Counted from the stretch's first letter, positions 1 through 53,596 are shown. The stretch is DNA of 53,596 nt from an uncultured Candidatus Saccharibacteria bacterium (GCA_964359655.1 CAYHVI010000004.1:1-53596); one strand, 5' to 3'. The notes: generated by a model from the letters alone, not told the origin. Numbers and translations are program-made.

Positions 1-56
1 CCTCCAATTTCAAATTGGCGAACACCACGTGGCATACCTCTAATATATCATAGTCG

Positions 57-91
57 CCACAAAAGCAAAAGCTGGGACTGTCCCAGCTTTT
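57..91 (-). terminator. rho-independent terminator after rpoC
   Basis: 11-bp stem aaaagctggga/tcccagctttt (67..91) with a 3-nt loop. On the minus strand it is followed by gcttttgtgg. Confidence 0.6.
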
Positions 92-149
92 CGTTCACCC
101 AGCTTTTCGTTCACAGTCCCAGCTTTTCGTTCACAGCTTTTCGTTGCAC
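82..149. repeat. 4 tandem copies of cccagcttttcgttcac (period 16-20 nt)
   Basis: Copies at 82..98, 98..114, 118..134 and 135..149 (degenerate). Each carries one arm of the adjacent terminator. Confidence 0.85.
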
Positions 150-158
150 TGTTCTTCT

Positions 159-3100
159 CTATTTCTTCTCAGCAAGCGGAGATTTAAATCCCGTGCCGGC
201 GGGAATGAGTTTGCCGATGATCACATTCTCTTTGAGTCCACGGAGTTTGTCTTCTCTTCCCTCCAAAGAAGCTTGAATGAGCACTCGAGAAGTTTCCTGG
301 AACGAGGCAGCAGACAGAAAACTTTCACTGGTGAGAGCGATCTTTGAAATTCCAAGCAACAAATCAGACGCCACAGGAACATTCTTTTTAACTTTTTCGA
401 GGCGATCTTTTTCTTCTACAAAGCCTCCCCGATCCACTATTTCGCCTTCTGAAAACCTGCTGTCTCCTCGATCTTTAATACGCACGCGCGAAAACATCTG
501 GCGTGTAATCACTTCGATGTGCTTGTCGTGAATACTCGCGCCCTGGGAAGTATAGATGCGTTGCACTTCCTTTGCAATATATCGTTGGGTTTCTTCTTTT
601 CCGGTATTTTTGAATAATTCATCCAAATCTAAATTTCCTTCGCACAGCTGCTGTCCTTCCTTCACCTGCGCTCCCTTTTGCACCCATAAGGCACGCTTGG
701 CTGGCATTTCGTACTCAACCAACTCCTGCTTTCCCTCTTTTTCTATAGGTCGAACTTTCAAGATTCCGGCTGGCGTAATTTCCTCCACAATTCCTTTAAC
801 TTGGCAAATTACTGCCTTGCCTCCGGGTTGGCGCCCTTCAAAAATCTCTTCCACGCGCGGAAGTCCCTGGGTAATATCTCCTCCTGAAGCCACGCCACCT
901 GTGTGAAAAGTGCGCATCGTTAACTGGGTGCCCGGCTCTCCAATGGATTGGGCGGCCACGATTCCCACGGCAGACCCGAGTTCAATCATTTTCCCCGACC
1001 CTAAATTCCATCCATAGCATTTCTGGCACAATCCCCGCGCCGTTTTGCAAGAAAGCGGCGAACGAACACAAATTTCCTGAATCTGCTCATCCTCGCTAAT
1101 CTTTTGTGCAACCGGCCACTCAATAAGTGCTCCTTTCTTTACATAAGTACCGATAGATTCTGCGGCAACCCTTCCTCCAATTTTGAGGGCAAGATTCTGC
1201 CCCAAATCTTCTGCGTCTTTCTTTAAAACCATAGTCCCCTTGGCATCCTTGCAGTCTAACTCCACGCAAAGCACATCATGCGCAACATCGATTAAACGGC
1301 GCGTCAGGTATCCTGCAGTTGATGTCCTCAAGGCGGTATCTGCAGTTCCTTTTCTTGCTCCGTGCGTGGAAATAAAGTATTCCAACACCTCAAACCCCTC
1401 CTTAAAGGAAGCTTTCACGGGAAGCTCAATAATACGGCCCGCGGGATTGATCACCAATCCTTTCATTCCCGACATCTGCACCGGTTGAGACCACGAACCT
1501 CTCGAACCAGAATCAATAATCGAGAAGACCGATCTTCCTTCGGGAATCATAAGGTTTTGGGGCACCAACTTTTCAATCGTAGATTTCACGCGCTGCCATA
1601 TTTCGATTACTTTCGCTGATCGTTCCTCTTTGGAAAGCAGCCCGTTGCGCCAGTGCGCGTCAATCTGCTCAATCTCCTTTTCTGCCCCTTGGAGCAGATG
1701 CTCTTTTTCTGGCGGAACAATAAGGTCGCCCATTCCCCACGTGGTAGCAGACTTGGTGGCATATTCAAAACCCAATTCTTTAATGCCATCAAGAATTCTC
1801 TCGACCTCTTCTCGAAGATAGCGCCTTACAATATCGCCAATAATCGCGCCGAGTTTCTTTGAATTCATCTGGTCGTTCACCAAAGGGTAATCTTCGGGAA
1901 GCGATTCCTGGAATATCACTCTTCCTGGCGTTGTTTCCACAAGTTTTCCTTGGAACAAAATACTCGCCATTTCTCGAAGCCCCACTACTCCCTGCTCTAA
2001 AGCGAGCAATGCTTCTGCCTTGGATGAAAATCTTTTCTGGGGTTTTTCCTTTCCTTCTTCAATACCGGTAAGATAATAGCACCCTAACACCATATCCTGC
2101 CTGGGGCTTACAATGGGATTCCCGGTAGCGGGTTTTAACAGGTTGGTTGCAGAAAGCATTAACTTTTTTGCCTCGTCTTGCGCCTCTTGAGAAAGAGGCA
2201 CGTGCACTGCCATCTGATCTCCGTCGAAATCAGCATTAAATGCCTCGCATACCAAAGGATGCAATTGGATTGCTTCGCCCTCCACCAGTACCGGATAAAA
2301 AGCTTGAATGCCCAGCCGATGGAGCGTAGGCGCTCGGTTCAAAAGCACCAGTTTATCTTTTGCGACTTCTTCCAAAATTGCCCATACCTCGTCGGTTTCC
2401 TGCTCAATTAAACGAGAAGCACCCCGAACGTTGTACGCAAGTTCGCGCTCCAAGATTCGGTGAATGACAAAGGGTTTGAAGAGTTCCAAAGCCATGAGTT
2501 TGGGCAAACCGCATTGGTGCAGTTTCAAGGAAGGTCCCACCACGATGACAGAACGTCCTGAATAGTCAACACGTTTCCCCAACAGGTTTTGCCTGAATCT
2601 TCCCTGTTTTCCCTTAAGCATATCGGCTAAGGACTTGAGCAGGCGCTTGCCTCCTGTCGTGGCTACCGTCATCGTGCCCTTGCGCATATTGTTGTCCACG
2701 AGAGCGTCCACTGCTTCTTGGAGCATGCGTTTTTCATTGCGCACAATAACGTCGGGCGCGCCAATTTCCAAAAGATATTTGAGCCGGTTGTTGCGGTTGA
2801 TTACACGCCGATACAAATCGTTCAAATCAGAAGAAGCGTATCGACCTCCGTCAAGCTGCACCATCGGACGAAGATCAGGAGGCAGAATAGGAATAATCGT
2901 CAAAAACATCCATTCAGGACGAATATCTGCCTGCAGCATTCCCTGACACAACCTCAAGCGAGCTAAAATCTTTTTTCTCCCTTGAGGAGTGGCTTTGATG
3001 AGATGCTCGTGCAACTCTTTCATAAGTTTCTTCAGATCGACCCGCTCAAATAACAAACGAAGCACTTCTGAACCTGTGCCAGCCTCAAAAACCTGTCCGT

Positions 3101-3701
3101 ATTTTAACGCAAGTGTTTGGTATTCCATTTCTCCAACAATACGAAGGGGCGAGAGCGACTGTACCTCTCCCCTTGCACGATCACGAGCTTCCTTCAACTG
3201 GTTTTTTTCTTCCCCTTCCTTTCCTTTCGATCTCTGCTTCCATTCTCCATCAATCTCGTCTAAAGCCTTTTTCCGCGCCTCTTCATTTACGCTTGTTACA
3301 ATATACGCTGCAAAATAAATTACCTTTTCCAAGCTTTGAGCAGGAATATCCAAAAGCAATCCCATTCTTGAAGGAACCCCGCGCAAGAACCAAATGTGAG
3401 AACAGGGGGTAGCAAGCTTGATATGCCCCATCCGCTCTCTTCTAACCGAAGATTTGGTAACTTCCACTCCGCAGCGCTCGCAGATAACGCCCTTGTAACG
3501 AATTTTTCTGTACTTGCCGCAATAGCATTCAAAATCCTTTTCCGGCCCGAAAATGCGCTCGTCAAAAAGACCGTCTTTTTCCGCGCGCTGGGTGCGGTAA
3601 TTGATGGTCTCGGGTTTTGTCACCTCTCCATAAGACCACGACAGAATGTCTTCCGGAGAAGCAAGCTTTATTCGAATGGATTCCAAATCAACGACTCTCA
3701 T
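159..3701 (-). CDS. rpoC: DNA-directed RNA polymerase subunit beta'
   Basis: 1180-aa ORF with the Mg-binding NADFDGDQM motif, an N-terminal Zn finger (CYCGKY...CERCGV) and a typical [15 protein letters not shown]-terminus. The ATG overlaps the rpoB stop by 14 nt. Confidence 0.97.
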
Positions 3702-6700
3702 ATTTTTCTCTTGCCCCGAGCTTGCTCGCCTCGCGGCGAAGCGGGTCGAGGGGTTGCTTTGCTTTTATTTCAATGTGGAGCGCCAGCGACCTCAACTCAT
3801 TCAGCAACAAATTGAACGAAGCCGGCAGATTCGGAGTTTGAATAGACTGGCCTCGCAGGATCGATTCATAGGTGGCGGCTCTCCCGGGAACGTCGTCTGA
3901 TTTAATGGTCAGCATTTCCTGAAGCATATGAGCTGCTCCATACCCTTCCAACGCCCATACCTCCATTTCTCCAAAGCGTTGTCCTCCAAACTGCGCCTTC
4001 CCTCCCAACGGTTGCTGGGTAATTAAAGAATAAGGGCCAATGGAGCGCATATGAATTTTGTCTTCCACCATATGAATGAGTTTCATCATATAAATATACC
4101 CAATCGTGATCTTGTGCGTGAAGGGAGTTCCATCTCTTCCATCGTAGAGAGTTATTTTTCCGTCTCGAGGGAGACCAGCTCTTTCCAATTCTGCTTCTAT
4201 ATCCTGTTCGCCAGCCCCGGACAAACCAGGAGTCACCGCCATATATCCTAATTCGTGCGCCGCCCACCCTAGATGCGTTTCCAAAATCTGCCCGATATTC
4301 ATGCGAGAAGCAACCCCCAGAGGATTTAAAATAACATCAACCGGCGTTCCATCTTCCGTGTGTGGCATATCGGCTTCAGGAAGCACCACGGAAATCACGC
4401 CCTTGTTTCCATGGCGACCAGCCAGCTTGTCTCCTCGCTGAACTTTTCTTAGCTCTGCCACCTCTACATGAATGCGTTTCATCACCCCGGGTTCTAGCCT
4501 GTGTCCCTCTTCTCTCGAAAAAACCTTTACATTCACGACACGCCCCCGTTTTCCATGGGGCATAAGCAGAGAGGTGTCTTTCACGTCGCGAGCTTTCTCT
4601 CCAAAAATTGCTCGCAAGAGACGCTCTTCTGCGGTAAGGTCGGCTTCCCCTTTGGGAGAAATTTTTCCAACCAAAATGTCGTTTGGCCCCACTTCAGCTC
4701 CCAAGCGCACAATTCCTTCTTCGTCCAAATCCTTGAGTTTTTCTTCACCTACGTTCGGGATATCGCCAGTGGTCACTTCAAGACCCAACTTGGTTTCCCG
4801 CACATCGCAGGTAAAGTCTTCCAAATGTATGGATGTGTACACGTCCTCACGTACTACGCGCTCTGAAATAATAATAGCGTCTTCATAATTCCCACCCCGC
4901 CAAGACATAAAAGCTACCAACAGATTCGCACCCAAGGCAAGCCTTCCATGGTCAATTGCGCCCCCGTCTGCAATAACTTGACCTGCTTTCACTTTTTCTC
5001 CCTTCGCCACAATAGGCTTTTGATGAAAACAGGTGTATTGATTAGTCCGTACAAAGTTCTTTAACTCATACGTCTTTCTGCTTTGAGTTTTGAGTTTTGA
5101 GTTTTGAGTTTTTATAGTGATGTGCCTCGCATCCACCTCTTGAACTTGTCCATCTTCCTGCGCCACGACTGCTAATCCTGAATCTTTCGCCACTCTTACC
5201 TCATATCCGGTGCCAACCAATGGCGCCTGGGGTTTTACCAAAGGCACTGCCTGCCGTTGCATATTGGAACCCATTAAAGCCCGGTTTGCGTCATCGTTGC
5301 GCAAAAAGGGAATTAACGCAGTAGCAATGGAAATGAACTGCTGGGGCGAAACATCAATAAAATCAACCTTATCTTTGTCTGCCACGCCAGGCTCTCCCTT
5401 GATTCTTGCTTCCACCCTTTCAGGAACTATCTTCCCCTCCTTGTCTATCTCAATTCCCGCAGGGGCAATAATATGCTGTTCTTCTTCGTACGCGCCAAGA
5501 TATTGTAATTCTTTAGTCACCCTTCCCTTCACTACCTTAAAGTAAGGAGTTTCCAGAAATCCGTATTCATTGATTTTGGCATAGCTTGCCAAATGCCCTA
5601 CGAGCCCAATATTCGGCCCTTCTGGCGTCTGGATTGGACAGATTCTTCCGTAGTGACTTGGCTGCACATCCCGCACTTCAAAGCCCGCGCGTTCTCTGGT
5701 CAAACCACCAGGACCAGTTGCAGAAACCCGGCGCTTGTGTTCCAACTCTGCCAAGGGATTCTCGTTATCCATAAATTGCGTAATTTGAGAAGAGGTAAAG
5801 AATTCCTTTACTACTGCCATCACGGGCCTGGGATTAATCAATTGTGCGGGCGTAATAGTCGAGGGATCTAAAGTAGACATACGATCCTTCACAATGCGCT
5901 CCATGCGCATAAAGCCTACGCGCATGCGATTCTGCAAAAACTCCACGAATGTGCGCACGCGCCGATTCCCCAAATGATCAATCTGATCAGGCTCTGCTCC
6001 TGGCGTATTGTTCAAACGGATAATCTCCCGCAAAACCTCCGCTACATCTTCAAGCTTGAGCACCCGATCTTCCACCGCAATGTCTTCTCCTGAATTTGTT
6101 TCGGATTTCGGATTTCGGATTTCGGATTTTCGCAATGCTGGCAGGCGCTGCAGTGTTTTCCACCGCCCTACCCTTGAAAGATCATATCGTTCGAAATTAA
6201 AAAACATATTCCAAATAAGCTCTTTTGCCGTATCTGCAGTCACGTAGTCTCCAGGACGAAGCCTTCGGTAAATTTCCACCAATGCCTCTCCTTGATTTTT
6301 GCTTCCGTCTTTTTTCAATGTCTCCTCGATATATTTGAGCTCGCCTAAGTCCACGTCTCCAAAGAGTTTTTTGATTTCCTCATCTGTTTGGACGCCAAAC
6401 GCCCGCAGCAACGTTGTTGCCGCGGCCTTTCTCTTCCGGTCGATGCGAACTCCAATGAAACCCGAGTTTTCAGTTTCAAACTCCAGCCATGCGCCCCGAT
6501 TCGGAATAATCTTTGCCCCAAACTGATCCTTACCCTGACCTTGTTGAGCAGTGAAAAATGCTCCCGGAGAACGAATAAGCTGGGAAATCGCCACTCGCTC
6601 CACGCCGTTCAACACAAAAGTCCCCCGCTCGGTCATCAACGGGAAATCGCAAAGGAATACCTCTTGCTCCTTTACTTCTTTTGTTTTAAGGTTTAGTAAA

Positions 6701-6981
6701 CGAACGCGAACTCTTAAAGGAGCTTCAAAAGAATCGTCATTTTTCTTTGCAGTGAGTTCAGTAGGATAGTTTGGTTCTCCAAGCTTGTAGTCTAAAAACC
6801 AGAGCTCGAATTCTTTCTTGGTGTAGTCGCGAATAGGGGAAATTTCAGAGAGCAATTCTTTGAGTTGGCGCTGCCAAAAAACACCCCAGCTTTCCTGCTG
6901 AATGCCCAGCAAATACGGCAACTCCAAATGCAGAGAGGATTTCTCAAAATTTTTAATGGGGAGTATGGAGGAAGAGGCCAT
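3688..6981 (-). CDS. rpoB: DNA-directed RNA polymerase subunit beta
   Basis: 1097-aa ORF with beta-subunit signature blocks [26 protein letters not shown] and [19 protein letters not shown]. Confidence 0.97.
5081..5113. repeat. heptanucleotide tandem repeat (ttttgag x4) inside rpoB
   Basis: Reads ctttgag ttttgag ttttgag ttttgag ttttt. It encodes [11 protein letters not shown]. Confidence 0.95.
6101..6128. repeat. heptanucleotide tandem repeat (tcggatt x4) inside rpoB
   Basis: Four perfect copies. It encodes [10 protein letters not shown]. Confidence 0.95.
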
Positions 6982-7090
6982 GCGAACAACAAAAATGACC
7001 CTTAGTAATTAAAAGGGTGCCCTCAAGAATACTCTATGTTTATAAAAATTGAGGGGATCAATTGAAAGTATAAAAAACCGCGTCAGGAAT

Positions 7091-7119
7091 AATATACCCT
7101 ATCTAAATAAAAAGGTCAA
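7091..7119 (-). promoter_or_regulatory. putative sigma70-type promoter for rpoBC
   Basis: On the minus strand, TTGACC (7119..7114), a 17-nt spacer and TATATT (7096..7091). This leaves a ~100-nt leader with two short hairpins before the rpoB ATG. Confidence 0.4.
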
Positions 7120-7121
7120 GC

Positions 7122-8141
7122 CTACCCTTCTCGTTGGGCTCTTATACGCCGAAACATCAGAAACCCCGCCAGAAGAATTACAAGAATGGGCAGGAGCACA
7201 AAAATAAAAAGCATGGAAGGGCGAATCTCAAATCCTCCAATTGCAATCTCGCCACCAGCAGGTTCCGGAGAGGTGGGCTCGCTTTCCTCTTCCAGCAATT
7301 CTGCCAAAACCAAACTTTCTGCTTTGACTTGGTTCCCTCTTGCATCCATGCCAATAATCTCTAAAGAATAATCTTCCAAAAAACTCACATCTGAAAGCAC
7401 CAAGGAGTGTTCGGTCACGACAGCTCCGTCCAGAACGGAAAACGCATGATCTTGCCGTGAGCTCGGTCCATAATTCACCTGCGCCTTTGTTGCTTCGCTT
7501 GTTTTCCATGAAAGGAGTACGCTCTCTTCTGAAAGTTTCTTGGCTCGAATATCAGAAATAGCGAGCTCTGCAGGCGTCAAAGGAGTTGGTGAGGGAGTTG
7601 GTTGAGGTGTGGGTGCCGGAGGAGGAGTTGGTACGCCAGGTGGCGGAGCCACAATCTGAAACACCGCGCTGCCAGAACCTGCCAAATTCAAAATATTCTT
7701 GCTTTCTCCATGAGTAAGCACAGCAGAATCTGACGTGAAAGCAAGCTGTGCGCTGCCCAGAGAGCTTTTTGCGCGAAAAGTTGCGGAAAAAAGTTTTTGA
7801 AATCCTAAAAGAGGAGGGGGTTGTTTCGCGGCCGCAAAAACGACCCTTCCCCCAGCTACTGTTTTTTCCGGAGTAAACGTATCGAGAGCTGATCCTGTTG
7901 TATCTAATGCGATCCCTTCTAAGAGATTTGCAGGATACGTAAAGTATACTCCTACTGCATTCACTTGTGCTCCTCCGGTATTAACCATTACGGTTACCGT
8001 GACTAACTGGCCTGTTTGTACTGTTCCCGCAGCAGGTACAAGAGACAGCGTTGCGCTCTGCGCTAAGATAACAGAGGGCAGCCCCGCAATTCCCCCCATA
8101 ATAAAAAGTAAAAAGAAGAATTTCTTCATTGCTTTTAGCAT
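7122..8141 (-). CDS. membrane-anchored cohesin-like surface protein (signal peptide, cohesin-like module, PT linker, Fn3-like module, C-terminal TM)
   Basis: 339 aa. The N-terminal signal ends in ILAQS. The beta-sandwich pattern TVTVMVNTGGAQVNAVGVYFTYPANLL resembles cohesin. It also has a Pro/Thr linker and a C-terminal hydrophobic helix followed by RRIRAQREG. Confidence 0.55.
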   Translation of the reverse strand: MLKAMKKFFFLLFIMGGIAGLPSVILAQSATLSLVPAAGTVQTGQLVTVTVMVNTGGAQVNAVGVYFTYPANLLEGIALDTTGSALDTFTPEKTVAGGRVVFAAAKQPPPLLGFQKLFSATFRAKSSLGSAQLAFTSDSAVLTHGESKNILNLAGSGSAVFQIVAPPPGVPTPPPAPTPQPTPSPTPLTPAELAISDIRAKKLSEESVLLSWKTSEATKAQVNYGPSSRQDHAFSVLDGAVVTEHSLVLSDVSFLEDYSLEIIGMDARGNQVKAESLVLAELLEEESEPTSPEPAGGEIAIGGFEIRPSMLFIFVLLPILVILLAGFLMFRRIRAQREG

Positions 8142-8145
8142 ACCA

Positions 8146-9582
8146 CTACTTCGTCCAATTGGAAAGCATAATGCTCAAGTCAACAATGGTAATCGTTCGG
8201 TCGCCGTTCAAATCGCACGTACTCGTTGCTTTTTTCCAGTTGGAAATCAGGACGCTTAAATCGAAGATGTTCACCCTTGCGTCGCCATTGCAGTCTCCTT
8301 TCAATGCACCTGCTGGTGGAGGCCCCGATGGGCCTCCCCCTCCACCGCCTCCGCCACTAGACGGAGGAGTAGACGCAGGCGGGCTTGCTACACTAAACTC
8401 TATGGGAAAGTCAGTGATGTTGGGATTGCTTGCGCCGTCTTGGCAACGAACATAGTAAGAAAAGTTGTTCCCATTGGAGAGCCCAGAAACTGTAGTGGAA
8501 TGTGATGTACTTCCTGTCGTGGAAAACGTATTGGTCATTGCAGCATACGCAGTATTCTGCGTGGTGGAATAGCGACAGGTGGCAGCTTCGTCAGTTGTAA
8601 GTTGCAGGGTTGCCTGTGTGGTGCCAACGCCCAAAGTACCAGAGGGAGAACCACCAGAGCGCGAAGGCGGGGTGGTGTCGGGCGAAGGAGCAGGCGAATC
8701 CACACTAAATTCAATAGGAAAATCTCCGGTGTTTGGATTTCCCGGTACATCCTGACACCGCACATAGTAGTTGTACGATTGACCATTCGATAATCCGGTA
8801 ACGTTTGTTGAGTGTGTTGTACCTCCAGTAGTTGAGAATGTATTGACCATTGCAGCATACGCAGTATTCTGCGTGGTGGAATAGCGGCAGGTGGCGTTTT
8901 CATTGGTGTCAAGAGAAAGAGTTGTAGAAGTAGTCCCTGCAGCAAGAGTTCCTGCAGGAGCTCCATTGGAGCGGGAGGGCGGGGTCGTGTCGGGCACAAC
9001 CAATGTATAGCTTCCAGGAGTGGAGCCTGGGATACTCAATATATTGGTATCGTCTGACTTCAAAGCAAGAGAGCTTGGATCATACGTCAGAGTCGCTGCG
9101 CCTGCTCCCATTACTTGAAATGTAATCGTTGCGATGAGACCGTTGTTTCCCGTAAATCCCGGGCACGGAGTAGAGGCTTGAAATTGAAGTTTCCCTTTTA
9201 CATTATCAAACGTATCTTCCCACCACGTAGAAAACGTGGTCAGAGAAGTTTGCATACTGCTCACCTGAATAAGAGCAGGGTTATAACTGAGATCGGCTTC
9301 CATCGAGGTTACTCCAGCTGGATGGGATGTCCCACCACACACAACAGTTCCCCCAGCAGAAACGCCCATACGTAGCTGTACCTGAAACGTGCTATTCACG
9401 TTATGAGTTCCACTTGAGGGCGAAACAAAATAAAGGGCCTGGTTTGGCCCGGGCGAAACTTGTGAGAGAAATAGTCGAGTGAAAGAGATGTCTTCTGAAA
9501 GAAAGTCGTTCAGCGTCTTCAAAGTAACAACCAGCGACAATACGCACACAAGGCTCAATATAATCAAAAATCGATTTCGCAT
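8146..9582 (-). CDS. secreted adaptor protein: cohesin-like module, 2 tandem beta-sandwich modules, poly-Gly linker, C-terminal dockerin
   Basis: I prefer the ATG at 9582 over the TTG at 9603. The signal peptide is MRNRFLIILSLVCVLSLVV. The dockerin duplicate is DCNGDARVNIFDLSVLISNW / DLNGDRTITIVDLSIMLSNW. The two ~104-aa repeats both contain CRYSTTQNTAYAAM and YYVRCQD. Confidence 0.6.
   Translation of the reverse strand: MRNRFLIILSLVCVLSLVVTLKTLNDFLSEDISFTRLFLSQVSPGPNQALYFVSPSSGTHNVNSTFQVQLRMGVSAGGTVVCGGTSHPAGVTSMEADLSYNPALIQVSSMQTSLTTFSTWWEDTFDNVKGKLQFQASTPCPGFTGNNGLIATITFQVMGAGAATLTYDPSSLALKSDDTNILSIPGSTPGSYTLVVPDTTPPSRSNGAPAGTLAAGTTSTTLSLDTNENATCRYSTTQNTAYAAMVNTFSTTGGTTHSTNVTGLSNGQSYNYYVRCQDVPGNPNTGDFPIEFSVDSPAPSPDTTPPSRSGGSPSGTLGVGTTQATLQLTTDEAATCRYSTTQNTAYAAMTNTFSTTGSTSHSTTVSGLSNGNNFSYYVRCQDGASNPNITDFPIEFSVASPPASTPPSSGGGGGGGGPSGPPPAGALKGDCNGDARVNIFDLSVLISNWKKATSTCDLNGDRTITIVDLSIMLSNWTK
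8385..8995. repeat. two tandem ~312-nt coding repeats (beta-sandwich module) with a near-identical 48-nt core
   Basis: 8536..8583 and 8848..8895 match at 47/48 nt, while the flanks are clearly more diverged. Confidence 0.85.
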
Positions 9583-9603
9583 AAAAAGATAGCCTCGTAT
9601 CAA

Positions 9604-10173
9604 TCACTTCTTGCGCCCGCGCAAGAATAACACAATTCCAAGCACAACCCCAATAACCAATAAAATTCCAAAAACTGCAACCAATCCTGTAGATTGAGTA
9701 TTTGCAATCGGAAAGTCTTCCCCCATAGAGCTCTCTTTTCGAAGTTCCAAAATATTTTCGTCTTGCGCGTTCAAAAGCAAAGAAGCATTTTCATCCACTT
9801 CAAGGAGTTTGCTGCCTGCTTCTTTTGCCGTGAGCACCACTCCGGCGACAAGGCTTTCTCCTGTAAATCCGGGTTTTGGCAAGGATGCTTCAAGTTCAAT
9901 AATGCCGTTTGCAGCTTCTTTCTTCCACCAGTAAGGAAACGTCTCTGTGTTTGGTTTAACTTCGCGCACTTCAATGAAGCTAGGATTGTAGCGAAGACGA
10001 ATACGAAAAGAAGTAATGGATTCTGGGGCATGGATTCGTACCTCCACAGGCACCTCGGTTTCGGCTTCATAATCCATAGTGGAAGGAAAAACAAGAATAT
10101 GTTCTTCCCCTTGATGTGCCAATAAAACAGAAGGTAAAAGAAGTAACCCAACAAAGAGTGTTATATACTTCAT
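9604..10173 (-). CDS. small membrane-anchored cohesin-like protein
   Basis: 189 aa with a signal peptide. The cohesin-like pattern (VPVEVRIHAPESITSFRIRLRYNPSFIEV...PKPGFTGESLVAGVVLTAKEAG) aligns by eye with the module in 8146..9582. It ends in a C-terminal TM followed by RGRKK. Confidence 0.5.
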   Translation of the reverse strand: MKYITLFVGLLLLPSVLLAHQGEEHILVFPSTMDYEAETEVPVEVRIHAPESITSFRIRLRYNPSFIEVREVKPNTETFPYWWKKEAANGIIELEASLPKPGFTGESLVAGVVLTAKEAGSKLLEVDENASLLLNAQDENILELRKESSMGEDFPIANTQSTGLVAVFGILLVIGVVLGIVLFLRGRKK

Positions 10174-10189
10174 GTGATTTTGTTAATTA

Positions 10190-13100
10190 TTATCCTGTCC
10201 AGTTTGCCATCAAACGATTAGCATCAAAAATGTCAATCTTTCCTTGAGAGACGTTGCTGGGTCCAGCGTTGATGTCGAACTCCTTGAAATCTAGGCTGGT
10301 ACTATCTGTTCTTCCCCATCGGGAAAGAAGAAAAGAAACATCGTCAATATCAATGTCGCCGTCCCGATTCCCCGAACTGTCTGGCAAATCTCCGTGTTTG
10401 GTTAAGAGAACTTGTTGTTGCAAAAGAATGGTCGTATCTGACCTTTGAAGTTCCATTGTATAGAATGCAGGAGGCAAAGCAGAAAAAGTCTGGGATTGAT
10501 CGCTAAAATCAAACTCAATAGTTGAAGAGTCTTTGGGCACCAAAGGAGGAGTGGAGAGCCGCACTAAGGATCCTTCTTTCAACAGGAACTTAAAGGTATC
10601 GGAAAGAGGGATGTTTGATCCACGAATAACAAACTTGTCATCTGGTTTATCTAAAAACAGATGCGAACGCTCCGGACTGAAAGAAGATGCTCCAATAATT
10701 TCAATCCCATTAATTTCTGGGGCCTCTAATACGGGTGTGAAGGCAATGTTCAATTGGCCATCTACTACATCCACGGTTACCGTTTTCACAAGCGCAATAT
10801 TTCTCCCTCCAGTTTCGGCAAATGGATCAACTCTGTTAATAGAAATTCCCTCCGCCGTTACATTGAACACACGTTGACCTGCCCCTGTAATAACTGTGTA
10901 CGTTTCTGCGAAATGAAGCTTAACCGTGTAACGTCCATTAGGAACGGTAAGAGCATACCCACTCATTCCCCATCTCTCTGTCTGATAAATCTTATCGTCA
11001 AGGGTATTCGCAATGGCAATCGGGCCTCTATCTACAGTATTTCCTGCCACAAATCCTCTATCTGCCCCCCATACTCTGTTCTGGGAATCAGTATAAGAAG
11101 CTATTCCTCCTGCTTCAATCAAAATTGCAGAAGTCGGCGGTGGTGATCCCCCCGCACTCACGACAAGAGCCACACTAACAGTCTTTGGACTTCCTTGTGC
11201 GCCATTGGCGGTTACGGTGATGATTCCATTGTAAGAACCTACGGCTAAACCAGCTGTAGAGATTGAAACAGTAACCGTGCCATTGTTTGTTCCTGTGGTT
11301 GGATTAATAGTTAGCCAGCTTGCATTACTCGATGCAGTCCAAGCCATACTCCCTGCACCTGTATTCGATACACTAAGAGTTTGACTAGAAGGATTGGAAC
11401 CTCCCTGGGTGGCAGAGAAGATTAACGACGATGGAGAGACGTTGAGGACGGGGGTCGCTATGATTCCTCCTTCTACCTCAAATGCTCCCATGTCTGGCGC
11501 CGAACCTCTGTAGGGCCAGGCTGAATCCTGATCGTTGAATCCAGGAATCAGGACGCCACCATCTATGCCAGGGCTTCCCGGAAGGAGACGGAAGTCACGG
11601 TTTGCGGCATCCGCAAACAGCGGCATTGCCGATATTCCGTTCATCTCCAAGCCCGTGGCTGCCCTCAGCGCCGCCAGGCTGTCGTAGGTAGGCCCTTCGT
11701 ACTTGGCAAAGATGCCTCCATCTTTGTCAAAGTTGAGGTTGTAGTCTGAGAAGATCTTGCCGCCGGGATCGTTGATGGAGATTCCTCGTCCCTCAAAGTA
11801 GTAAACGTTGTTCTTGAGGAAGAGGTTGGTTGAAGGCGTGCGATCGCCGGCGTCAGATATGATCACTCCTGATGCCCCGGGGCAAGCCCCTGTATTCCAA
11901 TAGAAGGTGTTGTGGTAGAAGAATACATGGCCTGTGCCATTCTCTCCTTCTTTGATGCCCACGCATCCTGCCCATTGGTACTGGGGGCCGTAGAGCACGT
12001 TCCTGAACACGTAGGCGGGGCCTACGATGGCAGGGGAGATGCTGATACCCAGGTTGGGGCCCACTATGGTATTGCCCCATACTCGGGTATTGACGTCGTT
12101 GCCGTCCATCTCAATGCCATCGTCTGTAGCGCCGATGCACATGTTGCCGTATATGTCAGTGTCCTTATATACGTCCCCGTACTCAAAGTTGGGACTGGAC
12201 ACGATACAGTCCTCGCCGTGGGTGCGGTTGTTCTCCAAGCCAGTGTAGAAGTACTCCAGGTGGTTGTAGCGGATAACGTGTCCGCCTTTGTTATAGCAAC
12301 ATGAGTTAATACCTCCAAGGTCATCAGGAGGGTCAGCAATTGACGCAAATATCTTATTCCTTTGAACAGTGACATTAGCCACATTACTTACAGGTGCCCA
12401 TCCGCCAAGACCAGTCGATTTACCGCCAATTCTAAGGCCAGTTCTATGATAATCTTTCAGGAGGTTGTCTTCTATGATGACATCATGGGCATCATCATTG
12501 ATTAAAATCGCACCATTAGAATCGAGTATTTCAAAGCCTTTGAATCGGATGTAACTCCCGGTAATAAGTACTCCCATACTAGGTTGAGCAATAACAGTAC
12601 TATCGCCAGGAGGGTTGATTACGACTCTGTCGTTTCCAAAATTTCTAAATGTAATGTAATTATCAGAAGTTCCTGAAGCTTTTATTTGAACAGCTTCGCC
12701 ATAGGTTCCGGCCTTGACGTAAACCGTATCGCCGGTCCGAGCGTTGTCGGAGGCCTTTTGGATGGTTCTCCACGGGTTAGCTTCGGACCCGTCTCCAGAG
12801 GTGTCATTGCCGGAGGTTGAAACGTACAGGGACCTCGCCGTGGATGGAATCTGAGCAGTCTCTTTTCTCGTCCTTATGGTCTTGACGAGCGGGTTTGTTC
12901 CTGAGACACCGTCGGGATCGGCGAAGCTCACCCGCACCTCATAACCGGTGTCTGGCTCTACCAGCAGGATACTGGCGCGCCACTGGTTTTTGAAGGTGTT
13001 GGTGAAGATATTTGGGCCACCTGTTACGGTACTCCTTCTGTCCACGGTCATATCCATGCCGCGGCTCCAGGCGGAGTTTCCGGCTTTGCGGTACTCTAAT

Positions 13101-14983
13101 AAGGCTTGGTTATTCCCATTTGTATCATCAGTGAAATCCGTATACACACTGACTGATGCATAGGTAGACGCAAGATTCAATACTCCCGTTGTAGTAGTTG
13201 ATCCAGATGGGGCAGGCCCAGAAGAAGTAACGGTAAGCGACACTGCAACAGTTTTGGGACTTTGTTGAGCACCAGTCGAGGTTATGGTGATGACTCCATT
13301 GTAAGAACCTGTACTCAAACCAGCTGTGGAAACTGATGCAGTGATCGTACCATTGTTTGTTCCTGCGATTGGATTAATAGTTAGCCAGTTTGCATTACTC
13401 GATGCAGTCCAGTTCATCGTACCACCTCCTGTATTCGATACGGTAATGCTTTGATTCGCAGGATTGGATCCTCCTTGAACACCAGAGAAGGTTAATGTGG
13501 TGGGGGAGACGTTGAGAGTTGGAGTGGACGGAGACGGCAATCCAGTTTTTGTTATCGTGAATCTGTCTAAAATAAATCTACCAGGGGTAGCTGTGGAGTT
13601 ATAGGGTTGATTCTCGACCAAGCTATCTGGCATGGCAACGAACTCCACGGTCATTTCACCACCATTAACAGTTACTCTAGCATGCCCAAAATGGTGGTTG
13701 TTTCTAAAGGCACTCCATTGAGTAGGATTAGCTGCAGTACCCCATGTATCGGGGTCACCCTGCCCTTTCCCCGGATTGTATAAACTTCTACCTGCAGTAC
13801 CTGGCATAAGATAAATTGGGTATTGTGGATTTGTGCAGGACGCATAGGCCACTCCTGGCGTGCCTCCACAGCTTACAGCATCTATGCTATTCCCATTGTT
13901 TGCTACAGGAAACGTGCGCTCATAGGAGTGCTGATGACCGCATACAAATAGATCAACTTTATATTGTTCGAGAAGATCCTCTAGTACAGCTCTGGCCTCG
14001 TCGTCTGAAGCGTGACTATCGTCGTATCCCCAGTTGTAAAAACAAAAATGGGTGTAAACAACTGACCAGTCGATATTGTTTGCTAGTTTGTCTTGGTAAG
14101 CGTTCGCAAGATCATTTTTAAACCATTCGTATCGTGCTTCTCCCGGCTGCACTTTCCCGGAGCCTCCGAATACTTTTGAATGGTCAAGGTCCAGATCTAT
14201 TGAGGTAAAGTGAACATTGCCCCAATCAAATGAGTACCACATTTCCGGCATCTTCTGTCTGCAACTACTTGTACATGTATCACCAATCGGTCTACCAGGA
14301 TAGCTAAACCTGTTTAAATAAGTAACCGCAGCATCAGGCGAATACATCTCGTGGTTTCCCGGGGCAGTCATATAATATGCCCCGCTTGCTATATCATGAA
14401 TTACATTGTCGAAAAAACGGTCAACCTCTACCATGTTGCCATAGAACAGATCACCTGCAACAATAATAAGTTCCGGATTATCTTGCTTAATACTGCTTGC
14501 TACGGGAATAGGTCTAGTAGAGGGTCTATCCTCATCCCAACTCTGATCTGCAATTGCGACAAATGTAAAAGGCCTTTTGTCGCCTTTTGCTGGCGCTGTC
14601 TTAAACTTCATTTCTCGGCTCATAACTCCACTGTTTTCAACTTGATAGTAATAGGTGGTTGCTGGTATCAGTCCTGTTACTTGTGCTACGTGCATACAAC
14701 AAAATCTACCCAATGTATCTACACTAGGATAGTCATAAGAGACGCTCTGAGTAGTTATAGTATAAACTCCTGGGATAGTCCCAAGTCGTAGGGCACTTGG
14801 AGTAAGAGAACTAGTTTTCCAAGTAACAGTTACTTCTTCCCAAGGTTTTCCAGTCGTGGTAGAAATATGTGCTTGATAAAAGTTAGAGCCCGGACTTTGG
14901 GCAACACCAATTTGATCTGGCGAAAACAAAAAGAAAAATGAAAACAGTAAAAATATAACTAACGCTAAGAGTGAATATTTCAT
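10190..14983 (-). CDS. 1597-aa secreted multidomain enzyme: purple-acid-phosphatase-like metallophosphoesterase, Ig-like module, right-handed beta-helix, Ig-like module, malectin-like domain, C-terminal dockerin
   Basis: Signal peptide present. PAP motifs are GDLFY, GNHE and GHQHSYER. The beta-helix N-cap is NPWRTIQKASDNARTGDTVYVKAGTYGE. The malectin-like part reads IYQTERWG...YTVKLHFAE...RVFNV. The dockerin-like tail reads DGDIDIDDVSFLLSRW...IDIFDANRLMANW. Confidence 0.75.
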   Translation of the reverse strand: MKYSLLALVIFLLFSFFFLFSPDQIGVAQSPGSNFYQAHISTTTGKPWEEVTVTWKTSSLTPSALRLGTIPGVYTITTQSVSYDYPSVDTLGRFCCMHVAQVTGLIPATTYYYQVENSGVMSREMKFKTAPAKGDKRPFTFVAIADQSWDEDRPSTRPIPVASSIKQDNPELIIVAGDLFYGNMVEVDRFFDNVIHDIASGAYYMTAPGNHEMYSPDAAVTYLNRFSYPGRPIGDTCTSSCRQKMPEMWYSFDWGNVHFTSIDLDLDHSKVFGGSGKVQPGEARYEWFKNDLANAYQDKLANNIDWSVVYTHFCFYNWGYDDSHASDDEARAVLEDLLEQYKVDLFVCGHQHSYERTFPVANNGNSIDAVSCGGTPGVAYASCTNPQYPIYLMPGTAGRSLYNPGKGQGDPDTWGTAANPTQWSAFRNNHHFGHARVTVNGGEMTVEFVAMPDSLVENQPYNSTATPGRFILDRFTITKTGLPSPSTPTLNVSPTTLTFSGVQGGSNPANQSITVSNTGGGTMNWTASSNANWLTINPIAGTNNGTITASVSTAGLSTGSYNGVITITSTGAQQSPKTVAVSLTVTSSGPAPSGSTTTTGVLNLASTYASVSVYTDFTDDTNGNNQALLEYRKAGNSAWSRGMDMTVDRRSTVTGGPNIFTNTFKNQWRASILLVEPDTGYEVRVSFADPDGVSGTNPLVKTIRTRKETAQIPSTARSLYVSTSGNDTSGDGSEANPWRTIQKASDNARTGDTVYVKAGTYGEAVQIKASGTSDNYITFRNFGNDRVVINPPGDSTVIAQPSMGVLITGSYIRFKGFEILDSNGAILINDDAHDVIIEDNLLKDYHRTGLRIGGKSTGLGGWAPVSNVANVTVQRNKIFASIADPPDDLGGINSCCYNKGGHVIRYNHLEYFYTGLENNRTHGEDCIVSSPNFEYGDVYKDTDIYGNMCIGATDDGIEMDGNDVNTRVWGNTIVGPNLGISISPAIVGPAYVFRNVLYGPQYQWAGCVGIKEGENGTGHVFFYHNTFYWNTGACPGASGVIISDAGDRTPSTNLFLKNNVYYFEGRGISINDPGGKIFSDYNLNFDKDGGIFAKYEGPTYDSLAALRAATGLEMNGISAMPLFADAANRDFRLLPGSPGIDGGVLIPGFNDQDSAWPYRGSAPDMGAFEVEGGIIATPVLNVSPSSLIFSATQGGSNPSSQTLSVSNTGAGSMAWTASSNASWLTINPTTGTNNGTVTVSISTAGLAVGSYNGIITVTANGAQGSPKTVSVALVVSAGGSPPPTSAILIEAGGIASYTDSQNRVWGADRGFVAGNTVDRGPIAIANTLDDKIYQTERWGMSGYALTVPNGRYTVKLHFAETYTVITGAGQRVFNVTAEGISINRVDPFAETGGRNIALVKTVTVDVVDGQLNIAFTPVLEAPEINGIEIIGASSFSPERSHLFLDKPDDKFVIRGSNIPLSDTFKFLLKEGSLVRLSTPPLVPKDSSTIEFDFSDQSQTFSALPPAFYTMELQRSDTTILLQQQVLLTKHGDLPDSSGNRDGDIDIDDVSFLLSRWGRTDSTSLDFKEFDINAGPSNVSQGKIDIFDANRLMANWTG
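11165..11460. repeat. Ig-like module copy 2 (direct repeat of 13230..13525)
   Basis: About 80% nt identity by eye. It encodes PVLNVSPSSLIFSATQGGSNP...GSYNGIITVTANGAQGSPKTVSV. Confidence 0.8.
13230..13525. repeat. Ig-like module copy 1 (direct repeat of 11165..11460)
   Basis: It encodes PTLNVSPTTLTFSGVQGGSNP...GSYNGVITITSTGAQQSPKTVAV. Confidence 0.8.
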
Positions 14984-14991
14984 ATTCCTCT

Positions 14992-15021
14992 ATTATATGA
15001 CAAGTCAAAGACCAACGTCAA
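14992..15021 (-). promoter_or_regulatory. putative promoter of the cohesin/dockerin operon
   Basis: On the minus strand, TTGACG (15021..15016, overlapping the yraN stop), an 18-nt spacer and TATAAT (14997..14992). Only 8 nt separate it from the ATG at 14983. Confidence 0.5.
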
Positions 15022-15386
15022 GACTTTATATTTTCATAGTGAGCAATTCTCTGCAATGCATGGTTTTCCCCCAAGACGATACAGACCGCATCAATCCGGT
15101 AGAGCTTGTCCCACCTCACATGTGCAGCATAAGCAGCTGCATTTTGCCGCACTTTTTTGAGTTTATAGAAATTTAACGTCTCCTCGGGGGTTCCAAATTG
15201 TTCTCCAACTTTGGTGCGAACTTCCACAAACACCAATACATCTTTTCTCTTTGCCACGAGATCGATCTCCGCATATCGCGTCCGGTAGTTTTGCTCAAGA
15301 ATCTTATATCCCTTCTTCTGCAAATACTCACGTGCCAGCTTTTCTCCCAATCGCCCGACCGCCAAATTAAGTTGTTTATTCTTCAT
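15018..15386 (-). CDS. yraN: YraN family (UPF0102) endonuclease-like protein
   Basis: 122 aa. GEKLAREYLQKKGYKILEQNYR...EIDLVA...VFVEVRTK matches the YraN pattern. It overlaps comM by 11 nt. Confidence 0.8.
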   Translation of the reverse strand: MKNKQLNLAVGRLGEKLAREYLQKKGYKILEQNYRTRYAEIDLVAKRKDVLVFVEVRTKVGEQFGTPEETLNFYKLKKVRQNAAAYAAHVRWDKLYRIDAVCIVLGENHALQRIAHYENIKS

Positions 15387-16908
15387 CGTGTATCTTTGGC
15401 CGATATTGCAACGCCTCTGCCATATGTTTTAACTCAATCTCTTTTACGTCTTCGAGATCCGCAATGGTCCTCGCAATTTTTTGCATGCGAAAGTAAGAAC
15501 GTGCGGACAACTGAAATCTATTCGCAGCCTGTCGCAAAATCTGCTCTACTTCCGGCTCCAACTGCACGTATTTCTTTAAATGTGCATTTTTCATTTCGGC
15601 GTTTGTCTGAATACCCTCCTCTCGAAATCTTTGCTGCTGACTATTCCTTGTTCTTTGAATGCGCTCTCGAATTGCAGCTGACAATTCTCCTTGTTTTGCC
15701 TGTCGGTTCTGGGCTAAATCATCCACCGCAACTGCCGGTACCTCCACGTGAAGATCAATACGATCTAATATGGGGCCCGAAGCTCGTTTGCGATACTTTT
15801 GGACTTCTCTCGGACTGCAAATGCATGGTTTTTTTGGATGATTCAAATATCCGCAAGGGCAGGGATTGCTCGAAGCAACCAGCATAAACTGCGCAGGATA
15901 TTGCACGCGGCGAAGCGCGCGAGCAATGGTAACGTATCCATCTTCCAAGGGCTGGCGTAAAGCCTCCAAAACAGATCTTGGAAATTCACTGAATTCATCA
16001 AGAAACAACACTCCCCTGTGCGCCAAACTAATCTCGCCTGGCTGCGGCTTTGATCCTCCGCCGATCAACCCTACCAAAGAAGTGCTGTGATGAGGCGCGC
16101 GGAACGGCCGTGTGGAAAGAAGCCCGCCGCCTGCCTTAACGTTGCCAGACGCTGAATAAATTTTGGTAACCTCGAGCGATTCTGTCTCATTCAGCGAAGG
16201 AAGAATGCCGGGCAAAGCGCGGGCAAGCATTGTTTTTCCTGCTCCGGGGGACCCCACCATTAAAATATTATGTCCTCCGGCTGCCGCGATTTCCATGGCT
16301 CTTTTTGCCTGTTCCTGGCCCAAAATCTCTGCCATATCGAATTCCGGATGCGTCTCTGCGTCTGGCAAACTCTGCGGTTTTGAAACCGGAATCAGTTGTA
16401 CGCGTCCAACGAGGTGTTCTACCATTTCTGCAAGGTGTCTCACCGGATACACTTTTATTTCCGGAATCGCAGCAGCTTCGTTTACCGAATCTTTTGGAAC
16501 GAACAAATGCTTATATCCAAATTCTCTTGCGAACAGCGCCAAAAGCAAAGCGCCTTTGGTGTGGCGCAAAGAACCATCGAGCGACAGTTCTCCAAAAAAT
16601 AATGTTTTTTCAGGAATGCGAAAATCAAGTACCGCAGAAAGAATGCCTATTGCAATGGGCAGGTCGTAAAAAGAACCTTCTTTGGGAATGTCTGCGGGAG
16701 CCAAGTTGACGGTGATTTTCTGCGCGGGAAATTCAATGTGGGAATTTACAATCGCAGTTCGCACCCTTTCACGGCTCTCGTCCACGGCTTTGGAAGGCAA
16801 CCCAACAATTTCAAATCCAGGCAATCCCCTGGAAGCCATATTAATTTCCACATCCACTCCCACGGTTTCCAATCCTATATGTAATGCCGACGGAACTTTA
16901 ATTAACAT
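15376..16908 (-). CDS. comM: YifB/ComM family Mg-chelatase-like ATPase
   Basis: 510 aa with an N-terminal Lon-like domain, Walker A GSPGAGKTM, Walker B VLFLDEF and a C-terminal ChlI-like domain. Confidence 0.9.
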   Translation of the reverse strand: MLIKVPSALHIGLETVGVDVEINMASRGLPGFEIVGLPSKAVDESRERVRTAIVNSHIEFPAQKITVNLAPADIPKEGSFYDLPIAIGILSAVLDFRIPEKTLFFGELSLDGSLRHTKGALLLALFAREFGYKHLFVPKDSVNEAAAIPEIKVYPVRHLAEMVEHLVGRVQLIPVSKPQSLPDAETHPEFDMAEILGQEQAKRAMEIAAAGGHNILMVGSPGAGKTMLARALPGILPSLNETESLEVTKIYSASGNVKAGGGLLSTRPFRAPHHSTSLVGLIGGGSKPQPGEISLAHRGVLFLDEFSEFPRSVLEALRQPLEDGYVTIARALRRVQYPAQFMLVASSNPCPCGYLNHPKKPCICSPREVQKYRKRASGPILDRIDLHVEVPAVAVDDLAQNRQAKQGELSAAIRERIQRTRNSQQQRFREEGIQTNAEMKNAHLKKYVQLEPEVEQILRQAANRFQLSARSYFRMQKIARTIADLEDVKEIELKHMAEALQYRPKIHDEE

Positions 16909-17773
16909 AGTATTTTCCTCCTTCCTGCTTGATTATTCCTTGCAGTTCCAAAAGCGACAAGGTCGTGCCCAATTGTGCGGCCGACACGCCAAGCGTTCTT
17001 GCCAAAAGATCTGCCTCGAGCGATTCTCTTTGCAACACCTCAAGCACTTTCTGTTCAATTGGTTCGAAACCCGATTTTGAATGAAAGAAGTTGGGCTTCT
17101 TCTCAAAGAGCGCCTTTTTATCGTAGTATTCCAAAATATCATTGGGAGAGGAAGCGAGTAAAGCGCCTTCTTGCAGCAACTTTGCCGTACCCTTGGAAAC
17201 TTCGCTCGTAATGGGTCCTGGCACTGCAAATACTTTTCTCCCAAATTTCTTTGCCAATTCTGCGGTTATCAAAGAACCTGATTTCAACCCTGCCTCTACT
17301 ATTAAAGTTGCTTTGCACAATCCTGCAACTATGCGATTTCTTTTTGGGTAAGTCCAAAAAGCTGGCATTGCGCTCCCGTCCCATTCAGAAAGAATCAAGC
17401 CGCCGGTTTCCAAGATGCTTTGATACAAATCTTTTTGGTGTTCAGGATGAATTCGTTCGATTCCGCAGGGCATCACTGCGATTGTCTTGCCTCCCGCCTC
17501 CAAGGCGGCTTTGTGTGCCGTAGCGTCTACCCCATACATAAACCCGGAAACAATGGTCACACCTGCTCGCGCCACTTCGCCTACGAGTTGTTCGGTTGCA
17601 CGCTTGCCGTAGCTTGTCATATGCCTGCTTCCCACTACTGCCAAACAATTTTCGAACAATTCGTCTTGCCAAGTTCCTTTATAATACAATTGTTCCGGGG
17701 AATCGGAAATTGCGACCAGCAAATTCGGATATTTCGCATCTTCTTTATAGAGAACCTGTGTGTCTTTTGCCAT
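16898..17773 (-). CDS. dprA: DNA-processing protein DprA
   Basis: 291 aa with a Rossmann-like DprA core (VVGSR..TSYG, IVSGFMYGVDATAHKAAL, AVMPCGI, LSEW) and a C-terminal wHTH. Confidence 0.9.
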   Translation of the reverse strand: MAKDTQVLYKEDAKYPNLLVAISDSPEQLYYKGTWQDELFENCLAVVGSRHMTSYGKRATEQLVGEVARAGVTIVSGFMYGVDATAHKAALEAGGKTIAVMPCGIERIHPEHQKDLYQSILETGGLILSEWDGSAMPAFWTYPKRNRIVAGLCKATLIVEAGLKSGSLITAELAKKFGRKVFAVPGPITSEVSKGTAKLLQEGALLASSPNDILEYYDKKALFEKKPNFFHSKSGFEPIEQKVLEVLQRESLEADLLARTLGVSAAQLGTTLSLLELQGIIKQEGGKYYVN

Positions 17774-17776
17774 AGA

Positions 17777-18325
17777 TTACTGACTTGTTCCTCGGATTTG
17801 GTCGTCCAGCCAGTCAAAATATTCTCCCATAATTCTGCCGACCTCTGCGCTTTGTCTTCCCGCCGCAAAGCCTTTCTCCCAGGCTTCTCCCTGAAGAGAC
17901 ACAGCAGACGAAAGCACAACTGGATTCACATTTTCTCCTGCGCGCAATACCTCTTGTTGGCCCCGAAGAATACCAGCGCCAAGTAACACAACAACGCTTG
18001 CAAAAGCTACGGCGAATTGCAATTTTCGCTGAAATGCAGTTTGGCGCGCAACTTCTTCTGGTCTGCCATCCTCCCATATATCAGCATCCGAAGCATATAT
18101 TGGTAAGTTTGACGGTGGCTCAACCTTCGGGATTTTTCGTTTCCCTTTCAATAAATTTCTATACTCTTTTGTTTTGGCAATGTAATCTTCAAGCCATTCT
18201 GACGTTATGCACCAATTGCGTCCAATCTTCACTGCCTTCAACTTGCCTTGTCGGGCGCGCAAACTCAAGTATTCCTGCGAATACGAACAAAGAATTGTCG
18301 CTTTCTGAAGAGTTATATATTCCAC
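17777..18325 (-). CDS. excisionase/MerR-like HTH domain protein with one TM segment
   Basis: 182 aa with a GTG start. The N-terminal HTH reads ITLQKATILCSYSQEYLSLRARQGKLKAVKIGRNWCITSEWLEDYI, and there is a central hydrophobic helix. Confidence 0.5.
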   Translation of the reverse strand: MEYITLQKATILCSYSQEYLSLRARQGKLKAVKIGRNWCITSEWLEDYIAKTKEYRNLLKGKRKIPKVEPPSNLPIYASDADIWEDGRPEEVARQTAFQRKLQFAVAFASVVVLLGAGILRGQQEVLRAGENVNPVVLSSAVSLQGEAWEKGFAAGRQSAEVGRIMGEYFDWLDDQIRGTSQ

Positions 18326-18399
18326 TCTTTTATTATCCTAAAATTAAATCAAAGGATCAATACCTTCGGCCTGTGGATATCCGATATGTAAGAAGAATT

Positions 18400-19491
18400 C
18401 TAGTGAGTTTTGATACTTAAGAGAACTCCCAATCCGATATATGTTGCAATAAGAGAAGATCCTCCGTAACTTACAAAGGGAAGCGACAAACCAACAATGG
18501 GTAAAAGTCCCAGATTCATACCTACGTTAATAAACGTTTGCGCAATGAGCAAAGTGGCCAAACCTGTAGCGTACAGTCTCGAAAAGTTATCCTGCGCGGC
18601 AATGCCGATTTTGACAACTCGCCAAACGAGAAGCAACAGAAGCAAAAATATAAGAGAAACACCGAAAAGCCCAAATTCTTCTGCAATAGCGGCAAAAATA
18701 AAGTCAGTTTGGGGCTCTGAAAGAAAACCGTATTGAGTTTGAGTCCCTTGTCCAAAACCTTGACCAAACATACCTCCAGAACCAATTGCGATTCTCGACT
18801 GCAATTGGCTCCATCCAATACCCAATGGATCCAACTCTGGCTCAAAAAAGCTCACAATTCTGCTTTTCTGATAGTCTAAAAGAAAAACAGACCATACTAA
18901 AGTACATACAAGTATCCCAACAAAAATAAGGGTAAACAGATGGCGAAAGCGAATTCCTGTTACAAGCAAAAGAACAATCCATAAAATAGCCAAAATAAAA
19001 ATTGGACCAAGATTAGGTTGAAAAGCTATAAGAAGTATTGGAATGAAAAAATAAATACCGGTAAGCACAATGTGTCTTATCCGATACACTTCAATATGGC
19101 GCAGGGCAAAATACTTTGCCATTATAATGATTAAAACAAACTTTATATACTCTATCGGATCAATGGATATATCTCCTATTCGATACCAGCCCTTAATTCC
19201 GCGGATTTCTGGCGCAAACAAATAAAGACCTGCCAATGCCAGAAGACCGATAAAATAGAAAAAAAGTATGAGATAAGGATCGTTGCGAAGCAAACGATAA
19301 TCAAAAAAAGAAACAAGCAGGATGCCAAAAAAACCAATGCCCAAAAATAGAAGCTGCTTTTCAAAATTAGAAAAATCATTCCTCGCAATCGAAGAACTAT
19401 AAATAGAGAGGGCGCCTATTCCTACCAATCCCATTGAGCTTCCAACCAAAATCCAATCCAGGTTCCGTATATGTGTTATAAATCTCTGCAT
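18400..19491 (-). CDS. SEDS family peptidoglycan polymerase (FtsW/RodA/SpoVE)
   Basis: Polytopic membrane protein ending in the SEDS pattern GGSSLIATYIGLGVLLSI. I prefer the ATG at 19491 over the TTG at 19503. Confidence 0.88.
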   Translation of the reverse strand: MQRFITHIRNLDWILVGSSMGLVGIGALSIYSSSIARNDFSNFEKQLLFLGIGFFGILLVSFFDYRLLRNDPYLILFFYFIGLLALAGLYLFAPEIRGIKGWYRIGDISIDPIEYIKFVLIIIMAKYFALRHIEVYRIRHIVLTGIYFFIPILLIAFQPNLGPIFILAILWIVLLLVTGIRFRHLFTLIFVGILVCTLVWSVFLLDYQKSRIVSFFEPELDPLGIGWSQLQSRIAIGSGGMFGQGFGQGTQTQYGFLSEPQTDFIFAAIAEEFGLFGVSLIFLLLLLLVWRVVKIGIAAQDNFSRLYATGLATLLIAQTFINVGMNLGLLPIVGLSLPFVSYGGSSLIATYIGLGVLLSIKTH

Positions 19492-19506
19492 AAAAATAAA
19501 CAAGCT

Positions 19507-19540
19507 ATGTAAAATATATGCGGTCGCTTTTACTTTACAC
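19507..19540. repeat. imperfect palindrome atgtaaaatatatgc-ggtc-gcttttactttacac
   Basis: Its left half plus centre match the site at 20154..20189 at 20/21 nt. It lies between the PaaX-like stop and the SEDS gene start. Confidence 0.8.
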
Positions 19541-19552
19541 TATTCGCAACCC

Positions 19553-20104
19553 TTATAAATGGAAAAATGCTTTCACAAGTGCGTCATCTTCAATTTTGCT
19601 CACTTCCAAAATCTTCAACTGTCGCAAAGTCAAATTGAAAAATTCTCGTAAAAGTTTCACCTCCTTTTCACAAGGATATGGAAAAACCCAAATACTTTTT
19701 TGAAGCTGGTAAAACCCAAGTTCTTTTAGCTTCCCTCGAAATGCATCACGCTTAATACGTGCCTTTTCTGGGATATCAAAAATGATAAGACGCCATTTTT
19801 GATCCCATCTTTTTAGAGTATCAATCTGCAATTTGTTAATTTGAAATTTTCCAGCTTCTTTTTCTCCTTCCAAGGTTAAGCGAATATAGATCTGCCTACC
19901 TTCTTTTTCAACATATAAAAGTTTCTTTCGCCGCAAATATGAGAAAGCATCCCGTACCTTTGATTCTTGAAAACCTAACGAACAAAACTTCCCCGTGTAC
20001 ACCTTTGTCCAAAAGTAAGGAGATTGGGCAACAAAAACAAATGCGCCTACTTTGAGAAGCGAACGCAGAATCTCTTGCGAGGCCGTTCCTTTGATGCGCG
20101 CCAT
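19553..20104 (-). CDS. PaaX-like wHTH regulator with Cas2/VapD-like ferredoxin-fold segment
   Basis: 183 aa. RWRLIIFDIPEKARIKRDAFRGKLKELGFYQLQKSIWVFPY resembles the Cas2-like core seen in PaaX-type proteins. It is flanked by related palindromes. Confidence 0.5.
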   Translation of the reverse strand: MARIKGTASQEILRSLLKVGAFVFVAQSPYFWTKVYTGKFCSLGFQESKVRDAFSYLRRKKLLYVEKEGRQIYIRLTLEGEKEAGKFQINKLQIDTLKRWDQKWRLIIFDIPEKARIKRDAFRGKLKELGFYQLQKSIWVFPYPCEKEVKLLREFFNLTLRQLKILEVSKIEDDALVKAFFHL

Positions 20105-20153
20105 AGAATATTCTTACTATACCATACTGAATCGAAAAAACTATCGGAAAACT

Positions 20154-20189
20154 AATGTAAAATACATGCGGTCGCATGTATTTTACATT
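20154..20189. repeat. perfect 16+4+16 palindrome aatgtaaaatacatgc-ggtc-gcatgtattttacatt
   Basis: I checked the arms by reverse complement. It lies between the ligA stop and the PaaX-like gene start. Confidence 0.9.
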
Positions 20190-20245
20190 AATTAACGCAC
20201 ACTTATACTATACTCTCTCAATCATTACCCTCTCATTATATCATC

Positions 20246-22270
<2,025 letters not shown>

Positions 22271-22714
22271 CTATCTTGCAATCTGAACTTTTCGAATAGA
22301 CTCTTCAGGACTCCCAGGTCCCTGAAATCGTCCTTTCGATTCTACACAATAGTTGTCTCCCGGACAAACGGGATCGCCAGTACCCGGCTTTAACTCAAGC
22401 AGATACTTGGAGTTGTTTGGAAGCGTCTCTGGTGTTGTAGTTGGCGCATAAGCCTCCACGCAATTAAACAAATCCGTAGTTGCATCCGGTTCAATAGCAT
22501 TGCATGAAACTTTGTCCACATACAGCCCGCGTTCGACACCTGCGTCCGCTGCCCCAAACGCAAACACCGAGTCTCCAAGCCCGCGCAGCGAGCGAAGTTC
22601 AACCACAATGAACTCGCTCACGCCCAAACCAATAGCAAGCAGCACGAGCATAAGCATTACGGCTAAAAACAGCATCGAGCCTTTTTCTTGTTGTTTTGAA
22701 TTATTGCTGTACAT
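22271..22714 (-). CDS. PilX-like minor pilin/pseudopilin
   Basis: Start trimmed to the ATG at 22714, which gives a 14-nt overlap with the upstream gene. The PilX_N-like hydrophobic N-terminus reads KGSMLFLAVMLMLVLLAIGLG. Confidence 0.45.
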   Translation of the reverse strand: MYSNNSKQQEKGSMLFLAVMLMLVLLAIGLGVSEFIVVELRSLRGLGDSVFAFGAADAGVERGLYVDKVSCNAIEPDATTDLFNCVEAYAPTTTPETLPNNSKYLLELKPGTGDPVCPGDNYCVESKGRFQGPGSPEESIRKVQIAR

Positions 22715-23309
22715 CGAAGTTACGTTGAGATATCGTTGTTTGAATGCGAATGGTTGCATTCGACCCTTCCCCTTCTGCCTCAATGACAAAGGTAATACGT
22801 GGTTGCTCATTGTCTGGAGTTATACTATCTCCTTGATACGCACCTCGCTGTACTACACGAAAATTTGTAACTTTCATTGAAGATGGGGTAAGAGGTTGTG
22901 TGGTTCCAAAATTTGCAGCGTCATGACTGTCGGGACTGGTTGCTACCTGTTCTACAATTTGGTTGGCGCTCAAGGAAAATTTTCTGCAGAAACCTTGCTT
23001 GTCGAGAAATGCAATCGAATCGTTCCCTACTGATACCTCGTAGTTCCACCCCCTTCCGACATTCGCCAAACATTGTTGAGAAGATCGAAGTTCTTTCGTC
23101 GCCTGGCGCAAAGCTCTTCCCGTATATTCTGCCACATACGAAAGCTGATTGGTACTCTTCTGTATAGAAAGCGTGTTGCGTTGGGCAGAAAAAGCAGAAA
23201 CAAATAAGTTAAACGCAGCTCCTCCCAAAAGCCCAAGCAATGCCAAAACCACCACTATTTCGACTAAGGTGAAGCCGCTACATTTGACATTTGACATTTG
23301 ACTTGGCAT
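22701..23309 (-). CDS. prepilin-type N-terminal cleavage/methylation protein (PilW/GspJ-like minor pilin)
   Basis: The leader MPSQMSNVKCSG is followed by FTLVEIVVVLALLGLL, the class III signal peptide motif G|FTLxE. Confidence 0.6.
   Translation of the reverse strand: MPSQMSNVKCSGFTLVEIVVVLALLGLLGGAAFNLFVSAFSAQRNTLSIQKSTNQLSYVAEYTGRALRQATKELRSSQQCLANVGRGWNYEVSVGNDSIAFLDKQGFCRKFSLSANQIVEQVATSPDSHDAANFGTTQPLTPSSMKVTNFRVVQRGAYQGDSITPDNEQPRITFVIEAEGEGSNATIRIQTTISQRNFDVQQ
23281..23301. repeat. heptanucleotide tandem repeat (catttga x3) in a minor-pilin leader
   Basis: Three perfect copies. It encodes the SQMSNVK part of the leader MPSQMSNVKCSG. Confidence 0.95.
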
Positions 23310-23313
23310 ACAA

Positions 23314-24159
23314 TTACGAACTTGCGATCGTAAACTCGATTTTAAAATCGTTCACGCTTGTGTTGTAAAAATCTCCCTGGCAACGTACGTGATACGTATG
23401 AATTCCGGGCCCCAAACCGCTTACGCCTACAGAATGCGATGTTCGAGGTACATCGGGCGTAAAGTTGTTCGTCATTGCGGTATATCTTATGCCGGCGGTT
23501 GTGGAATATCTGCATACTGCTCCTTGATCGGTTTGGAGAGATAGTGTAGTAGCTGTGGTTCCAGCAGGCAGAGTTCCGCTTGGGTTTCCGTTTGAACGGG
23601 CAGGAGGCGGAAGCGTAAGCCAGTTATACAATTCCGTGGAAGCAACTACACTTCTCCCCTCCCACGAAACCTCTACATTGACCTTAAGTTTATCGGTTTC
23701 GCTGTGATCAATGATAATTTTTCGTTTAAACGGCGTCGCGGTACCGACTCCGTATATGTACATCCCATTTACATCTTTTGAAAGGAAGTTCAACGAACCT
23801 CCTACGGTCGTAAGAGAGGCGTCATCATGGTCTGCTTCGCAGCCGGCAACGCAACCCGTTAAGTCGATAACCGGTGCTGGACTGCCTGAACAGGAAGGCA
23901 CATCAACTCTAACTCCTTTCCATGCATTTGGGTTTTTAATTGGGTCGCACTGGCCCTTGCGAATCGCGAGATAGTTTGCGTCGCGCAAATTGCGCACAAG
24001 CTCAATGCCTTCCTGCGCAAGATACGAAGCCTCCAAATGCTGTCCCACGTCTCCAACTGCGCGCAAATTAAACACCACAAGCGAAAACACGCCTCCCGCC
24101 ACCAAACTAATTACAAATGCCGCCACAATAATCTCCAATAAGGTAAATCCGCGATTCAT
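23314..24159 (-). CDS. PilV-like minor pilin with C-terminal beta-sandwich module
   Basis: MNRG|FTLLEIIVAAFVISL prepilin motif. The C-terminal ~98 aa (AVCRYSTTAGIRYTAM...YHVRCQGD) are homologous to the repeats in 8146..9582. Confidence 0.65.
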   Translation of the reverse strand: MNRGFTLLEIIVAAFVISLVAGGVFSLVVFNLRAVGDVGQHLEASYLAQEGIELVRNLRDANYLAIRKGQCDPIKNPNAWKGVRVDVPSCSGSPAPVIDLTGCVAGCEADHDDASLTTVGGSLNFLSKDVNGMYIYGVGTATPFKRKIIIDHSETDKLKVNVEVSWEGRSVVASTELYNWLTLPPPARSNGNPSGTLPAGTTATTLSLQTDQGAVCRYSTTAGIRYTAMTNNFTPDVPRTSHSVGVSGLGPGIHTYHVRCQGDFYNTSVNDFKIEFTIASS

Positions 24160-24160
24160 A

Positions 24161-24691
24161 TTATTGTATTTCTATTACTCCTCTTGTCGTTATCGTAATG
24201 ATGCGTTCATGATCTCCCAATTTCACAACAATTTCACCTTGTGCGCCCGGAATAGTATCTCCATCTATGTATACTTTCGGGTCAGGCGATTCAAAAAATA
24301 AGTGGAGCGGAGATGGAGTCACGCTTTGAATAAGCGTTCCTTCCGGCGCTGTAATATTTGGCATTTTTTCATCAGGAGGATTTCCATCCCACTCATAGTT
24401 GCCGTTGCAATCCACATAACGCCAGTACACAGAAGAATTGCCCTCAAAATATATCCCATACCCTGGCTTAATGGGATCTCCTGACGCGCACTCATTGTTT
24501 GCGTTGTAAGTGCGCGCGCTTACTGCCCAGTTGAGCGTGCCGCGAATGTCTTGGGCGATTCGCTGCGTAGCTCGATCCAAAGCCAGGCTGTCTTGCGCAG
24601 AACGCCAAGACACCATCGTTATCCCCGAAATCAAACCAATAATCGCCGCCACCACAATAAGCTCGACAAGCGTGAAACCAGCATTCTTCAT
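24161..24691 (-). CDS. GspH/FimT-like minor pilin
   Basis: MKNAG|FTLVELIVVAAIIGLISG prepilin motif. The following LALDRATQRIAQDIR is GspH-like. Confidence 0.6.
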   Translation of the reverse strand: MKNAGFTLVELIVVAAIIGLISGITMVSWRSAQDSLALDRATQRIAQDIRGTLNWAVSARTYNANNECASGDPIKPGYGIYFEGNSSVYWRYVDCNGNYEWDGNPPDEKMPNITAPEGTLIQSVTPSPLHLFFESPDPKVYIDGDTIPGAQGEIVVKLGDHERIITITTRGVIEIQ

Positions 24692-24695
24692 ACAC

Positions 24696-27600
24696 CTAGA
24701 AAGGTGAAATTTCTTTCCACCCTGGAAATGGAATATAAATATCTAAAGATTTTTCTTTCTCGCAGAACTCTCCCAGCAAAGGATCGGTAACCCGCAGATA
24801 CACTCTATTTCCAGAAACAGGAGCAGAATACGTATAATTGCATTCAGTAGCAGTGCAATCAATTTCTGTGGCACCGTAACTCCCATCATACTTGAAATCC
24901 CACTCATAGTCATAAGGAGGACTGGTACACGAACCCGGACCACCTCCGCAATCTGACTTATCTTTGAAGTGCACAACCTCATTTTGCGTTGGATTCGCTG
25001 GGGTATAACTAAAATCAAGAACAGGGGGCAGAGGAGGCGTGGTAAAGGATTCTGGATCGCTTTGTTTCCACCAATTAGACCACTGCGACAAAAGCCCGGG
25101 ATTATCTTTTACGCGCACCGACCAATAATAGGTTGTATTATACGATAAGTTTAAGAGATCGTGAATACAATTTTCGAACTCACCCGTTGCAGGATTAAAG
25201 TTTGCGTCGCAGCTCATCAAAATAGCAGAATCGCAAGTTCCGTAGGCTTGGGCATCGTCCACAGGACCTGCTTTTGAAGGATTATTAGAGTTTACGCCTT
25301 CAGTACAACTATTTTGATCTGGGGTAGTAAAAAGATTGGTAAATGCTCCTTGCTGAACTACGACTTGATATGCATCTGGTTTATCTCCAAAATCAGTTTC
25401 CTCAACATTCCAATGTAATTGAACGGGCGGACTTACAAAACCGCAAGCCATAGCACCCGCAGGAAATGTAAAGTTTACAGGGTTTCTTACCTTTGGCTCT
25501 TCGTTAAATATGACACGGGCATTATCGAAATTGATAGAAGTTCCCACAACAGGACATCCTCTTTCAGGACTTCCATCGGAGACATTATCTCTGTTGGTAT
25601 CACACCACTCTACATGGCTAAAACTAATCCATCCAATTCCAATACCTCCCCATCCCCATCCTTGCAATTCTCCTGTTCCTTTATGCCATAAAACTCCAAA
25701 TGGCCTATAACCGCCACTTTCCTTGATATTCTGAATATCTTCAGCAGTAAGCGCCCTGTCATAAGCTCGAACTTCGTCAATCACTCTTCCCGAAAGAGGA
25801 TCGGGAGAAAGTCCACCATATCCCCCAACAAGAAATTTATTCAATGCAGTGTTGAGTACAGCTCCTGTTCCGATTGTACAAGGGGAACCACTACATAGTT
25901 TATTTAAACCCTTTCTTTCAGTTGCATTAATATATACCTTGACTTCGGTTGATTCTATAAATCCATCGCCATCGCCGCCATTTACAACAGCATCATTAGC
26001 TGGAACCACCACCGCAAGGTGAAACCATCTAGAAGATACAGGACCTGCATTTACAACTACGCTTCCTGGAAAAGTATAGTGAATCGTCGCACCTCCTCCA
26101 GAGTAAAATACAAGATAGTTTGTGCCGCTGATATTCTCGACTCGGAAACTAAAATCTTGACCAAGCGCATCCTGCCCATCTGCACCATACTCATCTGGAA
26201 GGGTTCCCTGGCTGAAAATTTTCCCAGGCAACTTTTCTGCTTTTACCCAGGCAGTAAAAGATCGTGCATGAGTTCCTGTAATGTTAGGGAGCGTAACCTC
26301 CATACGCTCTTGGTGACCGGCTTCGTGATGAAAACGAACCGCTCCAGGATTAGATCCAAAGTTGTCTGCAATCCAGTTGTCATCACCTATACCGTACAAT
26401 GCTGCATGTCTTTGATTTGCGGTCGAGTCAATCACCATCTTTTCACTTCCTGCAGGAATAATTTTTTCGAACTGCCAATGGCCCAACAGATTTGGATCAT
26501 CTGGCTCTGGCAAGGGTTCACTGCATGCAATTCTTCTTTCTGCATGCGCCCCATAATCATCGTAGAAATAATCTACGCCAGGCACACCGGCTGCGCTTCC
26601 TCCTTGCGCTCCTAATCGAAGCCAGGAAATCTGATTGACTCCTAATTCTGCGGTAGTTGTTGTATATTCTAAATTTCCATCAACCCACACTTCCACAAGA
26701 TCATTCGCTAGACCAGTATTTCTTTTCACATGATATTCCATGCAATACCACTGGGTTATGTTAAGATCTAAAGGAGTAGGATTCCAAGAGCCTGCTAAAC
26801 TAACATAAAAACTATTATTTGGATCTCCACTCGTACGTCGAATGCCAAGACTAACGATATTTGCAGTAGCACTTGTTGGCCCATAACTCATAGAACTAAT
26901 ATTGAAGTGATTTGCCTGCGGTACATTGGCATTCAAATTGAACTTGAAGCGCGCATACATCTCATCTGTTGCAACGATATTTTTTCTTAGAAAGGCGTTT
27001 GCGTTTGTTGCTCCCCCAGTAGTCTTCGTATGCAAAATCTTTCCTGCCGCGTCAGGATCTGCAGCAGTTCCCGGGACAATCTCAACGATATTTCCTGAAT
27101 TCACGTTCCCCGTATCGTTATCCCCCCATTTCGAAGTATCTCCTCCCTCAAAAGTATCGCTGAAAAAGTTTTCAGCGTCGCTAATAAACCCCCTCAACGA
27201 TATCCATCCGTCCCAACCTCCGGTTTGATCAGGGGATTTTAAGGGGCCTTCGCAATTATTTGGCACTCCATCTGCAGCATCATCAATAACCGAACACGCT
27301 CTTGCCCAACCGCAAAGCTCATATTTATCCGCATTGGTTTCGCACGGCGGGTCGTTCCCGCCTCCAAGATCAATGGCGGCAGGAACAGGAGCAGTGCCTG
27401 GCGCCTCACCATTCACGGGATCAGGATCCGGATAAGGATCATTAGCGGCAGTTGGATTAAATTTAATCCACCCAACATTGGGAGACCATGCGTATCCGGA
27501 AAAGAAACCAGTGGCTGGATTTACCCTCACTCCATAGTTTTCCAAGGGCACACTTGCATTGTCTCCTCCACAACCTCCCGTCGCATCTATAAAACCATTT

Positions 27601-27770
27601 TTATCAACGTCGCAATAATCTCGTGGATGCATTGCAATCCACCCAACGTTCGACGACCATGCATATCCATGTACTTGCACCTCGTCTTGCGCATTCACCA
27701 AAGAAAATACTCCAAACGATAAAGCGCCGACAAAAAAAATAAAATAATAGTGTATCTTTCTCCAATGCAT
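24696..27770 (-). CDS. 1024-aa secreted adhesin-like protein (GYAWSxNVGWI repeats, ConA/LamG-like domains, C-terminal PKD-like domain)
   Basis: N-terminal signal/TM present. The repeated motif appears as GYAWSSNVGWIAM, GYAWSPNVGWIKF and GWGWGGIGIGWISF. The LamG hallmark is IDEVRAYDRALTAEDIQ. The PKD-like tail reads LDFSYTPANPTQNEVVHFKD...YEWDF. It sits in the minor-pilin operon. Confidence 0.7.
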   Translation of the reverse strand: MHWRKIHYYFIFFVGALSFGVFSLVNAQDEVQVHGYAWSSNVGWIAMHPRDYCDVDKNGFIDATGGCGGDNASVPLENYGVRVNPATGFFSGYAWSPNVGWIKFNPTAANDPYPDPDPVNGEAPGTAPVPAAIDLGGGNDPPCETNADKYELCGWARACSVIDDAADGVPNNCEGPLKSPDQTGGWDGWISLRGFISDAENFFSDTFEGGDTSKWGDNDTGNVNSGNIVEIVPGTAADPDAAGKILHTKTTGGATNANAFLRKNIVATDEMYARFKFNLNANVPQANHFNISSMSYGPTSATANIVSLGIRRTSGDPNNSFYVSLAGSWNPTPLDLNITQWYCMEYHVKRNTGLANDLVEVWVDGNLEYTTTTAELGVNQISWLRLGAQGGSAAGVPGVDYFYDDYGAHAERRIACSEPLPEPDDPNLLGHWQFEKIIPAGSEKMVIDSTANQRHAALYGIGDDNWIADNFGSNPGAVRFHHEAGHQERMEVTLPNITGTHARSFTAWVKAEKLPGKIFSQGTLPDEYGADGQDALGQDFSFRVENISGTNYLVFYSGGGATIHYTFPGSVVVNAGPVSSRWFHLAVVVPANDAVVNGGDGDGFIESTEVKVYINATERKGLNKLCSGSPCTIGTGAVLNTALNKFLVGGYGGLSPDPLSGRVIDEVRAYDRALTAEDIQNIKESGGYRPFGVLWHKGTGELQGWGWGGIGIGWISFSHVEWCDTNRDNVSDGSPERGCPVVGTSINFDNARVIFNEEPKVRNPVNFTFPAGAMACGFVSPPVQLHWNVEETDFGDKPDAYQVVVQQGAFTNLFTTPDQNSCTEGVNSNNPSKAGPVDDAQAYGTCDSAILMSCDANFNPATGEFENCIHDLLNLSYNTTYYWSVRVKDNPGLLSQWSNWWKQSDPESFTTPPLPPVLDFSYTPANPTQNEVVHFKDKSDCGGGPGSCTSPPYDYEWDFKYDGSYGATEIDCTATECNYTYSAPVSGNRVYLRVTDPLLGEFCEKEKSLDIYIPFPGWKEISPF

Positions 27771-27782
27771 GTCTTAGAAGTT

Positions 27783-28181
27783 CTACCTTTTTTTCCAACC
27801 AGTACCCATACAAACCCAGATATCCCCATTCCCGGCAGAAGCAGCAGGATCAACCATTAATCTTCCGCGCTCATCTGCTGCATCACAATCTGCAGCGGGT
27901 GGCGCTCCGGTCACGATCGCAAGCTGAATATATCCCTGCACAGCAACCAAAGCATCGATTGCAACGTTATTATTGTTGAGAGCAAGTCCGCCTCCTTTAA
28001 TCTGCCCAGTATTGCTTGTATTTATGGGGGGCTCTACGTTACCTCCTGGTGGATCAGCCCCAGGCGGTACGAATTGGGCCGTTACAAGGTATCCTGTGAA
28101 TATAAACCCGAGCATGCTCCCTACTATTGCCGATAGCGAAAAGTTCTTAAAAAATTTGAGAAATATGCTTTTTGTGCTCAT
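27783..28181 (-). CDS. small secreted/anchored protein of unknown function
   Basis: 132 aa with an N-terminal hydrophobic anchor and a Pro/Gly-rich segment. It is the first gene of the minor-pilin operon, 12 nt upstream of the giant ORF. Confidence 0.45.
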   Translation of the reverse strand: MSTKSIFLKFFKNFSLSAIVGSMLGFIFTGYLVTAQFVPPGADPPGGNVEPPINTSNTGQIKGGGLALNNNNVAIDALVAVQGYIQLAIVTGAPPAADCDAADERGRLMVDPAASAGNGDIWVCMGTGWKKR

Positions 28182-28198
28182 ATAGTATTTATTATTAA

Positions 28199-28507
28199 TT
28201 ATTGACCAAGACGGTTAAGTAATTGTTGATACTCCTCCCCTGAAAGTTTTGGCTGCGCATGAGGAGGAGCAGAAAGTCGTTTGACAAGCTCTTCTTCCTC
28301 CTCTTCTGTAAGTATCGGCTCTGCATCATCCGGCGCAGAAATTCTTTCGAGGATCAATTCCTCCTTTGTTTTTTGCCTTTCTGTGGGTACGGGTCCAGCA
28401 GATTTTTCAAACCATCCATATTCTCGCGCAAGATAATAACTAACCACAAGAAAAGCTCCAACCAAAATTATCCCAAGAAAAATCTGAAAAAGTTTTTTTG
28501 ATTGCAT
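28199..28507 (-). CDS. small single-TM protein, acidic C-terminus
   Basis: 102 aa with one TM (IFLGIILVGAFLVVSYYL). It has no overlapping better ORF. Confidence 0.4.
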   Translation of the reverse strand: MQSKKLFQIFLGIILVGAFLVVSYYLAREYGWFEKSAGPVPTERQKTKEELILERISAPDDAEPILTEEEEEELVKRLSAPPHAQPKLSGEEYQQLLNRLGQ

Positions 28508-28533
28508 ACCCGGTAGTACAACTTCGAATTATC

Positions 28534-29379
28534 TTACAAGTTACTCAAGTTCAGATACCACTGGACGACTTCGTTTCCCCAAAAGAATGCAACAAAGGTT
28601 CCCGGAATCAGAAAAGGTCCAAACGGAATTTCTGATTTGAACTGTTTTTTCTGCAAAGCAATCAGCCCCACTCCTATTATAGCACCAGCAAAGAATGCAA
28701 CAAAGAGTGCGACCAGAATATTCGGCCAGCCCAAGAATAAACCCATAAAAAACGCGAGTTTCACGTCGCCAAAACCCATTGCCCGGCCACGAGATGCCAA
28801 GAATATTGTGAGGAAAAAGCCTGCTGCCAAAACTCCACTTACAATCCCACTGATCAATGGATCGAAAATTCGAAATTCGAATCCGCCAGCTGGCGGACCA
28901 AACAAACTCCAATTATTCAAATTCAAAACCTCAAAAACTCGATACACAAGAACTATGCCAATCGCGGGAAAGAGCATTTTATCGGGTAAGATATAGTGCC
29001 GAAGATCATAGGCAAACAATACAACCAGAAAGGCAGCAATAATCCAGAGATAGAAAAGTTTAAAAACTTCGATACTTGAAACTTGATTGAGACTCGAGAC
29101 TCGAGACTCGAGAATGAGAAGAAACAGAACTGCAGTAGCCATTTCGACTATTGGGTATTGCCAGGAGATTGGTTTTTTGCAGTATCTGCACTTCCCTCCA
29201 AGCAGAACAAAACTTACCACTGGAACTAAATCGTACCACGCCAGCGTATGTTTGCACTGCGGACAGTAGGAACGTCCCTTCATCGCGCTATCGCCCTGCG
29301 ACAGACGATAAATCACCGCGTTCAGAAAACTTCCAACTGTAAGCCCAAATAGAAAAACAAAAATCGAAACCAAAAACAT
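28534..29379 (-). CDS. pilD: prepilin peptidase (A24 family)
   Basis: 281 aa with N-terminal Cys pairs CPQC...CRYC. Catalytic Asp contexts are FAYDLRHYILPD and GFGDVKL. Confidence 0.92.
   Translation of the reverse strand: MFLVSIFVFLFGLTVGSFLNAVIYRLSQGDSAMKGRSYCPQCKHTLAWYDLVPVVSFVLLGGKCRYCKKPISWQYPIVEMATAVLFLLILESRVSSLNQVSSIEVFKLFYLWIIAAFLVVLFAYDLRHYILPDKMLFPAIGIVLVYRVFEVLNLNNWSLFGPPAGGFEFRIFDPLISGIVSGVLAAGFFLTIFLASRGRAMGFGDVKLAFFMGLFLGWPNILVALFVAFFAGAIIGVGLIALQKKQFKSEIPFGPFLIPGTFVAFFWGNEVVQWYLNLSNL
28863..28884. repeat. 7-8-nt tandem repeat (cgaaaatt cgaaatt cgaatcc) inside pilD
   Basis: It encodes GFEFRIFD. Confidence 0.8.
29074..29111. repeat. period-7 tract (acttgaa acttgat ... gactcga x3) inside pilD
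   Basis: Three perfect gactcga copies at 29091..29111 are preceded by two acttga[a/t] units. It encodes ESRVSSLNQVSS. Confidence 0.9.
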
Positions 29380-29430
29380 TCTCCCATTGTATCCCGAAAC
29401 AACTCTCCAAACAATATAGGCACGACTCGA

Positions 29431-30253
29431 TGTTTGAAGCCGGGCTTCAAACAGTGTATAATTACAAGTAATGAAGAATTTTCAGCAAAACACGCCTTCT
29501 CTTAATGAGACTACTCCTTACCATGTGCTTTCCCGCGCCATCGAGGGTCGTCCAATTTTTCAATCTAAAGACGATTGTTATCGTTTTATTTTCCAAATGT
29601 ACATTACGAATCACGGAAGTCCAGCTTCCAATCTTCACCGGAGAGATGTTATAAAAGTCGCCCAATCGCTCCTTGACGGCGAAGATATCCCAAAAAACTT
29701 CTTCACCAAACAGCATTCTCCTCTTGTACATTTCCTTAGCTTTACCCACGTGGTCAACCACTACCATTTTCTTCTATTGCCGATAGAAGAAAATGGGGTT
29801 TCTCGTTATATGCAAAAACTTAATACTGCCTTCGCGCGGTATTTCAATATCAAATACGCGAGGAGAGGTCCTCTTTTTGAGAGTAGATATAAAACGATCG
29901 CGATTGAAAGCGAAAGTCAGCTTGATGCAATCATTCGATATATCAATGTAAAGAACCCGCTTGATGTGCACCAACCTGGGTGGCGTGAAAGAGGGTTGCA
30001 AAACAAAAAAGAGGCTTGGGATTTTCTGTTTCGCTATCCTTTTTCGAGTTTCCCAGATATTTTTGGAAACAGGAACTCAAAACTTATTGCCCAAGGATCA
30101 ATAAAAAATCAGTATCTCGAGCGAGTATCTCTTTATGGGAAAGATTCTTATCTGAAATTCCTTCAAGCAGATTTTCATTCCTCACTTTCCCCAGATATAT
30201 CCCTCGAATAGCCGTGTTCGAAGCGGTGTTCGAAGCCCGGCTTCGAACACGGC
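29431..30253 (+). mobile_element. RAYT gene with flanking REP-like palindromes
   Basis: Left palindrome tgtttgaagccgggcttcaaaca (29431..29453). Right palindrome gtgttcgaagcccggcttcgaacac lies within 30211..30253, with a duplicated 5' arm gccgtgttcgaagc. Confidence 0.6.
29471..30211 (+). CDS. REP-associated tyrosine transposase / IS200-like Y1 (HUH) transposase
   Basis: 246 aa with YHVLSRAIEGRPIF, the HUH motif NHYHFLL and the catalytic-Tyr region IRYINVKNP. It is one of only 3 plus-strand genes. Confidence 0.75.
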   Translation: MKNFQQNTPSLNETTPYHVLSRAIEGRPIFQSKDDCYRFIFQMYITNHGSPASNLHRRDVIKVAQSLLDGEDIPKNFFTKQHSPLVHFLSFTHVVNHYHFLLLPIEENGVSRYMQKLNTAFARYFNIKYARRGPLFESRYKTIAIESESQLDAIIRYINVKNPLDVHQPGWRERGLQNKKEAWDFLFRYPFSSFPDIFGNRNSKLIAQGSIKNQYLERVSLYGKDSYLKFLQADFHSSLSPDISLE

Positions 30254-30309
30254 TATGAATCGCTGGATACTACGGCAATTGGATACTAGAGCAAACAGAA
30301 AATCAAACA

Positions 30310-30337
30310 GAAAACGCTCCGGAGATGGAGCGTTTTC
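30310..30337. terminator. hairpin gaaaacgctcc-ggagat-ggagcgttttc
   Basis: 11-bp stem with T-rich sequence following on the minus strand. It lies between the RAYT gene and the pilin gene and could act in either direction. Confidence 0.4.
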
Positions 30338-30436
30338 GCCATTGACTCGCATACAAGATTATCTGCGAGTTTCGTTTGAAGCTTCGTTGCAAACATATTC
30401 TTAAAATCGGGTTTCGAACATTGTTTCCAAACAACG

Positions 30437-30477
30437 GATCAAAACACGAAACCGTCATATGATGACGGTTTCGTGTT
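30437..30477 (-). terminator. rho-independent terminator of the major pilin gene
   Basis: About 15-bp perfect stem aacacgaaaccgtca/tgacggtttcgtgtt (30443..30477). On the minus strand it is followed by ttttgatcc, and it sits 23 nt after the pilin stop. Confidence 0.8.
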
Positions 30478-30499
30478 GACCTAAAATCGAGCAGAGCTA

Positions 30500-30985
30500 T
30501 TACGGACAAACGTATGTAGTGGCGACAACACAAAAGCCTGCACCAGAGGGAAGTGTAGCTGTTCTCACTGCTCTAAGAGTACTGTCAACACAGTAATAAT
30601 CGGCAGCGTTAAGCTGTGTCCAAGCACAATAATCAGAATTTGTTGTAGGTTTCGTAATTGTTACAGCAGTACCTCCTTGAGCTGTAACTTCTGTACAAAG
30701 AGTAGTAAAAGGAGCAACGGTACAAAGAACATCTGCATAACTCCCGACTGGACTTTGGCTAGCTTCGATCTCAGCTTGAGTTCGGAAGTTACTCATCGCA
30801 GCAACAATCCGTGCATCTCTTGCAGAATCTTGGGCTCCTCCCAACGACACCAATACGATTCCCGCGAGCAAACCGATAATCGCGATAACGACCAATAACT
30901 CAATGAGCGTAAAACCCCTCGACTTCGTGCTTCGCACTCCGCTCGGGGCAAGCCCTCTTGACTTTTTTTGTTTTTTGTTGAACAT
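30500..30985 (-). CDS. type IV major pilin candidate (PilA-like)
   Basis: 161 aa. The motif G|FTLIELLVVIAIIGLLAGIV follows a 24-aa leader. The gene has its own strong terminator and lies downstream of a terminator after pilC. There are two Cys near the C-terminus. Confidence 0.8.
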   Translation of the reverse strand: MFNKKQKKSRGLAPSGVRSTKSRGFTLIELLVVIAIIGLLAGIVLVSLGGAQDSARDARIVAAMSNFRTQAEIEASQSPVGSYADVLCTVAPFTTLCTEVTAQGGTAVTITKPTTNSDYCAWTQLNAADYYCVDSTLRAVRTATLPSGAGFCVVATTYVCP

Positions 30986-31086
30986 AAGATTTAGATTTCA
31001 AAATTTCACATTACTCGACCTTTCATAATTTCTTTGCTACGCTATATATTGTATCATTATAAAGGAAAGGCAAGAAGGCTGCCTGT

Positions 31087-31127
31087 GGAAAACTCCCCCC
31101 ACACTAATTCACAGAATTAGTGTGGGG
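31087..31127 (-). terminator. terminator after pilC
   Basis: Stem ccccccacactaattc/gaattagtgtggggg (31095..31127) begins 3 nt after the pilC stop. It is followed by agttttcc. Confidence 0.65.
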
Positions 31128-31129
31128 GT

Positions 31130-32344
31130 TCATTGTATTCCTCCTGAAATAGTCTGATACAGCGGAAGCATCAAAGAAGCCACCACGCCTCCCACCAGCA
31201 CACCGAGCACTATAATAAGCATAGGCTCAATGAGTCCTATAAAGGCGTCGACATTTCGGTCCATTTCACCTCGATAGAATCGCACAATTTGAGAAAGAGT
31301 TTCGTCCAAGGCGCCCGATTTTTCTCCCACTTTTATCATTTGCGTAAAAACAGGGGGAAATTCTTTGGGATACCTTTCGAACACATCTGCCACTTTGCTT
31401 CCTTGTGCCACCGAATCCTTTGCCTGCTGAATAATGCGCTCATAGGTATCGTTTCCCACAATGTTGCCTGCAATGCCCAGCGCTTCTATGATAGGCACGC
31501 CTCCCGTAACTAACGTTGAAAGGTTTTCCCCAAATCTTGAAATATACATCATTCTCAAGAAAGATCCAAACACTGGAATTTTGAGCATTGCTCGATGCAC
31601 TACTCTTCTCCCTTCAGGAATTTTTGCCAATTGAAGCATTCCTAAAACCGCAGCCATCACACCAAGAGCAACCAGCCACCACCACTGCCGATAAAAGTTG
31701 GAAAACGCAATGACGATTTTGGTAATTACAGGAAGATCCTTGCCGGTTTCCTCCAAAATCTTTGTAAGATTGGGTAGGACGGTAACTGTCAAAAGTGTAA
31801 TCACCACGAAAGCAACAATCACCACAAAGAGAGGATAGGTCATAGCTCCTTTAATTTTGGACTTTAAATGATGCTCGCGCTCCAAATGATCTGCCAAGTA
31901 TTCAAGCACGTCAGAAAGTTTGCCCAAAGCCTCTCCGCGTCGCACCATGTTGATGTAAAAAGAAGAAAACACCTGCGTATGTTTTGCCAAGGCATCAGAA
32001 AACGTGGTGCCTGCTTCCACGTCCTGCCCAATCTGAAAAATTCTTGCTTTGAAGTTTTTGCTTTTGAGCTGGCCTCCAATGGTGGACAATGAGTCAACGA
32101 GCGAGACTCGGGATTTAAACATAATAGCTAACTGCCGGGAAAAAAGCATCACGTCTTTTTCAGCAACACGGTCAAACAGGGTAATTCGTTTGGCGTACAG
32201 CGGCTCTTCTTTTGTTTCTTTTAGCCAGGTGACATACAAGCCGTGCCGGTCTAAAATCTGCAGAGCAGCCACAACGGAAGACGCCTGAATGATGCCTTCT
32301 TGGTGTCTCCCTTGCTCATCTGATGTTCGATATTCAAATTTCAT
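31130..32344 (-). CDS. pilC: type IV pilus platform protein (GspF/PilC family)
   Basis: 404 aa with a duplicated T2SSF domain and 3 TM regions. Confidence 0.9.
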   Translation of the reverse strand: MKFEYRTSDEQGRHQEGIIQASSVVAALQILDRHGLYVTWLKETKEEPLYAKRITLFDRVAEKDVMLFSRQLAIMFKSRVSLVDSLSTIGGQLKSKNFKARIFQIGQDVEAGTTFSDALAKHTQVFSSFYINMVRRGEALGKLSDVLEYLADHLEREHHLKSKIKGAMTYPLFVVIVAFVVITLLTVTVLPNLTKILEETGKDLPVITKIVIAFSNFYRQWWWLVALGVMAAVLGMLQLAKIPEGRRVVHRAMLKIPVFGSFLRMMYISRFGENLSTLVTGGVPIIEALGIAGNIVGNDTYERIIQQAKDSVAQGSKVADVFERYPKEFPPVFTQMIKVGEKSGALDETLSQIVRFYRGEMDRNVDAFIGLIEPMLIIVLGVLVGGVVASLMLPLYQTISGGIQ

Positions 32345-32347
32345 ACA

Positions 32348-33412
32348 TTATCTTCTCACAAGGGTTCGAAGTTCCGCGGGATTAAGCGAATACTGCAAAG
32401 CGCTATCTAACGTAATCTCTCTTACTTTCACAAGGCTTGCTAAAGCGCGGTTTAGAGAAATCATTCCTTCTTCTGCAGAGGTTTCGATCACAAGGGGAAG
32501 CTCGTGCACTTTATTCTCCCTCACAAGATTTGCCACTGCTGTGTTTGCCATTAACACCTCGCAAACCGGAATCAACCCTCCTTGTATCCGCGGAAGCAGA
32601 CGCTGGGAAACAACCCCAAGTAGAGATCCTGAAAGCTGGGCTCGCACCTGACTTTGCTGTTCTGCGGGAAAAGAATCCACGATGCGGTGAATGGTCTGTC
32701 CGGCAGAATTCGTATGCAGCGTGGCAAAAACCAAATGGCCGGTTTCTGCTGCCGTAAGCGCAGTTCCAATGGTCTCTGAATCACGCATTTCTCCCACCAT
32801 AATCACGTTGGGATCCTGGCGAAACGTGGCACGCAGAGCCGAGGCAAAACTTTTGGTGTCTTTTGTTACCTCACGCTGATCAATCACTGATTTGTCGTCT
32901 CTGAACACATACTCTATGGGATCTTCAATCGTAATAATATGGTCTGCTCTGGTATGATTGATTTCGTCAACAAGAGAGGCAAGCGTGGTTGATTTGCCAT
33001 GCCCCGAAGGCCCTGCAATAATCACAAATCCTTGGCTTGCGCGCGCGAACTGATGCAACACCGGAGGCAAGTTCAATTCTTCTATAGTAAGAATCTTCTC
33101 TGGAATAAATCTAAGCGCGACGCTTAAGTTTCCCATCGTGTAAAATATATTTCCCCGGAATCTCACTCCTTGTTGTTCCAAGTGGTAAGAAAAGTCGATC
33201 TCCTTGTCTTGCCGCAGTCTCGAACGCTGTTCTTCTCCAAGGAAAGTAAGGACAACTTCTTCGACAAGCTGGACACTCACCGGAGGCTTTTTGACTAAAG
33301 GCACCAGCTCCCCTGCAACACGCAAAATCGGCGGCAGGCCTACCGAAAGATGAAGGTCGGAAGCCTTTTCTTCAATAGTAATATTTAAAAGCTCTTCGAT
33401 TTCGTTTTTCAT
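32348..33412 (-). CDS. pilT: twitching-motility retraction ATPase PilT
   Basis: 354 aa with Walker A GPSGHGKST, the Asp box and His box, and the PilT signature VFATLHTNSAGQTIHRIVD. Confidence 0.9.
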   Translation of the reverse strand: MKNEIEELLNITIEEKASDLHLSVGLPPILRVAGELVPLVKKPPVSVQLVEEVVLTFLGEEQRSRLRQDKEIDFSYHLEQQGVRFRGNIFYTMGNLSVALRFIPEKILTIEELNLPPVLHQFARASQGFVIIAGPSGHGKSTTLASLVDEINHTRADHIITIEDPIEYVFRDDKSVIDQREVTKDTKSFASALRATFRQDPNVIMVGEMRDSETIGTALTAAETGHLVFATLHTNSAGQTIHRIVDSFPAEQQSQVRAQLSGSLLGVVSQRLLPRIQGGLIPVCEVLMANTAVANLVRENKVHELPLVIETSAEEGMISLNRALASLVKVREITLDSALQYSLNPAELRTLVRR

Positions 33413-33780
33413 ATCGTTTGCACAAGCTTTATAACTTCTTCAACGATCTCACTTGGCGTATAATGGGCTTTAATAAGATATTTGACAGCTCCCAGATTCA
33501 ACCCCTTTTCGATTTCCTCTTTCTGTCCAAGATTGGAAAGAACTACAACCGGAATAGTTCTCAATTCCTCGCTTGCCTGGACCTGCGAAAGAATGTCCCA
33601 GCCGTCCGTATGAGGAAGCACGATATCTAAGAGCACAAGATCTGGTCTTTCTGATTCAATTGCTAAAAGCGCTTTCTCGCCTTGCTCCACCACAGACACC
33701 TCAAATCCGCTCTGCTTCAATTTCGTAGAATAAATATCAATAAGCAAGGGATCGTCTTCTATAAGAAGTATTTTTTTCAT
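33409..33780 (-). CDS. stand-alone CheY-like response-regulator receiver
   Basis: 123 aa. It has the DD pair (IEDDP), phospho-acceptor D in LVLLDIVLP, T in VVVLSN and K in KYLIKA. It overlaps pilT by 4 nt. Confidence 0.85.
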   Translation of the reverse strand: MKKILLIEDDPLLIDIYSTKLKQSGFEVSVVEQGEKALLAIESERPDLVLLDIVLPHTDGWDILSQVQASEELRTIPVVVLSNLGQKEEIEKGLNLGAVKYLIKAHYTPSEIVEEVIKLVQTI

Positions 33781-33787
33781 ATTTGGA

Positions 33788-35524
33788 TTATGATTCAGCC
33801 GTTACCCGAAGCACCTCTTCTAAAGTAGTAACTCCGTCTAACGCTTTTATAATGCCATCTTGTCTCATAGTAACCATGCCCTCCTCTCGAGCCACCTTTG
33901 CTATCTTTGCTTCCGACGCCCCTGTATTGACAATCTCTGCTATTTGATCAGACATTTCAAGCGCCTCCATAATCGCAATCCGGCCCGTATAACCTGATTG
34001 ACCGCATTTTTTACAGCCTGTAGGCTGGAATATAACTAATTCTTCGGCGCTGTTTCCCGCTGTGGGAACAAGCTGCTTTTTCACTCCTTCTGGGAGTTCT
34101 AAAATCTCTCGCCAGAGCAGATCGCGGATTCCTGTTTCCGGCTTCACTTTCTTCTTGCAGTCATTACATAATCTTCGCACAAGCCGCTGGCCAATTGCAA
34201 GGGCTAAAGTTGCGGGAATTAAATACCGGTCCACTCCCATATCGAGCAGGCGCGGAATAACTCCAGCAGCTCCATTCGTGTGCAGAGTCGAAAGCACCAG
34301 ATGGCCTGTGAGAGCTGCGTGAATTACAAGCGAGGCAGTTTCGTTGTCGCGCACTTCTCCCACCATAATAATATCCGGATCTTGGCGAAGCAACTGGCGA
34401 AGCCCGGAAGCGAAGTCATATCCGATTTCGGGCCGTACCTGCGATTGGTTCACTCCGTCGATGAAATACTCTATGGGATCTTCCAGACTTAAAATGTTCA
34501 CCGTTTCTTTATTCAGCTGGCGCAGCACCGCGTACAAAGTAGTTGTTTTCCCGGATCCGGTAGGCCCAGTAACCAAGAACAGGCCAAACGGTCGCTCGCT
34601 TACTGTCTTAATACGTTTTAAGTTCACGCCCTCAATTCCGAGGTCTTCAAAACTCTTGAATGCTTGCGCGGGATCGAGTACGCGCACAGCAACTTTTTCT
34701 CCCTGCGGAGTAGGAAACGTAGCCACGCGAAAGTCAATGTTTCGCTCTCCAATCGCCGCAGAAAACCTTCCGTCTTGGGGTTTTCTCGTCTCATCGATCT
34801 TCATATTTGCCAAGATTTTCAACCGGGATACAATTGTTTGACTTACATTTGCAGGGAGCATCAAGGAAGGATGCAAATCTCCCAAGAAGCGGAAACGAAC
34901 GCGCAAACCATCTCTCGAAGGCTCAATATGAACATCGGAGGCCCCTCCTTCCACGGCGTTGCGCAAAATAACAGCCACCATTTTGGTAATCGGCGCCTCT
35001 TCTTTTAGCTGGGCTGCCTTTCCTTGTTCTCCTTGCTTTCTCGGCCCTTTTCCCATTTCCTCCTCCAATTCTTTCAGCGCTCGGGTTGTTTCATGCCTCA
35101 AGCTTCGGGATTGTTTCCTTAAGTTTTCAAATGTTAAAAGAGTGATGAGCGATACCTCGTATGTAAAATTTCCCTGTCGCGCCAAAAACTGAAGCGCTTC
35201 CTGCGCCCTTGGATCTTCGGGAAACACCATGCCAACCTCGAGCACCCCATCTTTTAACCCCAAAGGCACCATCTTGTAATATTTGGCAGAGTCTTCCGGG
35301 ATTAACTCTAATGTTTTTAAAGAAACCTCTTGAGGTTCAATTGCCCGAAGCGGCATCTGCAAAAGTTCAGACTTTACTTGAAAGAGAAGATCTTCGTCAA
35401 GCTTTCTCCGGCTAAGCAATACTTCCTCTGGTTTTTGGCCAGTTGCCCGCGCCTCTTTTTCAATCTGCACTGCGTCTTCTCTCTTCAATAAATTCTTTTG
35501 TATGAGAGTTTCTAAGATATCCAT
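33788..35524 (-). CDS. pilB: type IV pilus assembly ATPase PilB (GspE family)
   Basis: 578 aa with an N-terminal T2SSE_N domain, Walker A GPTGSGKTT and a tetra-Cys motif CNDC...CKKC. Confidence 0.92.
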   Translation of the reverse strand: MDILETLIQKNLLKREDAVQIEKEARATGQKPEEVLLSRRKLDEDLLFQVKSELLQMPLRAIEPQEVSLKTLELIPEDSAKYYKMVPLGLKDGVLEVGMVFPEDPRAQEALQFLARQGNFTYEVSLITLLTFENLRKQSRSLRHETTRALKELEEEMGKGPRKQGEQGKAAQLKEEAPITKMVAVILRNAVEGGASDVHIEPSRDGLRVRFRFLGDLHPSLMLPANVSQTIVSRLKILANMKIDETRKPQDGRFSAAIGERNIDFRVATFPTPQGEKVAVRVLDPAQAFKSFEDLGIEGVNLKRIKTVSERPFGLFLVTGPTGSGKTTTLYAVLRQLNKETVNILSLEDPIEYFIDGVNQSQVRPEIGYDFASGLRQLLRQDPDIIMVGEVRDNETASLVIHAALTGHLVLSTLHTNGAAGVIPRLLDMGVDRYLIPATLALAIGQRLVRRLCNDCKKKVKPETGIRDLLWREILELPEGVKKQLVPTAGNSAEELVIFQPTGCKKCGQSGYTGRIAIMEALEMSDQIAEIVNTGASEAKIAKVAREEGMVTMRQDGIIKALDGVTTLEEVLRVTAES

Positions 35525-35526
35525 AG

Positions 35527-35820
35527 CTAGTCTGTAGGCACAAATGGATTTCTCTTTCCTACCTCTTCAGGAAGAGGAATAGGCGGCAAAAGAGCGCCCA
35601 GGTCCTGAAACACACGGGTTTTGAATACCGTAAAGTCAATTTCGACCACCGGAGGCAAGGGGGGTTGATTGTCCACCACAGACAAAGATGGCTCGCGGAA
35701 AAAGCCATACCAGATCAAAACCGCCCCTAAAAGAAGTATTACTCCCAATGCAAACAGAAGATATATCTGTCTGGAGCTTTTGGGAAAGAATGTAATTGCT
35801 ATGGAATTAAGGCCTTGCAT
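35527..35820 (-). CDS. small single-TM protein in PilP position
   Basis: Start trimmed to the ATG at 35820, giving a 14-nt overlap with pilO. It has one TM and a Pro-rich C-terminus. Confidence 0.4.
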   Translation of the reverse strand: MQGLNSIAITFFPKSSRQIYLLFALGVILLLGAVLIWYGFFREPSLSVVDNQPPLPPVVEIDFTVFKTRVFQDLGALLPPIPLPEEVGKRNPFVPTD

Positions 35821-36337
35821 AAGCAACGAGTTCAAATGTAAGAGTAAGTACCCCGGAGTCTGACGCAGAAGAAGCAATATTCAAAGAGCGCACGTTGAGG
35901 AATCGGGTGGATCTCTGTGCAGCATTCAGAAATTGTTTGAATCCCTCATAAGACCCTGCAAACTTTGCCCGAATCACCAGGGTGGCAAGTTCCTGCTCTG
36001 GTTTTTTTTGTTGTTCTTCGCCTTCAACAGACTGAAGTTGCAATCCGGAAGCAGCTCCGAGTTGCTGAACATGATCGTATAAAGCCGGCAATGCGACATC
36101 TTTGGGCACTGCTTGCGCAATTTTCGCGAAATCTTCCTCGTGTTCCTGTGCTTCAACTTCCACTGCCTTGAGTTTGACTAATGCTTCCTCGCCTTGTTCC
36201 AAACGCTCTCTGGCTGCTCGAAGCTGCGTTCTCAAGGAGGCAAACTCCTGATAGCTTGGCCATACCAAAAAGATTATCCCTGCCAAAGCAATCCCCAGAA
36301 CAACAAGTGAAATAATAATGCGCACAATTTTTTCCAT
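35807..36337 (-). CDS. pilO: PilO-like pilus assembly protein
   Basis: 176 aa with an N-terminal TM and then a coiled coil (QEFASLRTQLRAARERLEQGEEALVKLK). It sits between the pilN-like gene and pilB. Confidence 0.55.
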   Translation of the reverse strand: MEKIVRIIISLVVLGIALAGIIFLVWPSYQEFASLRTQLRAARERLEQGEEALVKLKAVEVEAQEHEEDFAKIAQAVPKDVALPALYDHVQQLGAASGLQLQSVEGEEQQKKPEQELATLVIRAKFAGSYEGFKQFLNAAQRSTRFLNVRSLNIASSASDSGVLTLTFELVAYARP

Positions 36338-36339
36338 GA

Positions 36340-36870
36340 TTAGGGGACCAAAAGCTCTGGTGACAAGGTAAATTCGACCTTAAAGCTGCCGTTTCCCTCA
36401 CCTGAAAGCAGCATCTCTTTTAACTGCACGGTTTGAAATTCTTTTTCCTTTTTCCACAAAAGTCGCTGCTGCTCTAAAGCAAAAAAATCTTTCGTTTCGC
36501 CTCCAAGAAACATGATATTCTTATCGCCAACTCTCTCAAGGTTTATGAAAAAAATATCAGGATGCGTGGTTCTTTCAAGCAGTTCAAAAAAAGGAAGGAA
36601 GTTTTTTCGCTCGCCTGCTACAAACTTGAAATCCTCCACTTTTTGTTTATACCCGCTAAGTTTTGCCACGAGTTTCTCCTCCTGCGGCCGGGTATCCTGC
36701 ATTAACTGCTTCTCTAAAATATCGAGATCGAGGCGAGCCCTACCTATTACCTGCTGCAAAATAAAAAAGGAAACGGCGACGCCTACCAGCGCGGCAAGAG
36801 ATACGATCAGGAAGAATACCTGCCCGAAAACTGGTTTCTCTGCTTTCTTGGGGATAAGTTCCACTATCAT
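36340..36870 (-). CDS. pilN: PilN-like pilus assembly protein
   Basis: I prefer the ATG at 36870 over the TTG at 36882. It has a short cytoplasmic N-terminus, a TM (VFFLIVSLAALVGVAVSFFIL) and a periplasmic-type domain, and lies immediately after pilM. Confidence 0.5.
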   Translation of the reverse strand: MIVELIPKKAEKPVFGQVFFLIVSLAALVGVAVSFFILQQVIGRARLDLDILEKQLMQDTRPQEEKLVAKLSGYKQKVEDFKFVAGERKNFLPFFELLERTTHPDIFFINLERVGDKNIMFLGGETKDFFALEQQRLLWKKEKEFQTVQLKEMLLSGEGNGSFKVEFTLSPELLVP

Positions 36871-36874
36871 AGAT

Positions 36875-37927
36875 TTATTCAAAACCTCTCAACGCCATTC
36901 CTACTGCTACCGCATAGGCAGGCCCCATATCGGAAATAACTTCTTCGAACAATGGAGGATACATAATATCGCGAAACGGGGCAATGATTTCGGTTCTTTT
37001 TTTAAACTGTTTTTCCAAGTATTCACGAAGGCCGGGAAGTTTTGCCGCCCCTCCGGACAATACGATTTTTCGCACGGTTCCTATCCGCTGCAGCTCGAAT
37101 CCCTCGAGTACCCGCTTAATCTCCGTAGTAATTATATCGACCACCGGCACCAAAACGCGAACATTCCCCTGCACCAAATGAATTCCCTTTTGTATCTTTT
37201 CGAGCTCTGCCTTTTCAGAGTCAATCGATAAACTTGCTGCAACGCGCTCGGTAAAGGTGTTCCCTCCGACATTCAAGCTGTGGGAAATCCGCAGTAAATT
37301 GTTTGCCACCACGCTTACCGTGGTTGTATGGGAACCAATATCAATCAATACGGCAGGCTCCTTTTCCTCTTTTAAATACGAGCGAATATTGCCGAATATT
37401 TCAGCTTCGAGGGCAATGAGTTGAAGATCCGCAAACCTCGCTATTTCTTCATAATAATTAATCACCTCTTTGGGCACTGCGACAAGCAATATGCGGCTAT
37501 GCTGATCTGCTGTCTTTTCGAGCATCTGCCAGTCGAGCACTACTTCAGAAAGAGGGAGCGGCACATGGCGCCTTGCTTCAAATCGTACTGCTTCCCCCAG
37601 TTCCTGTTCTTTCATGCGGGGAAGTTCAAACGTTGTGAAAAAGCTCGAAAAATCGGAAATCGCGAATATCGCCTTTTTCTCTTGAATGTGCGCCTCCTCC
37701 ATAATTCCGCGCAGCGCTTTGGCAATATCGTTTGTGGAAAGCAGTAACGCCGACTTCTCAAATGACCGGAAGGGTTCTTTATACATCGTACGCATCCGAA
37801 TCTCCCCGTAATTTTTCAGCGTCCTTCGATCCCCCCAGCCGCCAAGCGCGACCACGCGCAAAGCCGAGCTTCCAATGTCAATACCCAAAAAAGTTTTCGG
37901 AACTACATCTATGGAAAACCAGCTCAT
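36875..37927 (-). CDS. pilM: type IV pilus assembly protein PilM (actin-like ATPase)
   Basis: 350 aa with GIDIGSSALRVV, IDIGSHTTTV and LSGGAAKLPGL actin-fold motifs. Confidence 0.88.
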   Translation of the reverse strand: MSWFSIDVVPKTFLGIDIGSSALRVVALGGWGDRRTLKNYGEIRMRTMYKEPFRSFEKSALLLSTNDIAKALRGIMEEAHIQEKKAIFAISDFSSFFTTFELPRMKEQELGEAVRFEARRHVPLPLSEVVLDWQMLEKTADQHSRILLVAVPKEVINYYEEIARFADLQLIALEAEIFGNIRSYLKEEKEPAVLIDIGSHTTTVSVVANNLLRISHSLNVGGNTFTERVAASLSIDSEKAELEKIQKGIHLVQGNVRVLVPVVDIITTEIKRVLEGFELQRIGTVRKIVLSGGAAKLPGLREYLEKQFKKRTEIIAPFRDIMYPPLFEEVISDMGPAYAVAVGMALRGFE

Positions 37928-38029
37928 TGATTATATCATAACGTATTTCCATATTCTCAACAAACAATTTATCCACCATGCCAAAAGCTGGTTGCCAAAT
38001 CCATCTCGTATGCAAAGATAAAGATACCT

Positions 38030-38695
38030 ATGGCTCAACTCAAGCGCATCATATCATTTTTCTGCTCTCTCTTGTTCCCAAAAATCTGTATCTCGTGCCA
38101 CAGAGAAGGCATGCACATGTGCGAAGATTGTTTATCTCTTTTGTCTCTTAATCAATGGGTGTACCCTCTTGTCCGTTCTTCTCCTGTTTCTGATTTGTTT
38201 GCTGCCTTATCGTACGAAGAATCTCTCGCCAAACTCCTCATCCATCAACTGAAATATCCGCCCTTCTTAAAAGATCTGTCGAGCCAGTCCGCTTTTTTAA
38301 TCTGCGCTCATATTGCCTTGGCACGGCCCGAACAAGATTTTTCGGATTTTGTGATTATCCCCATACCCCTGCATAAACGAAGACTTAAATGGCGGGGGTA
38401 TAACCACGCAGAAGAGCTGGCAAGGCAATTGGGGCGGGCGTTTTCTCTTCCCGTAGTTACAGACGTGCTCGTCAAAACAAAACACACAACTCCGCAGGCA
38501 AATCTGGGCAAAGAAAAACGCCTCGCCAATATGAAAGGCGCATTCCAGGTGCGCGATCTGCACGCAGTAGCCGCAAAAAACATTCTTTTGGTTGATGATG
38601 TGTACACTACCGGAGCCACGATGGATGAATGCGCTTTGGTGCTTAAAAAAGCCGGCGCCAATCAAGTTCTTGGCGCCGTCGTTGCAAGAGGATAG
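38030..38695 (+). CDS. comF: ComF family phosphoribosyltransferase-like protein
   Basis: 221 aa with an N-terminal Zn-finger (CISC...CEDC) and the PRTase motif ILLVDDVYTTGATM. Confidence 0.88.
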   Translation: MAQLKRIISFFCSLLFPKICISCHREGMHMCEDCLSLLSLNQWVYPLVRSSPVSDLFAALSYEESLAKLLIHQLKYPPFLKDLSSQSAFLICAHIALARPEQDFSDFVIIPIPLHKRRLKWRGYNHAEELARQLGRAFSLPVVTDVLVKTKHTTPQANLGKEKRLANMKGAFQVRDLHAVAAKNILLVDDVYTTGATMDECALVLKKAGANQVLGAVVARG

Positions 38696-38704
38696 TCCTT
38701 TAAG

Positions 38705-39793
38705 TCATTTCGTCCAGTTTGCCATTAATCTATTGGCATCAAAAATATCTATAACTCCTTGAGAAATGTTGTTTGGCCCTGCATTAATATCTGCTTCAAG
38801 TAAATCCTCCAATTTTGTACTTCCCCATTTTGTGAGAAGTCTAGATATATCAAAAAGATCAATCTTCCCATCGTCGTTAAGATCTCCCCGTGATTTTAGC
38901 GTTGGCGAAGAGGGAAAAGTAGGCGTTGGCGTAGGGGTGGGTATTGGTAAAACAGGATTACTACTCTTCTGCCATACTCTGACGTAGTCAACATCATAGT
39001 AACTTGGGAATGAGGTGAATGCATCTGGTGACCCAGGCCAGTTTCCCCCAACTGCAAGATTAAGTAAAACATACATTGGCTCTGACGATATGGTCGAAGA
39101 ATCAGAAAAACGCCAGCGCTCTACTCCATCGACATACCATACAATTTCGCTTGATGCCCAGTGAACTCCAAACGTATGCCAGTCTTGGGAAAAATCTGGG
39201 CCAATCCAATTATTTCCTTGATCTACTTTCGAGCCGTCGGCATTCAAGTAGTGATAGTGCATTCGTTGAATGTTTGGAGTATCTCCGAGAATCTCTGAAA
39301 TATCAATTTCGGGACGCGACTTATAGCTCAAAGGCAGCATCCAAAATGCTGGCCATAATCCTTTTCCTTTTGGAATTTTTACTCGAGCTTCTGCGTAGCC
39401 ATACGTGAAAGTAAACCCAGGGGGTTTTTCGTATTTTCTACCGCCACCCATAACCATGCCGGATGTGTATTGATAAGTTTTGCCATTCCAGCCAACCATG
39501 TTGCGTTTTTGTGCTTGAAGTCTCAAAAACCCATCTTGCACAAACACGTCACCAGAACTATACAACTCAAGCTCGTTATTGCTTTCAATAGTACAAGTAT
39601 CAGTTGCCCACCAAAAACAGGTATGCCATTTACTCTTATCCAAAGAAGTTCCAATAAATTCATCGCTAAAAACTAAAACCCACTCTCCTTCAATTGGCGG
39701 TAAAGGCATATCAGTACTTTGTGCAGCTGCTGTCGAGGAAAAGAAAATAATGCAACTAATGCTCAATCCAAAAATCGCTAATTGTTTTCTCAT
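38705..39793 (-). CDS. secreted glycoside hydrolase family 16 (beta-glucanase/laminarinase-like) with C-terminal dockerin
   Basis: Signal peptide present. The GH16 catalytic motif is EIDISE. It has a PT linker PIPTPTPTPT. The dockerin tail reads DLNDDGKIDLFDISRLLTKW...IDIFDANRLMANW. Confidence 0.85.
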   Translation of the reverse strand: MRKQLAIFGLSISCIIFFSSTAAAQSTDMPLPPIEGEWVLVFSDEFIGTSLDKSKWHTCFWWATDTCTIESNNELELYSSGDVFVQDGFLRLQAQKRNMVGWNGKTYQYTSGMVMGGGRKYEKPPGFTFTYGYAEARVKIPKGKGLWPAFWMLPLSYKSRPEIDISEILGDTPNIQRMHYHYLNADGSKVDQGNNWIGPDFSQDWHTFGVHWASSEIVWYVDGVERWRFSDSSTISSEPMYVLLNLAVGGNWPGSPDAFTSFPSYYDVDYVRVWQKSSNPVLPIPTPTPTPTFPSSPTLKSRGDLNDDGKIDLFDISRLLTKWGSTKLEDLLEADINAGPNNISQGVIDIFDANRLMANWTK

Positions 39794-39799
39794 GCCTTC

Positions 39800-39830
39800 A
39801 CTCTATCAAAAAACCGCCCGAATGGCGATT
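39800..39830 (-). promoter_or_regulatory. conserved ~30-nt element, copy A (putative promoter TCGCCA-17-TAGAGT-6-ATG)
   Basis: 27/30 nt are identical to 46229..46258. On the minus strand it ends 6 nt upstream of the GH16 ATG. Confidence 0.45.
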
Positions 39831-39913
39831 AGCTGTTTCGCTTGACTTGCACATCAAAAAATAATTTGTTACTATTGTGTAACCGGAAATACTGACTACT
39901 CAAGGAGGAAACG

Positions 39914-40198
39914 ATGGCTCGGATAATTGCCAATGCCCTCGAAAGCACCCTTGTATCTTCGTTACTGGCAAGTTTTCTGCTGCCGTGGCTGGCAGCTACA
40001 CTAGCACTACTGCACAAAAGCGCGCTGTTTGGATGGATTTACCTCGGAATCGCAGTTTCGTGCACTGTCTTGGCTGGATTCGCTTTTGCCATGTGGGTAG
40101 CAATCGAAAAGGATTCCGATGGAACCCCAACCCCAGTCGAGGATATCGGCATCCTTGTGCTCATATCCGCCCTGCTCATATCCCATGCTCTTCCCTAA
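39914..40198 (+). CDS. small 3-TM membrane protein
   Basis: 94 aa. A strong SD (aaggagg) lies 7 nt upstream of the ATG, and a hairpin terminator follows. Confidence 0.55.
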   Translation: MARIIANALESTLVSSLLASFLLPWLAATLALLHKSALFGWIYLGIAVSCTVLAGFAFAMWVAIEKDSDGTPTPVEDIGILVLISALLISHALP

Positions 40199-40199
40199 G

Positions 40200-40240
40200 A
40201 AAGACTGGCGATCTATTGCCACCAGTCTTTTCGCTTTATC
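40200..40240 (+). terminator. terminator after the small membrane protein gene
   Basis: Stem aaagactgg/ccagtcttt is followed by tcgctttat. Confidence 0.55.
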
Positions 40241-40255
40241 AGAATTCCGTAATCT

Positions 40256-40684
40256 CTACTGCCAAACCGCGAGAATTACGCCCATAATCAATAGGGAAAC
40301 AAGATAATAGCCGTTGTTTAAAAACCACAGCTTTACTGGCTTTCCTTCCCACAGAACCGCCCCAAGCGTGACTGGAGCAATGAATCCTAGCCAGTTCCAA
40401 AAGCCAACCATCAATCCTGCTTGCACTCCGCTAATCTTAAAGTAGGAACTCGCAAAAACTAAAGCGTGAGCCAACACATAAGCCATGACCAAGGAACCAA
40501 CAAGCGCCAAGGCATACGTCTTATTCATGCCGCTCTTCTTGGAAGCATCGATTTTTTCTTGCGTAATTCCAGAGAGCTTCATCCACATTTTCCCAAACAG
40601 GGGTCCATACCAAACAAACCCCAATACCATGGACGCTGCTGCCGCAACCAACACAGCTAAATAATTTATCGGTACTGCTGGCAT
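40256..40684 (-). CDS. DUF1761 family membrane protein
   Basis: 142 aa. The N-terminus INYLAVLVAAAASMVLGFVWYGPLFGKMWMKL is typical of DUF1761. Confidence 0.7.
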   Translation of the reverse strand: MPAVPINYLAVLVAAAASMVLGFVWYGPLFGKMWMKLSGITQEKIDASKKSGMNKTYALALVGSLVMAYVLAHALVFASSYFKISGVQAGLMVGFWNWLGFIAPVTLGAVLWEGKPVKLWFLNNGYYLVSLLIMGVILAVWQ

Positions 40685-40790
40685 ATAATTTTATATTAAA
40701 TTTAATTTTTAAACTTCCTCGACCTTATTTGATCTCCACGACCTCGCTCCCTCCATATCTATTAATTTGTGCTGCTTTCATAACCTTTAC

Positions 40791-41894
40791 CTATTTAATT
40801 GCCGACTTCGCTTTATCAAACTTGCCGTCTTTGATGACCACGTGGCCAAAGGCGAGGGTGGCGCCATCATTGAGGCCGCCGGGACAGTGTATCTGCAAAC
40901 CTATCGTGATGTCTGCGTCGAATGGATCGTGACCAGGAACCGTAACTTCGTACTTGGTTGCAAAATTCACATCCTCCACAAAATCTGGCGCTTCAGGATC
41001 AGGAAGATCCTCGCCGCATTTTCCCTTGCACTCTTTTTTGGTTTCTACTTCTCCTTTTTTCTCTTCCAAAAACGGCACGGGGCTCTTATCTTCAAAGTGC
41101 ACTTTCTCAAACTTTTTTACCACGCCGGCTACTGGATTTTGGATTTTGTCTGTAATATCAGCACCGCCTTGCTTAAACGTGTTGCCAAACAGCACCTCAA
41201 CCTCGCCCTTGCAAACGCCTTTCTCGGCGCCTTCGCAGTACACTTTTTTCTTCCACACGTGGGTTATTTCGATCGTCTGCACAGGTTTGCCATCTTTCTT
41301 TGTTTTTTTAATCACCACTGTTGGGTTTTCCGTGCCAAACTCCTTGGGAATTTTGGGGTCACTCTTTGGGAGAAACTTGTCTTTCTCTCCATATTCGAGC
41401 TTCTTTAAGTCTGCTTGAATCAAAGCGCAGTGGCATTCTTTCTTATCCTGCGTGGTAACGGTAACGGTAGTTTGAAAGTTATCGCTCATTACCGTATCTC
41501 CATGCTGAATGCAGTCGCGATCAAAACATTCAACTGCGCTCACAGAAGATGTGCTCGTCGTTGTCTCGTGAAGTTGGGTGGCGCATTGGAACTGCCAGGT
41601 TTCGCCCATATCCAAGATATTGTTTCCGTTATCTCCTCCAACAAAAAGAACTTGAGGACATACAGTATCAGTAACAGCAACTGACGCGAGCGGCAAAATG
41701 CCAACGTTATGTGCATTGTACGAATAAACCACGTCGAGCGGCGCGACTCCAGAACTGGGTTGCGCGATTACATTCAAAACGATCTGGCCTCCAATGCCCA
41801 AAGCCGAATTTTGAAATCCGCTCAAGAGAAGAGCGAAAACCCCCGCAACCAAAACAATATATTTTGGGCTCACCTTATTGTATTTGATGAACAT
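40791..41894 (-). CDS. secreted Cys/Lys-rich protein of unknown function (N-terminal DUF11-like beta module)
   Basis: 367 aa with a signal anchor. The pattern VTDTVCPQV...GDNGNNILDMGETWQFQC is typical of conserved-repeat beta domains. Confidence 0.5.
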   Translation of the reverse strand: MFIKYNKVSPKYIVLVAGVFALLLSGFQNSALGIGGQIVLNVIAQPSSGVAPLDVVYSYNAHNVGILPLASVAVTDTVCPQVLFVGGDNGNNILDMGETWQFQCATQLHETTTSTSSVSAVECFDRDCIQHGDTVMSDNFQTTVTVTTQDKKECHCALIQADLKKLEYGEKDKFLPKSDPKIPKEFGTENPTVVIKKTKKDGKPVQTIEITHVWKKKVYCEGAEKGVCKGEVEVLFGNTFKQGGADITDKIQNPVAGVVKKFEKVHFEDKSPVPFLEEKKGEVETKKECKGKCGEDLPDPEAPDFVEDVNFATKYEVTVPGHDPFDADITIGLQIHCPGGLNDGATLAFGHVVIKDGKFDKAKSAIK

Positions 41895-41982
41895 ACATTG
41901 TGTAATGTAAAATTGTTATACCTACTATTAAGTATACTCTATTTTGTCTCTCTTGTCTTGCGTAAATCTTGTACAATACATC

Positions 41983-42028
41983 AAAAAAAAGAGGCATGAC
42001 TCCATGCCTTTCCCTGGAGTCATGCCTC
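41983..42028 (-). terminator. terminator after 42038..43183
   Basis: 13-bp stem gaggcatgactcc/ggagtcatgcctc, followed on the minus strand by an 8-nt T-run. Confidence 0.85.
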
Positions 42029-42037
42029 ACTCTAACG

Positions 42038-43183
42038 TTATCTCGAGTTGAAGAAGCAGCGGATCTCTAGCTTCGTCAACTTCCTTATGTCGTGCCGGAC
42101 TGCGTTGAGGGCCTCCGGCCCACACGACTCGGGAGCTCCCAGGAATATCAGCTCGGCGAGCCCGGCTAGTACTCCCTGAATCCCGCATTGGTTGGCAAGG
42201 ATCACCCTGCCTAGAAGCGAGTTAAGCGCATTCATAGTCTTCATAGAGCACGGAGTGTCCGGCTCCGGAATCTTTAGGCAGAAGCCGGGCATGCACTCAT
42301 CGTTGTGTATGTTGGCCAGCCACCTGCTTATCCCCGCATCAGTCACATTGTTCGGGATCTCGAAAGATTCCCGCGTCGCAAGCGCGTGAAGCTTGGGAAC
42401 TTCGGGGTTTCCATACGAGGCATGAAGCTGGTAGGATACAGCATCAAAGCCCACAGAAACGGTGCTTCCATCCATCCTTGGGGATGCTTGCTCTCCACAG
42501 AAGACAAAGAGGATCTCTTCTTCTGGGAGATATGCAAAGCTCGTTTCTTCACACATCTTGTTGCGCCACTCAACCCAGGTGTAGATCTTGAACCGCGTCG
42601 CCACCTTCAGCACACTTCCGAAATCCGCCAGCCGCCCATGAAGGAACCTTGGCGGATACGGAAACTCCACTGGTTCTATCTTTCTTGGCTCCACGCTTCG
42701 CGTTATCTCAACCCTCATCGGCAACCCGCAAGTCGGGATGAAGGAAGAATCGGTCACCATCTTCAGAATGAGCCTTGCGTCTTCTTTGGTGACCTGACCA
42801 TCCGAGTCCAGATCTGCTCGGGACAGCTGCACTGCCGTGGGGTTCAGATTAGTACCCACTGCAATCTGCAGCGCTATAGTCGAATCCGCTATCGTGACTT
42901 TGGTGTCGCCGTCCAGGTCGCCACATGTCGCGGCCCCTGAATTTGTTGTCAATGATCGGGCAGAAGAGAAGGAAGAAAGAGACGGAAGTACCTTTTTCTC
43001 TTCTGGAGTTCTCTGCTGCGCAGCGATGCACAGCTGAAAAAGATCGGGGATTCCCCTAACTGGTCGACAGGCCCTTTTTGCTGCCCACGGACTGGCAGCG
43101 TCTGCCTCGGAAGCAGAACCCACAACACCTACCAACGCCGCTACCATTATTGCCAAGACCACCCGTAGAATCTTGTACTTCAC
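42038..43183 (-). CDS. secreted dockerin-containing protein, unknown C-terminal domain
   Basis: GTG start with an AAGGAG SD and a signal peptide. The dockerin pair is GDLDGDTKVTIADSTIALQIAVG / ADLDSDGQVTKEDARLILKMV. GC is visibly higher than in neighbours. A strong terminator follows. Confidence 0.6.
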   Translation of the reverse strand: MKYKILRVVLAIMVAALVGVVGSASEADAASPWAAKRACRPVRGIPDLFQLCIAAQQRTPEEKKVLPSLSSFSSARSLTTNSGAATCGDLDGDTKVTIADSTIALQIAVGTNLNPTAVQLSRADLDSDGQVTKEDARLILKMVTDSSFIPTCGLPMRVEITRSVEPRKIEPVEFPYPPRFLHGRLADFGSVLKVATRFKIYTWVEWRNKMCEETSFAYLPEEEILFVFCGEQASPRMDGSTVSVGFDAVSYQLHASYGNPEVPKLHALATRESFEIPNNVTDAGISRWLANIHNDECMPGFCLKIPEPDTPCSMKTMNALNSLLGRVILANQCGIQGVLAGLAELIFLGAPESCGPEALNAVRHDIRKLTKLEIRCFFNSR

Positions 43184-43367
43184 GGTTTTCTCCTTTTGAT
43201 TTTTTGAATCCGCTAACGATCGGTTACGATATCAAAGGCCATCACCTCCTTTTCAAAGGACAGAATAAAAAAGGCTCTGCTTGAGCCAATTGCTTCCTAG
43301 CATGAAGCGAAAATTTTGTCAATCATTTGTTACTTGATGATACACTGCATATAATGAGCATTTTCAG

Positions 43368-43409
43368 AAAAAAAGAGCCTCTGGTGTGGATAGACCACCC
43401 CCAGAGGCT
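43368..43409 (-). terminator. terminator after 43416..44207
   Basis: Stem agcctctgg/ccagaggct, followed on the minus strand by ctttttttc. Confidence 0.8.
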
Positions 43410-43415
43410 TATCAG

Positions 43416-44207
43416 TCACTTAGAATAGCTCCAGAAGAGTCGGCTTGTCGAAGCCCACTCTCCTAGTCGTATCGCCATCTCCCGGAGAATCCCTCCCTTC
43501 AGTGGTCGGATCTTCACCGAGTGCACTGTATGTATAGAGCATCCCAGCACAGTGAAGAATTCACCTGCAGCACTGCGAGCGACTCTATGGTTGGCATAAT
43601 CCGTGGTTTCGCGCTGATTCACGTAGAGGGTAATGGGGCGTAGCGTCTGCACGAACCCTCCTGTGTGCTGCGAGATCATGGTGATCCCGGCAGGCACCAA
43701 GATCTTCTGTTCCTCGTCTCCTATCACAAGACAAGGATTCCAATATGCAACCCCTCCCAACTCTTTGGACATCTTATGAAACCCTCGAGGGTCATCCCAT
43801 GAGAACTTCATCACTGGAGCATGTTGGAATCTTTTCTGCAGCCACCGACGCGCCATGACAAAACTTATCAACAGAGCCCCGGTTATTGCAAGAAGACCAA
43901 GGGCGGTGATTGTTGTTCTCTCCGATCCGCTGAACCTAAGGGGCTCCGGGGGTAAGCTCAGACTAAAGAGTTCCTGGGGCAGATTCGATGTTGCGACAAA
44001 CAGCGTCGCTCCACCAGCAAAAAGCAGGAGAAAGAGCTCCAGTATACCAAAGGATAGCACCAGCATCTCCCTCCGTAGAGATGGTTGCGATTTGTTGTGT
44101 AGCCATTCCATCGCCGCAGCAACACCTAGAGCTAGAATCAGAGCAACCACAGACACTCCAACACCAACGAGGCTGCATATCAAGCCGCAGTCGAACAGAA
44201 TTCCCAT
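43416..44207 (-). CDS. membrane protein (4 TM plus soluble C-terminal domain), unknown function
   Basis: 263 aa with a GGAGGAG SD, higher GC, and a perfect terminator downstream. Confidence 0.55.
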   Translation of the reverse strand: MGILFDCGLICSLVGVGVSVVALILALGVAAAMEWLHNKSQPSLRREMLVLSFGILELFLLLFAGGATLFVATSNLPQELFSLSLPPEPLRFSGSERTTITALGLLAITGALLISFVMARRWLQKRFQHAPVMKFSWDDPRGFHKMSKELGGVAYWNPCLVIGDEEQKILVPAGITMISQHTGGFVQTLRPITLYVNQRETTDYANHRVARSAAGEFFTVLGCSIHTVHSVKIRPLKGGILREMAIRLGEWASTSRLFWSYSK

Positions 44208-44359
44208 TGTTGTCTCCTCCTTCTAATGAGGTATTCTCGCAGTAGAGAGAATTTACTGCGGTAACGCAACATTAGCACATCTTACCGAGCATGTCAAGCT
44301 CACGTGCCGAGATGAATACACAGATAACATTTTCTGGCGGCAAATTTTGTCCTCAAATC

Positions 44360-45163
44360 TTATCGTATTTTTGCTCTACTCTCGAGATATTTCTCGATCT
44401 TACGTTTGAGTTTCTGCCCTAGCTCCCTGGCGGCATAGGGATCCTGCCCGGTAATCAACTCACGGTCTTCCACCACGTTTGAGATCAGGGGTATATATAC
44501 TTGTTTTAATTTCGCGCCCTTACGCTTCAAGATTTGTTCTGGATAATCAGGCATATGCCCTCGCATGGTTTTCAAACCCGGAACATCTTCAACCAAATGC
44601 TCGCTTACCATTGTTATGCAAGTCATTTTATAGTCTTTGTAAATCCATTCTCCATTCACATCAGGCGCCGCGGCTAGTACCGACGGAGCGTGACAAATAA
44701 GCGCGGTTGGTTTTTGTTCTTTATGAAAATGTGAAAGCAATATTCCTGTTTCTTCATTGAGCTCCTCTCCCTCCAACCAGTTTTTAAACAAAATGTCAGT
44801 CATTGGCGCATGGCCTCCGGGAACAAATAATGCGTCGTATCGTTTTAATCCGCCTTCGGCCGCAAGTAGATCTTTTAGTTTCATAGGTCGCTCGATTCCC
44901 AAATCTTTCAACTTTTCATAGAAAGCGAGAGCGTTTTTAAGTCTCTTTTTTGAAAATCCCCAGTATCGCAAACGATACGACTGCCTATCAATATGTGGCT
45001 CTTTGCCATCAGGACTCACAAAAAACAGCGAGTATCCGGCTCCAAGAAGCGGCTCGAGTGTTTCTGTAACTTCTCCAAGAAACACACCCACCGGCTGTTT
45101 CCCGCCTTCGCAAAGCGGAACCGCTTGAGCCGAAGAAACATATACTAAAACATTAGCTTTCAT
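44360..45163 (-). CDS. DJ-1/PfpI-type class I glutamine amidotransferase-like protein
   Basis: Start trimmed to the ATG at 45163. Motifs are FVPGGHAPM and the nucleophile elbow ALICHAPSVL. Confidence 0.75.
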   Translation of the reverse strand: MKANVLVYVSSAQAVPLCEGGKQPVGVFLGEVTETLEPLLGAGYSLFFVSPDGKEPHIDRQSYRLRYWGFSKKRLKNALAFYEKLKDLGIERPMKLKDLLAAEGGLKRYDALFVPGGHAPMTDILFKNWLEGEELNEETGILLSHFHKEQKPTALICHAPSVLAAAPDVNGEWIYKDYKMTCITMVSEHLVEDVPGLKTMRGHMPDYPEQILKRKGAKLKQVYIPLISNVVEDRELITGQDPYAARELGQKLKRKIEKYLESRAKIR

Positions 45164-45506
45164 GAAGAGAAAAAAATGTCCACAAAGCACCCAGCAAATC
45201 TACGCTCCCCAAAATTGCCAGTATGGGATTTGCCTTAAAAACAATCACAATTCCAACCATGCCAACAAAAAAGAGAGCGCGTTCAATAACAGAAACTTTA
45301 AAAAACCCGAGCTGGTTGGTCTTGCCGCAATAGCTGTAAAGCAGGCCCGCGCAAAAACCAAGCAATCCTAAAACACGAATCCAGACTTCAGTGGTTGGCT
45401 CAAATCCAAAAATTCGCAATACAACGTTGGGGATCAGCAACAGACTCAAGCCCATTCCCATCATGTAGAAACTATAGTAAAAAATGCTCTTTGCTGCTTT
45501 GGTCAT
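45153..45506 (-). CDS. small 4-TM membrane protein
   Basis: 117 aa and hydrophobic throughout. It overlaps the downstream gene by 11 nt. Confidence 0.5.
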   Translation of the reverse strand: MTKAAKSIFYYSFYMMGMGLSLLLIPNVVLRIFGFEPTTEVWIRVLGLLGFCAGLLYSYCGKTNQLGFFKVSVIERALFFVGMVGIVIVFKANPILAILGSVDLLGALWTFFSLHES

Positions 45507-45595
45507 ATAACCGAAAGCCCTTCTCCGAGCTCTACTGTAATTTTAGACCTTTCTCTTTTAATTTTTCTATCCATTCTTGTTTCTTTATACGTCTA

Positions 45596-46222
45596 TTATT
45601 CAGCAAATATTCTCGCAATAACTCTTACGGGCGCTGCATCTGCTTGTAGTTTTGCAGGCAAGGCAATAACTTCAAAATCTTCGACATCCACCAATTGATC
45701 AAGATTTGTTAAGTTCTCAAGTATAGTAATACCGCTCCCTAGCAAAATCTTATGAGTGATCCAGGGCTTGTCATAATCAGGTCCAAGCATATCCATTCCA
45801 ACAATTTTTACTCCTAACTCCACCATTTTCTTGGCAAAATCTTCTTTGAGGTCTGGGTAACCTTTAAAATAATCATCTATTCGATATTTACTGCCAAAGC
45901 CTGTATAGAGAAGAACAATCGAATCTTTTTCGATTATAACTCCATCTAAAACAGATTTATCGATATTCATTTTGCCTCTTACATCAATCAATTTTCCTTT
46001 TCCAAAAAATCTCTCTGGTGGTATCTCGTCTATTCTTTTACCATCCCCAATCATATGCAAAGGAGCGTCCATGTGAGTTCCCACATGCATCACGGTCGTC
46101 AACTTATGGTCGTTAAAACTGTCCTTTTCTAAAAAGGCTACTTGTTCAAGTGTAGCTTTAGGATCGCCAGGATACATTGGCATATCTGGCGTGAATGTGT
46201 GAGTTAAATCAATAATTCTCAT
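45596..46222 (-). CDS. cyclase family protein (arylformamidase/kynurenine formamidase-like)
   Basis: 208 aa. DLTHTF...YPGDP...HVGTHMDAPLHM matches the cyclase/KynB motif set. Confidence 0.8.
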   Translation of the reverse strand: MRIIDLTHTFTPDMPMYPGDPKATLEQVAFLEKDSFNDHKLTTVMHVGTHMDAPLHMIGDGKRIDEIPPERFFGKGKLIDVRGKMNIDKSVLDGVIIEKDSIVLLYTGFGSKYRIDDYFKGYPDLKEDFAKKMVELGVKIVGMDMLGPDYDKPWITHKILLGSGITILENLTNLDQLVDVEDFEVIALPAKLQADAAPVRVIARIFAE

Positions 46223-46228
46223 ATACCA

Positions 46229-46264
46229 ACTCTACCAAAAAATCGCCTGAATGGCGATTTTTTG
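46229..46264 (-). promoter_or_regulatory. conserved ~30-nt element, copy B (hairpin/terminator plus putative promoter TCGCCA-17-TAGAGT-6-ATG)
   Basis: It contains a perfect 11-bp hairpin aaaaaatcgcc-tgaat-ggcgatttttt (46237..46263). It ends 6 nt upstream of the cyclase ATG. Confidence 0.5.
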
Positions 46265-46271
46265 GTTTGGA

Positions 46272-46610
46272 TTACATGGGAAGTGGCAACGATTCGTGGA
46301 CTTCAATTTCGCAGCCTTCTGCCCAGTGAAGGTGAGGATGATCCTGCAATAATGCTTTTGCCCCCTCCATATTTTCGGCTTGCAAAATTGAATATCCAAC
46401 GATATTGCTTTGACTTGGCGAACTGCCGCCAGATTTGCTAAGCCTTTGTCCATTCCCTAGTGGAGTCCCCAAATCAACCAAAGCGCTGCCGCATTTTTTC
46501 GCCCACGCCATCCACGGCTCCATGCCTTTTTGCATTTCTTCTGGACTTGCATTTTTCATTTGTTCTGCTGCCGACGCTGGAGCATAATAGAGCACAATAA
46601 ACTTTTTCAT
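46272..46610 (-). CDS. YciI/Dabb-like small protein (tentative)
   Basis: 112 aa. The pattern MKKFIVLYYAP...MEPWMAWAKK...HPHL resembles YCII-type proteins. The assignment is by eye only. Confidence 0.4.
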   Translation of the reverse strand: MKKFIVLYYAPASAAEQMKNASPEEMQKGMEPWMAWAKKCGSALVDLGTPLGNGQRLSKSGGSSPSQSNIVGYSILQAENMEGAKALLQDHPHLHWAEGCEIEVHESLPLPM

Positions 46611-46973
46611 AGTTCTCGCTTACTGTTATATATTTTTATCGTAACCTTTGCATGTACATCGTATCATCTCCATTTACCCTTCGCAATGGTATGTATTTCT
46701 CAATCAGCTTGCCTACTCAATTTCATTGAGTTCGCCTTAAACCACTTTGCGGTTTCGAGTTTCAGTGTTTTGCTACATTTACCAATGCCATACGGTATCG
46801 TCCAATAAACTCATCCGTCCATTTCAAAATCTCCTTATCTTCTTTTGAGAAGGTTGAGTTTTTCTTCATTGGGAAGGTTTTTCGCAGTTTTTGTTTCCGA
46901 CTGAACGCCGTAGGAATGTATGATGCTAAAAACTGTTTCATAGCAAAACGTTAATCTCCGCCGCCATAATTTT

Positions 46974-47507
46974 TCAGTTGGTTTGGTTATTTACAATATC
47001 AAGAATTCTCCTAGTCACATCTTCTACGCTTCCGTTCGCATCAATAACAATAGCGCCTTTCTTTTCTATCTCACTCTCCCACCAATCTTTCCAGTCCAAC
47101 ACCATTTCTCTGCTTTCTTCCGTAGCGCCCATCTTATCTGTTCCTTCACGACTAGCGAGTCTTTTCATTATTGTTTCTGAATCTGCTTTTAGCAAAATCA
47201 TTTTGTCGAACAAGGGAATAATATCGTCCATATTCGAGGCAACGCCACAATAAAATGCTAGGTCTGATTTTTGTTTATTCAAAAGTTCTTTGAGTTTACC
47301 GACATCGCAAATCCAATCTGCATTTTTAATTTTCTCTGGAGTATTTTCGTAACCTTCAAAAACTTCTTTCGTATCTTTCCGGTACATTGCAAACATCCCT
47401 TCTATTTCTTCAATATCATAAGCTTCATATCCTAGATTGTTGAGATATTCGCTCACCACCGACTTCCCAGAACCCGTAACTCCAGTAACAAGAATTGCTT
47501 TCTTCAT
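46974..47507 (-). CDS. P-loop NTPase/nucleotide-kinase-like protein
   Basis: 177 aa with Walker A GVTGSGKS. Its size and layout resemble AAA_18/AAA_33 kinases. The region is AT-rich. Confidence 0.65.
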   Translation of the reverse strand: MKKAILVTGVTGSGKSVVSEYLNNLGYEAYDIEEIEGMFAMYRKDTKEVFEGYENTPEKIKNADWICDVGKLKELLNKQKSDLAFYCGVASNMDDIIPLFDKMILLKADSETIMKRLASREGTDKMGATEESREMVLDWKDWWESEIEKKGAIVIDANGSVEDVTRRILDIVNNQTN

Positions 47508-47548
47508 ATTTCACTTTATCAAAAGATCATTCGAACACATGTTGGTTC

Positions 47549-48016
47549 TTAGTCCCCATCAATACGGATATTTATGGTTTGATTATATTGATTATAAAAC
47601 TCTTGGTTAATGATTGTATTATTTATTTCGATGTCCGGTTGCTTTCCGAGCAAATCAACAAGTATCTCTAACATCGCAATGGCAATAAATATCATAAGTT
47701 TATTTTGCTGCAAGAACCCTTCAATCCTACTGCCATAAGGTACTTTGGATAAATCCTGCGTGTCTCTCGCCCTCCCTAAACCTTCCAACATATCTTTAGC
47801 ATCCTGCAAAGGATTTTTTGATTCTTTCAAAATCTGTATAAACCCTTCGGCTGTAGCCTTGAATATTCCATCTGGAATACTTTCCCATGATTTGCAATAT
47901 GGGCACCTAGATTTGTTACCTCTAAAAGTTACCGAAGCTCCTGAGATCATAGAGATGCCCGAAGGGAAAACTTTGCCACAAGTCATACATTGTAAATAAA
48001 TCTTAGCCATATACAT
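47549..48016 (-). CDS. zinc-ribbon protein with C-terminal TM helix, unknown function
   Basis: 155 aa with a CMTC...CPYC zinc ribbon, a hydrophobic helix LMIFIAIAMLEILVDLL and an N/Q-rich tail. Confidence 0.5.
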   Translation of the reverse strand: MYMAKIYLQCMTCGKVFPSGISMISGASVTFRGNKSRCPYCKSWESIPDGIFKATAEGFIQILKESKNPLQDAKDMLEGLGRARDTQDLSKVPYGSRIEGFLQQNKLMIFIAIAMLEILVDLLGKQPDIEINNTIINQEFYNQYNQTINIRIDGD

Positions 48017-48074
48017 CTAAATTTTCTTATAGATTCGTTTTGTAATCATACGCAAGGCATACCATATTTTCTTG

Positions 48075-48110
48075 AAAAATAAAAGCGGCTTAGCCTGCGC
48101 CTCGCCGCTT
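48075..48110 (-). terminator. terminator after 48139..48420
   Basis: Stem aagcggc/gccgctt, followed on the minus strand by ttatttttc. Confidence 0.6.
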
Positions 48111-48138
48111 GGATTGTTTTGTGCAAGAGTCTTCTCTC

Positions 48139-48420
48139 TTACGGTACTTTGCTCGGGAGAAGGATGCCCATTCCTAAGATACTGCCTAAGGCAGTAATAC
48201 AGAAACTGCCTTTTGGCTCTTCGCTTATGAGCCTTCGAGCTTTCAGATCTCCAAGTTCTGCGCGCACCGTACTTCCCATCGGTTCAAGAGCTTCACCGTG
48301 ATGATCGGCGAGCTCCTGACGAACTTGTTCTACGAGTTCTTCCATGGTTATCAGATTTCCATGAGCATCGTAGATAATCCGTAGGATAATCTGACTTACG
48401 TCCAAAGTTAATATTGGCAT
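48139..48420 (-). CDS. small wHTH-like protein, unknown function
   Basis: The ATG at 48420 has an AGAGG SD 8 nt upstream (GTG at 48426 is an alternative). A terminator follows downstream. Confidence 0.45.
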   Translation of the reverse strand: MPILTLDVSQIILRIIYDAHGNLITMEELVEQVRQELADHHGEALEPMGSTVRAELGDLKARRLISEEPKGSFCITALGSILGMGILLPSKVP

Positions 48421-48516
48421 TTGCACACCTCTCGCAAAAGATTTGTACCTCTATTCACTCCTATCAAATCTCAAACAAAAAGTCAAATCGAGCACAATTC
48501 TTCTTGTTTTTCCAGA

Positions 48517-48561
48517 CTCAAAAATAAATCCCGCATCTTTCCCGAAGCAAAGATGCGGGAT
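48517..48561 (-). terminator. terminator after 48584..49057
   Basis: 13-bp stem atcccgcatcttt/aaagatgcgggat, followed on the minus strand by ttatttttg. Confidence 0.85.
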
Positions 48562-48583
48562 AAAAGCTGGCGGGGTGGGATTG

Positions 48584-49057
48584 CTATCCACTGTTTTCAG
48601 TAACCAACCAACGGCCAGGGAAGACACCTTGAGAGTAGCCGAAGAAGAACGGGGTCCACCCGTCCACGAAGGCGTAGAGGCAGGCCACGTACGCACGGCC
48701 GTGCCAATCCAGCCACGCAGAACCACCAAAGGCTATAGGACTTTTACCGTCGGGTTTCGGAAACTTGGCCGTCAAAGAATCACGTGCTTGGCCTTCGACG
48801 AGTCGGTAGCCCATTTGGTTGGCTTTCCTGCTCGCCTCGCCAACGTTGTAAACGACGCCCAGGAAAACGAGCTTCACTCGGTACGTCTTCTTGCCTGTGA
48901 GCTTAGGGCCTCGGTACTTCCACTCAATGGCGAGGCGCTTGGCATCGTATCCTAGGATACGCATAACCTCCATTGGGTCAATATCATTATTAACCTCAAG
49001 GTCAAACCACTCATCGTCTGCGGGTACAGAAGGCACATTTTCAGCAAAAGTCCTCAT
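48584..49057 (-). CDS. hypothetical protein, high-GC orphan
   Basis: The ATG at 49057 has a GAGGAG SD. A TTGACA-17-TATATT promoter lies upstream and a 13-bp-stem terminator downstream. I recognised no family. Confidence 0.55.
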   Translation of the reverse strand: MRTFAENVPSVPADDEWFDLEVNNDIDPMEVMRILGYDAKRLAIEWKYRGPKLTGKKTYRVKLVFLGVVYNVGEASRKANQMGYRLVEGQARDSLTAKFPKPDGKSPIAFGGSAWLDWHGRAYVACLYAFVDGWTPFFFGYSQGVFPGRWLVTENSG

Positions 49058-49100
49058 GATGACTCCTCTCTTTCTTATGTGCTGGCGAATTGCTATGAGA

Positions 49101-49129
49101 AATATACTAGAAGTTATCCGCTTTGTCAA
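49101..49129 (-). promoter_or_regulatory. putative promoter of 48584..49057
   Basis: On the minus strand, TTGACA (49129..49124), a 17-nt spacer and TATATT (49106..49101). A 43-nt leader with a GAGGAG SD follows. Confidence 0.6.
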
Positions 49130-49130
49130 A

Positions 49131-49154
49131 CACAATTTCTTGCAAAACGAAAGT
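49131..49154. repeat. 24-nt box cacaatttcttgcaaaacgaaagt (copy 1)
   Basis: 23/24 nt are identical to 49824..49847. It lies 22 nt past the hicA stop. Confidence 0.85.
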
Positions 49155-49175
49155 TATCAGAAGAATAATGTCAGA

Positions 49176-49412
49176 TTACCTCCATTTCAGCCATTCTTCT
49201 TTTGGAATGCCAGATTGCGCAATAATTCCTTTCAGAGTTCGCGGTTTGAGTGTTCGCTTTCCATGGAAGGGAATGCATACTTGCCGAAGTCGTTTTCCAT
49301 ATCTTCCGACATAATAAAAATGGCTTCCTCTCGAATGGTTGAGTTGAAAGCCATGTTCTTTTAGAAAACGAATCGCATCTTCTGCAGTCCAATTAAAAAA
49401 TCCTCGCGGCAT
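49176..49412 (-). CDS. hicA: HicA-like mRNA interferase toxin
   Basis: Start trimmed to the ATG at 49412, 1 nt after the hicB stop. FLKEHGFQLNHSRGSHFYY...GKRTLKPRTLKGIIAQSGI matches the HicA pattern. Confidence 0.75.
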   Translation of the reverse strand: MPRGFFNWTAEDAIRFLKEHGFQLNHSRGSHFYYVGRYGKRLRQVCIPFHGKRTLKPRTLKGIIAQSGIPKEEWLKWR

Positions 49413-49413
49413 A

Positions 49414-49752
49414 TTATACTGAAGCAAAATCTTCCTGCCTATTCTTGGCAAGATTAAACTGACCAAATGTAAAAACTTGTTGCTTTTTTGGCGTTTTCCT
49501 CGCTTCAAGCATCTCCCAAAGATTCTCGTATTCTCTATCGGTTTTTTGATTCAAAATTCCAGGACGCGCCTTCATTCGTCGGGCAGATTCCACATATCCC
49601 TGAATAGCTTCGAAAAGCAATAATAAAGCTTCCCGAGGCGTATCCCCAGATTCTACAATATTAAACTCAAGTCCCACGGCATACCAAGTGTCCCTTTCTC
49701 GAAACACAATATATCGTATAGATCCCTTTTGAAGAGTGTTTTTGTACTTCAT
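49414..49752 (-). CDS. hicB: HicB-like antitoxin
   Basis: 112 aa. The HicB N-domain pattern reads YIVFRERDTWYAVGLEFNIVESGDTPREALLLLFEAIQGYVE. It is adjacent to hicA. Confidence 0.65.
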   Translation of the reverse strand: MKYKNTLQKGSIRYIVFRERDTWYAVGLEFNIVESGDTPREALLLLFEAIQGYVESARRMKARPGILNQKTDREYENLWEMLEARKTPKKQQVFTFGQFNLAKNRQEDFASV

Positions 49753-49758
49753 ATAACT

Positions 49759-49787
49759 ATATTACCGTATTTTCTCCTTACGAGCAA
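49759..49787 (-). promoter_or_regulatory. putative leaderless promoter of hicBA
   Basis: On the minus strand, TTGCTC, a 17-nt spacer and TAATAT, then 6 nt to the ATG at 49752. Confidence 0.45.
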
Positions 49788-49823
49788 CGAAACTTTGTTA
49801 TCATCACAGCACCTTCCCTATAC

Positions 49824-49847
49824 CACAATTTCTTGGAAAACGAAAGT
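49824..49847. repeat. 24-nt box cacaatttcttggaaaacgaaagt (copy 2)
   Basis: It lies 26 nt past the relE stop, next to a short GC hairpin (49848..49870). Confidence 0.85.
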
Positions 49848-49872
49848 CCCGCCGAGTTTGGTTCAGCGGGGC

Positions 49873-50133
49873 TTATTCATACAAATCACTATGCGTTCCT
49901 ATTTTTACAAACCTATATTCGTCTGCACCGACTCGCTTAAACAGTGTGCGCAAGTCTCCTCCAACATTGATGCTGCGATACCCTGCATATTTCCCTTGAA
50001 GGGAGTGGCTCTCGAGAATAGGATGGAAAGGATTTTCACGAAACAAGACGATCCGCTCCTGAACTCTTTTTTGTTCGTTTTTCCTTAGTCGTTTGTACCG
50101 CTTCTCAAAATCTCTATGGAAATACAATTTCAT
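49873..50133 (-). CDS. relE: RelE/YafQ family toxin
   Basis: 86 aa. FEKRYKRL...LESHSLQGKYAGYRSINVGGDLR...IGTHSDLY is typical of RelE/ParE-fold toxins. It shares an ATGA overlap with the antitoxin. Confidence 0.8.
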   Translation of the reverse strand: MKLYFHRDFEKRYKRLRKNEQKRVQERIVLFRENPFHPILESHSLQGKYAGYRSINVGGDLRTLFKRVGADEYRFVKIGTHSDLYE

Positions 50134-50405
50134 AGGGAAGCAAAATACTCATCCAATTCTTTCTTGGAAGAAAAGGGGCCAGAAAGATTTCTGTTCTTGC
50201 GAATATCCTCCTCAACGTGCCCAAGAAACTCTTCGAGCTCCGGAGACATACGAGGAGCCATAGTGAAATGAACCTCTTTGTTCCGCACAAACTGACGAAG
50301 ATAGGCATTGATGACAGCGCTCAAAGAAAGTCCAAGTTCTCCTGCTACTTCCTGGGCATGTTTTTTTACATCCTTATCGGTTTTTACATTAATAACCGTT
50401 TTCAT
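50130..50405 (-). CDS. relB: RelB/DinJ family antitoxin
   Basis: I prefer the ATG at 50405. MKTVINVKTDKDVKKHAQEVAGELGLSLSAVINAYLRQFV is an RHH antitoxin pattern. A canonical promoter lies directly upstream. Confidence 0.8.
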   Translation of the reverse strand: MKTVINVKTDKDVKKHAQEVAGELGLSLSAVINAYLRQFVRNKEVHFTMAPRMSPELEEFLGHVEEDIRKNRNLSGPFSSKKELDEYFASL

Positions 50406-50411
50406 ATACAA

Positions 50412-50440
50412 AGTATATACAATGGTTAATCCTCTGTCAA
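50412..50440 (-). promoter_or_regulatory. putative leaderless promoter of relBE
   Basis: On the minus strand, TTGACA (50440..50435), a 17-nt spacer and TATACT (50417..50412), then 6 nt to the ATG at 50405. Confidence 0.6.
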
Positions 50441-50446
50441 CACGGG

Positions 50447-52216
50447 TTATCGAAGCTCGTACTCGCTTAAAAGTTTCTTGTTGCCTTCGATTTGGTAGCG
50501 GAGTAATTCGGAATATACACCTTCGCGTTGTGCAAGTTCGTGCGGGGAGCCTGCGTCTGCAACAATTCCCTGATCCAAAACCACAATGCGATCAACATTT
50601 TGGATGGTTGAAAAGCGATGGGCAATAATGATTACGAGCCTGTTCTCAAAGAGTTTTTCCAAAGCCTCCTGCACCAAGCGCTCGGATTTGGAATCCAAAC
50701 TACTCGTAGCCTCATCCAAAATTAATATAGGCTTGTTGTGCAAAATCGCGCGAGCAATCTGAATGCGTTGTTTTTGGCCGCCCGAAAGTTTTACCCCCCG
50801 TTCCCCAATTTGAGCGTCGAGCCCACCCTTCAGCTTCATCACAAACTCATAGGCATTTGCCTGCTTTAAGGCCTCAATAATTTGTTCTTCGGTGGCTCCT
50901 TCTGCGCCATAGGCAACGTTCTCTCGAATGGTTGAAGAGAAAAGTTCGCTATCCTGAAACACAAGCGCCACGTGCTCTCTGACCCACACATGGCTCGCAT
51001 CTTTATAATTTTTCCCCGAAAGGCTTATATTGCCGCTTGTTGGTTCATAGAGTTTAAGAATCAAATTCACAAGCGTTGTTTTGCCAGCACCAGAATGTCC
51101 AACAAACGCAACCTTTTCTTTGTTTTGCAGTGTTAGGCTGATTCCAGAGAACACCGGCTCGCCCTCCCCATACGCAAAACTCACGTTTTCCAAACGAATC
51201 ACAGGATTTTCAACCAATGCTTGCATATGCTCTTCTTCGGGAGCTTCTTTCGATGGAAGATCCAAAACTTCAAAGAATTGCTTGGCATCAGCCTCGGCTC
51301 GTTGAGTCTGCTCTAAAATGTAACTCATTCCAAAGAGCGGCCAACGCAACTGGTTTAAAATTTGAATAATTAAAACCATCTCGCCCAAAGTTAACTCTCC
51401 GAAAAAAGTTTTTCGGAAGACCATAAAAAGGATGGCCACAAAAGCAATTTCTAGGCCAAACTCGCGGATAAAATTAAGAATGTGATATTGAGTAGATTGT
51501 TTGTCGTAGAGTTTGTTAATAGTTTGGTATTTATCAGAAACAAATTTCCATTCTCTTGTTTGGGCGTTATAAGTTTTTACGAGTTTAATATTGCTGATAA
51601 CTTCGCCAATGCGGCCGCGCGACGCATCTTCGTGGACATTTTTTTCTGCCTGAATCTTGCCCCATTTGCGCGTGGAATAATTTGAAATGGCAATGTACAC
51701 GGGAAATACCACTAATGCAACCAACGCAATAGGCAAATCAAAGTAAGAAAGAACCGCAATGCCAAAAACAGCCTGAAGCATTGCCGGCATAATAAAATTG
51801 GTTGAAGTTCCCACGAACTCACCAATCGAAATAATCCCGCGATTGAGTTGGTTGACAATTTTTCCTGAAACCTCGGAATCAAAATACGTTTGCGGAAGTG
51901 TGAAGATTTTACGATAGTAAGTCTCGGTTAAGTAGCGAGACAAACGAGAAGAAATAAAATCTCCCAAGCGCTGGCTTACACTAGTAATAACAACTCCGCC
52001 AATATTGATAGAAAGTATGAGCGCAAATAAAAAGGTAAGGCGCTCAAAATTTCCTGTGCCGCTTGATATTTGCTGCGTGAGCTCGTCTACCACAAATTTT
52101 AGCGTTACTGGTATGCCCTGCTGAAGCACTGCCTGAATCGTAATCAGCACGCACGCCAAAATAATCCACTTGTGCTGGGGCTTCGACAGCTTGATTATTT
52201 TGAAAATACTATTCAT
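50447..52216 (-). CDS. ABC transporter, fused permease/ATPase exporter (MsbA-like)
   Basis: 589 aa with 6 TM, Walker A GHSGAGKTT, signature LSGGQKQR and Walker B ILILDEATS. Confidence 0.92.
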   Translation of the reverse strand: MNSIFKIIKLSKPQHKWIILACVLITIQAVLQQGIPVTLKFVVDELTQQISSGTGNFERLTFLFALILSINIGGVVITSVSQRLGDFISSRLSRYLTETYYRKIFTLPQTYFDSEVSGKIVNQLNRGIISIGEFVGTSTNFIMPAMLQAVFGIAVLSYFDLPIALVALVVFPVYIAISNYSTRKWGKIQAEKNVHEDASRGRIGEVISNIKLVKTYNAQTREWKFVSDKYQTINKLYDKQSTQYHILNFIREFGLEIAFVAILFMVFRKTFFGELTLGEMVLIIQILNQLRWPLFGMSYILEQTQRAEADAKQFFEVLDLPSKEAPEEEHMQALVENPVIRLENVSFAYGEGEPVFSGISLTLQNKEKVAFVGHSGAGKTTLVNLILKLYEPTSGNISLSGKNYKDASHVWVREHVALVFQDSELFSSTIRENVAYGAEGATEEQIIEALKQANAYEFVMKLKGGLDAQIGERGVKLSGGQKQRIQIARAILHNKPILILDEATSSLDSKSERLVQEALEKLFENRLVIIIAHRFSTIQNVDRIVVLDQGIVADAGSPHELAQREGVYSELLRYQIEGNKKLLSEYELR

Positions 52217-53273
52217 ACTCTGTTTCTTTCTTGGGTTTCTCGACCCGTTCCACCATAAAGCGCACCGTATCGTTCATGTTAATAGAAACGATGGAAATAT
52301 CGGGATGGCGTTCTTGAAAAACCCTAAAAATCTCATCTGCAAATGCCTGCCCAACATTCGGCACACGGTTGAAATCAAGAATAATTTTTTTAAACTTCTC
52401 AAGTCCCGCAAGTATTCGTCGCGCTTGAGATCGTGATACATAAACCGTACCCATCGTAAAAAGACGCACATGAATCTCGGTCTTATCGAACGCGTAACTT
52501 CCGGGTTTTGACTGATACTTTTGGAAGATATCGTTCAAGTGCCGCGCGCTTTTGCGTGAGACGGTGAAAACCACCCTGGTGCCGCGGTTGATATCTTTCT
52601 CTTCTTGAAAAAAGATATCGGGGATAATGTTATCAACTACCATACGACGACCAAAACTTTCGAGCACAAACCTATCTGCAGCCTTCGATGTGAAAAATAT
52701 GCCTTCTCCGGTATGCGCTTTCGGATCTGTTGTAACCTTACCTTTCAAAAGATCTTGCATTGCCTCTAATTCCGACTTTAAATGGCGCTTGCGCATAACG
52801 TTTCGAAATACGCCGATGCCAAAATCACTCACCACAAAACGAATAATCTGTGAGTCATGTTCCATTTGAACCTCGATGCGCTTTGACTGCGAGTGCTCAA
52901 TAGCATTATTCAGCATTTCAGAAAACGCATAGTGTACGATGCTACGAACATTTTCCGGCGCGGCATGAAATGCAGGAAATGTCGCCACAAACTCGTTAAA
53001 AACCTCATGCTCTGCAAGGTTTTTACTTGAGAGCAATCGCCGCATTGCTTTCGGCCCGACTTCGTCAATGTATTCAGGTAAAGTATAAAAAGCGGCGCGC
53101 GTTGATCCGAATTTCACCACTTCGCCAGAATTAATCATTACTCTCAAAGTCTGGCTGGCATACTGTCGAGTAAAACCAAAATTTCGTGCAATCTCTATCG
53201 AAGTTGCACGCTTTTTCTCCCTTAAAAACGCTCTTATTTTTACCTTTATATCCATGCTTTTAGGATACTCCAT
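52209..53273 (-). CDS. wHTH + GHKL (RsbW/SpoIIAB-like) ATPase + STAS-like DUF4325 fusion protein
   Basis: N-terminal ArsR-like wHTH. N-box SEMLNNAIEHS, G1 VVSDFGIGVF, G2 HTGEGIFF. C-terminal ILDFNRVPNVGQAFADEIF. The alternative ATG at 53255 fits the promoter call. It overlaps the ABC gene by 8 nt. Confidence 0.7.
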   Translation of the reverse strand: MEYPKSMDIKVKIRAFLREKKRATSIEIARNFGFTRQYASQTLRVMINSGEVVKFGSTRAAFYTLPEYIDEVGPKAMRRLLSSKNLAEHEVFNEFVATFPAFHAAPENVRSIVHYAFSEMLNNAIEHSQSKRIEVQMEHDSQIIRFVVSDFGIGVFRNVMRKRHLKSELEAMQDLLKGKVTTDPKAHTGEGIFFTSKAADRFVLESFGRRMVVDNIIPDIFFQEEKDINRGTRVVFTVSRKSARHLNDIFQKYQSKPGSYAFDKTEIHVRLFTMGTVYVSRSQARRILAGLEKFKKIILDFNRVPNVGQAFADEIFRVFQERHPDISIVSINMNDTVRFMVERVEKPKKETEYE

Positions 53274-53326
53274 ATGGGATATATTGTCAAGTACTTAGTT
53301 ACAATTGTAAACTCTATTGTAAACTC
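53262..53326 (-). promoter_or_regulatory. putative promoter plus direct-repeat operator upstream of the wHTH-HATPase-STAS gene
   Basis: On the minus strand, TTGACA (53290..53285), a 17-nt spacer and TATCCT (53267..53262), then 6 nt to the ATG at 53255. Upstream, the 11-nt direct repeats attgtaaactc sit at 53304..53314 and 53316..53326, and the first overlaps the palindrome ttacaattgtaa. Confidence 0.45.
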
Positions 53327-53337
53327 CCTACTGGGCC

Positions 53338-53376
53338 TTTTAAAGAATCCGCCGCCCTCTTTCGGGCGGCGGATTC
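53338..53376 (-). terminator. terminator after the VOC/PhnB-like gene
   Basis: Perfect stem gaatccgccgccc/gggcggcggattc (53345..53376), 11 nt after the stop. Confidence 0.75.
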
Positions 53377-53387
53377 TTGCAACGTAA

Positions 53388-53596
53388 TTATTTTTTCTGG
53401 GAGGAGGAGTAATTCACCATCCACTGCACGCCGAATTTGTCTGTGAAACTGCCATAGTAATCGCCCCAGGGCTGGTCGGCTATGGGCATCTCTATTGTGC
53501 CGCCAGAGGAAAGAGCGTTGAATATCCTGTCTGCTTCCTCTTTGCTTTCAGGATGTATGGAAATATAGACATTGTTGCCCTGTACGAGTTTTTGTC
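53388..53596 (-). CDS. VOC/glyoxalase-family PhnB-like protein (C-terminal part; 5' end outside the window)
   Basis: Manual minus-strand translation ends ...GGTIEMPIADQPWGDYYGSFTDKFGVQWMVNYSSSQKK*. The DKFGVQWMV tail is characteristic. A terminator hairpin follows. Confidence 0.6.
   Translation of the reverse strand, partial: QKLVQGNNVYISIHPESKEEADRIFNALSSGGTIEMPIADQPWGDYYGSFTDKFGVQWMVNYSSSQKK

What the first reader, a model, noticed from the sequence alone, without database searches (positions are those of the whole stretch)
24696..28181. 1024-aa LamG/PKD protein with GYAWSxNVGWI repeats occupies the PilY1 slot of the minor-pilin operon
The operon order on the minus strand is: a small secreted protein (27783..28181), the giant ORF, then FimT/GspH-like, PilV-like, PilW-like and PilX-like pseudopilins, with gaps or overlaps of 12, 4, 1, 4 and -14 nt. 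This mirrors fimU-pilVWXY1, but the large non-pilin partner has no recognisable PilY1 features. Instead it has a Sec-type N-terminus and a repeated Trp-rich motif (GYAWSSNVGWIAM, GYAWSPNVGWIKF, GWGWGGIGIGWISF). It also has two ConA/LamG-like regions (hallmark IDEVRAYDRALTAEDIQ) and a PKD-like C-terminus. It is a good candidate for the pilus-associated host adhesin of an episymbiont. The function of the Trp-rich repeat is unknown to me.
Basis: partly seen in the sequence, partly recalled or inferred. Interest (0 to 1): 0.65.

Follow-up and report, generated by a model that had tools for sequence, protein, structure and literature searches.

The report
Trp-repeat surface protein in pilus operon
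A 1024-residue secreted protein of an uncharacterised family specific to ultrasmall (CPR/Patescibacteria) bacteria sits inside the type IV pilus minor-pilin operon where other bacteria keep the tip adhesin PilY1, and it is the best candidate for that role, but this has not been shown by experiment.

Summary
ORF 24696..27770(-) encodes 1024 aa. It lies between a small secreted protein and four minor-pilin genes, with gaps of 12, 4, 1, 4 and -14 nt, inside a complete T4P cluster.

The protein belongs to a large Patescibacteria family (1238 proteins at E<=1e-10). The usual form is about 420 aa:
- a Sec signal;
- one all-beta domain of four Trp-rich repeats, with no Pfam, NCBIfam or PDB-sequence match;
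- an Ig-like domain and a PKD domain;
- a conserved free C-terminal tail, PxW[KR]E[IV]xPF.

The window protein is this core with a ~490-aa insertion between repeats 3 and 4. The insertion holds two ConA-like jelly rolls (PL20/Cip1-like and Laminin_G_3). Positional orthologues measure 438, 721 and 1132 aa and carry no insert or different ones.

Synteny with pilD, the minor pilins and ligA recurs across lineages in two gene orders. Only about 28% of sampled family genes are T4P-linked. Others sit among translation genes or beside a fibre-like secreted family.

Best reading (0.5): a PilY1/MshQ-like but non-homologous tip adhesin, docked by its C-terminal tail, with the inserted lectin-like domains binding host glycans. 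No complex model, RNA or protein data were available. I rate it a new variant of a known kind.

The parts
27783..28181 (-). Small secreted protein (132 aa) of the 'AWTxP...PPxxNVxxPINxGxxxQxKxGxL' family (called ANCH here). It has a Sec-type signal (..LVTA|QF..), a conserved N-terminal module and a short C-terminal part.
   Evidence: No Pfam or NCBIfam hit. P52, N54, Q60, K62 and G64 are invariant in 34 family members. A family member lies within 5 genes of 30 of 87 Trp-repeat genes and immediately upstream of 12. Members have variable, fibre-like C-terminal regions.
27690..27770 (-). Signal peptide of the large protein (aa 1-27, ...SLVNA|QDE). It is Sec/SPase I type, not a prepilin signal.
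   Evidence: Read from the sequence. An AxA-like site 5-8 residues before the first Trp repeat is seen in the relatives printed; A38 is nearly invariant in the 102-sequence alignment. AF2 models a helix at aa 2-24 followed by a low-confidence linker.
27189..27680 (-). Trp-repeat domain, N-terminal part (aa 31-194). Repeats W1 (35-47), W2 (79-104) and W3 (153-192). The W1-W2 loop contains a DxDxNGxxD-like loop (CDVDKNGFID).
   Evidence: Profile match E=4e-50. G92, W95, W101, G154, W155, G188 and W189 are invariant. No Pfam, NCBIfam or PDB-sequence hit.
26496..27173 (-). Inserted domain 1 (aa ~200-425): a ConA-like jelly roll of the Polysacc_lyase (PL20)/Cip1-like type.
   Evidence: Weak direct hit to PF21340, E=0.055. 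70 representative clusters at E<=1e-3. Relatives pass the cut-offs for PF14099 and PF21340. The same domain occurs in the type IV pilin P0204.
25731..26291 (-). Inserted domain 2 (aa 494-680): Laminin_G_3 / ConA-like lectin fold.
   Evidence: PF13385 at E=2e-7 on the whole protein and E=1e-9 on the segment.
25566..25706 (-). Trp repeat W4 (aa 689-735). It completes the Trp-repeat domain after the ~490-aa insertion.
   Evidence: The core HMM is split cleanly: positions 9-152 map to aa 7-199 and positions 152-413 map to aa 689-1024. G713 and W714 are invariant.
25071..25508 (-). Ig-like domain (aa ~755-900, motif YYWSVRVKD...WS.W), related to Ig_Rha78A_N.
   Evidence: PF25788, 30.6 bits against a cut-off of 27.4 on the segment. 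Foldseek finds tandem FN3/Ig hits.
24735..25058 (-). PKD-like domain (aa ~905-1012).
   Evidence: Relatives carry PF18911/PF00801 in the aligned region. AF2 pLDDT is 73-92.
24699..24734 (-). Conserved C-terminal tail (aa 1013-1024, IPFPGWKEISPF). Proposed docking beta-strand.
   Evidence: E1020 is invariant in A1. P426, E430 and P433 are at least 90% conserved in 102 core proteins. In the high-confidence model the tail lies outside the PKD domain. The motif occurs in 23 of 1053 ORFs of the fetched loci, and all 23 are Trp-repeat proteins.
24161..24691 (-). Minor pilin 1 (176 aa), GspH/FimU-like N-terminus.
   Evidence: N_methyl E=2.6e-6. TIGR01708 (GspH) E=1e-8, N-terminal part only and below its cut-off.
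23314..24159 (-). Minor pilin 2 (281 aa) with an extra C-terminal beta-rich module.
   Evidence: N_methyl E=9e-6. C-terminal extension read from the sequence.
22701..23309 (-). Minor pilin 3 (202 aa).
   Evidence: N_methyl E=5e-7.
22271..22714 (-). PilX/GspK-like minor pilin (147 aa from M33) without Glu5. Proposed acceptor of the C-terminal strand.
   Evidence: PilX_N E=7.6e-4, below its cut-off. A small gene occupies the same position before ligA in syntenic loci.

Best explanation
The large ORF encodes a Sec-exported, non-pilin accessory protein of the type IV pilus. It is a functional analogue of PilY1/PilC/MshQ, not a homologue.

Conserved core. The core consists of a four-repeat Trp-rich beta domain, an Ig-like domain, a PKD domain and a short free C-terminal tail (PGWKEISPF). 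I propose the core is the pilus-docking part. The tail would be added as a beta-strand to the small PilX/GspK-like minor pilin encoded four genes downstream, which would fix the protein on the priming/tip complex formed by the four minor pilins.

Variable part. The Trp-repeat domain acts as a scaffold whose inter-repeat loops accept extra domains. In this organism the W3/W4 loop carries two ConA-like jelly rolls (PL20/Cip1-like and LamG). These would be the lineage-specific modules that bind, or possibly cut, glycans on the host cell surface.

What is shown: gene anatomy, family membership, domain content, the insertion architecture, conserved synteny, and a conserved, family-specific C-terminal tail.

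What is inferred: co-transcription, presence on the pilus, strand addition to the PilX-like pilin, and glycan or host binding.
For: - Operon embedding. The order is pilD, 102-aa gene, small secreted gene, this gene, four minor pilins, ligA. Gaps are <=26 nt and no terminator-like site lies in any of these short gaps. pilMNO, pilB, pilT, pilC and the major pilin lie upstream.
- Conserved synteny. The same order occurs in the relatives' loci L003/L004, L005, L028, L056, L065 and L087, with large-protein lengths of 1132, 438, 721, 721, 451 and 484 aa. A second order (pilD, pilins, Trp-repeat gene, ligA) occurs in L020, L057 and L070. Linkage kept through rearrangement argues for function.
- Frequency. 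24 of 87 family genes in 80 GTDB loci lie within 5 genes of at least two pilin-like genes or of T4P machinery.
- C-terminal tail. It is conserved and specific to the family. In a model with mean pLDDT 89 it lies outside the last domain. PMC13533445 shows that the last ~10 residues of PilC/PilY1 (and, by modelling, MshQ) complete the PilK/PilX beta-sheet and are needed for assembly.
- Export. The N-terminus is Sec-type and not a prepilin signal, as for PilY1.
- Variable inserts at two hot-spot loops on a conserved core, as expected for a docking scaffold that presents diversifying binding modules.
- The first inserted domain type also occurs on a genuine type IV pilin, P0204.
- Lectin-like modules on pilins are proposed adhesins in cultivated Saccharibacteria (PMC11623550).
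Against: - About 72% of sampled family genes are not near pilin or T4P genes. Whole paralogue groups sit between prfA and rpsB or between fusA and tuf.
- Two of four compact relatives looked up on long contigs stand alone among housekeeping genes.
- In L001 the WKEIxPF tail occurs with no pilin gene within 8 kb.
- The small secreted protein's family is at least as frequent a neighbour as pilins (30 of 87, and undercounted). The partner of the tail or of the Trp domain could be that family.
- There is no PilY1, PilC or MshQ-specific domain.
- The gene lies upstream of the pilins here.
- No multimer modelling, RNA or proteomic data could be obtained.
- The fold of the Trp domain could not be assigned.
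Confidence: 0.5

Rival explanations
1. It is a general cell-surface protein that is not physically part of the pilus. The conserved Trp-repeat domain holds the protein on the bacterium's own envelope, for example by non-covalent binding to a wall polymer, as other Trp/Gly-rich repeat modules do in monoderm bacteria. The Ig, PKD and inserted lectin domains project outward. Clustering with pilus genes would reflect only co-regulation of host-contact genes.
For: Most family members are not linked to pilins. Paralogues sit in highly expressed housekeeping operons, prfA-rpsB and fusA-tuf, as expected for abundant structural surface proteins. The Trp-repeat domain lies immediately after the signal peptide and is the most conserved part. 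Several paralogues occur in one locus.
Against: The gene is packed tightly between pilD and the minor pilins, and this is conserved in two different orders. No Pfam hit to any known wall-binding module (GW, SLH, LysM, CW_binding). The conserved free C-terminal tail has no role in this model.
Confidence: 0.25
2. It is an adaptor for interchangeable fibre adhesins. The conserved Trp-repeat domain, or the C-terminal tail, binds the conserved N-terminal module (AWTxP..PPxxNVxxPINxGxxxQxKxGxL) of the small upstream protein's family. That family's C-terminal parts are variable and resemble tail fibres. The pair forms a surface fibre complex, either on the pilus tip or on its own.
For: A member of that family lies within 5 genes of 30 of 87 Trp-repeat genes and immediately upstream of 12, both in pilin-linked and in pilin-free loci. 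Its N-terminal module has invariant residues while its C-termini vary (LVIVD, Peptidase_S74, collagen and GP38 hits in single members). An S26 signal peptidase gene lies among these genes in L087.
Against: This rests on gene neighbourhood alone. No interaction model or co-variation test was possible. Many Trp-repeat genes have no such neighbour. The window's member is only 132 aa, with little room for an adhesin part.
Confidence: 0.15
3. It is a secreted glycan-degrading enzyme. The PL20/Cip1-like jelly roll would be a polysaccharide lyase acting on host capsule or wall, and the other domains would be carbohydrate-binding or spacer modules with no link to the pilus.
For: Relatives of the aa 197-440 domain pass the Pfam cut-offs for Polysacc_lyase (PF14099) and Cip1-like (PF21340). 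Other secreted glycan-active proteins are encoded in the window: a GH16 protein and a malectin/BACON/phosphatase protein.
Against: The direct hit of the window domain is weak (E=0.055). Catalytic residues were not examined. The domain is an optional insert that is absent from positional orthologues, so it cannot be the family's core function. The same domain is also carried on a pilin.
Confidence: 0.1

Closest known systems
PilY1 (Pseudomonas, Myxococcus) / PilC (Neisseria) type IV pilus tip adhesins
   Same: A large non-pilin protein with a Sec signal, encoded in the minor-pilin operon. It combines a conserved part with a variable adhesive part. It has a short conserved extreme C-terminus, which in PilC/PilY1 is the strand that completes the PilK/PilX sheet (PMC13533445).
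   Different: No PilY1/PilC beta-propeller domain (no PF05567 hit). The conserved part is instead a four-repeat Trp-rich domain plus Ig and PKD domains. The gene lies upstream of the pilins in this subfamily. The organism is a CPR bacterium, for which the literature infers a Gram-positive-like envelope without PilQ (PMC6744442). Strand addition has not been tested.
MshQ of the Vibrio cholerae MSHA pilus
   Same: A ~1200-residue non-pilin protein encoded next to the PilIJK-type minor pilins mshDOP. Its extreme C-terminus is predicted to add a strand to the PilK homologue (PMC13533445). From my own knowledge, not checked here, MshQ carries LamG-type domains.
   Different: No detectable sequence relationship outside a possible LamG fold. 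MshQ lies downstream of its pilins. MshQ has no Trp-repeat, Ig or PKD core.
Modular or lectin-bearing type IV pilins (Streptococcus sanguinis PilB/PilC; Nanosynbacter lyticus TM7x PilX1/PilX2)
   Same: Lectin-like or propeller modules presented by T4P in a monoderm Gram-positive species (S. sanguinis) and in a CPR bacterium (TM7x). TM7x PilX2 is needed for host binding (PMC11623550; PMC8179133). A relative of the window's first inserted domain is grafted on a pilin (P0204).
   Different: In those proteins the module is fused to a pilin helix. The window protein has no pilin N-terminus and would have to dock non-covalently.
Laminin_G_3 / ConA-like and PL20/Cip1-like jelly-roll domains; PKD and Ig_Rha78A_N domains
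   Same: These domains are present.
   Different: They are accessory parts. The family-defining Trp-repeat domain is in none of the libraries searched (Pfam, NCBIfam, PDB sequences).

Membership tests
PilY1/PilC family | C-terminal PilY1/PilC beta-propeller domain (Pfam Neisseria_PilC, PF05567) | tested here: not met
   No such hit at E<=0.1 on the whole protein or at E<=10 on four segments. The Foldseek top hits to the core model are only FN3/Ig/PKD tandems.
PilY1/PilC family | Encoded in one operon with the core minor pilins (GspH/I/J/K-like) | tested here: met
   Gaps of 4, 1, 4 and -14 nt to four pilin genes. This is conserved in L003, L005, L028, L056, L065 and L087. The gene is upstream here and downstream in L020, L057 and L070.
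PilY1/PilC family | Non-pilin with a Sec-type signal peptide | tested here: met
   The N-terminus MHWRK-hydrophobic-VNA|QDE has no G-F-T-L-x-E motif and no N_methyl hit. No dedicated signal-peptide predictor was available.
PilY1/PilC family | The last ~10 residues form a beta-strand that completes the PilX/PilK sheet | tested here: inconclusive
   The tail is conserved, family-specific and free. No multimer model or experiment was possible.
MshQ-like | MshQ-specific C-terminal domain (I recall it as DUF6701) together with LamG domains | tested here: not met
   LamG is present. No other MshQ-type Pfam domain was reported. The composition of MshQ is from memory.
Type IV pilin / modular pilin | Class III signal and N-terminal methylation motif with Glu5 | tested here: not met
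   No N_methyl or TIGR02532 hit for the large protein, while the three downstream genes hit both and the PilX-like gene hits only PilX_N weakly.
Laminin_G_3 (ConA-like lectin/glucanase superfamily) | Match to PF13385 above its gathering score | tested here: met
   31.6 bits on the whole protein and 39.1 bits on the segment, against a cut-off of 27.6, at aa 494-680.
Polysacc_lyase (PL20)/Cip1-like | Match above the gathering score; catalytic residues | tested here: inconclusive
   The window domain scores 13.2 bits against a cut-off of 27. Its relatives P0199, P0212 and P0221 pass. Catalytic residues were not examined.
CPR Trp-repeat/Ig/PKD family (defined here) | Four G[WY]AWSxNxGWIxF-type repeats, an Ig_Rha78A_N-like domain, a PKD domain and a conserved C-terminal tail | tested here: met
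   The core HMM built from 102 proteins covers aa 7-199 and 689-1024 (E=4e-37 and 5e-42), with a single 489-aa insertion at position 152.

The most novel reading that the evidence does not exclude
The Trp-repeat/Ig/PKD protein is the hub of a modular host-recognition system peculiar to Patescibacteria. Its C-terminal tail plugs into the minor-pilin tip complex. Its conserved Trp-repeat domain is a new fold that accepts domain insertions at two hot-spot loops. That domain also binds the conserved N-terminal module of a family of secreted, tail-fibre-like proteins with interchangeable receptor-binding ends. Paralogues with other tail classes would dock the same kind of module to other surface structures.
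Probability: 0.15. Interest if true: 0.85.

Novelty: new variant of a known kind. Interest (0 to 1): 0.62.

Why it matters
All cultivated CPR bacteria so far are episymbionts that attach to host cells, and type IV pili are their most conserved surface machine. How the pilus recognises a host is known only in outline, and only for one cultivated Saccharibacterium. For the far larger Parcubacteria/Paceibacteria groups no tip adhesin has been named.

This analysis defines a large, unannotated family (now labelled 'PKD domain-containing' or 'hypothetical') that occupies the adhesin position in their pilus operons. The family has a clear conserved docking core and swappable lectin-like inserts. That gives concrete targets: the tail, the PilX-like pilin and the inserted jelly rolls. 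These can be taken to multimer modelling, glycan arrays and genetics in emerging CPR co-culture systems.

It also gives a test of whether the C-terminal strand-addition rule for tip proteins extends to this deep-branching lineage. The Trp-repeat domain itself is a candidate new fold or domain family.

Tried and rejected
- Full-length AF2 with 28 heterogeneous relatives gave mean pLDDT 53, and its Foldseek hits were only tandem Ig domains. It was replaced by a compact positional orthologue with 102 sequences (pLDDT 89).
- Foldseek of that model against PDB and BFVD again returned only FN3/Ig/PKD tandems (TM<=0.31). The Trp domain's fold stays unassigned, and a domain-only model could not be made.
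- A profile of the Trp domain against PDB sequences found nothing below E=1. The whole protein found nothing either.
- A literature search for the motif strings found nothing relevant. MshQ+LamG found nothing. CPR pilus papers do not mention the family.
- No RNA run holds the gene. Laying DNA contigs confirmed the assembly but showed no informative strain variation at about 5x depth.
- A word-based homologue search for the 132-aa protein found only 3 close relatives. The family was instead defined from neighbours in the fetched loci.
- The idea that the two jelly rolls are an internal duplication was rejected: BLASTP E=0.34.
- The idea that the tail is a sortase or PEP-CTERM-type sorting signal was rejected. 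There is no LPXTG and no following transmembrane segment in most members, and the motif occurs only in this family.
- The first search for related loci attempt with alignment A1 failed because no block was conserved enough. It was redone with a Trp-domain alignment.


Full report
**1. The observation.**
The 1024-aa ORF at 24696..27770(-) and its neighbours are as described.
- Upstream lies a 132-aa ORF (27783..28181), 12 nt away.
- Downstream lie three genes with the prepilin N-methylation motif: 176 aa, 281 aa and 202 aa, with gaps of 4, 1 and 4 nt.
- After them comes a small gene with a weak PilX_N match. Its likely start is M33 (nt 22714). That start gives the typical PilX/GspK-type N-terminus without Glu5 and a 14-nt overlap.
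- The junction sequences show stop and start codons separated by aacttctaagac and by gtgt.
- The run continues into ligA, 18 nt further on.
- Upstream on the same strand are a 102-aa membrane protein, pilD, the major pilin (followed by a strong terminator-like hairpin), pilC, pilT, a response regulator, pilB and pilMNO-like genes.
- No terminator-like site falls in the short gaps of the pilD-to-ligA run. Co-transcription is therefore likely but not shown, because no RNA run holds the sequence.
- DNA contigs from independent groundwater metagenome runs cover the gene, including both borders of the central insertion, with no differences.

**2. Anatomy of the protein.**
- The N-terminus is Sec/SPase-I-like (..SLVNA|QDE). 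It has no class III pilin signal.
- Pfam finds Laminin_G_3 at aa 494-680. It finds an Ig_Rha78A_N-like domain near aa 875-900.
- Pfam finds nothing for aa 29-196. It finds no PilY1/PilC domain.
- NCBIfam and PDB sequences give nothing.

**3. The family.**
The first search gave 73 relatives; those that carry an organism name are labelled Patescibacteria. They share only aa ~22-195, ~690-770 and ~870-1024 with the query. In short relatives these blocks are contiguous.

A search with the 438-aa positional orthologue from a Wildermuthbacteria genome (L005) found 1238 proteins at E<=1e-10. Most are 390-490 aa and are named 'PKD domain-containing' or 'hypothetical'. An alignment of 102 of them defines the core:
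- signal peptide;
- W1 (GWAWSENIGWISF);
- W2 (YGVxIDxxTGxFSGYAWSENIGWIxF);
- W3 (GWARA...GGWDGWIKL);
- W4 (YGV...GWAWGxxVVGWISF);
- an Ig-like domain (YYWRVxVWD..S.W);
- a PKD domain;
- the end PLPxWxEIxP(F).

AF2 on this alignment gives mean pLDDT 89. The Trp region is one all-beta domain of about 15 short strands. Two beta-sandwich domains follow. The last ~13 residues lie outside any domain.

Foldseek against PDB and BFVD returns only FN3/Ig/PKD tandems, so the Trp domain has no recognisable structural relative at this level of analysis.

A scan of GTDB species genomes found more than 535 loci, almost all labelled Patescibacteria.

**4. The LamG part is an insertion.**
The core HMM matches the window protein as positions 9-152 (aa 7-199) and 152-413 (aa 689-1024). 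This is a clean 489-aa insertion in the W3/W4 loop.

Positional orthologues differ:
- L005 has no insertion (438 aa).
- L056 and L028 have about 200 aa in the W1/W2 loop (721 aa).
- L003 has inserts at both sites (1132 aa).

Across 277 family sequences, inserts of at least 60 aa cluster at two sites. These are the W1/W2 loop (14 cases) and the W3/W4 loop (5 cases). Another 33 proteins have long N-terminal extensions.

The window's insert holds two unrelated jelly rolls. One is the Laminin_G_3 domain. The other (aa ~197-440) has 70 relative clusters. Its relatives pass the Pfam cut-offs for Polysacc_lyase (PL20) and Cip1-like, which I recall belong to the ConA-like clan. One relative, P0204, is a true type IV pilin (MNQKGFSFTELAVV...) that carries this domain.

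**5. Gene neighbourhood.**
The locus of P0003 is syntenic gene for gene with the window, including the IS200-like gene on the opposite strand.

In 80 GTDB loci I called ORFs and marked four things: Trp-repeat genes, pilin-like N-termini, T4P machinery, and the family of the small upstream protein.
- Of 87 Trp-repeat genes, 17 have at least two pilin-like genes within five genes. 18 have T4P machinery within five genes. 24 have either.
- 30 have a member of the small protein's family within five genes. This is an undercount.

Two pilin-linked orders recur:
- (i) pilD, ~100-aa gene, small-protein family, Trp-repeat gene, three pilins, PilX-like gene, ligA. The tail class is mainly W[KR]E[IV]xP(F).
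- (ii) pilD, pilins, Trp-repeat gene, ligA. The tail is mostly of the class (F)EYRVxDIxP(R).

Other paralogue groups sit between prfA and rpsB-tsf, or between fusA and tuf, with other tail classes. Of four compact relatives looked up on long contigs, one is in the pilus operon, one is next to the small-protein family and two stand alone. Pilus linkage is therefore a property of a subfamily, which includes the window gene. It is not a property of the whole family.

**6. The C-terminal tail.**
Many relatives end exactly with W[KR]E[IV]xPF. In the 102-sequence core alignment P426, E430 and P433 are at least 90% conserved. A regular expression for the motif matches 23 of 1053 ORFs in the fetched loci, and all 23 are Trp-repeat proteins. 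It is therefore not a general sorting signal.

A 2026 study shows that the last ~10-12 residues of PilC/PilY1 complete the beta-sheet of PilK/PilX in the tip initiation complex and are required for piliation. It predicts the same for MshQ, a ~1200-residue protein encoded next to mshDOP (PMC13533445). The window protein has the matching features: non-pilin, Sec-exported, encoded with a GspH/I/J/K-like set, with a conserved free tail. Whether the tail docks on the PilX-like pilin could not be tested here.

**7. The small upstream protein.**
It belongs to a family with these features:
- a Sec-type signal;
- a conserved start of the mature chain (AWTxPxxxPPxxNVxAPINxGxxxQxKxGxL; P, N, Q, K and G invariant);
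- highly variable C-terminal parts, with single members hitting LVIVD, Peptidase_S74, collagen and GP38.

In L087 three such genes and an S26 signal peptidase gene lie between pilD and the Trp-repeat gene. The frequent pairing suggests a physical partnership, but there is no test of it.

**8. Interpretation.**
The best-supported reading is a PilY1/MshQ-like tip or priming-complex protein that is not homologous to them. The conserved core would dock it and the inserted ConA-like domains would bind host glycans (confidence 0.5).

The rivals, all compatible with parts of the data, are:
- a pilus-independent surface protein anchored by the Trp domain (0.25);
- an adaptor for the fibre-like family (0.15);
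- a secreted lyase (0.1).

**9. Novelty.**
The principle of a large non-pilin adhesin encoded with minor pilins is known, and so are lectin modules on pili. Three things are not described in the literature and libraries searched: the family itself, its Trp-repeat domain with insertion hot spots, and its tail classes. I rate it a new variant of a known kind, with interest about 0.6.

Noticed in passing
window 27783..28181(-); L001:1088-7970; L087:2304-5888; L005:4082-6703: The small upstream ORF belongs to a widespread Patescibacteria family. Members have a Sec signal, a conserved mature N-terminus (AWTxP..PPxxNVxAPINxGxxxQxKxGxL) and very variable, tail-fibre-like C-terminal parts of 120-900 aa. 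They often occur in tandem arrays and next to Trp-repeat genes. In L087 an S26 signal peptidase gene lies among them.
   Followed up: partly
window 28199..28507(-): A 102-aa protein with one N-terminal membrane helix and an acidic, repetitive tail (..RISAP.. / ..RLSAP..) lies between pilD and the small secreted protein. A gene of 96-110 aa holds the same position in L003, L005, L028, L056, L065 and L087. It has no family hit.
   Followed up: no
window 29471..30211(+): An IS200-like Y1 transposase-family gene (PF01797, E=2e-6) lies on the opposite strand between the major pilin and pilD. A 237-aa gene with a weak hit to the same Pfam family (Y1_Tnp) sits at the same place in the syntenic loci L003 and L004, so it looks like a resident, conserved gene rather than a recent insertion.
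   Followed up: partly
window 23314..24159(-): The second minor pilin (281 aa) has a ~100-residue beta-rich C-terminal extension (..GTLPAGTTATTLSLQTDQGAVCRYS...HTYHVRCQGDFYNTS..). That would make it a modular pilin. There is no Pfam hit for the extension.
   Followed up: no
L008, L032, L049, L053, L058, L067 (prfA - Trp-repeat gene(s) - rpsB - tsf); L025, L026, L030, L034 (fusA - Trp-repeat gene - small membrane protein - tuf): Paralogous Trp-repeat genes occupy conserved positions inside translation-factor and ribosomal-protein gene runs. Each group has its own conserved C-terminal tail class (Y.V..V.P. and ..IP.A.EV).
   Followed up: partly
P0204 (504 aa): A type IV pilin (MNQKGFSFTELAVV..., GspH-like) carries a relative (33% identical over the matched stretches) of the PL20/Cip1-like jelly-roll domain that is inserted in the window protein.
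   Followed up: partly
window 10190..14983(-), 8146..9603(-), 38705..39793(-), 42038..43183(-): Several secreted proteins carry dockerin or cohesin features. A 1597-aa purple-acid-phosphatase/BACON/malectin protein, a 485-aa cohesin+dockerin protein and a GH16 protein all end with a similar tail (..FDANRLMANWT[GK] / ..VDLSIMLSNWTK). This suggests a cohesin-dockerin type surface assembly in this CPR genome.
   Followed up: partly
window 27600..27630(-) (aa 52-61, CDVDKNGFID): The W1-W2 loop holds a Cys-flanked DxDxNGxxD-type motif that is conserved in many relatives (CDxNxNGxxD). It resembles EF-hand/dockerin-like Ca2+ loops, and PilY1 function is Ca2+-dependent. The resemblance is from memory and was not tested.
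   Followed up: no
window 30310..30337(-) and 31096..31128: Strong terminator-like hairpins lie directly after the major pilin gene (11-bp stem plus a T-run) and between pilC and the pilin gene (15-bp stem). This is consistent with separate high-level expression of the major pilin.
   Followed up: no
window 19553..20104(-): A PaaX-like (PaaX_M, E=9e-22) putative regulator lies just downstream of ligA.
   Followed up: no
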